A DNA stretch of 64,000 nt. It comes from an uncultured bacterium (GTDB lineage Bacteria; Patescibacteriota; Minisyncoccia; Moranbacterales; GWC2-37-73). The stretch lies in assembly GCA_903837175.1 (NCBI GenBank), contig CAILTR010000050.1:17513-81512 (forward strand), written 5' to 3'. Below, one piece after another: positions 1 through 64,000 of the stretch; positions within the stretch are counted from its first letter, which is position 1; every line of letters starts with the position of its first letter. The translations under genes and the position numbers were made by a program. The notes below the pieces were generated by a model that had not been told where the DNA came from, searched no databases, and worked only from the letters and a program-made list of their open reading frames with translations.

Positions 1-4
1 AAGT

Positions 5-778
5 TTATAAAGTAAAATTCTCACCCTGCTTCTTTTCCCAATCTTCAATATCATCCCGGAGTCCGAAGATTTCGGTTGTGTTCTCAAATTCTTCGTCGGT
101 CATAATTTGTTTGAGGGCAGCTTTCATGGCTTTGACATTGCCCTTGGCCCGTAGCCCGCGACAACCCTGACAACCCATCCGAGCCGTGGGACAAACTGCA
201 TCGCAACCGCCTAAAATCATCGGCCCGAAACAAGGCTTCTTTTCTAAGAGCAAGCAAGTGTTACCCCGTTTCTTACATTCAATGCAAACTGGATTATCTG
301 GAATTGTCGGAATCTGGCCAGCTAGGAGGAGTGGCAAATAATTTAAAAACTCTTCGCCGTTAATTGGACAACCTGGCAGCGTAAAATCAACTTTCACAAA
401 ATTATCTACTTCCTGGATATCTTCATTTTCAATCCCCTGGATATATTTATAAACATGTTTAACCGCAGTTTTCTTTTCGCGATAATTTTTAATTTCCGGA
501 ATTCCGCCCATCGCCGCGCAGTTGCCAATTACTACTAGCAACTTACTACGCTCTCTTAATTTTAAAAGCGTCTTTTTATTAGCCTCGGTAGCTGGGTTAC
601 CTTCGACGAAAGCGATATCCAGTAAGCGCCCATCGTCTTCCTCATCTTCTAGTAGTCGAAAGTCTACCATCTCCACCAGCTTAGCCACTTCTAAAAAGCG
701 CTCGCCCAAATCGAGTAAAGCAAACTGGCAACCTTCGCAAGAAGTCAAACTAACAATCGCTATTTTTGGTTTTTCCAT
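5..778 (-). CDS. NiFe hydrogenase small subunit, cytoplasmic group 3 (sulfhydrogenase delta / HoxY-like). No Tat signal; has the C-terminal extra Fe-S cluster domain.
   Basis: N-terminal CEGCQFA motif, GNCAAMGG, LPGCP, and the C-terminal Cys cluster CIECKK...CFGP...CDAVCP...CQGC. Stop at 5-7. Confidence 0.8.
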   Translation of the reverse strand: MEKPKIAIVSLTSCEGCQFALLDLGERFLEVAKLVEMVDFRLLEDEEDDGRLLDIAFVEGNPATEANKKTLLKLRERSKLLVVIGNCAAMGGIPEIKNYREKKTAVKHVYKYIQGIENEDIQEVDNFVKVDFTLPGCPINGEEFLNYLPLLLAGQIPTIPDNPVCIECKKRGNTCLLLEKKPCFGPMILGGCDAVCPTARMGCQGCRGLRAKGNVKAMKAALKQIMTDEEFENTTEIFGLRDDIEDWEKKQGENFTL

Positions 779-805
779 TTTTTTATTTTAAAAAATATTC
801 CAAGT

Positions 806-830
806 TCATGACTTTTTCATTATAGCATAT
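806..830 (-). promoter_or_regulatory. Candidate extended -10 promoter (TGcTATAAT) for the hydrogenase small-subunit gene.
   Basis: Minus strand reads tatgcTATAAT, about 40 nt upstream of the ATG at 778. Confidence 0.35.
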
Positions 831-840
831 TTTTTTATAA

Positions 841-873
841 CAAAAAAACGAGGATTAATAATAACCCTCGTTA
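841..873 (-). terminator. Rho-independent terminator 3' of the 871-1539 gene.
   Basis: Minus strand reads aacgagg-gttattattaat-cctcgtt followed by ttttttt. Confidence 0.55.
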
Positions 874-1539
874 TAGCATTCTTTTTATAAGCATCATAAG
901 ATACGGAAATTTAGCGTGATCAACACCCTCTGGGAAAGATTTCGCAGCACGCTTAAATTTAGTATCTTTTCTTTGAAGTGATAGCAGAATTTCTATCATC
1001 TCAGGAGAAGGCGCCGAATCAATAACCATCGGAAAGTGACACAAAACAATTCCTCCCTTTAGAATTTTTTTTCGCTCCTTTTCTAAAAAAACTAAATGTT
1101 TCACCTCAACCGAAATTCCATTATTCTCATAAACCCCCTTTATTAATGGCTTTTTTAAAGAGATACCTGTTATTTTCAATGGTATAAGCATATGTGCAAA
1201 TATCGCATACCTAAAAAAAGTGTTGTCCTCGGTGAAATTAGATTCCCTTAACTCTTCCGCCACAACACTTGTATGTGATGGTCCTCCGAAATAATTCAGA
1301 AGCACCTCAACATCAACAACTTTTTTTTCTAGAGCTTGAGCAACATCCCCAATGGCTCTCCCTCTAGTCTCCCAGTCCTTTAGTTCTGAACAAAAAACAG
1401 GAAATGACATTCCGGCTCCACTCTCTAAAATTTCTTCAATTTTTTTACGATTAAATTCACTACTATCTCTTCCTGTCATATAGCAGCTCAAGAACATCTT
1501 ATAAAAAAAATTTAAAGCATTTGCGGTTATTTCCATCAT
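871..1539 (-). CDS. Hypothetical protein (222 aa) between hypC and the hydrogenase small subunit. Possibly hydrogenase-associated.
   Basis: Intact ORF on the gene strand with a terminator hairpin directly 3' of it. No recognisable motifs. Confidence 0.5.
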   Translation of the reverse strand: MMEITANALNFFYKMFLSCYMTGRDSSEFNRKKIEEILESGAGMSFPVFCSELKDWETRGRAIGDVAQALEKKVVDVEVLLNYFGGPSHTSVVAEELRESNFTEDNTFFRYAIFAHMLIPLKITGISLKKPLIKGVYENNGISVEVKHLVFLEKERKKILKGGIVLCHFPMVIDSAPSPEMIEILLSLQRKDTKFKRAAKSFPEGVDHAKFPYLMMLIKRML

Positions 1540-1554
1540 TTAAGCCTCCTTTTC

Positions 1555-1755
1555 TTATTGTTTAATAATTTTAAAGATCTCTTTGGCGTAATGTTTGTCT
1601 ATTTTTTCAATCACAATATTTTGTTGCGACAAAACAAAATCACCAATAGCTAATTCTATCAGGGTTTTAAGGGTTTGTCTATCTCCACCGTGAGTTTCAA
1701 CCACAACCGAATTTCCATTTATTTTAACAACTTTTTTAGGAATAGTCAGGCACAT
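1555..1755 (-). CDS. hypC: Hydrogenase assembly chaperone HypC/HupF.
   Basis: Starts MCLTIPKKVV; the MC(L/A)(A/T)IP signature and the ~66-aa size are typical of HypC. Confidence 0.85.
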   Translation of the reverse strand: MCLTIPKKVVKINGNSVVVETHGGDRQTLKTLIELAIGDFVLSQQNIVIEKIDKHYAKEIFKIIKQ

Positions 1756-1888
1756 AGTCGCTTTGCTAAATGAAAAATTTAAAAATCAAAATTTAAAATT
1801 ATGGTGTCACTCCGTGACCTATTTCAAAATGGTCGTCGTGCTTGCGCGACTCCAAAATTTTCCATTTTGAGATTTACATTTTAAATTT

Positions 1889-2752
1889 TTACGCTTTCCC
1901 GCCACTACCAAAATAACCCATCTTTTTCATCACGGTATTTTTTACTTCTTCTTGAGCATCTCCTAGCAATTTCCTAATATCAAACGATAAATTATGCTGA
2001 TCTTTAAAGGCACCAGCCAAACTATTAACAAAGGCCAAGCGAGTCGCCGTATCAACGTTAAAACAACAAATCCCGCGGGCGATAACTTCTTTAACTTTAC
2101 CATTTTCCCAATCGGAGGCGCCATGTAAAATCAGAGGCAAATCGACTAATTTATGAATGGCTTCAAGCCGATCGTAATCTGGAATAGCTCGCTCCTTAAA
2201 AAATCCATGCGCATTACCAATGGCTACCGCTAAAGCGTCAATGCCAGTTTGTTTCGCAAAATCAGCAGCTTGAGCTGGGTCAGTCATATATTTATCCCAA
2301 TCAATCTCACCCATCTCAGTTTCTCCAATATAGGGTACACTCCCCAGCTCGCCCTGGACACAAATATCCTTAGGATGACAAACCCCTACCACATTCTTTG
2401 TTAGCAGTAGGTTATCAGCGTAACTCTTACGTGAACCATCATACATCACCGAAGGAAAGCCAATGTTAACACAGCGGTTAATAATTTCTAAACTCTTGCC
2501 GTGATCAAGATGAATCCCAACTGGAATTTCTGGGGCATAAAATTCAGCGATGTTTTTGACTAAATTAAAAATTGCCCTTCCACCAGCATATTCCAGCGTT
2601 TTCTCAGTCATTTGGATAATGACTGGACTTCTCATTTCCTTAGCGGCTTCAATAATAGCCCGCGTCGTTTCCATATTAGTCGTATTGAAAGCCCCTACTG
2701 CATAACCGCCCTCTTTTGCTTTATTTAGAATTTCTTTGACAGATGTTATCAT
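1889..2752 (-). CDS. fba: Class II fructose/tagatose-bisphosphate aldolase.
   Basis: Carries the GAFN...HLDHG class II ketose-bisphosphate aldolase motifs. 287 aa. Confidence 0.9.
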   Translation of the reverse strand: MITSVKEILNKAKEGGYAVGAFNTTNMETTRAIIEAAKEMRSPVIIQMTEKTLEYAGGRAIFNLVKNIAEFYAPEIPVGIHLDHGKSLEIINRCVNIGFPSVMYDGSRKSYADNLLLTKNVVGVCHPKDICVQGELGSVPYIGETEMGEIDWDKYMTDPAQAADFAKQTGIDALAVAIGNAHGFFKERAIPDYDRLEAIHKLVDLPLILHGASDWENGKVKEVIARGICCFNVDTATRLAFVNSLAGAFKDQHNLSFDIRKLLGDAQEEVKNTVMKKMGYFGSGGKA

Positions 2753-2756
2753 TTTT

Positions 2757-2847
2757 CATGGAACATAGAGCATGGAACACATAACACTAGATAATTACGC
2801 CAACTATCTAGCATTCTTGTTCCATGTTTCATGTTTTATGCTATGTG
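2757..2847. repeat. CATGGAA-type repeat cluster in inverted arrangement between fba and tpiA.
   Basis: catggaacatagagcatggaacacataac ... gttccatgtttcatgttttatgctatgtg. Confidence 0.8.
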
Positions 2848-3609
2848 ATTATTAAGAATTTCTACTATTTTCAAAAACTCACTCGGAATTAAACTCTCTC
2901 GCCCGACGAGGACCCCGTCCATTTGAGGTGCTAGGCAAACCTGGGTAACATTTTTCGAATTAACGGACCCACCATAAATAATTCTGACTTTCTCAGCCGC
3001 CGAACTTCCATATTTTTCAACCAACACTTTTTTAATTGTAATTTTAACTTCTAAAATATCGTCTCCGGTCGGAATTGAGCCACTCCCAATCGCCCAAATC
3101 GGTTCGTAGGCAAAAATAACTTCAGCTATCTTTGAAATGGGAATGTCTAAAAGACTCTGACTAACTTGCTCGGTGATAACCCTTACAGTGTCCTCAGCAA
3201 TTCTTTCCTCTTGCGATTCTCCGATGCAAACTATAGGGATTAATTTATCTTGCAAGGCTGCCTTAAGTTTAGCGTTGACGATTTCATTAGTCTCTTGAAA
3301 ATATCTTCGTCGCTCGCTATGACCAATAATAACATATTTGCAACCAAGATTTTTTATCATCAGCGATGATATCTCGCCCGTAAAGGAGCCTCTTTCTTCC
3401 CAAAAAATATTCTGCGCTCCAACCGCAACCTCCTGCGTTTTCAATTTTTCTGCAAATTTTTCCAAATGCACCGCCGGCGGACAAAGGACAATTTCAGCCT
3501 TATTTTTAGGCAAGTTTTTCAATTCTCGCTCAAAAGACTCCAAGTACCGATCTCGTTCAGCGACGGTTAAAAGGTTCATCTTTAAATTCCCAACAATTAT
3601 TTTTTTCAT
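2836..3609 (-). CDS. tpiA: Triosephosphate isomerase.
   Basis: GNLKMN at the N-terminus, IIGHSERR and the IVCIGE catalytic region. Confidence 0.92.
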   Translation of the reverse strand: MKKIIVGNLKMNLLTVAERDRYLESFERELKNLPKNKAEIVLCPPAVHLEKFAEKLKTQEVAVGAQNIFWEERGSFTGEISSLMIKNLGCKYVIIGHSERRRYFQETNEIVNAKLKAALQDKLIPIVCIGESQEERIAEDTVRVITEQVSQSLLDIPISKIAEVIFAYEPIWAIGSGSIPTGDDILEVKITIKKVLVEKYGSSAAEKVRIIYGGSVNSKNVTQVCLAPQMDGVLVGRESLIPSEFLKIVEILNNHIA

Positions 3610-3853
3610 ATATTTCTAGTTTAATTGGAAAGGTTTCAACCAAAGGTTGATCAGCCTCTGGCTGACATCTTCAAGTTTCCAACTATAATTTTTTGCATAG
3701 ATTTAAAAATTTAATCAATGAGAGCCTCAACCAAAAAATAGAGCTATAATTTGGGACGGAGCTCAGCTCCGGAATAACAAACCGCAATTAATTAATGAGT
3801 TGTACTAGTTCATATTACATTCCAAGCATACCACAAAAAACAAAAACCTGCAC

Positions 3854-3881
3854 TTTTCCCAGCAAAAACAATCTCGAAAGA
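3854..3881. terminator. Perfect 12-bp stem-loop flanked by A and T runs; a likely bidirectional rho-independent terminator.
   Basis: Sequence aaaaacaatctc-gaaa-gagattgttttt. Confidence 0.5.
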
Positions 3882-3945
3882 GATTGTTTTTGGAAAATAT
3901 TTCTTACATCGAATTAATTAAATCAATGTTGCTTTCAAAGAGGCT

Positions 3946-3977
3946 AAGCCTCCCCTTGGAGGCTTAGCCTCTAACGT
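3946..3977. repeat. Hairpin repeat gaggctaagcctc-cccttgg-gaggcttagcctc. Related copies lie at 4165-4180 and 41361-41395.
   Basis: Perfect 13-bp inverted repeat that is GC-rich relative to the surrounding sequence. Confidence 0.7.
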
Positions 3978-4260
3978 CTTATTACTGCAACGCATTAAGT
4001 TAAGTTGGTATAGGTTGGCATTATTTATGCTTCATAAAAATTCGCATTTTTTATCTAACTCTTACCCACGTCTTTTTCGTCGCAGAATTTCCAACCCCAT
4101 CATAAGCCGTCACTTTGATTTCATACGTTCCGCTTGGGGTTGTTTGCAAAACGGTAAACCTGTTGCAAGGAGGCTTAGCCTCCAAAGTCTTGCGACAATG
4201 AATTAAGTTAAATAGTTAGTATTATACGCTAAACTCTTAGCTTTATTATAACACAAAAAA

Positions 4261-5088
4261 CTATTTCCGCACTTTTTTCTTTTCACTTATTTTCTTGAAA
4301 TTATTTCCAGAAACAATCGATCTGCCTAATTCCTTTTCAAGTTCTAGTCTCGCATTTCCAGCCACTCTTCCGCCACGATTGGCATCGTTTTTCAATTTTG
4401 GCAAACCTTTTGAATCCTCTGTGCGATGAATTTCAGTGGTTGAACGTTCGCCAAGCATCGTGAAAATAAGTTCAAAGTCATTCATGTGATCTCGCAAATT
4501 TTCCCGCTCCAACTTTTTCAATTTCTTATATTCACTTGGCGTGACACCGAAAGTCGCCTTGGAAATTTCCGCCGTCAAAATTTCGTATTCCCTTTTTTCT
4601 TTGGCACCTCTTTTTTTCCATTCATCCGTGAGTTCTTCGCGAATGGCAATGCCTCGCATGCGTTTTTCGATCCAATCATCCGAATAGCCTTTCAATTTAT
4701 ACAACATTCTTGTCCGCTTGGTCGCTAGTTCCGGATCTTCGATTTCCTGCACTCGCTCATAACCGACTTTTGCCAACCAACGCTTGAATGGCTCGGCTTT
4801 CGGTGACGGAATAGACTGAATAATGCGGAAAATTCCCTCCGTATTGGCACAATCAGTTTCACGCATTTTCCCGTCTGGTGCCATCAACTTCAAACCGTGA
4901 CAAAATGTCACGACTTCACTCCCATCCTCGTTGAGCCTCTGCTTCAATTTTCTCCAGTAAGCGCCACTATCAAGACTATCTGTGAGCACTTCGCAAATAT
5001 CCACAACCGAAAACCACCATTCATTATTGTGAATGATTTTTCTGACTCCCTTTCCCTTAAAAATCGAGACCTTTGTTTCAATTTCCAT
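4261..5088 (-). CDS. Bro-N domain protein (DinD / phage antirepressor-like).
   Basis: N-terminal ...VSIFKGKGVRKIIHNNEWWFSVVDICEVL... matches the Bro-N fold. Length is similar to E. coli DinD. Confidence 0.7.
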   Translation of the reverse strand: MEIETKVSIFKGKGVRKIIHNNEWWFSVVDICEVLTDSLDSGAYWRKLKQRLNEDGSEVVTFCHGLKLMAPDGKMRETDCANTEGIFRIIQSIPSPKAEPFKRWLAKVGYERVQEIEDPELATKRTRMLYKLKGYSDDWIEKRMRGIAIREELTDEWKKRGAKEKREYEILTAEISKATFGVTPSEYKKLKKLERENLRDHMNDFELIFTMLGERSTTEIHRTEDSKGLPKLKNDANRGGRVAGNARLELEKELGRSIVSGNNFKKISEKKKVRK

Positions 5089-5164
5089 AAAATAATAACT
5101 TTTGATAAAAAATCTTTCCAGTTGAAATGTGCTTTATAATCTCAATTTCCCTAATCTTAATTTT

Positions 5165-5644
5165 CTAAAAATACAGCGTTATTCCAGTCACAATTAAGCC
5201 CGAAACAATCGTCCCAACTAGCAGCAATGGCAAAGATTTTTTCAGTGGCACGTTAAAAATAAAAGCAGCCAGGGCTCCTGTCATCCCGCCTAATAGTGGG
5301 ATTGGCGTCGCAGCCAAAATGAAAATCGCCCATTCCCCATATTTTTCCATCTTGCTACCTGCCCTTTTCCGGGTGTGTTCAAACAGCCAAGCAAAAAACT
5401 TTTTAAAAATCGGAATGTATCTTGAAAGCAGTTTTGAAATTGGTTCCAAAAGAAGCACAATAATAACCATCGAAAAAAAAGTTCCCGCTACGGAATATAG
5501 CAAGGCCACAGTCGCTGAAAGACCATAAACCTTAATCGCCAAAGGAATCGAAGCTCGCAGTTCCGTAATTGGAATTAGCGCAATTAAAAAAGTTGCCAGT
5601 TCCTTCGGAAAACCTGCGAAAAAATTGATAATTAAATCGTGCAT
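5165..5644 (-). CDS. Small multidrug export family membrane protein (COG2426-like).
   Basis: Four TM helices and the LIALIPITELRASIPLA motif. The upstream extension to 5686 runs through a taatcgg tandem repeat and is probably not translated. Confidence 0.6.
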   Translation of the reverse strand: MHDLIINFFAGFPKELATFLIALIPITELRASIPLAIKVYGLSATVALLYSVAGTFFSMVIIVLLLEPISKLLSRYIPIFKKFFAWLFEHTRKRAGSKMEKYGEWAIFILAATPIPLLGGMTGALAAFIFNVPLKKSLPLLLVGTIVSGLIVTGITLYF

Positions 5645-5716
5645 AAAATAGTAACTAGTAATCGGTAATCGGTAATCAGCGATCATTAATCAGCAACTAG
5701 TAATTAATAAAAAAAA

Positions 5717-6001
5717 TTATATCTCTTTTGAAATTTTCTTTTGCGACTGGAGTGCCAAACGAATACATTCTTCTGGGTCATAACCAAGATTTTCAGAAAA
5801 CTGTATCCCACAGACAATTAAGTTTCCTAATTCTTTTTTTAAACTATCATCAGTGTGTGAAACTTTGTCCTTAGCATAATTACGCTCCCAACGGCAAACG
5901 TCCCCAAAAACTTTTCCAATCACCACAATCATTTGAGAAAGTGAAAGTTTTTCACCTTGCCATATCTCTTGGGCTTGTTTTAAAATTTCTTTAATTTCCA
6001 T
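5717..6001 (-). CDS. MazG-like nucleotide pyrophosphohydrolase domain protein.
   Basis: About 94 aa, all-helical, with EIWQGEK...GDVCRWERN...E..E motifs like small MazG/NTP-PPase proteins. Confidence 0.55.
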   Translation of the reverse strand: MEIKEILKQAQEIWQGEKLSLSQMIVVIGKVFGDVCRWERNYAKDKVSHTDDSLKKELGNLIVCGIQFSENLGYDPEECIRLALQSQKKISKEI

Positions 6002-6135
6002 AATAATTAATTCAAAAATTAAAAATCAAAATGAAAAATGACAATAGAAAATGAAAAATATTTTTAAGAAAAATGTCGTGAAACGACTCAATGATTTTCC
6101 ATTTTGAGATTTACATTTTACGTTTAGAAAGCAAA

Positions 6136-7194
6136 CTAATCAATTTGCTTTCGCAAATATTCCGCTGCTACCTCTGGTTGGATAGTTGAGATTTCAATTC
6201 CAGTCTCTAATTCGAAACCAGCCCAAATCGAAGTGTGCGGCAGAATCTCAATATGCCAATGAAAATGGGGGTAATCCTTACCGTCGCAAGGCGAAGTATT
6301 AATATAAAAATTATACGGCGGATCATTCAGCGCTTTATAAATAGAACCCAGGCCTTTACTAAAAACCTCTGCTAATTTAATTTTTTGATGATCTGTAATG
6401 TGTTCGAAATAAGGACTGTGTTTTTTTGGCATCACCCAAACTTCGAAAGCTGCCCGACTAGCAAAAGGGCAAAAGGCAATAAACTCATCATTTTCAAAGA
6501 CAACTCTTTCTTTAAACTGACTTTCGTATTCCGTCATCACGCAGTAAACACATTGTCTATTGCTTCGATAATACATTTCAGCCCCATCAAGTTCTAGCCT
6601 TGGATATGGCGCAATCACTGGGATAGCCATTAATTGGGAATGAGGATGAGCTAGTGAGGCTCCAGCTTCTTTGCCATGATTATGAAAAATAGCAATAAAA
6701 TTTACATTCTTTTTATTCATCAAATCTAGATAACGATCTTGATAAGCGTCAAAAACTTCCGCGACCTCCAGCGTATTCATCATTCCAAGATGCTTGAAAT
6801 GATCTCTGGTTACAATAATCTCATGAAAGCCTACCCCTGGCATTGAAAAATACGGACCTTCTGCTTTTGGACCGATAGCTGCAAGTTGAGAAACCGTCGG
6901 AAATTTATTTGGAAAAACTCGGAGAGTCCACTCACCCTTTTTATCCGCATAAATAAGTACGTCTGACTCTTGTCCGCTAGCTACTGGATCTTCAAAAAGG
7001 CAACTTTCAATACCTTTATCATCCTTAACTCTTTCGAGATTCGCAAAAACATCTGGGCGCTTTGCTCTCCCAACAGCAATTACCACCCAATCGCCCGTGA
7101 CAATATCTTGTCGCAACTCCGAAGCCTGACTGCCATTTTTTGGTAATTCTTTTTCGACTTCTTTTTCGTCTATATTGTTGATATTTATCTGCAT
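6136..7194 (-). CDS. galT: Galactose-1-phosphate uridylyltransferase (HIT family).
   Basis: Zinc-site CVYC and CPFASR motifs, plus the HPHSQ active-site histidines. Confidence 0.85.
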   Translation of the reverse strand: MQININNIDEKEVEKELPKNGSQASELRQDIVTGDWVVIAVGRAKRPDVFANLERVKDDKGIESCLFEDPVASGQESDVLIYADKKGEWTLRVFPNKFPTVSQLAAIGPKAEGPYFSMPGVGFHEIIVTRDHFKHLGMMNTLEVAEVFDAYQDRYLDLMNKKNVNFIAIFHNHGKEAGASLAHPHSQLMAIPVIAPYPRLELDGAEMYYRSNRQCVYCVMTEYESQFKERVVFENDEFIAFCPFASRAAFEVWVMPKKHSPYFEHITDHQKIKLAEVFSKGLGSIYKALNDPPYNFYINTSPCDGKDYPHFHWHIEILPHTSIWAGFELETGIEISTIQPEVAAEYLRKQID

Positions 7195-7321
7195 CGCTTT
7201 AGAAAAGGTCGTAGGAATTAGGATTTAGGTTGTAGAAAGCTTCTACCCTCCATAAGCTAATCCAAATATCTATTATTGTATTTTTATATTATTTTTCTAA
7301 AAACCCTACTATAGCTAACTT

Positions 7322-8071
7322 TTATTTTATCTTATATTGTCCAGTTATCATCCGCCATTTAACCTGAAAAAGTTCCTTAAGACTTTCCAGATACCCCTTA
7401 ATACCAACCGTGCTTTGTCCAGAATCAGTCCAAACAATAGGGATTTCAATAATATTATAACCCATCTTTTTGGCCAAGGCTAAGATCTCAAAATCACCAC
7501 CCCAGCGTACAGCTTTCATTTGAGGAACTATTTTTTCTACAACCTCTTGAGAAAGAACTTTAAAGCCACATTGGGTATCCTTAATACCGTGCAAATCCAA
7601 TAAGTATTGAATTAAGAGATTTCCCATGTTACCTAAAAATTCCTTAAGCTTAGATTGATGCTTTTTAATTAGGGACTTGTCAATATCGCGAGAACCAATC
7701 ATTACGTGTTCATTTTTTTCAATATATTCCCAGAATTTGTCTAAACTATTGATTGGGGTTGCCCCATCAGCATCCGTAAAAAGACGAAATCTACCATGCG
7801 CGCCAAGTAAACCTTCTTGAACAGAATATAATTTTCCTTTATTTTCCTTACGATCAATAACAGTAAGCATTGGCAAAATGCTACGAAAACCTTCTACTAT
7901 CTCAGTAGTATTATCTTTTGAACCATCATTAACAACAATTATTTCATAGGAAACTTTTTTTTCTGCAAAATATTTAGCAATATCTTGTAGATTCTCCCTA
8001 ATTCCTACTCCTTTTCTACTTGCCTCATTATAGGCAGGCATTACGACTGACAATAAAATTTGATCGTTCAT
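7322..8071 (-). CDS. Family 2 glycosyltransferase (dolichyl-phosphate sugar synthase-like).
   Basis: LSVVMPAYNE ... VVNDGSKDNT ... DAD motifs. Paralog of 9946-10686. Confidence 0.85.
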   Translation of the reverse strand: MNDQILLSVVMPAYNEASRKGVGIRENLQDIAKYFAEKKVSYEIIVVNDGSKDNTTEIVEGFRSILPMLTVIDRKENKGKLYSVQEGLLGAHGRFRLFTDADGATPINSLDKFWEYIEKNEHVMIGSRDIDKSLIKKHQSKLKEFLGNMGNLLIQYLLDLHGIKDTQCGFKVLSQEVVEKIVPQMKAVRWGGDFEILALAKKMGYNIIEIPIVWTDSGQSTVGIKGYLESLKELFQVKWRMITGQYKIK

Positions 8072-8158
8072 TTTTTTTAAAATTAGTATAAAAAAATTTT
8101 ACCCCCATCTCTATGATTAGCTTACCACAGAATAACCATCCTTTCAATACCTAATTTT

Positions 8159-8905
8159 TTAAATATACTTTCTAGCTAAAACATTAAAGGTGCTGTCAAC
8201 TTCTTTTAGATATTTTTCATCAATCTTTTCAATATACTCATGCCAGCAAAGATGTTCCCAAAGATGTAAACTAAAAACATTCCTCAAATCATTATCAGTA
8301 TTTACGAAAATATTTCTTAGTCCATTCTTACTCCAACTATGCTTATAAAAAGAACGTTGAGACTCAATATGTATCGAGTCGGGATATTCTTTGGCTAATT
8401 TTAATGGATAAAGAATGCTATGGTTATTCCAAGAACCATTAAATTCGACCCGAATATTTTTTTCCCAAATTTTTCCAAAAAATGATTCTTTCTTTGCCAT
8501 GATTAAAGCATTCCCAAGTCCGCCGTAAGGATCGGTTAGATCTTCTAGACCCATTAAAAAATCATTTTCAAAAAAAGACTTTGGCATTTTTTTAATGAAA
8601 AGCGTGTCGATATCTGCATATATTCCACCATATTTATTCAGCATTTCTAATCTAAGAAAGTCTGCCTGATGAGCATAGCCTATCTTTTTACCATTAATAA
8701 TTTTAATTGGATCAACTTTTACCAAGCAAAGCTGATCCTTTATTGCCTCCCAATGATGCCCGCGTGGCTCATATTGGTAATAAAAAAAGATCTTATCTGG
8801 CTTATTCACCGCGAGACAGGATTTCAAGCAAACGTAGTGGACCAGATGCAATTTTTGTGGAGTTGTCTTTAACCCAAAAATAAAGTGAAAAATATTCGGA
8901 ATCAT
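8159..8905 (-). CDS. DXD-motif glycosyltransferase (GT32 / Och1-like sugar-binding region).
   Basis: IPNIFHFIFG...YADIDT motifs. Confidence 0.65.
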   Translation of the reverse strand: MIPNIFHFIFGLKTTPQKLHLVHYVCLKSCLAVNKPDKIFFYYQYEPRGHHWEAIKDQLCLVKVDPIKIINGKKIGYAHQADFLRLEMLNKYGGIYADIDTLFIKKMPKSFFENDFLMGLEDLTDPYGGLGNALIMAKKESFFGKIWEKNIRVEFNGSWNNHSILYPLKLAKEYPDSIHIESQRSFYKHSWSKNGLRNIFVNTDNDLRNVFSLHLWEHLCWHEYIEKIDEKYLKEVDSTFNVLARKYI

Positions 8906-8923
8906 ATCGATATTTTAAAAGAA

Positions 8924-9907
8924 TTATATTTTTGTACTCTCGGCAATAGACCAACGAGGAAGTTGGTTTTTTATTATAAATCTTTCAGCGTACTTTCTAT
9001 TTTTTTCATGTAAATGCATATAAATAGAATAGAGAATTATTTTTAATAATGATTTTGTTTGAAGATTAGTCCTTGATTTTTTGTTAAAAGCATAATTCCA
9101 GGAAAAATATTCTTCCAAGAATTTTCTCTCCGATCCAAAATAAGAAAATGCCCTTTCTATGCCAGCATGAATCCTGATTTGCTGCATTTTCCATTCTTTA
9201 AAAGAACTTGGCACTTTTATATAAGATATTGAATTTGCTGGCTTAATAATTGACAGCATTCTATTTTGCAGATAATCAGCTTTTCCTTTAATTGCAAAAA
9301 AATCACTCAGAAAAGCATCATCAGTGATACCGACCTCGTCAGCTGGCAATGTTGGAAAATATTTTAAATAAAGACCAAAACTTGGACCTTCGCAAAACCT
9401 TGGGCGCTCAGCTTCTAACAAATATGGCTGAATAATAATATTATGGAAGATCCAACTTAAAACAGCCCTAAAAAATGAATACTTTCGATAGAAAAAGCTA
9501 AATGAATACCCCACGGCAATGAAAGCGGAACCAATTATAAGTGGCCTTGACTTTATGTTTTCCTCTTTAATTAATTCTTCTATATTAATAAGCAATGTTC
9601 CTTTTTCGAGAATTACATCATCATCAAAAAAATGAACGATTTCAATATCATCCATTTTTTTAGCAAATTCAACTATTCTATTTATTGCATTATTTTTCCC
9701 AACTTTTTTTGTAACAATAATATGGCTAGGTATTTCATTATGATCTAAAAAAAATTTATTAACTTCTTTCTCTGTTTTATTATTTTCATCTTCACCATTT
9801 ATACATACCACCACCACAGTATTAAATTTTTTACAACAAGAAATTAATTCGGTTGAAATTATCTTCAGAGAATTATATATATATAAGCCTTGCTTGTTGT
9901 GGTACAA
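8924..9907 (-). CDS. Putative GT-A fold glycosyltransferase.
   Basis: VVVVCINGEDE ... FFDDDV acidic motifs. Confidence 0.45.
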   Translation of the reverse strand: MYHNKQGLYIYNSLKIISTELISCCKKFNTVVVVCINGEDENNKTEKEVNKFFLDHNEIPSHIIVTKKVGKNNAINRIVEFAKKMDDIEIVHFFDDDVILEKGTLLINIEELIKEENIKSRPLIIGSAFIAVGYSFSFFYRKYSFFRAVLSWIFHNIIIQPYLLEAERPRFCEGPSFGLYLKYFPTLPADEVGITDDAFLSDFFAIKGKADYLQNRMLSIIKPANSISYIKVPSSFKEWKMQQIRIHAGIERAFSYFGSERKFLEEYFSWNYAFNKKSRTNLQTKSLLKIILYSIYMHLHEKNRKYAERFIIKNQLPRWSIAESTKI

Positions 9908-9945
9908 ATTCCAATCAAGATTTTCATAACTATTATTTTTTCAAC

Positions 9946-10686
9946 CTATTTATATCCCCTTGTTATTAGGCGTATTTTTACCCTGAATAGATCTCTAAGA
10001 GTTCGAAAAAAACCATTCGGACCAACCAAGGTTACCGCTGAATTCTCCTCATTAAGCCAGCGCACGGGAATTTGTTTTACATTATACCCAAACATGCGAG
10101 CTAAAGCAATCAATTCAAAATCAAAACCAAAGCGATCCACCACCATTCTTTTCGCGACTTCATGCGCAACCTTTCCAGTCATCATCTTAAAACCACATTG
10201 CGTATCCGGAAAACTCCAGAGCCCTAAAACAATGCTAATCAACCAGCTAGCAATTTCTCCCATAATTTCACGCTGTCTTGGTTGACGAATTTGGATAAAG
10301 GCCCCTTTTATTTTTCGAGAACCAACCACAAGATCCGCACCCTTTTTAATTTCTGATAAAGCTTTCTCAACATGCGTAATGGAAGTTGAACCATCCGCAT
10401 CTAAAAAGACCACGTACTGCCCTTTTGATTCTAAGAGACCCTGCCGAACTACGTAGCCCTTGCCATAATTCTCTTTATTTTTAATCACTCGCAAGCTTCT
10501 AATTTGACTAGAATAATTTTGAGCAACTTCAGCGGTATTGTCTGGTGAACCATCCGCTACTACAATGATTTCATAAGTGAAATTTTTAGCACTTAAAAAG
10601 CTTTCGATTTCCAACAAATTACCACCGATCTGTTCTTTCTCCTTATACGCAGGCACTACAACTGATAAATAAATTTTATTTTCCAT
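9946..10686 (-). CDS. Family 2 glycosyltransferase, paralog of 7322-8071.
   Basis: LSVVVPAYKE ... VVADGSPDNT ... DADG motifs. Confidence 0.85.
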   Translation of the reverse strand: MENKIYLSVVVPAYKEKEQIGGNLLEIESFLSAKNFTYEIIVVADGSPDNTAEVAQNYSSQIRSLRVIKNKENYGKGYVVRQGLLESKGQYVVFLDADGSTSITHVEKALSEIKKGADLVVGSRKIKGAFIQIRQPRQREIMGEIASWLISIVLGLWSFPDTQCGFKMMTGKVAHEVAKRMVVDRFGFDFELIALARMFGYNVKQIPVRWLNEENSAVTLVGPNGFFRTLRDLFRVKIRLITRGYK

Positions 10687-10757
10687 CTATAATATCGAAT
10701 AAAATTTAAACCTTCCAAAGAAGATTGAAATTTATTTAAAATAAAAGGGTATTAATA

Positions 10758-10795
10758 CCCCAGGGCAAGCCTGCCTACAGGTAGGCAGGCCCTGG
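10758..10795. repeat. GC-rich quasi-palindromic REP-like element (gcctgcctacaggtaggcaggc core).
   Basis: Imperfect inverted repeat. Same family as 25207-25230, 58392-58418, 58591-58616, 41030-41052 and 42117-42139. Confidence 0.7.
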
Positions 10796-10862
10796 ACCCT
10801 TTGGGTTCATGAGGCAAGCTTCGTCGTAGGCAATCCAACCGTTTGTTATCGTCGCTCGCTCG

Positions 10863-10894
10863 GAAATGAATTCACCAGCTGGCGAATTCATTTC
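10863..10894. promoter_or_regulatory. 14-bp near-perfect inverted repeat gaaatgaattcacc-agct-ggcgaattcatttc. Possible operator site or hairpin.
   Basis: Read directly from the sequence. Contains two EcoRI sites. No T-run follows it. Confidence 0.35.
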
Positions 10895-10974
10895 TCTCAC
10901 CACGCTAGCTAATAAATTCTTACAATCTTATCTTCCCAATATTTAATCTCTTCCTAGCATAACCGGCTTGATAT

Positions 10975-11385
10975 TTAACAATTTTTAATCCTTTCTAACC
11001 AGCCTTGCAAAATAATCCGGGCGGCTTCTTGGTCGTCAAATTGGGCGAGGTTTTTTCCGCCGTGCATTTTAAGATTCTCGTGGGCCATTTTAGTCGTAAA
11101 CATTTCTTCAAAAAATTCAACCGAAACGCCCAGCTTACTTTCAAGTTCCCTGCCAAATTTTAATTTTTCCTCACTACTTTCTAAATCCTTAGCGTGTTTC
11201 GTTTTACCGATAATAATTTTAGTAATATCTTTCTCAAGAATAATTTTTTTTAATTTAGCTTGCAACTGCCGGTCATTCTTCAGGGTTCCCAGAGCAAAAG
11301 CCATTCGCGTCTCGCCATCAGCCAACGCCAAGCCAATTTTAGCTTGCCCAAAATCTAACCCCAAAAAAGAGCTTACCTGAGACAT
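10975..11385 (-). CDS. ruvX: Putative pre-16S rRNA nuclease / Holliday-junction resolvase-like protein YqgF (RuvX).
   Basis: FLGLDFGQAKIGLALAD N-terminus and an RNase H-like fold. The start is probably MSQV at 11385. Confidence 0.8.
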   Translation of the reverse strand: MSQVSSFLGLDFGQAKIGLALADGETRMAFALGTLKNDRQLQAKLKKIILEKDITKIIIGKTKHAKDLESSEEKLKFGRELESKLGVSVEFFEEMFTTKMAHENLKMHGGKNLAQFDDQEAARIILQGWLERIKNC

Positions 11386-11483
11386 ATTTTCACCTCCCAT
11401 TGACTTTTGCATAGTTTTGCTATATAATTAAAAGTTGTCATCTAAAGTATATCATAAACCCTAAAAAACAAGGAGTAACAAAC

Positions 11484-11804
11484 TTGAACAAATGTTTTAT
11501 TACCGCATTCAGCTGTCTTACTTGTTCTATTGCGGCCCACATATTAAAATCTTTCGGGGTAGAGGTAACAACCTCCTTTGATTTAATATCTTTAATACTT
11601 TTTCTTACAGGGTTCATTCTAATCCTGACTGGCTTTAAGAAAATCAGTGAAGAACAAGAACGGCAACAGCTCGCCCGCAACCTAGGTTCTTTTGAGGAAA
11701 AATACGGCAAATTGTCGATTGACACGACAATCAGGAACTCAGAATTTGAAAATAAACCATTCAATATCTCCAAACCTGGATATATTGAAATCTCTCAAAA
11801 TTAA
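11484..11804 (+). CDS. Small membrane protein.
   Basis: AAGGAG sits 8 nt upstream of a TTG start. One to two TM helices. A terminator follows. The overlapping minus-strand ORF has no such support. Confidence 0.45.
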   Translation: MNKCFITAFSCLTCSIAAHILKSFGVEVTTSFDLISLILFLTGFILILTGFKKISEEQERQQLARNLGSFEEKYGKLSIDTTIRNSEFENKPFNISKPGYIEISQN

Positions 11805-11855
11805 AAAAATTATTTATAGACTATAAAGTATTTCTACGAAAATATTTCATAGTCT

Positions 11856-11905
11856 ATAAATCCAACCCCTCTCCAATTTGGATTTATGGGGTCTTTTTTT
11901 ATCCA
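11856..11905 (+). terminator. Rho-independent terminator made of two consecutive hairpins followed by ggggtcttttttt.
   Basis: A 12-bp stem tttatagactat...atagtctataaa, then cccc...gggg followed by T7. Confidence 0.5.
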
Positions 11906-11945
11906 AGATTCTAAAATCCAAAATCTAAAATCTAGAATCTACTTT

Positions 11946-12710
11946 TTACTGCGTCAAAATTTCAACTCCATTTTTAGTAATCAAAATCGTGTTTTCATAG
12001 TGCGCGCTGAGCGAGCCATCTTTGGTTTCGAAAACCCAACCATCGCTACCCAAAACAGTTCTAAAATCTCCCGCGTTAACCATTGGCTCAAGCGCCAAAG
12101 TCATCCCGGCCTTTAATTTTAAATCGCGAAAACCTGCTTCAAAATAATTCGGAACTTGGGGCTCTTCGTGCAAATTCCGGCCAATTCCATGCCCGACTAA
12201 GTTTTTCACCACCGAAAAACCAGCCTTTTTGACAACTTTTTCAGCCGCCTTTGAATAAACGCTCAGCATCACACCTTCTCTTAAGCCCTTAATTCCTTGC
12301 CAAAAAGCTTGCTGCGTAGCCTCCCTTAATTTTTCAGCCTCAATCGAAATTTCTCCAACGGCAAAAGTTCGGGCCATATCCGAAAAAAAGCCATCTATTT
12401 CCAAACCAAGATCAATTTTAAAGATATCACCCACTTTTAAAAGACGCTCCTCGCTTGGAATACCGTGGACGACTTCACTATTGATTGAGGCGCAAATCGT
12501 AGCTGGAAAAGGATTCTTACCTCCACCGTAACCTTTAAAAGCCGGCTGGCCACCACGCTCTAAGATAAGCTTCTCTGCTAGTTGATCTATCTCTAAAGTC
12601 GAAACGCCAGGCCTAATTTCTTTTTCAAGCCGCTGCATCACCTCTGCTAGTTTTTTACCAGCCAAGCGCATAATAGCGAGTTCAGATTCAGTTTTAATGT
12701 GAATAGACAT
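11946..12710 (-). CDS. map: Methionine aminopeptidase type I.
   Basis: Pita-bread fold motifs, with H, D, D, H, E, E metal ligands in the expected order. Confidence 0.92.
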   Translation of the reverse strand: MSIHIKTESELAIMRLAGKKLAEVMQRLEKEIRPGVSTLEIDQLAEKLILERGGQPAFKGYGGGKNPFPATICASINSEVVHGIPSEERLLKVGDIFKIDLGLEIDGFFSDMARTFAVGEISIEAEKLREATQQAFWQGIKGLREGVMLSVYSKAAEKVVKKAGFSVVKNLVGHGIGRNLHEEPQVPNYFEAGFRDLKLKAGMTLALEPMVNAGDFRTVLGSDGWVFETKDGSLSAHYENTILITKNGVEILTQ

Positions 12711-12736
12711 ACACTAATAATTTTAAATTTCAAATT

Positions 12737-13381
12737 TCAAATTTCAAATTTTGAAATTATGTCTTCAAATACCTCCTCCATCCCCTTGCCTCCATCAACC
12801 TCAATTAAGAGGCCTTTTTTTCGATAGGCTTCAACGACGGGCATAGTTGTATTATAGAAAATATCTAGTCGTTTAACAATACCTTCTGGCGTATCATCAC
12901 TACGTTGAGCTATTTGGCCACCGCAAAAAGGACAAATGTCATTAGCAAGTTCGACGTGCTTGCCTAAAATAATAGGTTTAGCGCAACTCGTACAAGCAAA
13001 GCGCCTAGTTATCCTAGCTACCGACTCACCATAAGGGAGCGAGATATAAATTGCCCTATCGATCGATCGGTTTTGAGCTTTCATTATTTTTTCTACTGGC
13101 TGGATTTGCCCAAGAGTACGCGGAGCGCTATCTAAAATGACCCCCTTATCGGGTGAAATTTTTTCTAAGTGATGCACTAGGAAATCCACCGTTATTTCAT
13201 CTGGAATCAGCTCTCTACTTTCACTCAAATCTTTTATCTTAACCCCCAACGGAGAATCAAGTTTAGCGACATCACGAAAAATCTGTCCGGTTTCAATGTG
13301 GGACAGATTAAATTTCTCAGCTAATTTTTCAGCCTGCGTCCCCTTGCCAGAGCCCTGGGGACCGAAGATAATTAAATTCAT
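12737..13381 (-). CDS. adk: Adenylate kinase with a Cys4 zinc lid.
   Basis: GPQGSGKGTQ P-loop and a CTSC...CPFCGG lid. The start is MNLII at 13381; the upstream extension lies in a CATGGAA repeat. Confidence 0.92.
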   Translation of the reverse strand: MNLIIFGPQGSGKGTQAEKLAEKFNLSHIETGQIFRDVAKLDSPLGVKIKDLSESRELIPDEITVDFLVHHLEKISPDKGVILDSAPRTLGQIQPVEKIMKAQNRSIDRAIYISLPYGESVARITRRFACTSCAKPIILGKHVELANDICPFCGGQIAQRSDDTPEGIVKRLDIFYNTTMPVVEAYRKKGLLIEVDGGKGMEEVFEDIISKFEI

Positions 13382-13385
13382 TAAA

Positions 13386-13446
13386 CATGGAACATGGAAC
13401 ATGAAACATGGAACAAAAATGCTCTATGCTCTATGCTCTATGTTTT
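13386..13446. repeat. CATGGAA heptamer microsatellite plus a gctctat tandem.
   Basis: catggaacatggaacatgaaacatggaac...gctctatgctctatgctctatg. Confidence 0.85.
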
Positions 13447-13453
13447 GTGACTT

Positions 13454-14725
13454 TTAAAATCCTTCATAATCTCGCATTACCAACTGCCCTTCGATTTGTT
13501 TAATCGTTTCAATCACCACCGAAACTACAATCAAAATACTCGTGCCGCCAATTCGTAGCGTTTGAATATTTGTTAGACCTTGCACAATAAAAGGGAGTAC
13601 AGCAATCGCCCCCAGAAACAAAGCCCCTGCTAATGTAATTCGGTTCATGATTTTATAAAGATAGTCAGCTGTAGTTTTTCCTGGGCGAATGCCTGGAATA
13701 TAGCCACCTTGCTTTTGGAGATTTTCTGAAATTTTTACGGGATCAAAAACCACCGCCGTATAAAAGTAAGTAAACATCACAATTAAGACAAAGTACATAC
13801 TGCTATAAAAAACTTGATTTTGAAATAAAGTATTTACGTTAGTCGCTAGCTGAGCTACAGTTTCGTTACTGGCTTTCGTTAAAAAAGTTGCAATCATTCC
13901 TGGGAAAAGCATAATGGACATCGCGAAAATAATTGGGATCACGCCAGCTTGATTAACGCGCAGTGGTAAGTGCGAAGACGCCCCACCATAGGTATTACCC
14001 CCGTGCACGCGTTTTGCGTAAGAAACCGCAATATTGCGCTGTCCTTCGGTAATTAAAACTACCCCGGCAATCGTAACTAGCATCACCGCTAAAATAATTG
14101 CGTAAGTAAAAAACTGAGTTGAATCAAAAGTTAAAAATAGCTTTGAGGCTGAAGACGGTAGACTGCTAACAATCCCAGCAAAGATGATTAATGAAACTCC
14201 ATTTCCAATCCCCTTTTCTGTAATAAGCTCTCCGAGCCACATCAAGAAAATCGTCCCTGTTGTTGCAATTAGCACTAACACTGCCATTTCAAAGGGCGAT
14301 AGAACCCCAATAACATTCTGCGAACGCAGTAAGGTTACTAAACCAAAAGTTTGCATTATTGCCAAAGGAACCGTTAGCCAACGCGTCCACATATTAAATT
14401 TCTGCCTACCCGCCTCACCTTCTTCTTTGTAGATTTGTTCAATCCTGGGTACTATCATCGTGAGCAGTTGCATAATAATCGAAGCTGTAATGTAAGGACC
14501 CACGCCCAACATCACAATCGAAATATTCGTGAGACCCCCTCCCGAAAAAACGTTTAGCATTCCTAGTAGTTGATTACCTTCAAAAAGACGACGCAATTGT
14601 TCACTATCAACCCCCGGAAGCGGAATATTAGCCGCTACCCGGAAAACAATAAGAATCCCCAGAATGAAGAGGATCTTATTGCGAAGTTCTTTTATTTTGA
14701 AAATTTGAGTTATCTTGTCTAACAT
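13454..14725 (-). CDS. secY: Preprotein translocase SecY.
   Basis: Ten TM helices and conserved SecY motifs. Confidence 0.95.
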   Translation of the reverse strand: MLDKITQIFKIKELRNKILFILGILIVFRVAANIPLPGVDSEQLRRLFEGNQLLGMLNVFSGGGLTNISIVMLGVGPYITASIIMQLLTMIVPRIEQIYKEEGEAGRQKFNMWTRWLTVPLAIMQTFGLVTLLRSQNVIGVLSPFEMAVLVLIATTGTIFLMWLGELITEKGIGNGVSLIIFAGIVSSLPSSASKLFLTFDSTQFFTYAIILAVMLVTIAGVVLITEGQRNIAVSYAKRVHGGNTYGGASSHLPLRVNQAGVIPIIFAMSIMLFPGMIATFLTKASNETVAQLATNVNTLFQNQVFYSSMYFVLIVMFTYFYTAVVFDPVKISENLQKQGGYIPGIRPGKTTADYLYKIMNRITLAGALFLGAIAVLPFIVQGLTNIQTLRIGGTSILIVVSVVIETIKQIEGQLVMRDYEGF

Positions 14726-14730
14726 AAAAT

Positions 14731-14818
14731 AGCTTCACTAGCTTCACTAGCTTCACTAGCTTATAGCCCATTTTTAGAAAAAATTCTAAAAGCTAAAAAC
14801 TAAAAGCTAAAAGCTATT
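14731..14818. repeat. Tandem cttcactag x3 plus Family D agctaaaagcta repeats between rplO and secY.
   Basis: agcttcactagcttcactagcttcactagc ... ctaaaagctaaaaactaaaagctaaaagcta. Confidence 0.85.
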
Positions 14819-15251
14819 CTTTAATGGTTCCTCCTGCTTTCATTATAACATCTTTAGCAGTTTGTGAAAGGAGTAGCTCCTTCTCAATTGTCAGCTTCTT
14901 AGAAAGATCACCAGTGCTTAAAATTTTCACCCCATCTTTAGCATCTTTCTTGGAAATAACTTTCTTTGCAATTAAAGTTTCGATTGAAACTAGCTCGCCA
15001 TCTTTAAAGTTCTTTTCCAAATCAAAGATTTTAACAACCGTCTTTTTTGGAGTTCTAGATTTAAAACCGCGAACTTTCTTTAGACGTTCTGTCAAGGAGG
15101 ATCTTCCACCTTCAAACAAAGGATCAATCGCTGCTCCTGAGCGGGCTTTTTGACCTTTGTTTCCACGTCCAGAATATGTTCCGCGCTTTCCTCCGCGACC
15201 AACAGTTTTCTTTGGTTTTCTTTTCTTAAGTGTAAGTTGATGAATTTGCAT
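14814..15251 (-). CDS. rplO: Ribosomal protein L15.
   Basis: RGGKRGTYSGRGNKGQK motif. Start is MQIHQL at 15251. Confidence 0.9.
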   Translation of the reverse strand: MQIHQLTLKKRKPKKTVGRGGKRGTYSGRGNKGQKARSGAAIDPLFEGGRSSLTERLKKVRGFKSRTPKKTVVKIFDLEKNFKDGELVSIETLIAKKVISKKDAKDGVKILSTGDLSKKLTIEKELLLSQTAKDVIMKAGGTIKE

Positions 15252-15275
15252 ATGTTTTATATCTCTAATCAACAC

Positions 15276-15363
15276 TAATTATTTCACTAATTATCTCTAA
15301 TATCTTTCAATTTATATTCGCGAACATTCGAGAAAAATTCGTGTCGATTCGCGATTTATATCC
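15276..15363. repeat. Family A intergenic element, copy 1.
   Basis: ...ctctaatcaacactaattatttcactaattatctctaat...attcgcgaacattcgagaaaaattcgtgtcgattcgcgat... Confidence 0.85.
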
Positions 15364-15870
15364 TTAAGCTTCCTTAACCACGACCGCCTCAGCCTTAATC
15401 CTTGGCTCCTTTAGACTTCGCAAAGCTTCAATTGTTGCTCTGGCAACGTTTAATTTATTTGAAGTTCCCAGTGATTTTGAAACAATATCCCGGATTCCAG
15501 CCAAATCAACCACTGCGCGGACAGCTCCTCCAGCAATCACCCCTCGTCCTTCAGCCGCTGGCTTAAGTAAAATTTTAGCACTACCCTTTTTCATTTGAAC
15601 ATCATGCGGGATAGTATTTGCAGATAATTTTACAGTTATCATGCATTTTTTAGCATCGTTGTAAGCTTTTTGGATTGCATCAGAAACATCAGATCCTTTA
15701 GCTACCCCAACCCCAACTTGTCCCTTACGATTTCCGATTACGAGGGTTGCGCGAAAACGAAATCTTCGTCCGCCTTTAACTACGCGAGTAACTCTAGCCA
15801 AATCTAAAAGCTTTTGCTCAAATTCTGGCTTTTCTCTTCTCACTGGTTTTTTGCCTGATCTTTTATCCAT
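15364..15870 (-). CDS. rpsE: Ribosomal protein S5.
   Basis: Conserved S5 sequence. Confidence 0.95.
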   Translation of the reverse strand: MDKRSGKKPVRREKPEFEQKLLDLARVTRVVKGGRRFRFRATLVIGNRKGQVGVGVAKGSDVSDAIQKAYNDAKKCMITVKLSANTIPHDVQMKKGSAKILLKPAAEGRGVIAGGAVRAVVDLAGIRDIVSKSLGTSNKLNVARATIEALRSLKEPRIKAEAVVVKEA

Positions 15871-15983
15871 AATGTTATAAATCTCTAATTAACGCTAATC
15901 TTATCACTAATTATCTCTAATATTTTTCAAATTATATTCGCGAATATTCGAGAAAAATTCGTGTTGATTCGCGATTGATATCC
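15871..15983. repeat. Family A element, copy 2.
   Basis: Same consensus, with four phased ATTCG pentamers. Confidence 0.85.
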
Positions 15984-16334
15984 TTAAAATTTGAGTCCGC
16001 CTTCTCGAGCTCCTTCAGCTAAAGCCTTAACTCTTCCATGATATTGATAACCCGATCTATCGAAAGTCACAGTTTCTATCTTTAAAGCAAGACATTTTTC
16101 AGCAATTAATTTTCCAACTTCCTTGGCGCCTTCAATCGTATTTGAACTCTTCTTAATTTCTGAAAGTTTTGCGCTAGCCAAAGTTTTTCCAGTAGTATCA
16201 TCAATCGCTTGAGCATAAATACTTTTCAAGCTTTTAAAAACCGACAAACGCGGTCGCTCAGCGCTACCTGAAATTTTTGCGCGCACACGACGTTTTCGTT
16301 GCAAACGACTACTATTGTTACTTGGTTTTTTCAT
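15984..16334 (-). CDS. rplR: Ribosomal protein L18.
   Basis: Conserved L18 sequence. Confidence 0.93.
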
Positions 16335-16444
16335 AATGGTATAAATCTCTAATCAACACTAATTATTTCACTAATTATCTCTAATATTTTTAATTATATT
16401 CGCGAACATTCGAGAAAAATTCGTGTCGATTCGCGATTTATTTC
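16335..16444. repeat. Family A element, copy 3.
   Basis: Same consensus. Confidence 0.85.
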
Positions 16445-16981
16445 TTACTTGGATGATTTCTTGCCTTCTTTTCTGCGAACATGTTCTCCGGTGTATTTAA
16501 AGCCTTTTCCTTTATACGGTTCTACTGGCTTAAGCGCTCTGATATTGGCTGAAAATTGTCCAACTTCATGCTTATCAATCCCGGAAACGGTCATTGTATT
16601 TCCTTCAATAATGATTTCAAGCGTTTCTGGAATTTGAACTTCAACTGGGTGTGAAAAACCAAGCGCTAAATTAATTTTCTTACCTGCTACTGCCATACGG
16701 AAACCAACTCCGTTAAGTTCAAGTTGTTTTTTAAAACCAACGGTTACGCCTTCAAACATATTTTCAATAATCCTAGCAGTTGTACCCCAAATCGCTGGCG
16801 CATTTTTTCCTTTTCCTACTTTCGCAACTAAGATAGTTTCCGGTGAAATTTCAATAACGACATCTTCATGATGCTCAAATTTAAGAGTGCCCTTTGGCCC
16901 TTTAACGGAAACCAAATTCTTATCTACAGCGATAGTCACTCCCTGAGGAATAGCTACAGGTTTTTTTCCAATTCTACTCAT
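16445..16981 (-). CDS. rplF: Ribosomal protein L6.
   Basis: Conserved L6 sequence. Confidence 0.95.
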   Translation of the reverse strand: MSRIGKKPVAIPQGVTIAVDKNLVSVKGPKGTLKFEHHEDVVIEISPETILVAKVGKGKNAPAIWGTTARIIENMFEGVTVGFKKQLELNGVGFRMAVAGKKINLALGFSHPVEVQIPETLEIIIEGNTMTVSGIDKHEVGQFSANIRALKPVEPYKGKGFKYTGEHVRRKEGKKSSK

Positions 16982-17094
16982 AATGTTATAAATCTCTAAT
17001 CAACACTAATTATTTCGCTAATTATCCCTAATATTTTTTAAATTATATTCGCGAACATTCGAGAAAAATTCGTGTCGATTCGCGATTTATATAA
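16982..17094. repeat. Family A element, copy 4.
   Basis: Same consensus. Confidence 0.85.
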
Positions 17095-17499
17095 TTACCA
17101 GACTTCACAAATTATTTCACCACCTAAACCGAGTTTTCTTGCGCTATCTCCTGTCATGATTCCTTTCGAAGTGGAAACAATTGAAATCCCATAGCCATTC
17201 TTGATTCGCTTGATATCATTTTTCTTCACATAGATCCGCTGGCCCTGTCTACTTACTCGCTTTATTTCTCTAATGGCCGGATTTTTCTCAGTGTTTGAAA
17301 CAACCTCATACTTCAAAGTTATATTGAGGACTGGAAATTTTTCTCCGTCTTCTTTTTTCACAGCTTGAATAAAATTTCGTTGCTGCAAAATTTGAGCAAT
17401 TGAATATTTTAACTTCGAAAAAGGAACCGAAACTTTTGCATGTTTCGCTCGCTGTGCATTTCGAATTCTTGTAAGCATGTCTGCTATTGGATCTAACAT
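17095..17499 (-). CDS. rpsH: Ribosomal protein S8.
   Basis: MLDPIADMLTRIRNA N-terminus. Confidence 0.95.
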   Translation of the reverse strand: MLDPIADMLTRIRNAQRAKHAKVSVPFSKLKYSIAQILQQRNFIQAVKKEDGEKFPVLNITLKYEVVSNTEKNPAIREIKRVSRQGQRIYVKKNDIKRIKNGYGISIVSTSKGIMTGDSARKLGLGGEIICEVW

Positions 17500-17639
17500 A
17501 TTCTAATTCATTATCCTAATTATATTTAAATGATATAAATCGCCAATCTTCACTAATCTTTTCACTAATAATCACTAATTTTGAAATTTTATTTGCGATT
17601 ATTCGAGATACTATTTGAGTTGATTCGTGATTTATAATG
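17500..17639. repeat. Family A element, copy 5 (divergent).
   Basis: ...cactaat...attcgagatactatttgagttgattcgtgat... Confidence 0.6.
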
Positions 17640-17825
17640 CTACCAACTACTTTTCTTTACTCCGGGCAATTCACCTTTACTTGCTAATTCGCGAAAGCAA
17701 ATTCTGCAAATATCAAATGCTCGAAGATAACCATGTTTTCGACCACAACGCCAACACCTTCGCACAATCCGTGTCGAAAATTTTGGTTTCTTCTCTGCTC
17801 TAGCTTGGGTAGATGTTTTCGCCAT
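17640..17825 (-). CDS. rpsZ: Ribosomal protein S14 type Z (zinc-binding).
   Basis: 61 aa with CWRCGRKHG...CRIC. Confidence 0.93.
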
Positions 17826-17995
17826 TTTTGTCTATGAGCGGAGCGAGTAGCTACAAAAATGAGCGTCCCGCACCAATTCTTAAATTAAACTTTATCTTAT
17901 ATCAAACTGAGCCGTAGGCGAATTCCGAAAGAAAATTTCAATTCTACTTAAAAACTTCTTTCGGAATTGTTTGCGGGACAGCCATCACAATTTAT
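17826..17995. promoter_or_regulatory. Structured 170-nt spacer between rplE and rpsZ built from nested inverted repeats.
   Basis: Outer gtcccgca (17865-17872) pairs with tgcgggac (17972-17979). An inner perfect 11-bp stem ttccgaaagaa (17924-17934) pairs with ttctttcggaa (17957-17967). Confidence 0.5.
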
Positions 17996-18544
17996 TTATT
18001 CGCTTTTCAGTGGAAATCCTAATAATTTAAATAATTCCAATCCCTGCTCTTGTGAAACAGCACTAGTTGAAACTGTTACTTGCAATCCAAAAGTGTGTTT
18101 TACTCGTTCAGGTGAAATTTCAGGAAAAATTAAATGCTCTCTAATTCCAATATTAATGTTGCCACTCGTATCAACCGATTTTCTACCAATTCCCTGGAAA
18201 TCTCGCGTTCTTGGAAGGGTTGCTACAATCAATCTATCAATAAACTGCCACATTCTTGCTCCGCGCAAAGTTACTTTCACACCGACTTCCATGCCTTCTC
18301 TAGTCTTAAAGCCGGCGATTGCTTTCTTAGCTTTCGTCTTAACTGGTTTTTGACCAGTAATCGCAGTTAGTGTATTGACGATCTCTTCAATTTTATCATT
18401 TTCTTTGACAATTTTTCCAATTCCAACATTAACAACCACTTTCTGAATGCGAGGTACTGCCATAACACTCTTATAGCCAAACTTTTCTTGCATTTGCTTT
18501 GCAACTGTTTTGGAATATTTTTCTTTTGCTGGAATTATTTTCAT
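17996..18544 (-). CDS. rplE: Ribosomal protein L5.
   Basis: Conserved L5 sequence. Confidence 0.95.
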   Translation of the reverse strand: MKIIPAKEKYSKTVAKQMQEKFGYKSVMAVPRIQKVVVNVGIGKIVKENDKIEEIVNTLTAITGQKPVKTKAKKAIAGFKTREGMEVGVKVTLRGARMWQFIDRLIVATLPRTRDFQGIGRKSVDTSGNINIGIREHLIFPEISPERVKHTFGLQVTVSTSAVSQEQGLELFKLLGFPLKSE

Positions 18545-18651
18545 AATAGTATAAATCTCTAATTAATCACTAATCTATTTCACTAATTATCCCTAATGTT
18601 TTTTATTCGCGACTATTCGAGAAAAATTCGTGTCGATTCGCGATTTATTTT
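18545..18651. repeat. Family A element, copy 6.
   Basis: Same consensus. Confidence 0.85.
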
Positions 18652-18957
18652 CTACATTTCTTTCCCACATTTCTTACATACTCGGACCTTTTTCTCTTGC
18701 ACAAACGCATATGAGGTTCGGGTCGATTTACCGCAGGATGGGCAAACCAACATCGCATTTGAAGCATCGAACGGAGCAGCCATTTCAACCCGCTGGCCCT
18801 TTTCACCTTCTCGGCGAGCTTTCTTATGCTTCTTTACAATATTCATTTTTTCAACCACGATCCTTCCCTCACTTGGAATTGTTCGGAGGACTTTCCCCTG
18901 TTTACCCTTATCCTTACCGGCAATTTTTTTTACGAGGTCTCCTTTTTTAATTCTCAT
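18652..18957 (-). CDS. rplX: Ribosomal protein L24 with a C-terminal Cys4 zinc ribbon.
   Basis: KOW motif GKDKGKQGKV, then CPSCG...CKKCG at the C-terminus. Confidence 0.92.
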   Translation of the reverse strand: MRIKKGDLVKKIAGKDKGKQGKVLRTIPSEGRIVVEKMNIVKKHKKARREGEKGQRVEMAAPFDASNAMLVCPSCGKSTRTSYAFVQEKKVRVCKKCGKEM

Positions 18958-19066
18958 AATGTTATAAATCTCTAATTAACGCTAATCTTATCTCTAATTA
19001 TCTCTAATATTTTTTACTATTCGCGAAAATTCGAGAAAAATTCGTGTCGATTCGCGATTGATATCC
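18958..19066. repeat. Family A element, copy 7.
   Basis: Same consensus. Confidence 0.85.
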
Positions 19067-19432
19067 TTACAGTACTTCTGGAGCCAATGAAACAATCTTG
19101 GCAAATCCTTTTTCTCGCAATTCTCTAGCGATTGGTCCAAAAATACGAGTTCCCTTCGGTTCTTTTTCATTAACAATCACAGCGGCATTTTCATCAAAGC
19201 GAATATAGGAACCATCTTTTCTGCGATAAGCTTTTCGTTGGCGAACAATCACAGCCCGAACCTTATCTCCCTTTTTTACTAAACCTCTTGGTTCAGCTGA
19301 TTTCACAGAGCAAACAATGATATCTCCAACCGAAGCATAACGTCTGCGAGTTCCACCAAGAACCTTGAAGCATTCAATTATTTTTGCTCCAGAATTATCC
19401 GCTGCTCTTAATCTTGTTTCTGCCTGAATCAT
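19067..19432 (-). CDS. rplN: Ribosomal protein L14.
   Basis: [18 protein letters not shown]-terminus. Confidence 0.95.
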
Positions 19433-19543
19433 ATGTTTAAATAAATCTCTAATTAACGCTAATCTTATCTCTAATTATCTCTAATATTTTTTACTATTCG
19501 CGATCATTCGAGAAAAATTCGTGTCGATTCGCGATTGATATCC
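19433..19543. repeat. Family A element, copy 8.
   Basis: Same consensus. Confidence 0.85.
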
Positions 19544-19783
19544 TTATATTACGATGTGATTTTTATCCTTACTCATTGGCCGACATTCAGTAAACTCTAC
19601 CACCTCTCCAACCTTGTGCTTATTTTCGGCGTCATGAACCTTATAGTTTTTGGTCGATCGATACTTCTTTAAATATTTCGGATGCGTCTTCAAGGATTGA
19701 ACAGCCACCACAATAGTCTTATCCATTGAGTCACTCACAACTTTACCTTTTTTTGTTGCTAATTTTTTAGTAGTGTTTGTCAT
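19544..19783 (-). CDS. rpsQ: Ribosomal protein S17.
   Basis: Conserved S17 OB-fold sequence. Confidence 0.93.
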   Translation of the reverse strand: MTNTTKKLATKKGKVVSDSMDKTIVVAVQSLKTHPKYLKKYRSTKNYKVHDAENKHKVGEVVEFTECRPMSKDKNHIVI

Positions 19784-19811
19784 ATCCTAGTTTTTATCCT
19801 AATTATATATT

Positions 19812-20000
19812 TTATTGCTCTTTCTCTTTTAGAATAGTCATCGCCCGCGCTACATCCTTTTTAAGCTCGCGGTACTCTCGATGATTCTTAAGCTGACGAG
19901 CTGCAATATCAAATCTAAGCTTAACTGCTTGAGATTGCTTCTCAGCGATTAATTTCTTAATCTGCTCAATATTTAAATCTCTAATTTCCAAAATTTTCAT
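19812..20000 (-). CDS. rpmC: Ribosomal protein L29.
   Basis: 62-aa helical protein in the conserved position between S17 and L16. Confidence 0.9.
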   Translation of the reverse strand: MKILEIRDLNIEQIKKLIAEKQSQAVKLRFDIAARQLKNHREYRELKKDVARAMTILKEKEQ

Positions 20001-20113
20001 AATGTTATAAATCGCTAATTAATCACTAATCTACTTCCCTAATTATCCCTAATGTTCTTTTCTTATTCGCGACCATTCGAGAAAAATTCGTGTCGATTCG
20101 CGATTACTATCCT
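20001..20113. repeat. Family A element, copy 9.
   Basis: Same consensus. Confidence 0.85.
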
Positions 20114-20527
20114 CTATTTTTCCTTAACTACAAATTTCGTCTTAACGCATAGTTTGTGAGAAGCCAATCTCATCGCCTCTTTAGCAACTGAGATATCTAT
20201 GCCATCCATCTCAAACAAAACTCTGCCTTCCTTGGTCTTGGCTACAAAATGATCAACACTACCCTTTCCTTTACCCATCGGAGTTTCATCACCCTTCTTA
20301 GTCATCGGTTTATCCGGGAAAATTCTAATCCAAATCTTTCCACCTCTCTTAATATACCTCGTCATCGCTCTTCGAGCAGCTTCGATCTGACGAGCTGAAA
20401 TTAATCCTGAGGTTGTTGCTTTAAGACCAAAGCTACCGAAACTTACAGTATTACCTTTGGTTGCAACTCCACGGATTGCTCCTCCGCGATGAATCTTCCT
20501 GTGTTTTACTTTTTTTGGCATCAACAT
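20114..20527 (-). CDS. rplP: Ribosomal protein L16.
   Basis: [11 protein letters not shown] start at 20527. The ORF extension to 20551 lies inside a degenerate Family A remnant. Confidence 0.93.
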
Positions 20528-20595
20528 ATATTTTGGTAAATCCCTAATCAACGCTAATTATTCCCTAATTTTCTCGAATCTTTTTTCATTGGTGA

Positions 20596-21273
20596 CTATT
20601 TAAGACTAGCTTCAGCTTGATTCGCATTTTTTTCTTCAAAGACTTCTCCCTTGTAAATCCAAGTCTTAATTCCAATTGCGCCATAGGTAGTGAACGCCGT
20701 AGCTTTAGCGAAATCTATGTCAGCCCGTAGCGTATGCAATGGAACCGTTCCTCTTGAAAGCCATTCTCTTCTAGCCATTTCAGCTCCGCCCAAACGACCG
20801 CAAATCTCAATCTTGACTCCCTTAACAATTCTATTTTTTTCAACTGTATCAAGGGTTGATTTCAAAATACGTCTAAATGGCACTCGCTTTTCTAACTGTT
20901 CAGCCACGCTTTGCGCAACTAGCGAAGCATTTTCCTCAAACTGACGGACTTCCTGAGCTTCTATTTTAAGGTCAACCTTCCTACCGGCGAAAAAGTTTTT
21001 CTTAATCACTACTCCCATATCAACGATACCAGTGCCACCCCTTCCAATCAGAACTCCCGGGCGCGATGTTTTCACGATCAATTTTAGAGTATTTGCGCTA
21101 CGCTCAATTTCAACCTCTGCAATTGCCGCTGCTTTATACTTTTTCATGATAAACTCCCTAATTTGGATATCCTCCTTGAGTTTTTTAGTATAATCCTTAT
21201 CTGAAAACCACCTTGATTTCCAAGTGTTGGTAATACCTATTCTAAGTCCAGTTGGGTTAACTTTATGTCCCAT
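20596..21273 (-). CDS. rpsC: Ribosomal protein S3.
   Basis: MGHKVNPTGLRIG N-terminus and a KH domain. Confidence 0.95.
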   Translation of the reverse strand: MGHKVNPTGLRIGITNTWKSRWFSDKDYTKKLKEDIQIREFIMKKYKAAAIAEVEIERSANTLKLIVKTSRPGVLIGRGGTGIVDMGVVIKKNFFAGRKVDLKIEAQEVRQFEENASLVAQSVAEQLEKRVPFRRILKSTLDTVEKNRIVKGVKIEICGRLGGAEMARREWLSRGTVPLHTLRADIDFAKATAFTTYGAIGIKTWIYKGEVFEEKNANQAEASLK

Positions 21274-21312
21274 AAATTCTAATTTAATATCCTAATTATA
21301 TGCTAATTAAAT

Positions 21313-21873
21313 TTAAACGCCTGATTTCCGCTGAAAAACTTTATTCAAAAAATTACCATCTTGTTGTTGTCCTTTTTTAGGAACTTCCTTTTTTACAGCA
21401 GTCTTTTTCGTCGCAGTCTTTTTTTCGCCCACAACTTCAGCGTCTTGCACCTCTTCTTCTTTAACGCTTTTCTTGATAGCCTTTTCTTTCACGGCTCGTT
21501 CCTTCTCTAACTGCTCTTTCGATTTACGATTTTTACCTTCGACTCGCTCTTCCAATTCCAAATCAATCTGGGAAGTTCTCTTGAGAATCAAAGTTGCTCT
21601 TCCTTGAGCCCTTGGCAACCATCTTTTTAAACTTGGTCCCCCGCCAACTTGAATATTATTTACAAACAAATTGTCCTTATCTAAACCAAAGTTATTTTCC
21701 GCATTTGCAATCGCGCTTCGCAGAAGCTTTTCCAAAGGATTACTTGTTTTCTTAACAAGGTTTTGCAATTGGATCAATGCCACAGAGCAGTTCATCCCAA
21801 CAATGCTGCGGGTAACTAATCTAACCTTTCGGGGAGACATTCTTAAATTTTTGAGTGTTGCTGTAACTTTCAT
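21313..21873 (-). CDS. rplV: Ribosomal protein L22 with a ~70-aa Lys/Glu-rich C-terminal extension.
   Basis: L22 core at the N-terminus, then a low-complexity KEKAIKKSVKEEE... tail. Confidence 0.92.
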   Translation of the reverse strand: MKVTATLKNLRMSPRKVRLVTRSIVGMNCSVALIQLQNLVKKTSNPLEKLLRSAIANAENNFGLDKDNLFVNNIQVGGGPSLKRWLPRAQGRATLILKRTSQIDLELEERVEGKNRKSKEQLEKERAVKEKAIKKSVKEEEVQDAEVVGEKKTATKKTAVKKEVPKKGQQQDGNFLNKVFQRKSGV

Positions 21874-22021
21874 GTATTTCTCTACGAATTACTAATTTGT
21901 ACGAATGTACGAATCATGATTCATTTGTATATGACATTAAATTCTAACTTTTATTAAATTTATAATCTCTTTTGCATTTCTTTCGTATATTCGTATCTGT
22001 TCGTAATTCGTAGAGATTTAC
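21874..22021. repeat. Family B-type element with terminal inverted repeats ctctacgaattac / gtaattcgtagag.
   Basis: TIRs lie at 21880-21892 and 22003-22015. Internal tacgaat repeats. Confidence 0.7.
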
Positions 22022-22369
22022 CTATTTTTTCTTCGCTCCTCCTGCTGGTTCAGCCTTGGCTGCTTTAGCGGCATCTTGCGCTTTTTGCTTAGCTGCTGAT
22101 TCTAATTCTTTCTGCATCTTCCCTCCATGTCGGGTGAACTTACGAGTTGGAGAAAATTCTCCAAGTCTATGCCCAACTGTTTCTTCAGTAATATAAACTG
22201 GGATAAATTCTTTTCCATTATGCACTCCGAAAGTAAAACCAATCATTTCTGGGGTAATCGTGCAAGCTCGAGACCAGGTCTTAATAGTTCCTTGCGCTGG
22301 GGTTGCATTTAAAACCTTCTTTACAACGCGCTCATCAATATATGGTCCTTTTTTTAAACTTCTTGACAT
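22022..22369 (-). CDS. rpsS: Ribosomal protein S19 with a Lys/Ala-rich C-terminal tail.
   Basis: [13 protein letters not shown]-terminus; tail ...[24 protein letters not shown]. Confidence 0.93.
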
Positions 22370-22482
22370 AATGTTATAAATCTCTAATCAATGCTAATTA
22401 TTTCACTAATTATCTCTAATATTTCTCAATGCTTATTCGCGAAAATTCGAGAAAAATTCGTATCGATTCGCGACTATTATCC
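22370..22482. repeat. Family A element, copy 11.
   Basis: Same consensus. Confidence 0.85.
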
Positions 22483-23313
22483 TTATTTCTTAACTCTTCG
22501 TTTAACGATAAACTTATCGCTGTATCTCTTTTTCTTTCTGGTCTTTTTTCCAAGCGCTGGCTTACCCCAAGGTGTTTTCGGATGTTTCAACCCAATTCCT
22601 TGTCTGCCTTCTCCTCCTCCATGTGGATGATCAACTGGATTCATAGCTGAACCTCGAACTTCCGGTCTTTTTCCTTTCCATCGATTTCTTCCAGCCTTAC
22701 CAATTTTTTCAGCGCTATGTTCGAAATTACTTACTTTCCCAATCGTTGCCCAGCAATCCTTACTAACCAATCTGATTTCATTAGAGGCCATTTTAAGCTG
22801 AGCCATTTTTCCATCGATAGCCATCAAAATTGCTCCTGAGCCAGCACTGCGAGCCATCTGTCCGCCCTTCCCAACCACTAACTCCACATTTGAAATAACT
22901 GTACCGGAAGGAATATTACGAAGAACAGTTCTATTTCCCTTTTTAATCGGTGCATTTTCTCCAGAAACAATTTCAACATCTTGTTTCATCCCTTCGGAGG
23001 CAAGCACATATCGCTTATCACCATCTTTATAAGATACCAAAGCAATCAAAGCACTTCTGTTTGGATCTCTTTCGATTGCAATAATTTTTCCAGGAATATC
23101 AAATTTCTGTTGTTTAAAATCAACTAAGCGATAGCGTCGTTTGTGTCCACCACCTTGATGCCTAGTAGAGATTTTTCCGTGACTGCGTCCGGCCTTTTGG
23201 GTCATTGGAGCAAGTAAAGATTTCTCCGGTTTTTTGTCGGTAAGATCGTCAGGCTTAACAATAGACATATTGCGCCTTCCCGCTGTATTTTTTTTGTATA
23301 CTTTAATTGCCAT
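22483..23313 (-). CDS. rplB: Ribosomal protein L2.
   Basis: Conserved L2 sequence, including the GGGHKRRYR region. Confidence 0.96.
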   Translation of the reverse strand: MAIKVYKKNTAGRRNMSIVKPDDLTDKKPEKSLLAPMTQKAGRSHGKISTRHQGGGHKRRYRLVDFKQQKFDIPGKIIAIERDPNRSALIALVSYKDGDKRYVLASEGMKQDVEIVSGENAPIKKGNRTVLRNIPSGTVISNVELVVGKGGQMARSAGSGAILMAIDGKMAQLKMASNEIRLVSKDCWATIGKVSNFEHSAEKIGKAGRNRWKGKRPEVRGSAMNPVDHPHGGGEGRQGIGLKHPKTPWGKPALGKKTRKKKRYSDKFIVKRRVKK

Positions 23314-23423
23314 AATAGTATAAATCTCTAATCAACACTAATTATTTCACTAATTATCACTAATATTCTTCTTATTCGCGATTATTCGAGTTTAAATTCG
23401 AGTCGATTCGCGATTTCTATCCG
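23314..23423. repeat. Family A element, copy 12.
   Basis: Same consensus. Confidence 0.85.
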
Positions 23424-23807
23424 CTAGGCTCCCTGGAATAGTTCAATTTTATCTCCCTCTTTCAGAGTAACGATTGCTTTTTTAATCGCTGACTTCGTAC
23501 CTTCAAATCTACCATATACTCTCTTTTTCGGGATAAAATTCATTACTGCAACCTTCTCAACTTTAACTTTATAAAAACCCTCGATTGCCTTTTTAACCTC
23601 AGCTTTCGTAGCCTGCCTGGTAATCCTAAAAACATATTTATTATCGGCAAGTCCCGCGTGTGATTTTTCCGTAATCCAAGGCTCCACTAAAATTTTATAA
23701 GCAATTTCAGCATTTTCAACAGCGATAGGCAAAACCTTTTTCGCTACTTTCTTAACTGCCACTTCTTTCTTTGAAGTCTTTTCTTTTTTTTCTTCAATTA
23801 CTGCCAT
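23424..23807 (-). CDS. rplW: Ribosomal protein L23 with a Lys-rich N-terminal extension.
   Basis: L23 core (YVFRI...KVKVEKV) preceded by roughly 30 extra residues. Confidence 0.9.
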   Translation of the reverse strand: MAVIEEKKEKTSKKEVAVKKVAKKVLPIAVENAEIAYKILVEPWITEKSHAGLADNKYVFRITRQATKAEVKKAIEGFYKVKVEKVAVMNFIPKKRVYGRFEGTKSAIKKAIVTLKEGDKIELFQGA

Positions 23808-23895
23808 ATATTTTTACCGATACGAAACTACGAATTATATACGAATCTACGAAACTTTTCGAATGGGCGCTTTCGTGGTGCGCTTTTCGCATGCT
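23808..23895. repeat. Family B element, copy 1: ccgatacgaaactacgaattatatacgaatctacgaaa...gggcgctttcgtggtgcgc.
   Basis: Nearly identical to the copy at 24526-24614. Confidence 0.85.
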
Positions 23896-24525
23896 TTATT
23901 TTGCAAATTTTTCTTCCAAAAATGTAATCGAGGCCTTACTCAAAAGCACATATTTATTATTGAGTAAATCATATACATTCAAATCTTTCGTCTCAATGTT
24001 AGCTATTTTTGGAATATTTCGGCTAGCTAAAGTCAAACTCTTCTCTCCTTCTGAAAATGAAACCAAAATTTTTCCGGTTAATTTCAAATTTTTTATAATT
24101 TGAGCAAAAGCTTTAGTTTTTTTGTCTTTAAGTTCAAGTGCGTCAACGGCCACAAGGGTCCCGCTGCGAAGCTTTTCACTTAGGGCAATACGTACCGCCT
24201 TTTGCTTCATCTTCTTATTCACATCTCTTTTAAAATTACGATCACTTGTTGGTCCGAAAGCTACTCCACCACCTTTCATGACAGGATTTCGCTTCTGGCC
24301 TTGTCTAGCACTACCGGTGCCCTTTTGCTTAAAGGGTTTCTTTCCGCTTCCAGCAACTTCACTCTTATCTTTTGTATTAGCAATTGAAAATCGCTGATTA
24401 CCAGCAATCACCATAAAAACTTGATGCAAAAGTTCATCATTTGATTTCACGGCGAAAACTGCATCTGAGATATTTAAATCTTCAAGCTTTTTTCCTTCTA
24501 AGTTGTGCAGGGCAATTGTAGCCAT
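23896..24525 (-). CDS. rplD: Ribosomal protein L4.
   Basis: Conserved L4 sequence. Confidence 0.94.
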   Translation of the reverse strand: MATIALHNLEGKKLEDLNISDAVFAVKSNDELLHQVFMVIAGNQRFSIANTKDKSEVAGSGKKPFKQKGTGSARQGQKRNPVMKGGGVAFGPTSDRNFKRDVNKKMKQKAVRIALSEKLRSGTLVAVDALELKDKKTKAFAQIIKNLKLTGKILVSFSEGEKSLTLASRNIPKIANIETKDLNVYDLLNNKYVLLSKASITFLEEKFAK

Positions 24526-24614
24526 AATATTTATACCGATACGAAACTACGAATTATATACGAATCTACGAAATTTTCGAATGGGCGCTTTCGTAGTGCG
24601 CTTTTCGGATGCTT
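24526..24614. repeat. Family B element, copy 2.
   Basis: Nearly identical to the copy at 23808-23895. Confidence 0.85.
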
Positions 24615-25175
24615 CTATCCTCGAATTTCCACAATCCTTCCAACCACTCCTGGCACTCCGCCGAGGATACCAATCAGATTCTTTTCGAGATTCAAATAAA
24701 CAACCTTCATATTTTTAACTGATTTTCTTTTTCCGCCCATCCGTCCGGCCATTTTCTTTCCCTTGATAACATGCTGAGGTTGTTGAGCACCAATTGAACC
24801 AGGTGCGCGAAGATCATGCTTGTGTCCATGGGAAGCTGGAGATCCGCCGAAGCCATGACGCTTCACAACTCCTTGAAATCCTTTCGCTTTAGCAATTCCA
24901 CTAACCTTCACAATATCTCCAATTGCAAAATTTTCAACTGAAACTTTATCCCCGACTGCCAGCGTTACAGCTTCTGAACCTCTAAATTCTTTTCGATGAG
25001 TCACTCTGCGAGTTTTTTCAGTCGCAAGTTGCACAGCGCTGTAACCATCCTTTTCAATCGTTCTTACCACCGAAACGGTATTTGGCTCACATTCAATCAA
25101 GGTCACATTCAGTGCGCCTTGTTGTTGATCATACAACGTTGTCATCCCCATTTTTTTCCCTAAAATATGTTTCAT
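24615..25175 (-). CDS. rplC: Ribosomal protein L3.
   Basis: Conserved L3 sequence. Confidence 0.94.
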   Translation of the reverse strand: MKHILGKKMGMTTLYDQQQGALNVTLIECEPNTVSVVRTIEKDGYSAVQLATEKTRRVTHRKEFRGSEAVTLAVGDKVSVENFAIGDIVKVSGIAKAKGFQGVVKRHGFGGSPASHGHKHDLRAPGSIGAQQPQHVIKGKKMAGRMGGKRKSVKNMKVVYLNLEKNLIGILGGVPGVVGRIVEIRG

Positions 25176-25206
25176 ATCAGTAATTTTCTAATCTTTATCT
25201 TTAAAT

Positions 25207-25230
25207 TCGCCTGCCTGCCGGTAGGCAGGT
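25207..25230. repeat. GC-rich palindromic REP-like element cgcctgcctgccggtaggcaggta. A second hairpin ctggcttctcagccag lies at 25243-25258.
   Basis: Read directly from the sequence. Confidence 0.7.
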
Positions 25231-25390
25231 AGTTATAAAAAAACTGGCTTCTCAGCCAGCTCAATCAAAGGAATAATCCTTCGACTTAGCTAATTGAGTA
25301 TCCAACTTTTCAGTGGGACTTTAACTAGTTTTTTTCTTTTTTTCTAACTTATCTATTGTAAACCAATTCTTAAATTTATGCAAGCCTTTT

Positions 25391-25486
25391 AAGCGATTCG
25401 CGATTATTTGCATGTGTCCCCTTCCATCATTCGCATGTGCCCCATTCGTTATTCGCATGGGCGCTTTCGTAGTGCGCTTTCGCATG
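25391..25486. repeat. Family B variant with cattcgcatg x3 and a shared right arm gggcgctttcgtagtgcgctttcgcatgct.
   Basis: Right arm matches the Family B copies at 23808 and 24526. Confidence 0.7.
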
Positions 25487-25819
25487 CTACATTTTAATCT
25501 CCACGTCTACCCCAGCTGGTAAATCAAGCCCCGTGAGACTTTCAATAGTCTTAGCAGTTGGGTCCCAGATATCAACAAGTCGCTTATGAATTCGCATTTC
25601 ATATTGCTCCCGAGCATCCTTATGCACAAAAGTTGATTTATTCACAGTTACTTTGTGAATCTCTGTTGGAAGGGGTACTGGGCCAGTTACTCTAGCGCCT
25701 GTTCTTTCAGCAGTTTCAACGATTTTTCGCGCTGACTGATCGATCACTTTGCTGTCATAAGCTTTGATCTTGATTCTGATTCTTGTAGATTGTCCTGTTT
25801 CTATTTTTTTCGAAGCCAT
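25487..25819 (-). CDS. rpsJ: Ribosomal protein S10.
   Basis: Conserved S10 sequence. Confidence 0.95.
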
Positions 25820-25911
25820 CTGGGTAGATTAAGATAAAAATTACTATTTAAACGTTGTTCGAGTGAACACAAGCAGACATAATTTCTTATGTCTGCATAG
25901 TAAACTTGAAC

Positions 25912-27105
25912 TTACTTAATGATTTTAGTTGCAACACCAGCTCCAACTGTGCGTCCTCCTTCGCGAATCGCGAATCGCATTCCTTCTTCCATCGCAACTG
26001 GGGCAATCAATTTAACTATCAAGCTAATTGTATCTCCAGGCATAACCATTTCAGTTCCTTCTGGCAAAATAACTTCGCCAGTTACATCAGTTGTTCGGAT
26101 GTAGAATTGTGGTTTATATCCCTTAAAGAATGGGGTATGTCGTCCGCCTTCTTCTTTAGTTAGAATATAAATTTCTCCTTCAAATTCAGTGTGTGGGGTA
26201 ATTGAACCAGTTTTAGCCAAAACTTGTCCGCGTTCAACATCTTCTTTCTTAATTCCGCGAAGCAAAAGTCCTGCGTTATCTCCAGCTTGTCCTTTATCTA
26301 GAGATTTATTAAACATTTCAATCCCAGTTACGACAGTTTTCACCGTTGGGCGAAGACCGACAATTTCAACTTCTTCATTGATATTGATTGTTCCTCGTTC
26401 GATTCTTCCAGTTACCACTGTTCCACGACCTTCAATTGAGAAGATATCTTCAATCGGCATCAAAAGTGGTTTGTCAGTATCTCGAACTGGGTCAGGAATT
26501 TTTGAATCCAAAGCAGCCATTAAATCATAGATTGGTTTAGCCGCTGGATCTTCAATAGATGTCGCTACTAGGGCCTTGGTCGCTGAACCGCGAACAACTG
26601 CAGCGTTATCACCGTCAAATTCATATTTTGTCAAAAGTTCACGAATTTCAGCTTCAACCAAGTCAATCAATTCAGCGTCATCAACCATATCAACTTTATT
26701 GATGAAAACTACGATTGCTGGCACTCCAACTTGTTTAGCAAGCAAAATGTGCTCGCGAGTTTGAGGCATTGGGCCATCAGTCGCGCTAACCACAATAATA
26801 GAACCGTCCATTTGAGCAGCTCCCGTAATCATGTTCTTGATATAATCAGCATGTCCCGGACAATCAACATGAGCGTAGTGACGAGCTTCAGTTTCATATT
26901 CACAATGTGAAGTCGCGATAGTAATTCCACGTTCTCTTTCTTCTGGAGCATTATCAATTTCGTTTACGCCTCTTTCTTTAGCAAAACCTTTTAGAGATTG
27001 GCAATGCAAAATAGCCGCGGTCAAAGTTGTCTTGCCGTGGTCGACGTGTCCAATTGTTCCTACGTTTACATGTGGTTTTGTGCGCTCAAATTTAGCTACT
27101 GCCAT
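25912..27105 (-). CDS. tuf: Translation elongation factor Tu.
   Basis: [14 protein letters not shown] and NKVD GTPase motifs. 397 aa. Confidence 0.97.
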
Positions 27106-27251
27106 ATTGGTTGTTTTCGCCGTTGCGCAAAGCTATTTTTGCCCTGCGACTAACGGATACTTAAGATGAATTACTATTAAAGATTTTAACATAATCTTCC
27201 GAAAAAAGCAATTAAAAAAAATTCCTTTTTCGGGAAAATCGGTACTTGTTT

Positions 27252-27279
27252 ATTCTACACGATTAATAAATACTGTCAA
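27252..27279 (-). promoter_or_regulatory. Candidate sigma70-like promoter upstream of tuf and the S10 operon: TTGACA, 16 nt, TAGAAT.
   Basis: On the minus strand, cTTGACAgtatttattaatcgtgTAGAATaaac sits about 145 nt upstream of the tuf start. Confidence 0.4.
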
Positions 27280-27543
27280 GAGCCAGGAATTAGCTTTTTA
27301 GGCTTTAGCTCCTTAGCTTTTAGATTTGGCTTAAATAGGGCGTTTAAGCGTGATCGATATTTTACCTGCCTACTTATCTCCAACACTCCATATTTCCTAT
27401 CTCTTTGCCAATTCAAGAGCTCTTTGATACAAAAAATTCTCGACGAGCTTTTCGAGATAGCCGAAATTACTATCCTGATTAATATTAATTACTTTACCTT
27501 TATAAGCACCACTACTTTCAGAAAATTACCTAATGACAATCAA

Positions 27544-28311
27544 TTATTTTTTCGAAGCGTCTTCCTTAATCATCTTAAAGGCTTCTTGGACGGTACCCAT
27601 GAATTGGGCGGGGAAAATGATCGTTGAATTTTTCTCTACGCTAATTTCGGCCATCGTCTGCAAAGTTCGAAGTTGCAAAGCCACCGGATGGCTAGAAATA
27701 ATATCCGCTGCTTCGCCCAATTTAATTGCGGCCTGAAATTCTCCATCAGCAGCAATAATTTTAGCCCGCTTTTCTCTTTCTGCTTCAGCTTCTTTTGCCA
27801 TCGCCCGTTGCATGTTTTCAGGCAGGGCAATGTCTTTAATTTCAACGGCCGTCACTTGGGCGCCCCAAGGTTCCGTATGCTGATCAATTACATTTTTAAT
27901 TTGTGCGTTAATATCCACAGTCTGCGAAAGCAGTTGATCTAAACTAAATTGTCCGACGACATTCCGCACGGTTGTCTGGGAAATTTGATTGACCGCTTTA
28001 TAGATATCTTCAATAGCAACCACGGCTTTCATTGGATCAATGATATGATAATAAGCTACAGCTGCAATATCAATCGACACATTGTCTTTAGTGATAATTT
28101 TCTGAGACGGAATATCCATCGTCACGGTTCGTAAAACCGTTCTAGTCATCGTTTCAAAAATTGGAATTAAAATAATTAAACCAGGTCCACGCACGCCGGT
28201 GTATTTACCAAGAAAGAAAATAACCCCTCTTTCATATTCGTTTAAAACCTTCAGGGATTTTGCCAGCAAGAACACAATTATTAGAAAAAACGGCAGAAGC
28301 AAGACTTCCAT
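27544..28311 (-). CDS. SPFH/band-7 (stomatin/slipin-like) membrane protein.
   Basis: N-terminal TM helix followed by an SPFH domain. Confidence 0.85.
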
Positions 28312-28407
28312 ACTTTTTTAATTCAACTAAAACTTCGAACCTAGCCGATGCTTAATTGAATTTTTAATTAATTTATTAAGACTAAATATCAATCTAATTT
28401 ATCAAAC

Positions 28408-28773
28408 TTAAAAACGAGCGCCACTGTCAACGACCAGTTTCTTTTTAAGGGATAAAGCTCCGCGTTTTCGAATAGTTCGAACTTTATCTTTTTGGTGCAT
28501 AATTTGGTCTTCAAGCTCAGCTACGGTTAAATCAATTGAGGTTTCAATACTTTCCGAAGTATTTTCACTACGAAAAAGATTACGTGGAGTTTTAATCATA
28601 ACTTCGACGCGAAATTTCCCTTTTTTATCTAAATCGATTTCAACCTCAGTCAAAATAACTTCTTCCGTAAACTTCTTATCCAAACCAGTCAAACGCTTTT
28701 CAATATAATCCCGCGTCTTTTGCTCAACCGCAATCCCCTTAAATAAAAATCTCAGATTTTCTGTGGTACTCAT
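28408..28773 (-). CDS. hpf: Ribosome hibernation promoting factor / RaiA (S30EA family).
   Basis: 121 aa with the typical beta-alpha-beta-beta-beta-alpha fold sequence. Confidence 0.8.
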   Translation of the reverse strand: MSTTENLRFLFKGIAVEQKTRDYIEKRLTGLDKKFTEEVILTEVEIDLDKKGKFRVEVMIKTPRNLFRSENTSESIETSIDLTVAELEDQIMHQKDKVRTIRKRGALSLKKKLVVDSGARF

Positions 28774-28888
28774 AAGTTTATTTTTATTAAAATATTATTA
28801 TTTAAAACTCTCATTTACTTCACAATTTTCCTGCCTACCAGCAAGCAAGCATTTAATCATTGAGATTTTATTGATCATTGATTATTGT

Positions 28889-29821
28889 CTAGAAGCCTAG
28901 ATAGTTTACTTCCTCCACTAATTGAACGCCGAATTGATCCCGGACTTGTTGCTTTATAAAGCTTACTAGCATTATAACATTTTCTGCCGTACCACTGCCA
29001 GTGTTAATAATATAGTTAGTGTGATTTTCGCTGACTTGCGCTCCGCCCATTGTTTTTCCCTTCAGCCCAGCCTGCTCAATAATCCACCCAGCTGGCACCA
29101 CGCCATTGCGAGCAGTGACCCCTTTTTCCTGTTCAAAATCCTTTAATATTTTTTCGTCTTCAATTTTAGGATTCATAAAATATGACCCCGCACTTTTAGC
29201 TCCCTGCAAACCTTTTTTAGTGCGTCCCATCACAATTTCCATTACTTTGGCCTTACACTGCGCAACCTCAGCAGTTTCCAAGTTTAAAGTCGCTGAAACC
29301 ACAATTAACTTTTTATCTTTTTTAAAAATACTTAAGCGATAAGAAAAGTCACTACTTGCTTGCTTAAACTTTTCTATTTCCAAGGTTTCCACGTTAAGTG
29401 CGGTTACCTCTAAGATGTGACTACCGATTTCAGTGCCAAATGCTCCCGCATTACCCCTGACCGCGCCACCAAAAGTACCCGGCACACCAGCCAACGATTC
29501 AATTCCCGTAAAGCCATTTTCAGCTGAAAAATTTACAACTTTAATCAAAGGCGTTCCCGCGCTGGCTTCCACTAAGCCGTCCGCATTGACTTTAATTTCA
29601 CTAAATTTAATCCGAATAATTAATCCCGCAAAACCATTGTCACTTATTAAAAGATTTGTCCCTCCCGCCAAAACGTAATAATCAAGGTTCTTTTCCTTCG
29701 CATAACTCAACGCTTCTTTCAGCTCTTCCACAGATTTTACCTCCACATAAAATTTCGCCGGACCCCCGATGCGAAAAGAAGTCATTGGCGCCAGCGGCAC
29801 ATTTTCCTGAATATTTAGCAT
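28889..29821 (-). CDS. murB: UDP-N-acetylenolpyruvoylglucosamine reductase.
   Basis: FAD-binding N-terminus (TSFRIGGPA) and a MurB C-terminal domain. Confidence 0.9.
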   Translation of the reverse strand: MLNIQENVPLAPMTSFRIGGPAKFYVEVKSVEELKEALSYAKEKNLDYYVLAGGTNLLISDNGFAGLIIRIKFSEIKVNADGLVEASAGTPLIKVVNFSAENGFTGIESLAGVPGTFGGAVRGNAGAFGTEIGSHILEVTALNVETLEIEKFKQASSDFSYRLSIFKKDKKLIVVSATLNLETAEVAQCKAKVMEIVMGRTKKGLQGAKSAGSYFMNPKIEDEKILKDFEQEKGVTARNGVVPAGWIIEQAGLKGKTMGGAQVSENHTNYIINTGSGTAENVIMLVSFIKQQVRDQFGVQLVEEVNYLGF

Positions 29822-30033
29822 AGAATATTTCTTATTATTGAATTAAAGAATTACAGAAATTTTGAATTTCTAATTTTGAATTTTGAATCAATTTTTAATT
29901 TTTCAATATTTCAAACATTCAATCATTAGAATTTGATTCGAAATTCAAAATTCAGAATTCGAAATTATTTGCAGTATTTGATTACTAGTTACTAACTACC
30001 GATTACTAGTTACTGATTACTAGTTACTAGTTA
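29822..30033. repeat. Low-complexity tandem repeat region: ttactagttac units plus aattttgaatt/aattcaaaatt inverted motifs.
   Basis: Read directly from the sequence. Confidence 0.8.
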
Positions 30034-32772
30034 CTAGTTACCGTTTACTTTTTTATTCCCTTCCGACTTTCGCGCTTCTTCAAAAATAAAGACCGCCAAC
30101 GTTGTCACCGCCACCGCCACCCAATCTTGCCAACCAATTGGTGACATGTGCAGATATTTACTAATAAATGGCACGTAAATAAAGCAAAGCAAGATTCCAA
30201 TTGAGACAACAATAGCACCCAAGGCATAAAGATTTTTAAAGAAACCAATCGCAAAAACTGAAAGTCGTTCACTTCGCGCTTGGAGCAAATTAGCCATCTG
30301 CGTCATCGAAAGCACGACGTAAGTCGCCGTAGTTGATCTCAGATATAGTACGCTTGTAGGGTCAATTTTATTGCCAAAATCCCAGCCGCCTCGCTTCATT
30401 GATAAAATAAAAGCGATAACACCGCCTACTGCCATTAGGAGTCCCACCCGAATAAGCCGAAAAATACCATCTTTGTCAATAACTTTTTCTTTTGATTTAA
30501 AAGGTTTTCGCTCCATCACATCCGGCTCTGATGGCTCTAAACTAAGCGAAAAAGAGGGGAAAATATCCGTCCCAAGGTCAATCGCTAAAATTTGAACGGC
30601 GGCAATCGGCGCTGGAATTCCAAGTAAAACCCCAATTGCCACCGTGAAAAATTCGCTGACATTTGAAGTAAAGACGTAATAAACAAATTTTCTTAAATTT
30701 TGATAAATCGTGCGACCTTCTTTAATTGCCTCGACTATCGAAGCAAAATTATCATTAAGCAAAATCATGTCTGAAGCATTCTTTGCCACATCCGTGCCAA
30801 TTTTACCCATCGCGATCCCAATATCAGCGCGCTTGAGGGCTGGCGCGTCATTAACTCCATCACCAGTCATCGCAATTACATAGCCACTTTTTTTCAGGGC
30901 CGTGGCAATTCGCAATTTTTGCTCAGGCGCAATGCGCGCAAAAATAACTTCTCTTTCTTTAATTTTTTCAATCAATTGCTTGTCAGACAAAGCATTCAGG
31001 GTCTTGCCATTAATCACTTCACTGTTTGAAGAAGTAAGCAAGCCCACATTTTTCGCAATAGCTTTGGCAGTTATCTCATAATCTCCCGTAATCATAATTA
31101 CTTTAATACTACTTTCGCCACATTGCGCAATGGCTTTGTGCACATCCAGCCTTGGCGGGTCTATCATCCCCATGGTGCCGACCCAAACTAAATCCCTTTC
31201 GGCCTCATTAGCATATTGTTCCTTAGGAACTTTTGATAGATCGCGTAGCGCAAAAGCCAGCACCCGCAAAGCTTGCGCTGACATGGCGTTAAAACTGCTT
31301 CGAGCTCTTTGTTTATCTTCCTGCGTGAATGGCAAAAGTTTTTCGCCAATTTGTTTTTGGGTACATAAATCAATCAACACATCTGGCGAACCTTTCACAA
31401 AAGAAGTCACGCTTGAATTTTCCTTATTCTGATAAATCACACTCATTCTCATTCTTTCTGAAGAAAAAGGGTTTTCATCAATTTTTTCTTGATCAGCATG
31501 AAAAAAAGCCAAATTCTTTTCAAACTTTTTCGCCACCACCAACAGCGCACCTTCTGTTGGGTCGCCTGAGATAGTGCACAGCTCCTCTTTTTCACTAACA
31601 TCAGCATCATTACAAAGAACGCCAATTTGTAGAAGTTTTTTTAATTGTATATTTAAAGTTGGCTCAATTTTCCGCCCGAAAGAAAAAAAGTTACCCTTAG
31701 CTGAATAGCCCTCCCCATCAACCGTCAGCTCCTCTTCGCCACACAAAATGTTTGTCACCATCAGCTCATTACGAGTAATCGTACCGGTTTTATCCGTACA
31801 AATGATATCCACTGAAGCTAGCGTCTCGACAGAATTTAATTTTTTAGCCAAGACGTTTTTCTTCAGCAACCGCTTCATCCCCAAGGAAAGCGCCACTGAA
31901 ATTGCCGCTGGCAGTCCCTCTGGCACGACGGAAACTGAAAGGGCCAAGGCAAACAAAAAGTTATCGTACAAAGAAGTCTTTGAATAAAAACCAGCAATTA
32001 AAACTAAGGCGCCAATTGTCAGCGCTGCGATGGTTACGTCTTTACCAAGAATCCGCATCTGTTTTTGCAAGGGCGTGTCTTCCTCTTTAACCTCAGCTAC
32101 TAAATTAGCGATATTTCCTAGTTGCGTTTGCATCCCGGTCTGCGTTACAACCGCCACCGCAGTTCCTCGCGTGAGCGAGGTACCCATAAAAACCATATTA
32201 TCAATATCTACCAAAGACAGTCCCTCTTGCGCAATTGGGCCTACCATTTTTCTCCCCGGGCGCGATTCACCGGTAAAAATAAATTCATTCGCATAAACAT
32301 CGTAGCCTTCGAGAAGGTAAGCGTCTCCAGCAACCGTATCGCCAGCTGCAATAAAAATAATATCGCCGACCGCTAAAAACTTAGCGTCAATTTCTTGGCG
32401 CTGCCCATCACGCAAAACTATTGCTTTGTCGCTGGCTAGCTGACGAATATTTTCCAAGGTTTTTTCCGCTTTATACTCTTGAAAAAATCCAATTAGGGCG
32501 TTAATCCCAACAATCAACAGAATAATTGTCGTATCGCGATATTCCCCAAAAAGAAACGCCAGGCCCCCCGCCACCAATAAAATCCAAACTAAGGCGTCAT
32601 TAAACTGGCCAATTAAAATCGAAAACCAACTCCAATTTTGTTTTTTTTCGACCTCATTAAATCCAGCCTGCTTGAGCCGCTCCTCGGCCTCTTGCGTTGT
32701 CAAACCCTTGATGGTCGAATTAGTTTTTTTAAAAACTTCCTCTTTCGTTAGGCTATATGTTTGTTTTTGCAT
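30034..32772 (-). CDS. P-type cation-transporting ATPase (P2-type, Ca2+/Mg2+-like).
   Basis: DKTGTIT phosphorylation motif, TGDGVNDAPAL hinge, TGES, and 8-10 TM helices. 912 aa. Confidence 0.9.
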   Translation of the reverse strand: MQKQTYSLTKEEVFKKTNSTIKGLTTQEAEERLKQAGFNEVEKKQNWSWFSILIGQFNDALVWILLVAGGLAFLFGEYRDTTIILLIVGINALIGFFQEYKAEKTLENIRQLASDKAIVLRDGQRQEIDAKFLAVGDIIFIAAGDTVAGDAYLLEGYDVYANEFIFTGESRPGRKMVGPIAQEGLSLVDIDNMVFMGTSLTRGTAVAVVTQTGMQTQLGNIANLVAEVKEEDTPLQKQMRILGKDVTIAALTIGALVLIAGFYSKTSLYDNFLFALALSVSVVPEGLPAAISVALSLGMKRLLKKNVLAKKLNSVETLASVDIICTDKTGTITRNELMVTNILCGEEELTVDGEGYSAKGNFFSFGRKIEPTLNIQLKKLLQIGVLCNDADVSEKEELCTISGDPTEGALLVVAKKFEKNLAFFHADQEKIDENPFSSERMRMSVIYQNKENSSVTSFVKGSPDVLIDLCTQKQIGEKLLPFTQEDKQRARSSFNAMSAQALRVLAFALRDLSKVPKEQYANEAERDLVWVGTMGMIDPPRLDVHKAIAQCGESSIKVIMITGDYEITAKAIAKNVGLLTSSNSEVINGKTLNALSDKQLIEKIKEREVIFARIAPEQKLRIATALKKSGYVIAMTGDGVNDAPALKRADIGIAMGKIGTDVAKNASDMILLNDNFASIVEAIKEGRTIYQNLRKFVYYVFTSNVSEFFTVAIGVLLGIPAPIAAVQILAIDLGTDIFPSFSLSLEPSEPDVMERKPFKSKEKVIDKDGIFRLIRVGLLMAVGGVIAFILSMKRGGWDFGNKIDPTSVLYLRSTTATYVVLSMTQMANLLQARSERLSVFAIGFFKNLYALGAIVVSIGILLCFIYVPFISKYLHMSPIGWQDWVAVAVTTLAVFIFEEARKSEGNKKVNGN

Positions 32773-32792
32773 TTTTAATTTATATCATTATA

Positions 32793-34634
32793 TTAATATA
32801 CCATATTTATATATCCCATAATCTGTCCACGCTCTTTGCTTTTTTCTCCTTCTTGATTTTCTGCAAATGTTTTTTCCAAATAGTTTTCAATGACCGCCAC
32901 ACATTCAGTTTTTGTTTTGCCGATACTTTTCAAAAATTGAAATTGCTTTTCAAAAGCTTTCTGTTCCATTTCAGAATTTGCATATTCCCCAGTCTGATAA
33001 TATTTTTCCATATATTCATCAAGATTCTCACCCAATCCATTATAAAAATCAATATGCCCAATTTCATGGATAAGCCATGAAATATCTCCGTCAGTAATAT
33101 CCTGACGATCAAAAATTTCTTTTTTCAAAATTATTGTTTTTGGGTTGTGTGACGATTTTGAATCATTTGAACCATACACACTTTTCCATTTTTCTTCGTC
33201 ATCAATAACCACGATTTCCAAGCCTGCAAATTTGCTGGCAAAATCAAAATCTTTAATCCTGTCCCAACACTGCAATTGTGACATATTTTTAAATTCTATG
33301 TTTTTGAAATTCTCTTTTTCAAACTCTTCTCGCATTTCCATCCTGTCAGAAAAATTTCTCAACTTACCAATAAATCCCTGAAGAGCCTCGTGGTCATCGC
33401 CCCACTTATTTTCCGCATCATTTTGCCAACCACCATAGTCGAGCAACTTAATATCCAAATTATTAGCATCATCAAAACCCACTAGCACATTTTCGCCTAA
33501 AATATCAAGCACGAACTGATGCCTGGCGTATAAATTCTCAATCCCAGACAAAAATCTTTCGAATTTTTCCCTGTTTTCTTTTTTTTCAAAAATTTTACTG
33601 AATTCCTCATTTTCAATAAGTTCGTCAACCGTTCCATTTTTCAATAATTTTGATTTGTCAAAATCCTGCTTTTCCTGCAAAACGTAAACTTTTCCATCAG
33701 CTTGAGATTTCAAAACAGCCTGTCTTGGTAAAAATTCCTCGCCAAAAGCTTCTTTGAAAATTGAGTAACTAAAAAAAGATTGCTCTTGTTTTTTTTCATC
33801 AACTTCATCATCCATTTTCCGCATAGTTTTTAAAACGTATGAACTTTTTTCAGACACTAGCACATTTGAAAAATTTCCTTGCACTATCCTACTTTCCTGA
33901 TCAGTCAGCATATCTCTGATAATGTTCTTTATCTTCTCAACTCCCAAACCGACAAGTTCCAGATCACTGAGATCTTCAAGATCAACAGACTGACCAAGAA
34001 CATTCTTCTCTTCAGCTTTTCCGAAATCAACAGTTGAGTCAGTCAACATTTCCGCATACTGCGAATTTGCCAGTTCCATTCGAAGTAATTTTCCAAACGT
34101 AGTTTTTAAATCCTTGCCTCCTTTTTCCCATAAAATATCCCAACTTTCTTCATTAATCTCAATTTTCTGACGATTTGCATGACGATCTAAATCTAAAATA
34201 TCAGAAGAAGTTATTATTTTTTTTAATTCAGCAATATTAACCTCTAATTGCAGTTCTCTAATTTTTTCCAAAAAATCATCGACAAGTATATCTTTTTTAA
34301 GTTGCGCTCTTTCGGCTCTTAGCTCATCAAATCTCTTACGCTCACTTGCTGTACGTGCCGCTAGCTCTTCATAAATTAGATTTCTAGTGCTTTCAGTAAT
34401 CTTAATTCCAATTCTATCCATTGCCGCCAATTCTTCACTAAGCGCCGACTCTTGCCTATTAGCAATTTCTTTTAAAGTTGGATCGCCACTAACATTAAAG
34501 GTAGCTAATTGATTTTCGAGCTCCCTTAATCTATCCGCTCTTTTTTCCGCCAGACTTTTTTCAGGTGCAATAGCACCTTGAGATTTATCCGGACTATTTT
34601 CCAAGTTATTCTTTTCTAGTTGTTCTTGGCTCAT
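32793..34634 (-). CDS. Large hypothetical cytoplasmic protein (613 aa) with an N-terminal coiled coil and a C-terminal HExxH (WLIHEIGH) zincin-like motif.
   Basis: Intact long ORF on the gene strand. HEIGH followed by a downstream E-rich segment. No TM helix or signal peptide. Confidence 0.6.
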   Translation of the reverse strand: MSQEQLEKNNLENSPDKSQGAIAPEKSLAEKRADRLRELENQLATFNVSGDPTLKEIANRQESALSEELAAMDRIGIKITESTRNLIYEELAARTASERKRFDELRAERAQLKKDILVDDFLEKIRELQLEVNIAELKKIITSSDILDLDRHANRQKIEINEESWDILWEKGGKDLKTTFGKLLRMELANSQYAEMLTDSTVDFGKAEEKNVLGQSVDLEDLSDLELVGLGVEKIKNIIRDMLTDQESRIVQGNFSNVLVSEKSSYVLKTMRKMDDEVDEKKQEQSFFSYSIFKEAFGEEFLPRQAVLKSQADGKVYVLQEKQDFDKSKLLKNGTVDELIENEEFSKIFEKKENREKFERFLSGIENLYARHQFVLDILGENVLVGFDDANNLDIKLLDYGGWQNDAENKWGDDHEALQGFIGKLRNFSDRMEMREEFEKENFKNIEFKNMSQLQCWDRIKDFDFASKFAGLEIVVIDDEEKWKSVYGSNDSKSSHNPKTIILKKEIFDRQDITDGDISWLIHEIGHIDFYNGLGENLDEYMEKYYQTGEYANSEMEQKAFEKQFQFLKSIGKTKTECVAVIENYLEKTFAENQEGEKSKERGQIMGYINMVY

Positions 34635-34725
34635 TTTATTTTTTTAATAGTTGAATGCGGAACTTTATTTCGAGGCTTTTAGTGAGCAAATCCACCTTTG
34701 TCTATAGTCCACTCCAAATAAAGCT

Positions 34726-36285
34726 TTACCGTTCAAACCTATATATTAATATATTGGCGTATTGGTCAACTAGCACCAAGCCTTGGGTAGAAAAATATTG
34801 GTTATCTCGATTGAGGGCCTTATTGGAAATAATGAGCGCCTTAGGATCATTTTTAAGATCCTCATAATTTTCCGTGCGTTCCAGGCCCTGACCAATAGCA
34901 GCCCAATACGCTGGACTGTATCCAGGCCAATCGTAATTAAATAAAGTTAGGCGATCGGCCCCGAAATAATATTTCGTAATCACGTAATCAAAAGCGTTAA
35001 GAATATAAAAATGATTGTTTTTATATTTATCTAAATGCAAAACCATCTCGTTATACCCCTGCGAATTCTTCAGCGGAATTATCAAAGAAGACAGGCCGAG
35101 ATAAATTACGAAAACGATAGCCACTACAAAACCACGCAAGCGCGAAAGCCAAAGTCCAATGAAAATAAAAATGAAATACGCTGCGGGTAGCAAGTAACGC
35201 GCCACAAAATATTGCTGATCAGGTAGGGTGGCCGAAAGCACATAAATAATAAACATAAAACCCGTCGAAAAGATTAGAAGGCTAATTACCTTTTCTTTTT
35301 TTTCTTTACGCAGCAGATAGACAATCCCAATTCCAAAAAGCATCGCGATTGCCATGCGAATAGAGAGATGGGAAATTCCTCGCAGTTCGTTTGGTTGTGG
35401 CATGCCCGACGACATTTCACCCAGGGGAGTTCCAAACAAAAACATCTGAAGATTTACCACGATATCTCCGAAATTTGCAGTTTTAACCCAACTCAAATTA
35501 CTCCCCTTCATTGAAACATGATAGATAAACATCTTCAGCCATGGCAAAAAAACTAAAAAAGCCACCCCATATCCCAGTAAAATTTCTTTGGTCGGCAAAA
35601 CTTTTTTCAGCAACAGTTTTATTTTTCCCAAAACTCCGCCACCTTGCGACCAATCAATTTCGCTTACTCGCCAAGTCACAAAAACCAATGCATAAACCGC
35701 TGAAAAAATGATCCCCATATAATGCGTAAGCATTGAAAGCCCCGTAAAAAGTCCCCAGAGCAAAAAATATTTTTTCACGCCTGCTTGCAAACCTTTCACG
35801 AAAAAATAAGCACCAATCAAAATAAAGAACACCAGCATCATATACATCCTAGCTTCTTGGGAATATTGAATGGCAAAAGGCGAAATTGTCGCCACCAGCG
35901 ATGCATAAAGAGCAACTTTTTTACTAAACAATTCTTTAGCCAGCAAATACAGCGCCCAGATTGCCAGCACCCCAAAGATTGCTGAAAAAAGTCGGATCCC
36001 AAAAACGCTATAGTCAAAGAAAAATGCAAAACCCTTCAGCGCCATATAATATAGTGGCGGATGCACATCATTAATCGTCATCATAATCATATCCCAAAAT
36101 TTTTCCTTCACCGCTACCCCCGTAAAAGCCTCATCATACCAAAAGTCTCTTCGCACCAAGCCCGTAAAACGATTTGCCACAGCTAAAGCCAAAATCAACC
36201 AGATGTAATGGCGATGATATTGAGTGTGTAGTTTTATTAATTCTTCCTTAAATTGCTTAAACATAGCAATATAACAATTTAACAA
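34726..36285 (-). CDS. Membrane glycosyltransferase, GT39/GT83-like (PMT / ArnT family).
   Basis: About 12 TM helices. N-terminal DE motif (WYDEAF) typical of GT-C enzymes. Confidence 0.7.
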   Translation of the reverse strand: MLNCYIAMFKQFKEELIKLHTQYHRHYIWLILALAVANRFTGLVRRDFWYDEAFTGVAVKEKFWDMIMMTINDVHPPLYYMALKGFAFFFDYSVFGIRLFSAIFGVLAIWALYLLAKELFSKKVALYASLVATISPFAIQYSQEARMYMMLVFFILIGAYFFVKGLQAGVKKYFLLWGLFTGLSMLTHYMGIIFSAVYALVFVTWRVSEIDWSQGGGVLGKIKLLLKKVLPTKEILLGYGVAFLVFLPWLKMFIYHVSMKGSNLSWVKTANFGDIVVNLQMFLFGTPLGEMSSGMPQPNELRGISHLSIRMAIAMLFGIGIVYLLRKEKKEKVISLLIFSTGFMFIIYVLSATLPDQQYFVARYLLPAAYFIFIFIGLWLSRLRGFVVAIVFVIYLGLSSLIIPLKNSQGYNEMVLHLDKYKNNHFYILNAFDYVITKYYFGADRLTLFNYDWPGYSPAYWAAIGQGLERTENYEDLKNDPKALIISNKALNRDNQYFSTQGLVLVDQYANILIYRFER

Positions 36286-37718
36286 TTTAACAATTTTTGA
36301 GCCACCCTCCAGACATCCCCCGCGCCCATCGTGATTAACACGTCAAATTCGCCATTGTGTTGCTTAAAATATGTAACCGCCTGCTCAATCGTTGGAATAT
36401 ATTCCGCTTTGCCAAATTGATATTTATTAATTAAATCAACTAATTCCTTTGAAGAAACTCCACCCTGCGCTTCGCGCGCGCTACCATAAATATCCAACAC
36501 AACCACCCTATCCGTATCATCAAAACTTTGGGCAAAATCTTGTAGTAAGGCCTTAGTACGAGTAAAAGTATGTGGATGAAAAACTGTCCAAACTTTTTTA
36601 TCGCCATAGCGAGCTCGGGCACCACTAAGTGTCGCTTTAATCTCATCCGGATGATGCGCATAATCGTCAATCAAGATCGCTTCTTTAAATTTTCCAACTT
36701 GTTCAAAACGTCTCGCAGCTCCTTTAAACTCGCGCAAAGCCATTTTAATTTTTTCTAAATCAAGCCCCATGCTATGGCAAATGGCAATCACTGCTGTACA
36801 ATTAAGCACATTATGCTTACCCGCCAGCGGTGTTTGAAAAACTCCCAAGCTTTTCTCTTTGCAAAAGATTTCAAAAAATTGTAAATTTGTCTGTTGCTTG
36901 TTGTCTATTGTATTTTGTATATTACTGTCTTTTGTATTTTGCTCCATGTTCCATGTTCCATGTTCTATGCCTACCCGATAGTCATTATCTTTTCCGAACC
37001 CATAACTCAAAACCTGACAAGTGGCCGATTTAGTTACTGCCAAAGTATCCACGCTATCACCCCAAACCACCAGAAATCCAACTTTAGGAATTTTAGCTAC
37101 AAAGTCCTTAAACACTTTTTTATAAGCGTCAAAATCAGGGAAAAAATCTGGATGATCCCAATCCACACTCGTTAAAATAGCCGACCACGGCTGATAAAAT
37201 TTTAATTTATTTTGATACTCATCCGATTCGGCTACGAAATAGTCTCCTTGGCCAGCAAGCGCGCTGCTATTCCAATCCAGGACGCAACTACCCACAATGG
37301 CCGATGGCTCAACCCCCGCTACCAATAAAGCTTGCGCCAAAATGGCTGAGGTTGTCGTTTTCCCGTGCGTCCCACAAACTGCAATCCCAAGTTTTTCAGC
37401 AAATAGCATTCCCAATAACTCTGGATAACTGATTAGTGGTAGCTTTTTTTCTTGGGCGGTTTTTAATTCAAGATTATTTTCTAGGCTGTACGCTGTCGAA
37501 AAAATTACCGCATCAAATTCATCTTTGATATGATCAGCCTCAAAAGTTTCAAAAAAAGCAATGCCAACTTTTTTTAAAATCGCATCCGTATAAAAAACTT
37601 CCTTCGTATCTGAGCCAGAAACTAAAATCCCGCGCGCATTCAGAATCTCCGCCACCGCCGTCATTCCCGCGCCCTTAATCCCAATTAAATATACTTTTTT
37701 GAAATCTTTAATATTCAT
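36279..37718 (-). CDS. murC: UDP-N-acetylmuramate--L-alanine ligase, carrying an in-frame microsatellite-derived insertion.
   Basis: GIKGAGMT and GTHGKTTT motifs. Insertion ...NMEQNTKDSNIQNTIDNKQQTN... is encoded by CATGGAA/TTGTCT repeats at 36889-36971. AGGTG Shine-Dalgarno sits 4 nt before the ATG. Confidence 0.88.
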   Translation of the reverse strand: MNIKDFKKVYLIGIKGAGMTAVAEILNARGILVSGSDTKEVFYTDAILKKVGIAFFETFEADHIKDEFDAVIFSTAYSLENNLELKTAQEKKLPLISYPELLGMLFAEKLGIAVCGTHGKTTTSAILAQALLVAGVEPSAIVGSCVLDWNSSALAGQGDYFVAESDEYQNKLKFYQPWSAILTSVDWDHPDFFPDFDAYKKVFKDFVAKIPKVGFLVVWGDSVDTLAVTKSATCQVLSYGFGKDNDYRVGIEHGTWNMEQNTKDSNIQNTIDNKQQTNLQFFEIFCKEKSLGVFQTPLAGKHNVLNCTAVIAICHSMGLDLEKIKMALREFKGAARRFEQVGKFKEAILIDDYAHHPDEIKATLSGARARYGDKKVWTVFHPHTFTRTKALLQDFAQSFDDTDRVVVLDIYGSAREAQGGVSSKELVDLINKYQFGKAEYIPTIEQAVTYFKQHNGEFDVLITMGAGDVWRVAQKLLNC

Positions 37719-37766
37719 ACACCTACGAAATTACAAAATTATTACAAAAATACAAACGGATTTACT

Positions 37767-37797
37767 TCCTCCTTTAGTAAAGGAGGATTGAGGAGGA
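37767..37797. promoter_or_regulatory. Hairpin tcctccttt-agt-aaaggagga followed by gaggagga, in the murC 5' region.
   Basis: Perfect 9-bp stem that pairs an SD-like AGGAGG with an anti-SD-like CCTCCTTT. Confidence 0.35.
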
Positions 37798-37997
37798 TTT
37801 GAAAAACTATCTTTGCAAATAAAATCTCTCAAATTCCTCCCGTGAATACTACTCTCGCTCGCATTCACCACTTTTCTAAAGGGAGAAGTTCTCATTTTTT
37901 GTCAATTTAACATCTCCAACTTGTTTATCCGCCTTTAAATGAAATTGTGTTGCTCCTTTTAGAAAACCTAAAAAGCTAAAGCCTAATAAGCTAATTT

Positions 37998-39107
37998 CTA
38001 TCTCCTTGCAAGTTCAATCACCCCGTTAGCCAGCGTATCAGCGGCGTTGGGATGATAAAAAGTTTTAATGCGCTCAGTCATTTGCTTGCTGAGATTTTCA
38101 TCCGAGAAAATATTTTCAATTTTTTCCAAAAGCAAATGTTGGCCGAGATTAGATTCGTCTAAAACAAGGGCTGCTCCAATCTTAGCTAATTCATAAGCAT
38201 TCATGCGCTGATGATCATTAGCGCTGCTTTCCAAAGGAATTAAAATTGCTGGCTTTCCGTTGGCTGCTATCTCAGCGATGAAGGTTGCACCCGCTCTACT
38301 AACAACCAGTCCACAAAGGGCAAAAGCATCTCGCAGTTGATTAGCATTCATAAAAGGAACTGCCCAATAACCTTCCCGTCCAGATTTAATTCCCTGCCTA
38401 GCTGCAAAAGCAACCGTTTCATCAAAATTACCCGCACCAGTTTGATGGATAACTTGAAAATTATGTAAAAGCTGTGGCAAAATTCTAACAATTGCTTCAT
38501 TAATTATTTGCGAACCCTGGCTGCCACCTAAAATGAGTAGGGTTTTCTTTGCAGAAGTAAAGCCCAATTGAGTGCGCAGCATTATAGGGTCACCTTCCGT
38601 AACTTCAAATCTGACTGGATTACCCGTAAAAGCCACTTTATCTTTTGCAAAATACTCTTCAGCGGAAGGATATGCTACCGCTACCCGATTAGCCAATTTA
38701 GCCAAGAATTGATTTGCAGTCCCTGGAATTGAATCAGATTCATGAATTAAAATCGGAATTCGATAAACCCAAGCTGCCAACACAACTGGCACGGCTACAT
38801 AGCCACCTTTAGAAAAAATTGCATCTGGCATAAACCTCAAGAGAATCCAGAGCGACTGTAAAAAACCAACGGGGATTTTAAAAATATCCGTAAAATTTTC
38901 AAAAGAAAAATATCTGCGCATTTTTCCACTTAAAACAAACATTGAAGGAATCCCCGCTTCAGCCATAGCCTTTTTCTCCATTTCCTGGCCACTACCAATA
39001 TATAAAAATTCAGCTTCTGGTCCAAGCTTTTCTCTAATTCTACTTGCTACAGCAATCAAGGGAAAAAGATGCCCACCAGTTCCCCCACCCGTTAAGACGA
39101 TACGCAT
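37998..39107 (-). CDS. murG: UDP-N-acetylglucosamine--N-acetylmuramyl-(pentapeptide) pyrophosphoryl-undecaprenol N-acetylglucosamine transferase.
   Basis: GGTGGHLFP N-terminus and GT28 C-terminal motifs. Confidence 0.9.
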   Translation of the reverse strand: MRIVLTGGGTGGHLFPLIAVASRIREKLGPEAEFLYIGSGQEMEKKAMAEAGIPSMFVLSGKMRRYFSFENFTDIFKIPVGFLQSLWILLRFMPDAIFSKGGYVAVPVVLAAWVYRIPILIHESDSIPGTANQFLAKLANRVAVAYPSAEEYFAKDKVAFTGNPVRFEVTEGDPIMLRTQLGFTSAKKTLLILGGSQGSQIINEAIVRILPQLLHNFQVIHQTGAGNFDETVAFAARQGIKSGREGYWAVPFMNANQLRDAFALCGLVVSRAGATFIAEIAANGKPAILIPLESSANDHQRMNAYELAKIGAALVLDESNLGQHLLLEKIENIFSDENLSKQMTERIKTFYHPNAADTLANGVIELARR

Positions 39108-39221
39108 ATTTAATAAATTTATAATTGTTTATTAACGCATTAACGAATTAACGCATTATTGAAAAATCCTCTTTCTATAAATACATTCTAACAAAAACCC
39201 CCCTAAAAATCCAGCCTTCTC

Positions 39222-40334
39222 CTATTTTTCCTCCAAATTAGTAAATTTTGAAATATTAAGCAAAATTCCAACGGCGGCCATTAGAAAAATAATAGAAGTT
39301 CCGCCATAGCTGATAAAAGGCAGCGGAATTCCCGTTAGCGGAACTAGGGCAATATTGGCCCCAATATTAATAAAAGCTTGTAAGGTTATCCACATCGTAA
39401 TGCCAGTAGCAATTAAGCGGCCGAAAGCATCTGGGGCATTCTTGGCAATCTTAAGACCTCGCAGGGCCAACATGATAAACAAAACGATTAAAAAGATGCC
39501 GCCAATCAGACCCAGCTCCTCGCCAATCACCGCAAAAATTGAATCGCCAACTGGCTCTGGTAAATAATTAAATTTTTGCCGACTATGTCCGAGCCCAAGC
39601 CCTAAAAAGCCGCCACTACCCACTGCCAGTAAGGCTTGATTAATCTGGTAGCCAATCCCACGCGGGTCAGCTCCGGGATCCAGGAAAGTAGAAAGTCTGT
39701 CAAAACGATACGGCTCCAATTTTATTAAAATCCAAAGAGCTAAAGTTCCTGCTAGCCCCATCGAAAAAAGATGCTTGAGCCTGGCCCCAGAAACAAAAAA
39801 CATCGCAAAAGAAGTCAGGATAATAACGCCTAGCGTGCCCATATCTGGCTGCTTGATAATTAAAAAACCAATCAAGCCCATGATACCCAAAAATGGTAGC
39901 AACCCTTCAAAAACATCTTTAATTTTCTGACTACCTTTACTCTCAAACCAAGCTGCTAGATAAATAATCACGGCTAACTTTGCCATTTCCGAAGGTTGAA
40001 AAGAAAATGGCCCAAGGTAAATCCAACGACTTGCCCCATAAACCTTTGAACCAACCCCTGGCACAAAGACTAAAACTAAACAGACTATGGCCGATAAAAA
40101 GAATAGCACCGCAAATTTTTTCCAAAAATGATAATCGACTTTCTGAAAAAGGTATAAAACAAAAAATCCAGGCAAAATTCCATAGAAAAGCTGATGTTTA
40201 AAAAAATAGTAACCCTCCCCAAAACGCGTCTGCGAATAAATTACCCCCGCGCTTGAAATCATCACCAAACCAAAAGCTAGCAGCGTCAGCACTGTAAAAA
40301 ATAAAGTCTTATCGAATTGTTTTTCGTTATGCAT
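39222..40334 (-). CDS. ftsW: SEDS family peptidoglycan polymerase FtsW/RodA.
   Basis: Ten TM helices and conserved SEDS motifs. Adjacent to murG. Confidence 0.85.
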   Translation of the reverse strand: MHNEKQFDKTLFFTVLTLLAFGLVMISSAGVIYSQTRFGEGYYFFKHQLFYGILPGFFVLYLFQKVDYHFWKKFAVLFFLSAIVCLVLVFVPGVGSKVYGASRWIYLGPFSFQPSEMAKLAVIIYLAAWFESKGSQKIKDVFEGLLPFLGIMGLIGFLIIKQPDMGTLGVIILTSFAMFFVSGARLKHLFSMGLAGTLALWILIKLEPYRFDRLSTFLDPGADPRGIGYQINQALLAVGSGGFLGLGLGHSRQKFNYLPEPVGDSIFAVIGEELGLIGGIFLIVLFIMLALRGLKIAKNAPDAFGRLIATGITMWITLQAFINIGANIALVPLTGIPLPFISYGGTSIIFLMAAVGILLNISKFTNLEEK

Positions 40335-40606
40335 AAACCGATACGAAACTACGAATTAAATACGAATCTACGAAAATTATGCTAATACAAACCTACAAAT
40401 CGAATCCAAATCTACGAAATTTTATTATCAAGCGAAGCGAGAGGAACAAAAGTATTCTTTCGATTCCGAGCTCTGCCTGACGGCTTGTCTACTGGGAGGC
40501 ATGCAAACAGGGAGCGACGATAACAAAAGTATCAATGCACCTTTTTTGATTTTTTTTCGTAGATTCGTACCCTCATTCGTAGTTTCGAATCGGTAAACTC
40601 AGATAA
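40335..40606. repeat. Composite element: an inverted pair of Family B arms (40335-40376 and 40556-40592) flanking about 180 nt of higher-GC unique sequence.
   Basis: Left arm ccgatacgaaactacgaat...; right arm ...attcgtagtttcgaatcgg is its reverse complement. Confidence 0.6.
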
Positions 40607-41293
40607 TTATTTTTTACCACCCGCATTATTCTCCCGCCACTTTTCAATCTCTTTATGATTACCACCAAGCAAAACTTCGGGAACTTTCCAACCATTAAAT
40701 TCTTCTGGCTTAGAGTATTGAGCGTGTTCCAAATAGCCCTCCTGACTATGGGATTCATAAACTGCGCTCTCTTCGTTGCCAAGCACCCCAGGCAGTAGTC
40801 GTGTCACACTGTCCACTACCAGCATCGCCGGAATTTCGCCACCAGTCAGCACGAAATCTCCGACAGAAATCTCTTCATCGACGATGTTTTGAGCAACTCG
40901 CTCATCAACTCCTTCATATCGCCCGCAAATCAAAATTAACTGATCATACTTTGCCAACCTCTCCGCATCTTTTTGGGTATATCTTTTACCCTTGGCCGAA
41001 AAAAGTATCGTTCGCATGGATGACTGATTGCCTGTCTGCCGACGAGGCAGGCTGATGACTGATGACTTTTTAATTGCATTTATGCAATTAAAAATTGGTT
41101 CAACCCGCATCACCATTCCAGCGCCTCCCCCATACGGCGTGTCGTCAATATTGCGATGCTTATTCTCAGTGTAATCTCTTAAATTATGAGCCTGAATTTC
41201 AATCGTCCCACTTTCTTTGGCGCGTTTAATAATCGACTCGCCGAAATAGCTGTCGAAAATCTCTGGAAAAATTGTCAGAATATCAAAACGCAT
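40607..41293 (-). CDS. trmD: tRNA (guanine37-N1)-methyltransferase, carrying an in-frame palindromic element insertion.
   Basis: SPOUT fold motifs. Insertion ...KSSVISLPRRQTGNQSS... is encoded by the element at 41018-41068. Confidence 0.88.
   Translation of the reverse strand: MRFDILTIFPEIFDSYFGESIIKRAKESGTIEIQAHNLRDYTENKHRNIDDTPYGGGAGMVMRVEPIFNCINAIKKSSVISLPRRQTGNQSSMRTILFSAKGKRYTQKDAERLAKYDQLILICGRYEGVDERVAQNIVDEEISVGDFVLTGGEIPAMLVVDSVTRLLPGVLGNEESAVYESHSQEGYLEHAQYSKPEEFNGWKVPEVLLGGNHKEIEKWRENNAGGKK
41018..41068. repeat. GC-rich palindromic element inside the trmD coding sequence.
   Basis: gatgactgattgcctgtctgccgacgaggcaggctgatgactgatgac. Its reverse complement matches the copy in folC. 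Confidence 0.8.
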
Positions 41294-41360
41294 AAAAATT
41301 AGTTATAAAATTTAAAGTAATAAAGTTGAAAGTTATAAAGTGGAAAGTGGAAACATTTCA

Positions 41361-41395
41361 GAGGCTAAGCCTCCCCTTAGAGGCTTAGCCTCTAG
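41361..41395. repeat. Hairpin repeat gaggctaagcctcccctt-agaggcttagcctc. Same family as 3946-3977.
   Basis: Sits in the divergent trmD/folC intergenic region. Confidence 0.7.
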
Positions 41396-41431
41396 AGTAC
41401 TACCCAACAATAGTAATTTTAACACAGTATC

Positions 41432-42892
41432 TTGAAAGAAAAAAGCACTACAGAATTTGCAAATTTTAGCCACCCTCGCTATGATTACCTAACTATGCAA
41501 ATCAAGACTATGCCACAATTTGAAGCCTACCTCAAAGCCCGCATTCCAACGCGAGAGGCTTTATTTGTGGGAGACTTAGGCTTGCAAAGAGCCAAATATT
41601 TTATGCGAGTATTGGGCAACCCGCAAAACAAAATTAAAGTAATCCACATCGCCGGCACTTCAGGCAAAGGCTCGACCGCTTATTTAACCAGCCACCTTTT
41701 GCAAAGCCAAGGTTTTCGGGTTGGACTTTCAATTTCCCCCCATATTTTTGACATTCGCGAACGTTTGCAAATTAATAACAAATTACCAAGTAAAAAATTA
41801 ATTTTAAAGTATTTCAATCAAATCCTGCCGACAATTTTAAAAATGGAAAAATGCCGCTATGGCATGCCAACCTATTTCGAAATTCTGGTCGGCCTAGCTT
41901 ACTATATTTTCGCCCAAGAAAAAATCGACTACGGCATTATAGAGACTGGCCTTGGAGGTCGGCTCGATGGAACCAATACAGTCACCAATAAAAATAAAAT
42001 CTGCATCCTCACAAAAATCGGACTTGACCACACTGAAATTCTCGGCAACACCCTAGCCAAAATTGCCAGTGAAAAAGCTGGCATCATTCAGAATCAAAAT
42101 GCAGTAATCAGCCATCAGCCTGCCTCGTCGGCAGACAGGTCATCAGTAACCATTAACCAGCTAATTGTTACTAAATGCCGAGAAAAGAGTGCAACTTTAT
42201 ATTTGATAAAACCTCGAAAAAATTATCAGCTAATCACTTCGACCCAAGCAGGAACTTTTTTTGATTTCACCTATGCCGTTGACGGCTCGGAGCTTAGCTC
42301 CGAAACTATACTCAATTTTAAAAACATTAAACTAAACTTGCTAGGTTTCCACCAAGTCGAAAACTGCTCCCTAGCTTTAACTTGTCTTTCACTTTTATCA
42401 AAGCGTGATAAATTCCCAATCAACGAAAAAAAAATGCGCATCGCCCTGCAAAAAATTTCCATCCCAGGCCGGATGGAAATTCGCAAAAACGGCAAAAACT
42501 TTCTCATTATTGACGGAGCGCATAATCCCCAGAAAATGACCACCTTCATTACTAGCCTAAAACTTATCTTTCCTGACCAAAAATTTGATTTTATTTTAGC
42601 CTTCAAAAAAGGCAAAGATTTTAAGCGGATCCTAAAAAAAATTCTCCCACTCGCCAACCACGTTTTTCTCACGAGCTTCTCAACCTCTAACCAAGATGAC
42701 CATTGGAGTTCTGTTAATAACGCTGAAATTGCAAACTATTTTAAAAAAGAAAAATTCAAAAACTTTTCCATTATTAAAAATAACGAAGCAGAGGTCCTTG
42801 CCGCTATTCAAAGCTCAAAGAAATCCATCGTCCTTACTGGCTCACTTTATCTGATTGGTTCAGTTTATGCTTATCTAAATAAAGCAAATTAA
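41432..42892 (+). CDS. folC: Folylpolyglutamate synthase / dihydrofolate synthase (Mur ligase family), carrying an in-frame palindromic element insertion.
   Basis: IAGTSGKGST P-loop and Mur ligase middle and C-terminal domains. Insertion ...SHQPASSADRSSVT... is encoded by 42110-42150. Confidence 0.8.
   Translation: MKEKSTTEFANFSHPRYDYLTMQIKTMPQFEAYLKARIPTREALFVGDLGLQRAKYFMRVLGNPQNKIKVIHIAGTSGKGSTAYLTSHLLQSQGFRVGLSISPHIFDIRERLQINNKLPSKKLILKYFNQILPTILKMEKCRYGMPTYFEILVGLAYYIFAQEKIDYGIIETGLGGRLDGTNTVTNKNKICILTKIGLDHTEILGNTLAKIASEKAGIIQNQNAVISHQPASSADRSSVTINQLIVTKCREKSATLYLIKPRKNYQLITSTQAGTFFDFTYAVDGSELSSETILNFKNIKLNLLGFHQVENCSLALTCLSLLSKRDKFPINEKKMRIALQKISIPGRMEIRKNGKNFLIIDGAHNPQKMTTFITSLKLIFPDQKFDFILAFKKGKDFKRILKKILPLANHVFLTSFSTSNQDDHWSSVNNAEIANYFKKEKFKNFSIIKNNEAEVLAAIQSSKKSIVLTGSLYLIGSVYAYLNKAN
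42110..42150. repeat. GC-rich palindromic element inside the folC coding sequence.
   Basis: cagccatcagcctgcctcgtcggcagacaggtcatcagtaac. Confidence 0.8.
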
Positions 42893-42895
42893 ACT

Positions 42896-43087
42896 TTACT
42901 TTAAACTATTTTCTTTAAATTCTTTAACAGCCAATGTTTCCTCAATAACTTCACCTTTATATAATTTTTGCAAGAGAAGTGGCACGGCGCAGTTTTCACA
43001 TTTTCCCCAAGCGCAACTAGCCTTCTTTTTAAACATTTTTTGGCACAAGGAAATTTCAGTATCAAATGTTTCTTTTGAAATTAGCAT
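42896..43087 (-). CDS. Small Cys-rich hypothetical protein (63 aa).
   Basis: ORF on the gene strand with CxxxxxxxxxCAWGKCENC. Confidence 0.3.
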   Translation of the reverse strand: MLISKETFDTEISLCQKMFKKKASCAWGKCENCAVPLLLQKLYKGEVIEETLAVKEFKENSLK

Positions 43088-43091
43088 AGCA

Positions 43092-43352
43092 TTATTTAAA
43101 GGATATTATTTGATAACCATATTTTTCAACATCTTCTTCGCTCCAAAAGCTCAGATCTTTTGTTTTTAAAATATAAGAAACTTCTTTTTCTAAAACTCTT
43201 CCAGTTAGCTCTTTAGTTTCTGGATTCCACTCACTTAAGATTAAAATGTCACCCTCTTCACATTTCCAATCAGCAAGTCAAAGTTCATATTTTTTGTCGC
43301 CATCCAATAATTTCTGAAAATACTGTGGCCAAACTTTTTTCTCAATACGCAT
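43092..43352 (-). pseudogene. DUF3850/ASCH-like small protein gene interrupted by an in-frame TGA at codon 25.
   Basis: Reads MRIEKKVWPQYFQKLLDGDKKYEL*LADWKCEEGDILILSEWNPETKELTGRVLEKEVSYI.... The TGA sits where family members have a conserved Arg, consistent with CGA to TGA. Confidence 0.55.
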
Positions 43353-43361
43353 AATGATATT

Positions 43362-44267
43362 TTATATTATTTTTAATTCCTCTAACCACTCTCGCCAAAC
43401 TGGCTCAAGACCTGGACTAGTTTTCCAATCTTCGTTGGAAATTTCTCCAGCTAAATATTGCTCGCAACGCTTGGCAAGTTTTCTTAGCTCATCAACACTA
43501 ACCCATTTGAGCTGTTTCGTTTCAGAAAGACTACAATTAAGTTCGCCCTCAACCTCAACCTCAAAAATCTGCCAGAAGTGCCAGGTGCCATCAATTCTGC
43601 GACAAGGATTTTCTTTGCGACCTTTGCCTAATAATTTCAATGCCTTAACCGCAAGCCCAGTTTCCTCAAACAACTCGACCCTCGCCACTTCTTCAAAGCT
43701 CTCATTCCCATCCAAGTGCCCAGCTGGCAACGCAAAAGCAAATGGAAATTTCATTCGCTCAAGCAAAAGAATTTTCTCATCTTTTCGAACAAGCATCCCA
43801 ACACTCTTATGATCGCAAATTTTTGCCCCAATTAAATATGGTTTGAGTTTTTCAAAATCTCCCTCCAAGGATACGTCAAACATCGCCTTAATTTCATCGG
43901 CATAGGAAACTTCTTCTGGCACCGAGTTGAGCAAGAAAATCTTTTTGTTGTTCACATGGGCAAACCCTATTTCCATAAGGGTATTGCCACCAACATAGTT
44001 TTTGATGCCTTTTTTGTCAAAATTTAGAACTAAAATTCCGTCACTTGAGCAAATAGCATCATAATACCATTTGATATAACCTTGTGCCTTTTTAGCTTGA
44101 TAATGCTCACCGCCTGAAATTTGATTCCAAATTTCCTGCTTTTCACCTTTCACAAAAGCTTCATAATCAGGATGCACAATAGCTTCATGACCCATCGCAA
44201 AAATTTTATCACGATATTCTAACATTTGTTCCTTGAAAGCTGAGCTTCCACAAATTGTAATTTTCAT
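43362..44267 (-). CDS. Fusion of a nucleoside 2-deoxyribosyltransferase-like domain and a Nudix hydrolase.
   Basis: N-terminal ITICGS...ILVLNFDKKG...YVGGNTLMEIGFA, matching NDT-like D.GT..E.G. C-terminal Nudix box GHLDGNESFEEVARVELFEETG. Confidence 0.7.
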   Translation of the reverse strand: MKITICGSSAFKEQMLEYRDKIFAMGHEAIVHPDYEAFVKGEKQEIWNQISGGEHYQAKKAQGYIKWYYDAICSSDGILVLNFDKKGIKNYVGGNTLMEIGFAHVNNKKIFLLNSVPEEVSYADEIKAMFDVSLEGDFEKLKPYLIGAKICDHKSVGMLVRKDEKILLLERMKFPFAFALPAGHLDGNESFEEVARVELFEETGLAVKALKLLGKGRKENPCRRIDGTWHFWQIFEVEVEGELNCSLSETKQLKWVSVDELRKLAKRCEQYLAGEISNEDWKTSPGLEPVWREWLEELKII

Positions 44268-44367
44268 ATTATTTTTAAATGTGATGATTCATCTTTTTTA
44301 AATCCTCGCCCAAAATAATTGATTGTATTGCAATTAATTCATCCGTATATGAAAATATTCAAATAAA

Positions 44368-44775
44368 TTATCCCACGAGTTTTAGGTTTCCCCCTAAAAT
44401 AACTGGCCTTGTTATTTTTATCTCCAAAGCATAACGCAAGATATTTTCAGCTGGAATTTCATACAACAAAAAAATTTTCTTGTCCAAGTGTCTTGCCAAA
44501 CCAATTTCCATCAAAGTTGCTCCCCCGACATATCCGTCGATTCCATTTTTTGGATAATTTAAAACCACAATCGCCTCGCTAGCCGCGACCTTCTTAAAAC
44601 AACTCTTATCTATGTCAGTTAAAATGCAATGTTCAAAATCCATATTTAAATTTGGATTCTCAACACATTCATGAGTATCACATGGAATCATAACCTCGTG
44701 TCCAATTTCTGCAAGAATTTTCTGAGCTTCCAACATTTCCTTTGCAAAACCCATACTGCCACAGATCATAATCTT
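44368..44775 (-). CDS. Nucleoside 2-deoxyribosyltransferase-like protein, paralog of the 43362-44267 N-terminal domain.
   Basis: MICGSMGF...IVVLNYPKNG...YVGGATLMEIGLA. Confidence 0.65.
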   Translation of the reverse strand, partial: KIMICGSMGFAKEMLEAQKILAEIGHEVMIPCDTHECVENPNLNMDFEHCILTDIDKSCFKKVAASEAIVVLNYPKNGIDGYVGGATLMEIGLARHLDKKIFLLYEIPAENILRYALEIKITRPVILGGNLKLVG

Positions 44776-44814
44776 CATAAAAATTATTTTCAAAAAAATT
44801 ATTGCATTCTTATT

Positions 44815-44888
44815 TCCTAAAAACCTAAAAGCTAATGAAGTTTACCCCGTGGCAAATGCCACTGGGGCTATAAGCTAAAAGCTATTCC
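44815..44888. repeat. Family D repeat (cctaaaagcta) with a central hairpin ccccgtggcaaatgccactgggg, 3' of lysS.
   Basis: Read directly from the sequence. Related copies at 46334-46373, 37966-37997 and 27291-27325. Confidence 0.7.
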
Positions 44889-46333
44889 CGCTCTTTCATT
44901 GGCGGGAAAATTACACATTCACGGATTGATTTATCCATTAAAAAAGAAAAGAAGCGCTCACTAAGTCCAAAACCAAAAGCAGGTGGCATGCCATATTCCA
45001 GGGCTTCGACAAAATCTTCATCAATCATTTGCGCTTCCGCGTCACCTGCCTCTCGCAGAGCCATTTGGTCCTCGAAGCGGGCTTTTTGATCAATTGGGTC
45101 ATTTAGCTCTGCAAAGGCATTACAAAGCTCAGCTGTACCAGCTACGATTTGAAAACGCAAAACTTTCTTAGGATTGGTTGGATCCTTTTTAGCTAGGGGT
45201 GAAACTTCGAGCGGATGTCCAACTAAAAAACAAGGTTGAATCATTTTTAGGCGCACAGTTTTTTTATAGATCGTATCAATCATCCGGCCTTTACCATAGG
45301 ATTTTTCGTATTTAATTCCAAGTTCGTCGGCTTTCGCCATTAAGTTTTGAACGGAAATATCCTGCGACAAGTCCAAGCCAGTTTCTTTTTCAAACGCTTC
45401 AAAATAGTCCACAACTGGAAAAGGTTTTTCCCAATCAATCGAAGCTCCCTCATACTGCGTAACCAAACCACCAGTAACATTTTTCACAACTTCTCTGGTC
45501 ATTTTTTCCGAAAATTCCATCCCAGTTTTTAAATCCCAATAAGCTGCATAAAATTCCATGTGATCGAATTCCTGTAAGTGATGCCTATCAATGCCCTCAT
45601 TGCGAAAAACTCGTCCAATTTCAAAAACTTTCTCATAACCGCCCACCAATAACCTTTTCAAAGAAAGCTCCAGAGAGATTCGCATAAAAAAATCTCGGTC
45701 AAGCGCGTTGTGATGCGTAATGAAAGGCTCCGCGTCAGCTCCGCCAGGTGTGTGCTCAAAGACAGGATTCTGCACTTCCAAAAAACCAGTCGTAGCTAAA
45801 AAATTTCGAATCGTTTGCCAGAAAATATTTTTCTTGCGAAAAAGTTCTCTCGTATCAGGATTTATCATCAAATCCAAATACCTTTTTCGCAAAAGTTCTT
45901 CTTCATCTTTAATTCCAAAATGCTCCGTTGGAATTGGGCGAATATTTTTACTAAGCATTTTCCAATCAGTCACCTTCAATGATCTCTCTTCGGTTTTCGT
46001 CAAAAATAACTGTCCAGTCACCTGCACAAAATCTCCCAAATCAACATTCTTCACAAAAAGTTTAAACAATTCTTCCAGCATATTGCCCTTGTTCAAAAAA
46101 AGTTGCATCTTGCCAGACTCATCTTCAATGTTAGCAAAAGCGCTGCCGCCCATTGGTCGCATCGAACGCACTCGTCCAACTAAAGTAACTGCTCGTTCTC
46201 CTATTTCATCAAACTTCTCTAACGCCTCGGCATTTTTAAAATCCCGCTGAGTTTTTTCCGGATAAGCTTCCATGCCAAACTCCCTAACTTGATTTAATTT
46301 TTCAATTTTTACCTGTAAAATATCTTCTCGCAT
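44882..46333 (-). CDS. lysS: Lysyl-tRNA synthetase, class II.
   Basis: N-terminal OB anticodon-binding domain and class II motifs 1-3. Confidence 0.93.
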   Translation of the reverse strand: MREDILQVKIEKLNQVREFGMEAYPEKTQRDFKNAEALEKFDEIGERAVTLVGRVRSMRPMGGSAFANIEDESGKMQLFLNKGNMLEELFKLFVKNVDLGDFVQVTGQLFLTKTEERSLKVTDWKMLSKNIRPIPTEHFGIKDEEELLRKRYLDLMINPDTRELFRKKNIFWQTIRNFLATTGFLEVQNPVFEHTPGGADAEPFITHHNALDRDFFMRISLELSLKRLLVGGYEKVFEIGRVFRNEGIDRHHLQEFDHMEFYAAYWDLKTGMEFSEKMTREVVKNVTGGLVTQYEGASIDWEKPFPVVDYFEAFEKETGLDLSQDISVQNLMAKADELGIKYEKSYGKGRMIDTIYKKTVRLKMIQPCFLVGHPLEVSPLAKKDPTNPKKVLRFQIVAGTAELCNAFAELNDPIDQKARFEDQMALREAGDAEAQMIDEDFVEALEYGMPPAFGFGLSERFFSFLMDKSIRECVIFPPMKERE

Positions 46334-46527
46334 AAAAATAGCTTTTAGCTTATAGCTTCATTAGCTTTTAGCCTTTCGAAAATAAAAAAATTAAATTTGA
46401 TTTAATACAAGCGAAGAAATCAAAACTTATTTCTTGAGTTTAATTCGAAAAAAATAGTTTTAACTTCGCTTCAACACTTAAACCTAATATACAATCACAT
46501 CATAGCCCTTTTCAACTCTTTTGGCAA

Positions 46528-46553
46528 ACAAAAAACCCGCCAACGAGGCGGAT
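46528..46553 (-). terminator. Rho-independent terminator 3' of greA.
   Basis: cccgcc-aacga-ggcgg with T/A runs on both sides (bidirectional). Confidence 0.6.
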
Positions 46554-46571
46554 TTTTAAGAAAAAATTTCT

Positions 46572-47030
46572 TTATCGAACTTCGATAATTTTATAAGCAA
46601 TAGTCTCGCCTTTTGGAGTCAGCACGCTAACATTATCCCCGCCAGTATGTCCCATGAAGGCCTTGCCCAATGGTGATTCATTAGAAATTTTAAAACTTGC
46701 CGGGTCAGCCTCATTTGAGCCAACAATTGTAAATTCCATCTCATTTCCACCAGTCTTAACATTCACAACTGAACCAATTTGAGCACCTTTCACTTTTTCA
46801 TCTTTTTCAACCACTTGAGAATTTTTAACAATCATCTCCAACTCACTGATTCGAGATTCATTTTCGTTTTGTTGAGATTTAGCTTCAGAATATTCAGCGT
46901 TCTCGCTTAAATCTCCTTGCTCTTTAGCTTCTTTAATCGCCTGCGCAATTTCTTGCCTGAGTTTTGTTTTACGCTCCTCTAATTCTTCATTAAGTTTTCT
47001 AAGTCCATCTTTCGTAATAAGTCGTACCAT
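46572..47030 (-). CDS. greA: Transcription elongation factor GreA.
   Basis: Coiled-coil N-terminus and an FKBP-like C-terminus. Confidence 0.9.
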   Translation of the reverse strand: MVRLITKDGLRKLNEELEERKTKLRQEIAQAIKEAKEQGDLSENAEYSEAKSQQNENESRISELEMIVKNSQVVEKDEKVKGAQIGSVVNVKTGGNEMEFTIVGSNEADPASFKISNESPLGKAFMGHTGGDNVSVLTPKGETIAYKIIEVR

Positions 47031-47112
47031 ATTTTTAATTTATTTATTGATTAAAAAATATCGCACGCATTGGCGATAAGTTTATAATTATAATTATTTT
47101 GACAGCTCAGCA

Positions 47113-47141
47113 ATGATACACAAAAATCCCCACCCTGTCAA
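47113..47141 (-). promoter_or_regulatory. Candidate sigma70-like promoter for greA: TTGACA, 17 nt, TATCAT.
   Basis: Minus strand reads TTGACAgggtggggatttttgtgTATCAT, about 80 nt upstream of the greA ATG. Confidence 0.4.
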
Positions 47142-47189
47142 TAACAGCAGAAAAGCCCTATTTTCACAGGATAAATTAAAGAAAAACTA

Positions 47190-49031
47190 CTATTTTTTTT
47201 CAAGTTCAATGCTAACCCTATTAGGAAATTGGGGAATCCGCGTAATAAAAGTTGGTGAAAACAAAAGATTAGCGTTTTCTATATTTTGATATTTTTTTAA
47301 AATCATAAGCAACTCACTTTCATTCTTACCAAGTGCTTCACGCTTAAAAAGTTCCAAGTCAACTTTTGGCGTCACTTCGATTTCACCGTGTACCTTTAAA
47401 ACTAGTGCGTTGTCTTCAAAGGAGGGCTCCACGCTAACATATTCAAGACTTTTAATATTTTTTACAGCATCCTTTGGTTGCTCGCTGAATTGAGTTGTTT
47501 TTTCAATAAGTTTTTCAATATCTGTTTGAGCAAAAACTAGCGCCTGCACCTTAGCTGTAACTGTGTAATCAAAAGCTTGGGCGACATCTCCAACCTTTGC
47601 ATTAGCAGACGATTTATCTAGGGTCACCTTCTCAGCCTCCAGCAAGGCCACCTCGCCAACCTGCAGTTGCCCTTTAATTATCTCAGCTACCTTTTCCTTT
47701 AAAGCTAGCTCGGTTTTTTGTTTTGCGCTATCAAGATCATTCTGACTAATCCCAGCAGAAGCATCACCGTCAGTAGTCCCTCCGGTAAAAGCAACGCTAG
47801 ATTTAGCATAAAATTTAGTATATTTTGGGCTACCTTGAAAACCTGGAATCTTAAAATCACTTGCTTGAAGATTATAATCAGCTCCAGGCTGATCAGCAAT
47901 AACCTCCACCGAAATAGCTCCCGGTTTCGACTGCCCGCCAATAACACTTAACCCGGGAATAACAACTGTTTTTAGTAACCTAAAAATCTTACCATCTTCA
48001 GTTTGAACTCTGGTCGTCGCAACTAAGGTTTGTGGCTGATTATCAAATTCATTATACAAAACAATCACTCCCTGAGCTTTTTTGCCCGAAGTGGAACTTT
48101 TTCCAGTGGCAGCATATTGTAAGGTTAATTGCTCCTGACGGTCAATTACGCGCAATGGCAAGGCATCTTCAGTTTGCGGATTTTGTTTAAGATTGGTATC
48201 AAGGTCGACTTTTATTAATTGCACTTTTGGCTTAATAATAATAGCAACGCTTGGGATATAAAGATAACCAGCGACGCCAGCCAGCAGGAAAAGAGAGAAA
48301 ATAATAAAGACAAAAAAGAAATTTTTCGTTTTTCCGTTTGAAATTTGTTTGTTTTCAGGAGAAGGCGCTGATTGCTTTTTTGAATACATTCTTTCTAAGG
48401 TTTTTTCTTTTTCCAAGTCAAGCTTTTGAAAATTCAACTCTTTTTTACCTTGGTTTTGTCTGTCCAACTGAGCGCTACTATCTCTAACAGCTCGGGGATA
48501 AATATCCTTGGCTAAATATTCCTTTTTTTGCTGAGGAAAATCAGGCCCGGCGTGTTGTTCAAAACGCTCCTGAGCGTTAACCTTTGTGATTTTTTTATAC
48601 CCCACTGGCTCAATAGCCTGACTATCTCCAACATCCTTTGATTGCCGTACATCAAAAAAATCATTCGTGCCTACGTTACTTAACCTACCAGACTTATTAA
48701 TACTTTCTTTTTTTGGCATAGCTGGTAATTCCTTAGTCTTAACAGCTTCGAGTTCAGCATCTAAAATTTTATCTAAACCCTCAATTGAGCTTCGAACATC
48801 CACACCACTTCTAACCGCCATCGCAGCCACAACCTCCTCTTGGGTTACCAAAATTACGTGCTTTCTAGCTTTCTCAGCTTCTCGTTTCAGAAGTTTTAAA
48901 TTTACAATACTTTGCAGAAAAATTGCTCGCTTAGGCACGACAAAATAGTTATCAAGCGCCATTGATTTTTTAAGCCTATCTATGACTGAAGATATTTCTT
49001 CGTCAACCTCAATGTAAAATGTTTGGTGCAT
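47190..49031 (-). CDS. Hypothetical bitopic membrane protein (~613 aa): cytoplasmic N-terminal domain, one TM helix, large extracytoplasmic domain.
   Basis: TM helix FFFVFIIFSLFLLAGVAGYLYI. The start MHQTFYIEV at 49031 immediately follows a Family A element. Confidence 0.6.
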   Translation of the reverse strand: MHQTFYIEVDEEISSVIDRLKKSMALDNYFVVPKRAIFLQSIVNLKLLKREAEKARKHVILVTQEEVVAAMAVRSGVDVRSSIEGLDKILDAELEAVKTKELPAMPKKESINKSGRLSNVGTNDFFDVRQSKDVGDSQAIEPVGYKKITKVNAQERFEQHAGPDFPQQKKEYLAKDIYPRAVRDSSAQLDRQNQGKKELNFQKLDLEKEKTLERMYSKKQSAPSPENKQISNGKTKNFFFVFIIFSLFLLAGVAGYLYIPSVAIIIKPKVQLIKVDLDTNLKQNPQTEDALPLRVIDRQEQLTLQYAATGKSSTSGKKAQGVIVLYNEFDNQPQTLVATTRVQTEDGKIFRLLKTVVIPGLSVIGGQSKPGAISVEVIADQPGADYNLQASDFKIPGFQGSPKYTKFYAKSSVAFTGGTTDGDASAGISQNDLDSAKQKTELALKEKVAEIIKGQLQVGEVALLEAEKVTLDKSSANAKVGDVAQAFDYTVTAKVQALVFAQTDIEKLIEKTTQFSEQPKDAVKNIKSLEYVSVEPSFEDNALVLKVHGEIEVTPKVDLELFKREALGKNESELLMILKKYQNIENANLLFSPTFITRIPQFPNRVSIELEKK

Positions 49032-49058
49032 AAAATGATATAAATATCTAATCAACAC

Positions 49059-49146
49059 GAACTAGCTAGCTAATTTTCCCTAATCTCTAAAAAAATTATT
49101 CGCGATTATTCGAGCTAGAATTCGAGTGGATTTGTGAATTATATTA
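49059..49146. repeat. Family A element, copy 13 (outside the ribosomal operon).
   Basis: ctaatcaacac...attcgcgattattcgagctagaattcgagtggatttg. Confidence 0.75.
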
Positions 49147-50415
49147 TTAGTCTTGAATTGTTTGTAACACTCTTCGCAGAATTCCAGCCATAATTTTTTC
49201 TTCATCCGTAACATCTAAAATTAAATTTGCTAAACCCATTGGAGTAACATCTTGCGGATTATTTAAACTATTTGTTTTATCAACAATTCTAACAACATCG
49301 CGCGGCTGGAGGAAACTAACTACTGGCGTTCTTGCAAAAGGTAAATTTCGTACCCATTCCTTTGAAGTCAAGGCCTTTTTAATCCCGGGCAAACCAGACC
49401 CGCCCCCGCAAAGTAAAATTTTTGAAGGTAGCACATCTGAACTTGCAAATTCAGAAAGAGACAATTCCACCCCACTAAGCCAAACGGCGCAATCGCTTTG
49501 CAAAATTTGCTCCACTTTAACACTCACCTCGCTACCTAACTTACCCTGCGCATAGCTTATTTTTAGCTCTTCTGCTTCTTCAAAATTAATTCGCAGCTCT
49601 TGGGCTAATTTTTTCGTAAAAGCCCGGCCGCCAAAAGCAAACATCTTCGTGCCCTCGAGCCCACCATTTCTAACTACGGCAATGTCTGTAGTACCCCCAC
49701 CAATATCAATAAAAATAGCGTTAAAGTCTAAGGCATCATCATAATCCACGCTCCTGGCAACCGCATACGGTTCAGCAGCAATACTAAGTAAATCAATATG
49801 TAGTTCGTCGGCAATTGTTTGTAGCGCGCCAAGATGAATCATGGGAGCATAAGCATTAAAAATACTAACGGAAACATCCTTACCCTGAAAACCAATTGGA
49901 TTCGTGACCTGATAACCATCAATCCGCACGTCCACAATCGCTGCGTTAATTAATTTCACATCAATATCTTGGCCAGTTTCCCATTCAATCTGTTGGGAAA
50001 TCCGCTCATAAGCTTTCACTTGAACTTTCTGAATAATACCTTTTAACTCTTGAAAATCAATCCGAGAATCTGGAGTTAAGCGTTCATAATGAACAGTAGT
50101 AGTTGTTCCCTTAACTAATTCACCCGCAATTCCTACAATAGCTTTTTTTACATTCTTAACTTTAGCATTTGTTAACGCTTCTTTAATTGATAATTGACAA
50201 GTCTCAATCACCCCTGAGATATCCGAAACCGCCCCACTTTGCATGTTGCCTCTTTTTTGCCCTTGTTTCCCAACCCCTATAATACTAGCATTTTTTTCTT
50301 GTTTATTTATTTGAAAAACCAATGCCTTAGCAACTTCCGTTCCAATATCAAGAGCCAGGAAATATTCCTTGCTGTTTTTCGAAAATAAATTAGAAAAAAT
50401 GGACATAAAATACAA
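49147..50415 (-). CDS. ftsA: Cell division protein FtsA.
   Basis: Actin-like ATPase motifs (LALDIGTE, DIGGGTTD). Confidence 0.88.
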   Translation of the reverse strand: MYFMSIFSNLFSKNSKEYFLALDIGTEVAKALVFQINKQEKNASIIGVGKQGQKRGNMQSGAVSDISGVIETCQLSIKEALTNAKVKNVKKAIVGIAGELVKGTTTTVHYERLTPDSRIDFQELKGIIQKVQVKAYERISQQIEWETGQDIDVKLINAAIVDVRIDGYQVTNPIGFQGKDVSVSIFNAYAPMIHLGALQTIADELHIDLLSIAAEPYAVARSVDYDDALDFNAIFIDIGGGTTDIAVVRNGGLEGTKMFAFGGRAFTKKLAQELRINFEEAEELKISYAQGKLGSEVSVKVEQILQSDCAVWLSGVELSLSEFASSDVLPSKILLCGGGSGLPGIKKALTSKEWVRNLPFARTPVVSFLQPRDVVRIVDKTNSLNNPQDVTPMGLANLILDVTDEEKIMAGILRRVLQTIQD

Positions 50416-50453
50416 TAATTTTAAATTTGAAATTAATGCCTAATTAAAAAACA

Positions 50454-51461
50454 TTAGACTAATTTAACAACCGCTACCTTTCCAATAAAATCACCAATCT
50501 CGCTTTCATTTAAAAGTCCTGCCTGCCCGCCATACTGCGTTACAGAACTGCTTGAATTAGCGATTCCCCATTTAAGTGCTGTAGCCAAATCCTTTTCTTT
50601 TAAATAAGCCGCGAGAAAACCACTCACGAAAGCATCACCAGCGCCAGTAGTATCGACAGTGGCTAGCTGTAAAATTGCCTCGGCATGTAAAATTTCATTT
50701 TTCTCTCCCGCCCAAGCTCCCCGCACTCCGTCAGTCAATACTACGGTTTTTACTCCAATCTTTTGAAATTCTTTTATTAAATCTGTTTCACTTTCAGAGA
50801 TGTTTCTTTGCACCCCAGTAAGAATTTCCAGGGCCTCATCCTTATTAATAAATAAGAAATCGCAAACTGAGCTAGCTTCTATTATCCGTTGACTGTCTTC
50901 CTGAATAGCTTTCTCTCTGGGATTAAAAGCGATTGGAATTTTTTTAGCTTTCGCCACTGAAATTATTGCATCAAGATTCTTTTTCCAATCTCCACTAAGG
51001 TCGCCAACAAAAACTAAGTCGCAATCCTCAATTTGATCACTAGCAATTTCAAACTTTTCACTTGCATCGTGTCCAGAGAAAATAACCCGGTCACCACTAT
51101 CTTTATCAACCACAATTGAAGAGGCATCACTCGCGTGCCGCGCAATCACAACTAATTTTTCAATCCCGATTTTTTCACGTTGAAGTTCCGTTTTTATCCA
51201 TTTACCCGTTTCATCGTCACCAATTGGAGCGTAGCATTGAGCTTCAAAGCCAAGTTTCACCATTCCAACAGCAACATTAATTGAACAACCTCCTAGCGTT
51301 TCATGCTTATCGGAAATATGATATTTTGCGCCGAGCTCAAAAGCAATTTTTCTCTGAGACAATAAATCCTCAGGCGTTTCAATTAAAACACCTTCACTGG
51401 TAGGTAAAAAAGTATCCTTAGTTACTGAACCTATTGCAAGAATTTTAGCCATCTGAGTCAT
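50454..51461 (-). CDS. PfkB-family carbohydrate kinase (ribokinase-like).
   Basis: GG motif at the N-terminus and DTTGAGDAF at the C-terminus. Confidence 0.8.
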   Translation of the reverse strand: MTQMAKILAIGSVTKDTFLPTSEGVLIETPEDLLSQRKIAFELGAKYHISDKHETLGGCSINVAVGMVKLGFEAQCYAPIGDDETGKWIKTELQREKIGIEKLVVIARHASDASSIVVDKDSGDRVIFSGHDASEKFEIASDQIEDCDLVFVGDLSGDWKKNLDAIISVAKAKKIPIAFNPREKAIQEDSQRIIEASSVCDFLFINKDEALEILTGVQRNISESETDLIKEFQKIGVKTVVLTDGVRGAWAGEKNEILHAEAILQLATVDTTGAGDAFVSGFLAAYLKEKDLATALKWGIANSSSSVTQYGGQAGLLNESEIGDFIGKVAVVKLV

Positions 51462-51462
51462 G

Positions 51463-51551
51463 AAGCATAAAACACGAAACATGGAGCAAGCAATGCGCTG
51501 CGTGTTATGTGTTTTATGTTATGTGTTATGTGTTATGTGTTCTATGATTTA
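51463..51551. repeat. Heptamer microsatellite (gttatgt/catggaa family).
   Basis: ...gtgttatgtgttttatgttatgtgttatgtgttatgtgttctatg. Confidence 0.8.
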
Positions 51552-52840
51552 AGTTCTGCTTCTATTTTCATAAGTCTATTGTACTTACATAGTCGCTCGC
51601 CGCGAGAAAGTGAACCTGACTTTATAAATTCAGCAGCTGTCCCAACCGCCAGGTCAGCGATAAAATCATCCGTCGTTTCGCCACTGCGATGTGAAACCAT
51701 AACTTTCATTTTATTTTTCTTAGCTAGTCGAATACAATCAAAAGTTTCCGAGAGTGATCCAATTTGGTTAACTTTAATAAGTACCGCGTTACATGCCTTT
51801 TCCTTAATAGCCTTTTCCAGTCTTTTAACATTAGTAACCAATAAATCATCTCCAACTAAAATATGCTGGTCTAAAACACTTTTAGTGACCTCACTAGAAA
51901 TTGGCTTTTTTACAATTTTCTCAGTCATAACTTTCCAACCCGCCCAATCTTCTTCCGCTAAACCATCTTCAATTGAAACAAGGTGGTATTTATCAATCCA
52001 TTCTCGATAAATACTAATCAAACGTTCTTTCTCAAGACTTACACCTTCCGGTTTTAAAATATAAAGATCCTCACGCTCATCATAAAAAGAACTAGCAGCT
52101 GCGTCAATTCCAAGGTTAACTTGCTTGCCAAGTTCATACCCAGCCTGAGTAATGGCTTGACTAATAATTTCAAGTGCTTGAGTATTACTTTCTAATCTTG
52201 GCGCAAAACCACCCTCATCGCCGACCGCCGTACTTTGCTTAGCAACTTCTAGAATTTTTTTCAGCGTATGAAAAATCTCGCTTCCGGCGCGTAGTTGCTC
52301 GGAAAAAGTTTTCACGCCCGTTGGAATTATCTTAAATTCTTGGATACCTAAACCATTATCGCTATGCTGACCACCATTAAGCACGTTAAACATTGGGACT
52401 GGTAATTTTGGCTTAACTTTAATTTCACAAATATCATTAATGTATTGATAAAGCGGAATGCCTTTTTCGTTAGCAGCTGCCCGACAAACTGCCAAGGAAA
52501 CCCCCAGGATAGCATTAGCGCCTAAATTACTTTTATTTTCACTCCCATCCAATGTCAGCATAAGTTCGTCAATATGCCCCTGCCTGAAAACTTCCTCACC
52601 AACTAGTCTTTTTTTAATCAAAGTATTTACATTTTCCACCGCTTTTAAAACGCCTAGTCCTAGGTATCGCTTAGGATCATTATCCCTAAGTTCTAAAGCT
52701 TCAAATTTTCCCGTAGAAGCTCCTGAGGGAACCGAGGCTACACCTTTAACTCCACTCTCTAAACTAACTTCAACTTCAATAGTTGGATTGCCTCTTGAAT
52801 CTAAAATTTCTCGACTAATAATGTTTGTAATTTTTGACAT
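51542..52840 (-). CDS. eno: Enolase.
   Basis: ILDSRGNPTIEVEV N-terminus and SHRSGETED-like catalytic loop (SHRSGETTD). Confidence 0.96.
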   Translation of the reverse strand: MSKITNIISREILDSRGNPTIEVEVSLESGVKGVASVPSGASTGKFEALELRDNDPKRYLGLGVLKAVENVNTLIKKRLVGEEVFRQGHIDELMLTLDGSENKSNLGANAILGVSLAVCRAAANEKGIPLYQYINDICEIKVKPKLPVPMFNVLNGGQHSDNGLGIQEFKIIPTGVKTFSEQLRAGSEIFHTLKKILEVAKQSTAVGDEGGFAPRLESNTQALEIISQAITQAGYELGKQVNLGIDAAASSFYDEREDLYILKPEGVSLEKERLISIYREWIDKYHLVSIEDGLAEEDWAGWKVMTEKIVKKPISSEVTKSVLDQHILVGDDLLVTNVKRLEKAIKEKACNAVLIKVNQIGSLSETFDCIRLAKKNKMKVMVSHRSGETTDDFIADLAVGTAAEFIKSGSLSRGERLCKYNRLMKIEAELKS

Positions 52841-52883
52841 ATCTTTGCGATATTTTTTAAGTAAATTAGAAGACTAACAGAGA

Positions 52884-53498
52884 CTAAACATTCGTCCGTA
52901 TCCAAATAAACATCTGTTGCAATGGATTAAATAAAATCAGCGATGCCAGCAATAGGAAATAATAAACAGTTAGATATTTTAAACTCAAAAAATATTCCTG
53001 TTGCATCAGGAATGCCTCATTACTACTCCTTAGTAAAAGCTTCCAAGAAAGTCTTAAAAATTTATAATGCACAACTGAAATCACCATTATCGATAAAACT
53101 AAAATAATCCAAGAGAGATAGAATTTACTTCCATAAAGAAAAAAAGTTCCGAAAAAAAATGATGGCAAAATTAAGAATGTTTCTCTATCCCAACAATAAT
53201 TTTCCTTTTGAAAGTTTTTAAAACTGGAAAAATATAGGTAGGGAATCATGACAAAATTAATCGTCAGGCCTATTGAAAAGACCACCACCATCACCCAACT
53301 GAAAGCACCAAAATAGGTCCCCGGCGCAAAAATTCCAACATTATTTAGGAATACCAAAAGAAAACCAGCAATCAATAGCAATTCTGAAGTTCGAAGTCCA
53401 ATTATGGTCAGAGTATCCGTCTTTTTAGCCTCATACAAAGGAACTTCTTTATCATCTAAAGTTACATTTTTTTTACCCTTGAAGTCAGGAGTAAGCAT
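52884..53498 (-). CDS. Hypothetical membrane protein (four TM helices).
   Basis: Intact ORF on the gene strand with hydrophobic segments. Confidence 0.5.
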   Translation of the reverse strand: MLTPDFKGKKNVTLDDKEVPLYEAKKTDTLTIIGLRTSELLLIAGFLLVFLNNVGIFAPGTYFGAFSWVMVVVFSIGLTINFVMIPYLYFSSFKNFQKENYCWDRETFLILPSFFFGTFFLYGSKFYLSWIILVLSIMVISVVHYKFLRLSWKLLLRSSNEAFLMQQEYFLSLKYLTVYYFLLLASLILFNPLQQMFIWIRTNV

Positions 53499-53595
53499 AG
53501 AAGAATCTTCTTAGGAAGTTAACATTATAAATTTTCCCCTTGCTTTAATTATAACACACTTATCGCATTTTTTAAACCAACTACACCCCTACCTT

Positions 53596-54642
53596 TCATT
53601 TGATCTGCAAGGCTATTATCCCCGGCATCTCACTTCCACTAAGATATTCTAGCATTGCGCCACCGCCAGTTGAAACAAACGAAACCTTCGACATTAAATT
53701 ATTCTCTTCCAACACTTGCACCGATTCACCCCCACCAATTAACGTAAAAGCCCCACTTTCGATCACCGCGGTTAAAATTTCTCGCGTAGCTTTATCGAAA
53801 GGTGGTTGTTCAAATTTTCCCATTGGGCCATTCCAAACAATCACTTTCGACTGGGCAATAATTTCTTTAAACTGTTGGATTGTTTTTTCGCCAAGATCCA
53901 AGCGATCTTGAGCAAAGTCAATTGGCAAAATCACTTTCGCTGAAAATTTGAGCGCCTGATCAAGCGCTTCATTAGCAATTTTTCCGCCCACTAAAACGTG
54001 CGAATATTTTGCTTCGAAAATTTTAATCAAGCCTAATTTTGTTTCAATTTTAGCTCCACCAATAATCGCCGTAGCTGGAAGCTGGGGATCATTTAGGACT
54101 TTATCAAGATTTTCAAGTTCTTTTTGAAGCCAAAAACCCCCGTAACTTGGCAAATAGTTCGTAATCCCTGTGATGGAAGCTTGCTTGCGATGACAGACGC
54201 TAAAAGCATCATTTACGTAAACATCAAAATTTTCTGCTAATTGTTGGGAAAAGGTTTCCCCATTAGTTTCTTCGCCGCCGTGGAAACGCACATTTTCCAA
54301 AAGCAAAATTTCACCTTCGGCTAGTTTTTCTAAAGCTTGCGCAACTTGCTCGCCAATGCAATCAGCCATGAATACAATCTTTTTATTTAAAATTTTCTCA
54401 AGCTCGCCGACTAATTGAAGCAAGGAAAAATCAAGATTTACCTGTCCGTCAGGTCTACCCAGATGTGACGTCAGCGCAATCTTAACCCCTTTTTGACTTG
54501 CTAAAAATTCCACAGTTTCTTTGCAGGCTTCTAATTTAAACCTTTCTTGAATTTTTCCTTCCGCAATTCCCACATTAAAATCTGCCCGCACTAAAACTTT
54601 TTTACCTTCAAAATTACCGCCTTGAATTTTTTTTATTCCCAT
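53596..54642 (-). CDS. pgk: Phosphoglycerate kinase.
   Basis: VRADFNV N-terminus and GGGA...STGGGA. Start is MGIKK at 54642; the upstream ORF extension is CATGGAA repeat. Confidence 0.9.
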   Translation of the reverse strand: MGIKKIQGGNFEGKKVLVRADFNVGIAEGKIQERFKLEACKETVEFLASQKGVKIALTSHLGRPDGQVNLDFSLLQLVGELEKILNKKIVFMADCIGEQVAQALEKLAEGEILLLENVRFHGGEETNGETFSQQLAENFDVYVNDAFSVCHRKQASITGITNYLPSYGGFWLQKELENLDKVLNDPQLPATAIIGGAKIETKLGLIKIFEAKYSHVLVGGKIANEALDQALKFSAKVILPIDFAQDRLDLGEKTIQQFKEIIAQSKVIVWNGPMGKFEQPPFDKATREILTAVIESGAFTLIGGGESVQVLEENNLMSKVSFVSTGGGAMLEYLSGSEMPGIIALQIK

Positions 54643-54654
54643 AGGATTTACACA

Positions 54655-54793
54655 GCATGGACCATGGAACATGGAACATGGAACAATGCCTTATTTTAAA
54701 ATATTTTATTTTTTATTTCACCCTATCAATCCATTTATTTTGCATTTTGCTTTTTCTGTTACATGTTATATGTTACATGATCCATGATTCTCA
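54655..54793. repeat. CATGGAA heptamer microsatellite plus an inverted tgttatatgttacatg unit.
   Basis: catggaccatggaacatggaacatggaaca ... acatgttatatgttacatgatccatg. Confidence 0.8.
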
Positions 54794-55891
54794 TTTTCCC
54801 ATCCCGAAAATTGCCATAATAACCCCGATCAAAGCGGTTACCATCGTAAAAATCCAGGCTCGCATGACAATCTTACATTCTGGCCAACCAAGCGCTTCAA
54901 AATGGTGATGCAAGGGCGCAGCCAAAAAAACTTTTCGGTGAAAAAACTTTTTACTGGAAAGTTGGATAATCACACTCCCCGATTCAAGCACATAGACCAA
55001 CACAATCAGGAAAAGTACCAGCGCTGAGTTTGTCAGCATCGCCACCACCCCCAAGGTTGTTCCAAGCGACACCGCCCCAGTATCACCCATCATAAAACGA
55101 GCCGGCGCAATATTAAACCAAAGAAAGGCCAAAATCACTCCAGCCATAGCGGCACAAAAAGAAGCCAAGTCAACTTTGTTTTGGAAAAAAGCAATGATCG
55201 CAAAAGAAAAAAAGGCCACCAATAAAACTCCGCCATTAAGCCCATCTAAACCATCAGTTTCATTAGAAGAAATTGCTGAAAACAAAATTACAAAAATAAA
55301 AAGCGGAATATACCATAACCCAATATTAAAATCGCCCACAGCTGGAACATGCAAAACGTCCCAACCCAGCTTATAATAAAACCACCAACCACCTGCCGCC
55401 GCAATTGCAATCAGCCAGCCAAAACGCATTGCAAATTTAATTCCGCCACCTTTATTTTTTCCCCAACCGCGCACGCTCAAAAAGTCATCAAAAAGCCCCA
55501 GGATACCCGCCGAGACAAGCGCAAAAAGCGGAAGCCAAACCTGCTTACGACTTAAAAAATCCAGTCGCGCAATCGAACTAACATTTAAACTTTCCGCAAG
55601 CCAGGGAAAAATAAAGTGCGAAGCAAAAACTAAAATTAAAATCGAAAACCACATAATCACCCCACCCATCGTTGGGGTTCCAGCTTTATGCGCATGCAAT
55701 TTATTGACAAAAGTCAGCTTCTCACCATTGACATCGCTACTTTTAATTTTAATCCCTATCTTATATTTATATAAAATATGCGTCCAAATTGGCGTGATTG
55801 CAAAAGCCAACGCAAAAGCGATAATGCCGGTCGACAAAACCTTTAAAACATTAAATACCTCTGGGATTGTTTGAATTTGAGCAAATTGCAT
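54791..55891 (-). CDS. mraY: Phospho-N-acetylmuramoyl-pentapeptide transferase.
   Basis: GTPTMGG motif and ten TM helices. The start MQFAQIQ at 55891 directly follows a Family A element. Confidence 0.88.
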   Translation of the reverse strand: MQFAQIQTIPEVFNVLKVLSTGIIAFALAFAITPIWTHILYKYKIGIKIKSSDVNGEKLTFVNKLHAHKAGTPTMGGVIMWFSILILVFASHFIFPWLAESLNVSSIARLDFLSRKQVWLPLFALVSAGILGLFDDFLSVRGWGKNKGGGIKFAMRFGWLIAIAAAGGWWFYYKLGWDVLHVPAVGDFNIGLWYIPLFIFVILFSAISSNETDGLDGLNGGVLLVAFFSFAIIAFFQNKVDLASFCAAMAGVILAFLWFNIAPARFMMGDTGAVSLGTTLGVVAMLTNSALVLFLIVLVYVLESGSVIIQLSSKKFFHRKVFLAAPLHHHFEALGWPECKIVMRAWIFTMVTALIGVIMAIFGMGK

Positions 55892-55918
55892 AAAATTATA
55901 TAAATCGCTAATCGACAC

Positions 55919-56002
55919 TAATTAATTCACTAAGCATCGCTAATACATTCGTGTGGATTCGGGATTTTGTTTTAAAAAAATTCGTGATTATTCGCGACTA
56001 AA
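55919..56002. repeat. Family A element, copy 14 (outside the ribosomal operon).
   Basis: ctaatcgacactaat...attcgtgtggattcggg...attcgtgattattcgcgac. Confidence 0.7.
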
Positions 56003-57040
56003 CTATTCCCATTGATACGAAGCAAACGTCCAACCAAGGGCTGCTTTCATATCTACCCAGCGCGTTGGATCATCCAGCAGTACTGCTACCACTCGATGTT
56101 TCCCAGTTGGGTCAGTCGCCCCCATCAATAAAGAATAGCCCGCCAAAGGAGTAAAACCAGTTTTACCACCCAATAAATTCGGCACCTGATCGATTGCTAA
56201 ATCAGTATTTAAAATAGTGTGCGCGGTCTTACCGTCAACAGAAGTAATGACTGAATTATTTGGCAACTTAAACATTTTCCAAATCGTATCATACCGCATT
56301 GAATAAGCCGCAATGCGCGCAATATCATAAGCCGACGAAAAACACTCTGCCTCCCGCCCCTCAGGCTCTAAGCCAGATGGAGTACAAAAATGAGTATCGC
56401 TCAAACCTAACTCTTTTGCTTTTTGGTTCATTACCTCAGCGAAAGCATCTTGCGAGCCAGCAATATGCTTGCCCAACGCAATCGCTGCGTCGTTAGCACT
56501 ATTCATTAGCATTGCTTGCAAGAGACTGCGCACTGAAATTTTTTCACCAATTTTTAAACGTTGACTAATGCAATAGCCGCTTCGCGGACAACCAATTTTT
56601 GTGCCCTCCACGTAAACAGCTTCGTCATCAATCGTTACTTCTTCATCTAAATTTTTTATTTTCTCCATCACCAAAGTAGCTGTCATCAGTTTAGTCAGCG
56701 AAGCAATCTGACGTTGCTCGCGGCCTTTATCATAATGCAAAATTGTCCCAGAATCAGCATCAATCACCACTGAAGCATGCGCCCCAGGTAAAGTTAGATC
56801 AACTGCACCAATCTTGCGCATTGACTGATACTGCGAAGTAAAAATTTCTGTTTTCTTTGGTGCGACCGCCAGTTCAACTTTTTGAGTTTCGGCGCCTTCC
56901 ACACTACCCTGCTGTAAGCTTCCTTCAGTTTCCTCAGTTTTTGCCTGCGCCTGACTATCGCCAAAAACCCCATTTTGCAAAAGCAAAAAAGAGTTCAGTG
57001 GAAAAAACACAAGCATCAAAATTGTTGAAAAAATAGCCAT
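56003..57040 (-). CDS. D-alanyl-D-alanine carboxypeptidase (S11, PBP5-like) with a signal peptide.
   Basis: Active-site SLTK, SAN and KTG motifs. N-terminal signal peptide. Confidence 0.85.
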   Translation of the reverse strand: MAIFSTILMLVFFPLNSFLLLQNGVFGDSQAQAKTEETEGSLQQGSVEGAETQKVELAVAPKKTEIFTSQYQSMRKIGAVDLTLPGAHASVVIDADSGTILHYDKGREQRQIASLTKLMTATLVMEKIKNLDEEVTIDDEAVYVEGTKIGCPRSGYCISQRLKIGEKISVRSLLQAMLMNSANDAAIALGKHIAGSQDAFAEVMNQKAKELGLSDTHFCTPSGLEPEGREAECFSSAYDIARIAAYSMRYDTIWKMFKLPNNSVITSVDGKTAHTILNTDLAIDQVPNLLGGKTGFTPLAGYSLLMGATDPTGKHRVVAVLLDDPTRWVDMKAALGWTFASYQWE

Positions 57041-57065
57041 CTATCCTAAAAAATAATCAAAAAAA

Positions 57066-57617
57066 TTACAAACTCTCACTAGTGACAGAGTCAACTCGTG
57101 CATCTACTGACAGTGTAGCATAATCTGGCAATTTTTTCACGTCATCAACTCCGAGTTTTTTTAAAAATTCAAAAGAAACCCCATAAAGATAACCGCGACT
57201 ATCGCGCGGGTTATCGCTCCGCTCAATCAAACCTCGCAAGAGTAAATTTCGCAAAGTATAATTACAATTCACCCCGCGAATTGCTTCGATCTCTGATTTT
57301 GAAATCAGTCCTCGATAAGCGATAATCGAAACTACTTCTAAAGCCGCTGGTGACAGGGCATCTTGAAGTTCGCTTTTTACAAGTTGCTCCACGAACTCCG
57401 CATTCTCACTTCGGGAAGCCAACTGAAATTCATCGCCTTTGCGAATCAGCGCCAACCCACTTTGCAAATTAGCATATTTTTCCTGCAAAGCTTCCAAGCC
57501 TTTTTCAATTTCCGCTTTTTCCAAATTAAGCACCTTTACCAAACGTGCCATCTTTATTGGCTCGCCACTAACAAATAATACACTCTCCAGCGCTGACATG
57601 ATTTTTTCTTCATTCAT
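57066..57617 (-). CDS. scpB: Segregation and condensation protein B.
   Basis: Tandem winged-helix domains in the conserved position after scpA. Confidence 0.85.
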   Translation of the reverse strand: MNEEKIMSALESVLFVSGEPIKMARLVKVLNLEKAEIEKGLEALQEKYANLQSGLALIRKGDEFQLASRSENAEFVEQLVKSELQDALSPAALEVVSIIAYRGLISKSEIEAIRGVNCNYTLRNLLLRGLIERSDNPRDSRGYLYGVSFEFLKKLGVDDVKKLPDYATLSVDARVDSVTSESL

Positions 57618-57645
57618 AGTTTTAAACTTTACGACTTGATTACTT

Positions 57646-58365
57646 TTAGCTTTTAACTTTTTCGCTTTCTTTATGCCTCAACCTAATTTCCGAAAATAAT
57701 TCTCCTTGCTCAACGTGAATTAGCCGTTGCTTGACCATTTCCAACATCGCCAAAAAAGAAACTACTACCTCAACTTTATCTTTCGCATTAGCAACCAGTT
57801 CCGCAAACGAGGTTTGGACTTTCTGGCGCAAGGTTTCCTGCAGATGCACAATTCGCTCTTCTAAAGTTAAGACTTCTTTAATCATTTCTTCTTCTAACTT
57901 TTCCACTATTGGAATTTCTCCTAAAACTTTTGCAAAAGCCTTGCGTAAATCCTCACTGGCAAGGTTGGTTGGCGGATAAAAAAATACATGCTGACCTAAA
58001 AAACTTTCGCGCGAAACGCAAGCCGTTGCTGCTTGCAGAATAACCGCTAAATTTTTCGCAGCGTCTTTAAATTTTTTATACTGCGCTAGTTGCTGCTCTA
58101 AATCCTTAATCTCTTCTTCCTCTTCTGGCGAAAATTCCAGCAGTGGTAATAGCGCTTTTGATTTAATTAAAATCAGTCGCGCTGCCACGGATAAAAAATC
58201 CGCTAAATTCTGGAGCGTAATATTTTCCGCCTGACTAATATACTGTAAATATTGATCCGCAATCTGCGCGAGACTCACTCGCGTGATATCCAACTTTTCC
58301 TGCTCCGTCAGCTGGAGCAGTAAATCCAACGGCCCTTCGAATTGTTCAATTTTAATATTATACAT
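57646..58365 (-). CDS. scpA: Segregation and condensation protein A (kleisin).
   Basis: ScpA N- and C-terminal conserved regions. Confidence 0.85.
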   Translation of the reverse strand: MYNIKIEQFEGPLDLLLQLTEQEKLDITRVSLAQIADQYLQYISQAENITLQNLADFLSVAARLILIKSKALLPLLEFSPEEEEEIKDLEQQLAQYKKFKDAAKNLAVILQAATACVSRESFLGQHVFFYPPTNLASEDLRKAFAKVLGEIPIVEKLEEEMIKEVLTLEERIVHLQETLRQKVQTSFAELVANAKDKVEVVVSFLAMLEMVKQRLIHVEQGELFSEIRLRHKESEKVKS

Positions 58366-58391
58366 AAACCCACAAATCTACAAATTAGCTA

Positions 58392-58616
58392 CCTTGCCTA
58401 CCGGCAGGCAGGCAAATCTACAAAATAAAAACTTGCATCCTGCATTCCCCTCCGCGCATTGCGCAGTGTGTAGGTAAAAGACGAACGATGAGCGTTAAAA
58501 AATTTTAAAACGCAGTGAGGTCAGCAGACCGAACGGAGTGGAAATTTTAGCGAAGAGCGAAGTCTTTGCCCCAGCAACAAGCACGTGCGGGATTTCCCTG
58601 CCTGCCGGTAGGCAAG
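58392..58616. repeat. Two inverted copies of a GC-rich palindromic element (58392-58418 and 58591-58616) flanking about 170 nt of unique, higher-GC non-coding sequence. MITE-like.
   Basis: cttgcctaccggcaggcagg at both ends in opposite orientation. No credible ORF between them. Confidence 0.6.
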
Positions 58617-58706
58617 TTTTGTAACTTTTCTATTAAAAGAAAAGTTAACCCTTGTAATTCTGGATTGCTTCGGATGATTACATCCTCGCAATAAAAAATA
58701 AAAAAA

Positions 58707-59915
58707 CTATTCCTCTAATCTTAACTCCTCCTCACTCTTATTATCCTCCAATCTAAACGCAGGATAAACTCCAACTAAAACCATTCCAGCTACCAAAATA
58801 AAAATATACTTCATCGGCGCGATAACCAGAAGCATTGCTGAGAGTCCCGTAGCAAGTAGGTAAGCTACCGCCCGTGTGGTACGGAAAAAACTGATTAAAT
58901 CAACATCGCGGCCATCAATCTTTTTATAAAAATAAGAATCCCGCAAAATTTCGACACTAGCCGCCCCAATCCGAGTTACTAGCAGAATTGCCGCCCAAGC
59001 AAAAATGGATTTTGAAGTCATAAAGAAAATAGCAAAAGTAGCGATACTCATAATCAGCAGTCCGCCAATAATCATTTCTTTTTCACCAAATTTTTTGTCG
59101 GCTAAAATTCCAATTGGATATTCTAAAGCCACGAAAGGAATTAGCATAATCGTAAAAGCGATTCCGATTTGTTGCCAAGAAAAGCCTAGCCCCAATAAAT
59201 AAAGCGGGGTATACACAATCATCAAAGCAAAAAAAGCTTCTAGGGCCAGCGAAACAATATAAATATTTAAAACATTTTTATTAGTTAAAATTTTCATCCC
59301 AATATCTTGCACCGTTAGTTTTCCACGGAATTTTCCATTAACCCCCCGCAGACCAACCAAAGCCACGACCAACATCAGGCAATTCAGAACCAGGGTCGCA
59401 ATAAATAAGCCTTCGAAGCCAAAACGTGCCAGCAGCTCCGTGGATAGAAAAGGCCCAACCATGATACCAGCGCTCAAAACCATTAAATGAAAGCCTCGAA
59501 TCCGACCAGATTTTTTATCTTCTGAATATTCTTCAATAATAACATCTAAGACTGTCCAAGAAAAATAATTAATAACAATGTACAACATCATTAAAATTGC
59601 TCCCACAATTGGCTGTTTAAGGAAAACCAAGCCAAACAAAAGATAAATCTGCAAAAGAAAAAACAAAAAGAAAGCTCCAGACTTTCCCATCAGCTTTACT
59701 AATTTATGCATATTCAGCAGCCCAATTAAAGCCACCACGTAAGCGATAAAATAAAAAGAACTAACGTTACGACTTTTTAGCATCTGACTAAAATAATCAG
59801 AAGTTACGTAAAGCAGTAGCGCCTCTGAAAAGCCAAACAAAAAAGAAATAAACCCCAAGAGTTTCAATTTCTTTTCATCCGCATGTTCCACGTGTTTACT
59901 TTTTTTATTTTTCAT
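58707..59915 (-). CDS. MFS transporter.
   Basis: Twelve TM helices. 402 aa. Confidence 0.85.
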   Translation of the reverse strand: MKNKKSKHVEHADEKKLKLLGFISFLFGFSEALLLYVTSDYFSQMLKSRNVSSFYFIAYVVALIGLLNMHKLVKLMGKSGAFFLFFLLQIYLLFGLVFLKQPIVGAILMMLYIVINYFSWTVLDVIIEEYSEDKKSGRIRGFHLMVLSAGIMVGPFLSTELLARFGFEGLFIATLVLNCLMLVVALVGLRGVNGKFRGKLTVQDIGMKILTNKNVLNIYIVSLALEAFFALMIVYTPLYLLGLGFSWQQIGIAFTIMLIPFVALEYPIGILADKKFGEKEMIIGGLLIMSIATFAIFFMTSKSIFAWAAILLVTRIGAASVEILRDSYFYKKIDGRDVDLISFFRTTRAVAYLLATGLSAMLLVIAPMKYIFILVAGMVLVGVYPAFRLEDNKSEEELRLEE

Positions 59916-59932
59916 TTTATTTTAACATCATT

Positions 59933-59986
59933 GCGATCCGCCCAGGGCGGAGAAGCAATCCAGAGCCGTGCCAAGCCCTGGATCGC
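59933..59986. repeat. GC-rich multi-hairpin element in the 5' leader of the MFS gene.
   Basis: Outer gcgatcc/ggatcgc enclosing ccgcccagggcgg and atccagagc...gccctggat. Confidence 0.5.
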
Positions 59987-60060
59987 CACGAATTTTTGAT
60001 TACAAAAATCCTCGCGATGACAAAAGTAAAAACATTTTATTAAAAAATTCGATATCTTCC

Positions 60061-60405
60061 TTACTGCTCTTTACTAGCAATTTTAATCATATTCTCTATT
60101 CTGGTCCGCGCTGAAAGAATCGACAGTGTTTCTACCTCAATTTCACAAGTAAAAGCCTGGGCAATTGAGGGAGACTTTTTAACAATTCCGGAAATTTCAA
60201 TCAAATAACCGAGTTTCAGATTGCCCGCCATCGCAAAAGCTTTTTCCTTATCAGGGATAATCACCGCGCTGGCCAAGGCTGACAGGTCTTTTATTTCTAA
60301 AAATAAAATTCCGCCATGATCTTCAATTTTTTCAACAATTCCACTAATCGTAACCTGCCCTCCAATATACTGTTCTAATTTTGAGATTTCAACTTGCTCG
60401 AGCAT
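60061..60405 (-). CDS. Stand-alone OB-fold (tRNA anticodon-binding-like) protein resembling the AspRS N-terminal domain.
   Basis: VTISGIVEKIEDHGGILFLEIKD parallels aspS VILTGWVHRRRDHGGIAFIDLRD. Confidence 0.55.
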   Translation of the reverse strand: MLEQVEISKLEQYIGGQVTISGIVEKIEDHGGILFLEIKDLSALASAVIIPDKEKAFAMAGNLKLGYLIEISGIVKKSPSIAQAFTCEIEVETLSILSARTRIENMIKIASKEQ

Positions 60406-60422
60406 AAATTACGTTTAAAAAA

Positions 60423-62210
60423 TTAACTTACGCTTTTAATATTAACCTCTCTTAGTTGTTTCTCATCCACCTGGCCAGGGCTATTCATCATCAAATCTCG
60501 ACCATGACCATCTTTAGGAAAAGCGTAAATATCCCGAATAGAATCCAGGTCATGCAAAACCATTAAGATGCGATCAATCCCAGGCGCATTTCCGCCATGC
60601 GGTGGAGCGCCAAATTTAAAAGCATTAATCAAAGCGCCAAAACGAGTATCCACCGCTTCTCTAGTATACCCCGCAATTTCAAAGGCTTTATACATAATTT
60701 CAGGATTATGATTGCGAATAGCTCCACTAGAAGCTTCAAAACCATTAATGATCATATCATATTGATAAGCTAAAATTTCCAGCGGCGGTTTCTCTTCTAG
60801 CGCTTTCAGGCCTCCCTGGGGCATCGAAAAAGGGTTGTGTTCAAAATCGATTTTACCATTTTCAATCTCCGAATAACCATACATTGGGAAATCTATTACC
60901 CAACACCAAGCCGCCTGCGTATTATCTTTAAGCCCTAATCTCTTCCCGCATTCATTACGCACAGCGCCTAAACTTAAACAAACAGTTCGCCAGCCGTCAG
61001 CTCCAAAGAAAATAATATCGCCAGCCTTTCCTCCAACTTCAGTAACAATTTTTCCAGCCAACTGCTCACCTAAAAATTTCACAATCGGTGATTGGAGTTG
61101 ACCATCTTCTTTAATAATAATATAAGCTAAGCCCTTTGCCTCTTTACCTTTAGCGATTTCTGTTAGCTCATCAATCTCCTTACGCGAAAATTTAGCTCCC
61201 CCCTCCACTCGCAAAGCGTGAACTACCCCACCATTTTTCACCGTTTCAGCAAAAACTGAAAAACCGCATTCTTTAACAATTTCAGTAATTTGAGCTATTG
61301 GCATCTCAAACCGTAAATCCGGCTTATCGGAACCATATAAATTCAAAGCATCTTTCCAAGAAATTTTCCGAAACCTGCCATTTTCTTCAAGCTTAACCAC
61401 TTTTTTCTTGGAAAATTTTTCCGTCAGTTCCAACATCAACGGTTCCATGATTGCAAAAATATCTTCTTGCTCGACAAAACTCATTTCCATATCCAATTGA
61501 TAAAATTCGCCATAATGCCGATCCATTCTGGGATCTTCATCCCGAAAGCAGGGCGCGATTTGAAAATATTTATCCAGCCCACCAATCATTAAAAGTTGCT
61601 TAAATTGTTGCGGAGCTTGGGGCAAGGCATAAAATTTTCCAGGATGAAAACGCGAGGGAACTAAGAAATCGCGCGCCCCTTCGGGCGAAGAATTAGCTAA
61701 AATTGGAGTTTGAACTTCGATAAAATCAAGTCGCTGAAAATAATCCCGCATATGCTGAATATATTTAGCCTTTAATTCTAACAAAGCTTGCATCGAGGGT
61801 CGTCGCAGATCGATAAAACGATATTGCAGCCTTAAGCTCTCATTAGCCTCGGCCGCCTTCTCTTCATCCAGTTCAAAGGGTGGGGTTTTCGCTTTATTTA
61901 AAATTTCCAGTTCAATTGCTTCAATTTCGATTGCTCCCGTTTTTAACTTTGCGTTAAGCATCTCGGCTGGCCGACTAACGACATTTCCAACAACTTTAAT
62001 TACCCATTCACTGCGTAACATGCTCACGGCTTCTAAAAGTTGCTGATTTTCAGTTGGATTAAATTTGATCTGCGTAAGACCATAGCGATCGCGCAAATCA
62101 ATAAAAGCAATCCCGCCATGATCTCTGCGACGGTGAACCCAGCCGGTTAAAATAACTTGCTGCCCAATATTTTCCTGCCCCAATTGTCCACAAGTGTGCG
62201 TTCGCATCAT
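60423..62210 (-). CDS. aspS: Aspartyl-tRNA synthetase (bacterial type with insertion domain).
   Basis: MMRTHTCGQL start, class II motifs, and the GAD insertion domain. Confidence 0.93.
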   Translation of the reverse strand: MMRTHTCGQLGQENIGQQVILTGWVHRRRDHGGIAFIDLRDRYGLTQIKFNPTENQQLLEAVSMLRSEWVIKVVGNVVSRPAEMLNAKLKTGAIEIEAIELEILNKAKTPPFELDEEKAAEANESLRLQYRFIDLRRPSMQALLELKAKYIQHMRDYFQRLDFIEVQTPILANSSPEGARDFLVPSRFHPGKFYALPQAPQQFKQLLMIGGLDKYFQIAPCFRDEDPRMDRHYGEFYQLDMEMSFVEQEDIFAIMEPLMLELTEKFSKKKVVKLEENGRFRKISWKDALNLYGSDKPDLRFEMPIAQITEIVKECGFSVFAETVKNGGVVHALRVEGGAKFSRKEIDELTEIAKGKEAKGLAYIIIKEDGQLQSPIVKFLGEQLAGKIVTEVGGKAGDIIFFGADGWRTVCLSLGAVRNECGKRLGLKDNTQAAWCWVIDFPMYGYSEIENGKIDFEHNPFSMPQGGLKALEEKPPLEILAYQYDMIINGFEASSGAIRNHNPEIMYKAFEIAGYTREAVDTRFGALINAFKFGAPPHGGNAPGIDRILMVLHDLDSIRDIYAFPKDGHGRDLMMNSPGQVDEKQLREVNIKSVS

Positions 62211-62292
62211 AAATAAGCTTTTGACGTTTGATTTTGAAACAAATAACTTCACCACCAAACCCGTTTTTATTCATTATCTCAGTTAAAATTTT

Positions 62293-63093
62293 CTACTCCC
62301 CAAATAATTCTTTTACTCTTCGCGAAAGATCACTAGGTACAACTTTCGTTTTTTCATAAAAATCCGTCACACCCATATCCAAAACTAATTTAATATCTTC
62401 CTCCGCTAACGAGGCTGACAAAACAATAATCGGAATATCTTTAGTTCTTTCATCCATTTTTAACTGGCGAATAATTTCATCTCCACTAACCGCCGGCATC
62501 GACATATCCGTAATAAAAAGATCATATTCATTTTCAGCCGCCATTTTAATTCCCCAGGATCCATTTTTAGCATATTCAACTGCATAGCCCTCATCTTCAA
62601 GTTTTTTTCCAAACATTTCCAAAAAAATTTCCTCGTCTTCAATTAGCAAAATTCTTTTTTTATCCATATTAACGGGCTGACCATTTCCGTTTAAGCGCTC
62701 CTTATTCTTTCGTTGCTCTTCATATTCATTCAATAGTCTTTGAATTTCAACCACTAACTCCGATGGATTATATTGAGTCTTTCCAATAAAGGCGTCCGCA
62801 CCATTTTCCCTGGCGTCCTTTTCGTATTCGGTTTTATTTAAATTACTAAGGACAATAACTTTAAGCTTCGGATCAAACTGACCACTCTGCTTTAGCTGTT
62901 TTAAAACATCCATCCCGCTCATTTCAGGTAAAACCATGTCCAATAAAATCAAATCAAATTTATCCTCACTAGCAAATTTTAAAACCTCCTTACCTGTTAC
63001 AGCATTAATAACCTCAAACCCAGCCAGTTCAAATTTCTTTTTATATATCTCTGCAATCATCGGATCATCCTCGACAAGCATTATTTTTACCAT
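62293..63093 (-). CDS. Response regulator with two tandem receiver domains and no output domain.
   Basis: Two copies of REC with a phospho-acceptor Asp (ILLDMVLP... and LFITDMSMP...). Confidence 0.8.
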   Translation of the reverse strand: MVKIMLVEDDPMIAEIYKKKFELAGFEVINAVTGKEVLKFASEDKFDLILLDMVLPEMSGMDVLKQLKQSGQFDPKLKVIVLSNLNKTEYEKDARENGADAFIGKTQYNPSELVVEIQRLLNEYEEQRKNKERLNGNGQPVNMDKKRILLIEDEEIFLEMFGKKLEDEGYAVEYAKNGSWGIKMAAENEYDLFITDMSMPAVSGDEIIRQLKMDERTKDIPIIVLSASLAEEDIKLVLDMGVTDFYEKTKVVPSDLSRRVKELFGE

Positions 63094-63245
63094 AGGAATT
63101 CTTACCTCATTAGAAAATAAACCACAGTTAAAGTATACCCAAAACAAAGGGGAAAAGCAAGCTAAACAAGTTATAAAGTTATAAAGTTTATAAAGTTCAT
63201 AAAGTTATAAAGTTTATAAAGCTTTAAAGGATTATAAAACGTACC

Positions 63246-64000
63246 TCATGATAAGCTAATTGTCTTTATGCGGTTTAATTTAGCAATAACTTCCTTGATA
63301 ATCCATTCGGGGGTTGAGGCTCCGGCGGTGACAGCGACAGTTTTCTTGCCAGAAAACCATTCCTGCTCTAACTGCTGAGCTTTTTGGATAAAATAAGAAT
63401 TTTTGTTGCTTCGTTTGGCTATTTCAAAAAGTCGCTTGGAGTTTGAACTCGCAGGGTCACCAATTACAATTATAACCTCATTGTTTTTTGCTAATGGACT
63501 AATTTCACTTTGACGCTCATGCGTGGCCAGACAAATTGAATCCAAAATTTGAGCCTCGGGATATTTTTTCAAAATCTCCTGCTCAGCAAATTGTACAAAT
63601 TCCTGGTCTTGAGTTGTTTGAGACAAAACCGCAATTGGCAACTTAGGATTTAAATGCATTTTTTTCAAATCGGCTTTATTTTCAATAAAGACAGCTTTTC
63701 CGCCACCCCATTGCGAAATTCCCACAACCTCCTTGTGTTCTTTTTCCCCAATAAGCACTAGCTGAAAATTTTTATCAGAAAAGTTTTTCGCTAGACACTG
63801 CACCTTAATCACCCGTGGACAAGTTGCGTCCACTAAGTCAATTTCATAATTTTTCGCTAGCGTATAAATTTCTGGCCCCATCCCGTGGGCTGTAATTACC
63901 AGCGTTCCAACCTTATTTTTTATTTTCTTAAAAAATTCCACCAACTCACATTCAACCTCAATTTTTTTTATTCCCAAGCTTTCTATTTTAGTCACGACCT
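63246..64000 (-). CDS. ispH: 4-hydroxy-3-methylbut-2-enyl diphosphate reductase IspH/LytB. Partial: the N-terminus lies beyond the window edge.
   Basis: TAHG, DATCP and the SNS...S.NS motifs. The first-Cys region is missing, so the gene continues past position 64000. Confidence 0.8.
   Translation of the reverse strand, partial: VVTKIESLGIKKIEVECELVEFFKKIKNKVGTLVITAHGMGPEIYTLAKNYEIDLVDATCPRVIKVQCLAKNFSDKNFQLVLIGEKEHKEVVGISQWGGGKAVFIENKADLKKMHLNPKLPIAVLSQTTQDQEFVQFAEQEILKKYPEAQILDSICLATHERQSEISPLAKNNEVIIVIGDPASSNSKRLFEIAKRSNKNSYFIQKAQQLEQEWFSGKKTVAVTAGASTPEWIIKEVIAKLNRIKTISLS

Follow-up and report, generated by a model that had tools for sequence, protein, structure and literature searches.

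The gene cluster described here is best explained, and we hold this with moderate confidence, by the combination of a DUF3850 gene that has recently become a pseudogene and a fusion enzyme that would process nucleotides in two steps. It lies in a window of 64,000 nucleotides, the whole stretch of DNA that was analysed, where lysS and folC flank four minus-strand genes that run in the same direction. In order of reading, these are an NDT-like gene that stands alone, a gene in which an NDT-like domain is fused to Nudix, the DUF3850/ASCH gene of 86 codons and an ORF of 63 aa with four cysteines. The best explanation for the locus as a whole is a small accessory operon for nucleotide processing, carried in its core genome by an ultra-small Patescibacterium that resembles Moranbacteria.

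Layout and genomic setting of the cluster

The features of the cluster are the following.

44368..44778, minus strand: stand-alone NDT-like gene, 136 aa from the ATG at 44778, the likely start
43362-44267, minus strand: NDT-like+Nudix fusion gene, 301 aa
43833..44267, minus strand: N-terminal NDT-like domain of the fusion, aa 1 to about 145
43362..43832, minus strand: linker, C-terminal Nudix domain and stop codon of the fusion, aa about 146 to 301
43092..43352, minus strand: DUF3850/ASCH gene with a GKER-type octapeptide, 86 codons plus TAA, with one internal nonsense codon
43278..43280, minus strand: in-frame TGA, codon 25 of the DUF3850 gene, followed by C
42896..43087, minus strand: 63-aa four-Cys ORF (C15, C25, C30, C33), 4 nt downstream of the DUF3850 stop

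The original prediction placed three adjacent genes on the minus strand here, and all three were found where it put them. The longest call of the stand-alone NDT-like ORF starts at a TTG (44793), and the public gene call starts 3 codons after the ATG and yields 133 aa. The small ORF at 5717-6001, which had been proposed as a MazG-like member of the same repertoire, did not hold up: it matches PF12643 only at E=0.016 (15.8 bits, cut-off 27), has no relative in the PDB and lies 37 kb away, outside the nucleotide-processing cluster.

The neighbours of the locus are housekeeping genes (lysS, greA, folC and trmD). Among relatives, gene content turns over fast at this spot, with swaps between Nudix, Maf and CYTH genes, fusion and fission events and the insertion of a GIY-YIG gene in the sister strain. 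In locus L016, Maf takes the place of the Nudix partner in the same lysS-folC slot. In relatives the 63-aa Cys-rich ORF always comes after the DUF3850 gene, and in locus L002 the two are joined into one gene; the ORF has no match in Pfam, NCBIfam, PHROG or PADLOC. A scan of the cluster for promoters and terminators returned promoter-like sites no more often than expected by chance and no terminators.

The NDT-like domains and their pyrophosphatase partners

The N-terminal domain of the fusion carries the motif ICGS...GGNTLMEIG and the stand-alone paralog the motif MKIMICGS...GGATLMEIG. The two are 39% identical, so that the second, free-standing NDT-like gene of the original prediction is indeed present (44368-44778). 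Four residues of the fusion domain are invariant in the family (S8, N82, G93 and E99). E99, within GGNTLMEIG and at the start of the helix that follows the G-rich loop, is the putative nucleophile and, like its counterpart E91 in the paralog, is invariant in all three family alignments.

Assignment of these domains to the NDT family, as first proposed, fails at the Pfam threshold for both proteins of the window and is upheld by fold and by transitive matches. Against PF05014 (cut-off 28.8 bits), the fusion domain reaches E=0.15 (12.7 bits) and the paralog E=0.009 (16.6 bits). However, 26 of 30 family members match this profile weakly, the best at E=1.3e-6, and a value of 4.8e-11 is reached among the fusion proteins; NDT homology is therefore transitive. 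A single-sequence search of the PDB with the N-domain retrieved nothing relevant, and a profile search retrieved only sub-threshold matches to NDTs and BcmB.

AF2 models have a pLDDT of 96 for the whole fusion and 92 for the stand-alone paralog. The fold of the N-domain, a flavodoxin-like alpha/beta fold, was classified with the paralog model because Nudix matches swamped the Foldseek list obtained with the whole fusion. The best PDB structures are NDTs (8pqr, 2a0k and 6evs), the CMP N-glycosidase BcmB (4jen) and DNPH1 (8rpt), with E-values from 7e-5 to 1e-3 and TM scores of 0.5-0.66. Sixteen of the top 18 matches are NDT, BcmB or DNPH1 structures, the other two being 7m5h from E. faecalis (E 7e-5 to 5e-3, TM 0.47-0.66 over the 18), and the top matches in BFVD are viral NDTs. 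In the PDB list, the first DprA structure stands at rank 19 and TIR-STING follows at rank 22. Membership of the SLOG/LOG group was considered and rejected, NDT-family structures ranking above those of SLOG, LOG, TIR and DprA; the SLOG/LOG profile LDcluster4 matches one of the 30 family members, at E=0.06.

The human DNPH1 sequence used for comparison was checked only by the agreement of its Y24, D80 and E104 numbering with PDB mutant names. In a weak hhalign alignment (E=0.018) with this sequence, the CGS motifs pair with each other and E99 pairs with E104, while T4 and Y68 stand opposite Y24 and D80, respectively. Since the Tyr and Asp of the triad are replaced in this weak alignment, the chemistry may not be the same, or nucleotide binding may be all that the domain does. 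Both proteins are best explained as members of an uncharacterised clade of the NDT/DNPH1/MilB superfamily to which Pfam gives no assignment. This clade comprises at least about 1,000 clusters at 50% identity. Family counts are approximate where they come from a profile (291 positions) that retained C-terminal columns.

The C-terminal half of the fusion is a Nudix hydrolase domain, as had been predicted: residues 153-264 match PF00293 at E=2.8e-17 (63.4 bits, cut-off 21.1). Its Nudix box, GHLDGNESFEEVARVELFEETGL, is intact save for a V in place of the R of 'REU'; written as GHLDGNE-SFEEVAR-VELFEETGL, it agrees with GX5EX7REUXEEXGU at 8 of the 9 defined positions. In the PDB the fusion retrieves DR1025, MutT, NudC, YmfB, Ndx1 and NudI at E~1e-8 (Foldseek).

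The architecture had been called uncommon. This is accurate in that some 20 full-length NDT-like+Nudix fusions were found among 5.8 billion proteins, but the fusion is one case of a wider pattern, the same N-domain being fused to Nudix, MazG, Maf, NTPase_I-T/YjjX and CYTH domains. Moreover, in 13 of 14 related loci for which DNA is available, a same-strand gene of the Nudix, Maf, CYTH, HD or HIT type lies beside the N-domain or forms one gene with it. This association with interchangeable pyrophosphatases (Nudix, Maf, MazG, YjjX, CYTH, HD and HIT) points to a two-step route in which NTP is converted to NMP and NMP to base and pentose-5-phosphate. The phage pair DmtZ-DutZ is an experimental precedent for such a route, and the Maf gene in the Nudix slot of L016 and a phosphoribosyltransferase gene within the cluster of L001 also speak for it. 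The Nudix domain would hydrolyse a (d)NTP, probably non-canonical or surplus, to (d)NMP and PPi, and the NDT-like domain, through the invariant Glu99, would then cleave the N-glycosidic bond of the (d)NMP by hydrolysis, leaving the free base and (deoxy)ribose-5-phosphate. We propose that a nucleotide so dismantled would therefore not be re-phosphorylated and that its parts could be salvaged. Taking the fold, the conserved Glu and the gene neighbourhoods as shown, and the substrates and the hydrolytic chemistry as inferred, the fusion probably strips unwanted nucleotides to base and sugar-phosphate. Three features count against such an enzyme: the missed PF05014 cut-off, the triad Tyr and Asp that are not kept in a weak alignment and the Nudix box without its canonical Arg.

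The NDT-like domain might instead be a transferase that swaps bases on (deoxy)nucleosides or their monophosphates, as NDTs and DmtZ do, and so remakes needed nucleotides in a biosynthetically poor cell. Genuine NDT transferases head the list of structural matches, and DmtZ, an NDT-like dAMP N-glycosidase/phosphodeoxyribosyltransferase that adjoins the dNTP pyrophosphatase DutZ or forms one protein with it, performs both hydrolysis and phosphodeoxyribosyl transfer (PMC12884076). In addition, a phosphoribosyltransferase lies inside the cluster of locus L001, and loci L004 and L005 hold up to three NDT-superfamily genes each. However, every partner belongs to the 'house-cleaning' pyrophosphatases (YjjX, Maf, MazG and Nudix), which fit disposal better than synthesis, and the weak hhalign alignment does not retain the Tyr and Asp of the triad, so that we regard a dedicated transferase as rather unlikely.

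The original prediction had left open both nucleotide salvage or sanitation and a nucleotide-based conflict system. The former is favoured, and the latter found no support. As an anti-phage module, the cluster would couple a SLOG- or TIR-like sensor with a Nudix effector, which would break down nucleotides or signals or run down their supply. The fast turnover of gene content described above would suit such a module, TIR, DprA and SLOG structures do occur lower in the fold list, and PADLOC returned weak matches to PDC-S07 and PDC-M11B. These two, however, are generic Nudix/ASCH matches (E 2.8e-6 for PDC-S07 and 1.9e-4 for PDC-M11B), and PADLOC gave nothing for the NDT-like domains or the Cys-rich ORF. 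The setting is one of housekeeping genes, the catalytic Glu of NDT enzymes is invariant, NDT-family structures outrank those of SLOG and TIR, and the N-domain had no tblastn match in 50,697 phage genomes. A role in defence is thus very improbable, and the two-step nucleotide-processing enzyme remains our preferred reading of the fusion.

The DUF3850 gene and its in-frame TGA

The DUF3850/ASCH-like ORF had been estimated at about 85 codons with an in-frame TGA at codon 25. It has 86, and its product, with X at codon 25, matches PF12961 at E=5e-15 (55.8 bits, cut-off 22.9). The match to the ASCH profile PF04266 is marginal (E=4e-4, 21.5 bits, cut-off 21.2). G18, K20 and E23 of the ASCH octapeptide GxKxxExR are kept, and the codon of R25 is TGA. 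An arginine encoded by CGA had been expected at this place, and the relatives agree: the motif Arg is present in 119 of 120 homologs, the orthologs read ...YELRLADW... around it, and the codon is CGA in L004, CGC in L002, AGA in L003 and AGG in L005, CGA also being that of the closest ortholog for which DNA was compared. No TGA was seen at codon 25 among about 120 homologs and at 6 orthologous loci. In YqfB and TthASCH, catalysis depends on the Arg at the corresponding place (PMC6972931; bioRxiv 10.64898/2026.02.27.708502).

A sequencing, assembly or consensus error in a gene that is intact in the organism could have produced the TGA, as the window comes from a metagenome assembly and a single C-to-T change is the smallest possible lesion. 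Additional copies were located by an exact-protein look-up of the neighbouring 63-aa ORF, so that the TGA is now known from three assemblies: ENA scaffold_79 (SAMEA6872856), ENA scaffold_50246 (SAMEA6872855) and a Logan contig from run ERR4193933. The contig from a second sample (L020, 860 bp) and that of the independent Logan assembly (L019, 2548 bp) are both 100% identical to the window, TGA included. Three identical assemblies from at least two samples show that the TGA is not an assembly error, and the read error that the original prediction had named as its possible undoing is thereby excluded. Moreover, no intact allele of the exact window protein exists among 15 billion proteins; the sole seemingly 'intact' copy (P0371) comes from the very same DNA, its TGA having been read as Trp. 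An exact-pattern scan of metagenome contigs for the TGA or the intact allele gave no match. An artefact is, in our view, scarcely credible. The case also shows that automatic gene callers can mask a nonsense lesion by rendering TGA as Trp.

The best reading of the DUF3850 sequence is a very recent, strain-specific pseudogene that would have arisen by a CGA-to-TGA transition at the motif Arg. The TGA is the only lesion. The window protein is 95% identical to P0102, its closest intact ortholog, and 93% identical to P0103, both of 86 aa and uninterrupted, and dN/dS against L016 is 0.085 over the whole gene and 0.049 downstream of the stop. The mutation is taken to be recent because no other lesion is present and dN/dS is as low as 0.05 beyond the stop. 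A strong purifying signal in this region is also expected of a gene that is still functional. Judging from the three identical assemblies, the nonsense allele appears to be fixed in the sampled population. Re-initiation past the TGA was rejected, as no in-frame ATG, GTG or TTG occurs downstream of it in the gene.

An alternative genetic code (table 4 or 25), selenocysteine and programmed readthrough were likewise rejected. These forms of recoding share with the present case an in-frame UGA inside an otherwise well-conserved gene. Here, however, a single gene in 64 kb is concerned, the position calls for Arg rather than Trp, Gly or Sec, no SECIS-like element is present and the TGA is not kept in relatives. 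Elsewhere in the window TGA serves as a normal terminator: the genes for Adk, Pgk, MraY and an IspH-like protein end in it without a sensible extension, and no other internal TGA was found among its approximately 60 genes. No Rfam element was found at the TGA, and the RNA downstream of it forms no significant hairpin (z=-1.6).

Readthrough might still take place, whether constitutive or regulated, and yield a full-length DUF3850 protein in which residue 25 is Trp, Cys or Arg; the gene would then still be functional, perhaps with its output kept low on purpose. The UGA is followed by C, a context that Poole et al. reportedly described in 1995 as the leakiest of bacterial stops and that is the weakest terminator tetranucleotide in E. 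coli. Few stops here are TGA (5 of 64 minus-strand ORFs), the remainder of the gene is perfect, with its low dN/dS downstream, and in at least two samples the TGA allele is the fixed one. Yet so recent a mutation would leave the gene looking intact either way. The TGA recurs in none of the homologs or orthologous loci, neither a stimulatory RNA structure nor an Rfam element was found, and the usual residue, Trp, would displace a motif Arg that is 99% conserved and essential in YqfB and TthASCH. Full-length expression by readthrough is distinctly unlikely; some leaky readthrough of the UGA-C is possible, and any low-level product would probably be crippled. The recent pseudogene thus stands as the preferred reading.

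The intact DUF3850 protein can be described as a GKER-type ASCH mini-protein and could be, by analogy, an amidohydrolase of the N4-acyl-cytidine type or a binder of modified nucleosides or RNA. The ASCH amidohydrolases YqfB (E. coli), TthASCH and EOLA1 are N4-acetylcytidine deacetylases, and DUF3850 likewise belongs to the ASCH/PUA-like group. It shares their GxKxxExR octapeptide (G18, K20, E23, R25), and the mutated codon is that of the Arg proposed to form the oxyanion hole in YqfB. In contrast to these enzymes, it is shorter (86 aa), matches PF04266 marginally and is interrupted in this strain. The nonsense codon itself is ordinary, a gene loss caught in the act. We take it to indicate that the cluster is dispensable and evolves fast.

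Relation to known systems and significance

The locus is a variation on a known theme and not a new kind of system. Among its closest counterparts is the DmtZ-DutZ pair of PurZ0 (Z-genome) phages (PMC12884076), in which an NDT-superfamily, DNPH1-like fold acting on a dNMP stands beside or is fused to the dNTP pyrophosphatase that supplies this dNMP. Two separate genes encode the pair in some cases and one fused gene in others, and the relatives of the present cluster show the same two arrangements. However, the partner here is a Nudix domain (Maf, MazG, YjjX or CYTH in relatives) rather than a dUTPase-like fold, and the genes belong to the chromosomal core genome of a Patescibacterium and not to a phage. 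The motifs also differ (ICGS...GGNTLMEIG), the triad Tyr and Asp were not recovered and no link to 2-aminoadenine was seen.

DNPH1/Rcl, the human 2'-deoxynucleoside 5'-phosphate N-hydrolase and a sanitiser of the nucleotide pool (PMC10603095), has the same fold class, the N-terminal 'CGS' strand-loop and a Glu nucleophile at the start of the xxE(L/I)G helix. The role proposed here for the NDT-like domain is DNPH1-like, namely the destruction of an unwanted NMP, which bars its re-entry into the pool. Identity with DNPH1 is only about 13-19%, Y24 and D80 align to T4 and Y68 in a weak alignment, and DNPH1 itself has no pyrophosphatase fusion. Classical NDTs (PF05014) and the CMP N-glycosidases MilB and BcmB provide the best structural matches (8pqr, 2a0k, 6evs and 4jen), together with the weak PF05014 signal across the clade, whereas the window proteins fall below the PF05014 gathering cut-off. 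Classical NDTs act on nucleosides, MilB and BcmB act on CMP in antibiotic pathways, and neither shows a systematic pairing with NTP pyrophosphatases.

Patescibacteria lack de novo nucleotide synthesis and depend on scavenged nucleotides, and the cleaning and recycling of their nucleotide pools are poorly known. The locus suggests a modular solution in which an NDT/DNPH1-like N-glycosidase is paired with any of several 'house-cleaning' pyrophosphatases, and the fusion offers a concrete, testable enzyme with a high-confidence structure prediction (pLDDT 96). The same logic has been demonstrated only recently, in Z-genome phages and with human DNPH1, so that a widespread prokaryotic version would extend two-step nucleotide-pool sanitation. 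More tentatively, and with less than even confidence, the ICGS...GGNTLMEIG clade may serve as an all-purpose module, an NMP N-glycosidase or phospho(deoxy)ribosyl-transferase that pairs with whichever NTP pyrophosphatase is at hand. The two-step conversion of NTP to base and pentose-5-phosphate, or base exchange, could then be a main path for the sanitation, catabolism or re-tailoring of scavenged nucleotides in genome-reduced Patescibacteria and in archaea with YjjX fusions. In its strongest version, if true, base exchange at the NMP level would partly replace the missing de novo or reductase pathways.

Setting and layout of the cluster

The window (37-41% GC, nearly all genes on the minus strand) is contained in the 98-kb ENA scaffold BUCK21-1_SAMEA6872856_METAG-scaffold_79. 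It carries ribosomal-protein, secY, adk, lysS, aspS, folC, trmD, mraY and pgk genes, with Moranbacteria-like and other Parcubacteria-group MAGs as close relatives. The cluster lies between lysS and folC.

Genes of the cluster and its flanks
44882-46333, minus strand: lysS, flanking the cluster
44368-44778, minus strand: stand-alone gene similar to nucleoside 2-deoxyribosyltransferases (NDT), then a 100-nt gap to the fusion
43362-44267, minus strand: NDT-like+Nudix fusion (301 aa), then 9 nt to the DUF3850 gene
43092-43352, minus strand: DUF3850 gene, then 4 nt to the four-Cys ORF
43278-43280, minus strand: in-frame TGA, codon 25 of the DUF3850 gene
42896-43087, minus strand: 63-aa four-Cys ORF, last of the four co-directional genes
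41432-42892, plus strand: folC, flanking the cluster

The four genes are probably co-transcribed, since a terminator scan found no terminator-like site within the cluster. The original prediction described three of them, an observation that is confirmed here together with most of its interpretation. It also placed a MazG-like ORF at 5717-6001, where similarity is only sub-threshold (PF12643, E=0.016; an NTP pyrophosphohydrolase NCBIfam model, E=0.036).

Elsewhere in the window, a conserved repeat of ~115-143 nt occupies nearly every intergenic gap of the ribosomal-protein operon (15200-23450); such operons are normally tightly packed. It is composed of a 54-nt unit with CTAAT sub-repeats (10 copies) and a 61-nt unit, 'ATTCGCGA..ATTCGAGAAAAATTCGTGTCGATTCGCGA' (9 copies), found for example at 16335-16388, 22370-22423 and 18599-18659. 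Identity to the reference copy is 75-96% for most copies and 61% for one. Processing sites, promoters or mobile repeats are candidate functions. A second repeat type occurs at 23808-23896, 24527-24614 and 25447-25490.

NDT-like domains and their pyrophosphatase partners

The first ~145 residues of the fusion (N-domain) are 39% identical to the stand-alone protein, and both carry the motifs MKIxICGS and YVGG(N/A)TLMEIG. The proposed NDT-like nature of these domains does not emerge from direct PF05014 matches, which fall under the 28.8-bit cut-off (E=0.15 for the N-domain, 0.009 for the paralog), but is upheld by the fold and by transitive matches: 26 of 30 clade members show weak PF05014 similarity, at best E=1.3e-6, and values down to 4.8e-11 occur among fusion members. 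AlphaFold gives confident models of both proteins, with a pLDDT of 96 (fusion) and 92 (paralog). Foldseek ranks the NDTs of Chroococcidiopsis, T. brucei and B. psychrosaccharolyticus first for the paralog model, followed by the CMP N-glycosidase BcmB, an E. faecalis homolog and human DNPH1 (top matches E 7e-5 to about 1e-3, TM 0.5-0.66); DprA, TIR-STING and flavodoxin-like folds rank below these NDT-family structures. Phage and giant-virus NDTs are the best matches among viral models. Residues S8, N82, G93 and E99 are invariant across the family. In a weak profile alignment with human DNPH1, using a sequence whose numbering agrees with PDB mutant names, the CGS motifs of the two proteins coincide and E99 falls on the nucleophile E104; T4 and Y68 stand opposite the triad residues Y24 and D80. 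By its predicted fold and putative nucleophile the domain belongs to the NDT superfamily, with an otherwise divergent-looking active site.

The fusion carries, as originally proposed, a Nudix hydrolase domain (PF00293, E=2.8e-17), with a Nudix box complete except for V at the Arg position. Its structural matches at E~1e-8 (DR1025, MutT, NudC, YmfB, Ndx1 and NudI) are Nudix NTP and dinucleotide hydrolases, from which no clear subfamily is apparent.

About 20 full-length NDT-like+Nudix fusions (36-79% identity) were retrieved from 5.8 billion proteins; they come from Patescibacteria (Moran-, Berkel-, Pace- and others). When 1.84 billion cluster representatives were searched with a family profile, approximately 2,054 relatives passed E<=1e-3 and about 1,093 passed E<=1e-10; most are stand-alone proteins of 135-150 aa. 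The commonest fusion partner is NTPase_I-T/YjjX (PF01931), carried by 18 of the 40 long representatives of the family. Others are MazG (PF03819), CYTH (PF01928), a second copy of the N-domain and Maf (PF02545), the latter in both domain orders. Across 14 related loci with DNA sequence, a same-strand nucleotide phosphohydrolase gene almost always directly adjoins the stand-alone NDT-like gene.

Same-strand phosphohydrolase genes adjoining the NDT-like gene in related loci
L006, L008-L013: 182-aa Nudix of another subfamily
L016, L003: Maf
L003, L005: CYTH
L003: HD
L011: HIT-like protein

In L009, from a Falkowbacteria MAG, the NDT-like gene comes right after a tandem array of three paralogous 182-aa Nudix genes (2051-4146). 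The two halves of the fusion are separate genes in L004 and L005, a phosphoribosyltransferase gene lies between fusion and paralog in L001, and Maf takes the place of Nudix in the same slot in L016. The pyrophosphatase is swapped non-orthologously while its NDT-like partner persists, which is strong evidence that the two work sequentially on the same nucleotide.

The interrupted DUF3850 gene

With codon 25 entered as X, the 86-codon frame matches PF12961 (E=5e-15). Orthologs from the same lysS-folC slot read YELRLADW in this region, the equivalent codon being CGA in L004, CGC in L002, AGA in L003 and AGG in L005, and 119 of 120 homologs have Arg there. The TGA therefore sits, as predicted, where an Arg codon (CGA) is expected. 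The octapeptide GxKxxExR of ASCH proteins ends in this Arg; the window protein keeps its G18, K20 and E23. Replacing the Arg inactivates E. coli YqfB (Arg26Ala; PMC6972931); it is required in TthASCH, acting on free nucleoside, and dispensable in EOLA1 (bioRxiv 10.64898/2026.02.27.708502).

A sequencing error is very improbable, because two further contigs match the window at 100% identity and carry the TGA: a 2548-bp Logan contig (L019, run ERR4193933) and one of 860 bp from another sample (L020, SAMEA6872855). These three identical sequences rule out an assembly artefact. The public catalogue lists an "intact" 86-aa protein (P0371) that is the window DNA with TGA translated as Trp. It comes from L019 (ERR4193933_272610, 271-531, equal to window 43092-43352), with Trp at codon 25. 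Its intactness is evidently a table-4 gene-calling artefact on a short contig, and illustrates how automatic genetic-code choice can mask nonsense mutations. The genome uses the standard code: adk, pgk, mraY and an ispH-like gene terminate at TGA where expected, and no internal TGA was found in other real genes of the window. Minus-strand ORFs with 100 aa or more end in TAA (35), TAG (24) or TGA (5), a skewed usage for a bacterium of ~38% GC, with TGA unusually rare and TAG unusually common.

Termination at codon 25 would yield a 24-aa peptide, since no in-frame ATG, GTG or TTG lies downstream. No other damage was found in the gene: L15, a conservative change, is the sole residue differing from both closest intact relatives, and dN/dS against the L016 gene (93% amino acid identity) is 0.085 over the whole gene and 0.049 in the part beyond the stop (dS 0.42). 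The lesion is for these reasons either very young or tolerated. The UGA-C context, reportedly found by Poole et al. in 1995 to be the leakiest in E. coli, may allow some Trp-containing full-length protein to arise. However, this product would be without the motif Arg, no Rfam element was found, the 76 nt around and after the UGA fold no better than 18/200 shuffles, and none of the relatives examined has the TGA. Functionally meaningful readthrough is accordingly unlikely. The nonsense codon makes an ordinary, well-documented young pseudogene, and probably represents a recent, fixed loss-of-function allele.

A sister strain (ERZ1426816) has an intact DUF3850 gene (product P0102, 95% identical) but a Nudix gene of only 86 aa, with a GIY-YIG endonuclease gene inserted between the two. 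This arrangement supports the dispensability of the cluster. The members undergoing loss differ from strain to strain (DUF3850 in the window, Nudix in the sister strain).

The 86-aa DUF3850 protein is abundant and highly conserved: identity ranges from 65 to 95% over Patescibacteria and DPANN archaea (65-77% between Patescibacteria and Woese-, Aenigm- and Nanoarchaeota). Such cross-domain conservation, unusual at this small size, points to either strong constraint or transfer. N4-acetylcytidine is a substrate that ASCH proteins deacetylate, whether as the free nucleoside or within tRNA; by analogy only, handling of modified nucleosides would suit the cluster. DUF3850 and the four-Cys protein are fused in a single 151-aa polypeptide in L002 (6916-7371) and elsewhere are encoded separately, 4 nt apart. 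The four-Cys protein (C-x9-C-x4-C-x2-C) matched no Pfam, NCBIfam, PHROG or PADLOC family. It directly follows DUF3850 in every locus examined, and the two probably act jointly.

Proposed role of the module

The partner families are classic "house-cleaning" enzymes against non-canonical NTPs, which points to pool sanitation plus salvage of base and sugar-phosphate. Judging from family knowledge, Nudix would split (d)NTP into (d)NMP and PPi. Fold, conserved Glu and partner logic suggest that Glu99 of the NDT-like domain would then attack C1' of the (d)NMP, so that the base and then (deoxy)ribose-5-phosphate may be released, or the phosphopentosyl group moved to another base.

The alternative of a conflict system, also offered in the original prediction, is kept alive solely by local gene turnover. 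It is highly improbable given the core-genome setting, PADLOC matches to generic Nudix and ASCH only, and no match to the N-domain in 50,697 phage genomes at the tblastn level.

The proposed two-step scheme has a direct precedent. PurZ0 phages encode DmtZ, an NDT-like dAMP N-glycosidase and phosphodeoxyribosyltransferase, and beside it, or fused to it, the dATP/dGTP pyrophosphatase DutZ (PMC12884076), an adjacent or fused pairing also seen in the window relatives. In contrast to this Z-genome phage system, the window module has a different partner and a divergent active site and is chromosomal in CPR bacteria. Human DNPH1 plays the same sanitising role toward hmdUMP (PMC10603095). An NDT-like/pyrophosphatase system of this kind is shown experimentally in Z-genome phages only, DNPH1 being an experimental counterpart for the glycosidase step alone. 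This module, rather than the nonsense codon, is the more interesting content of the cluster.
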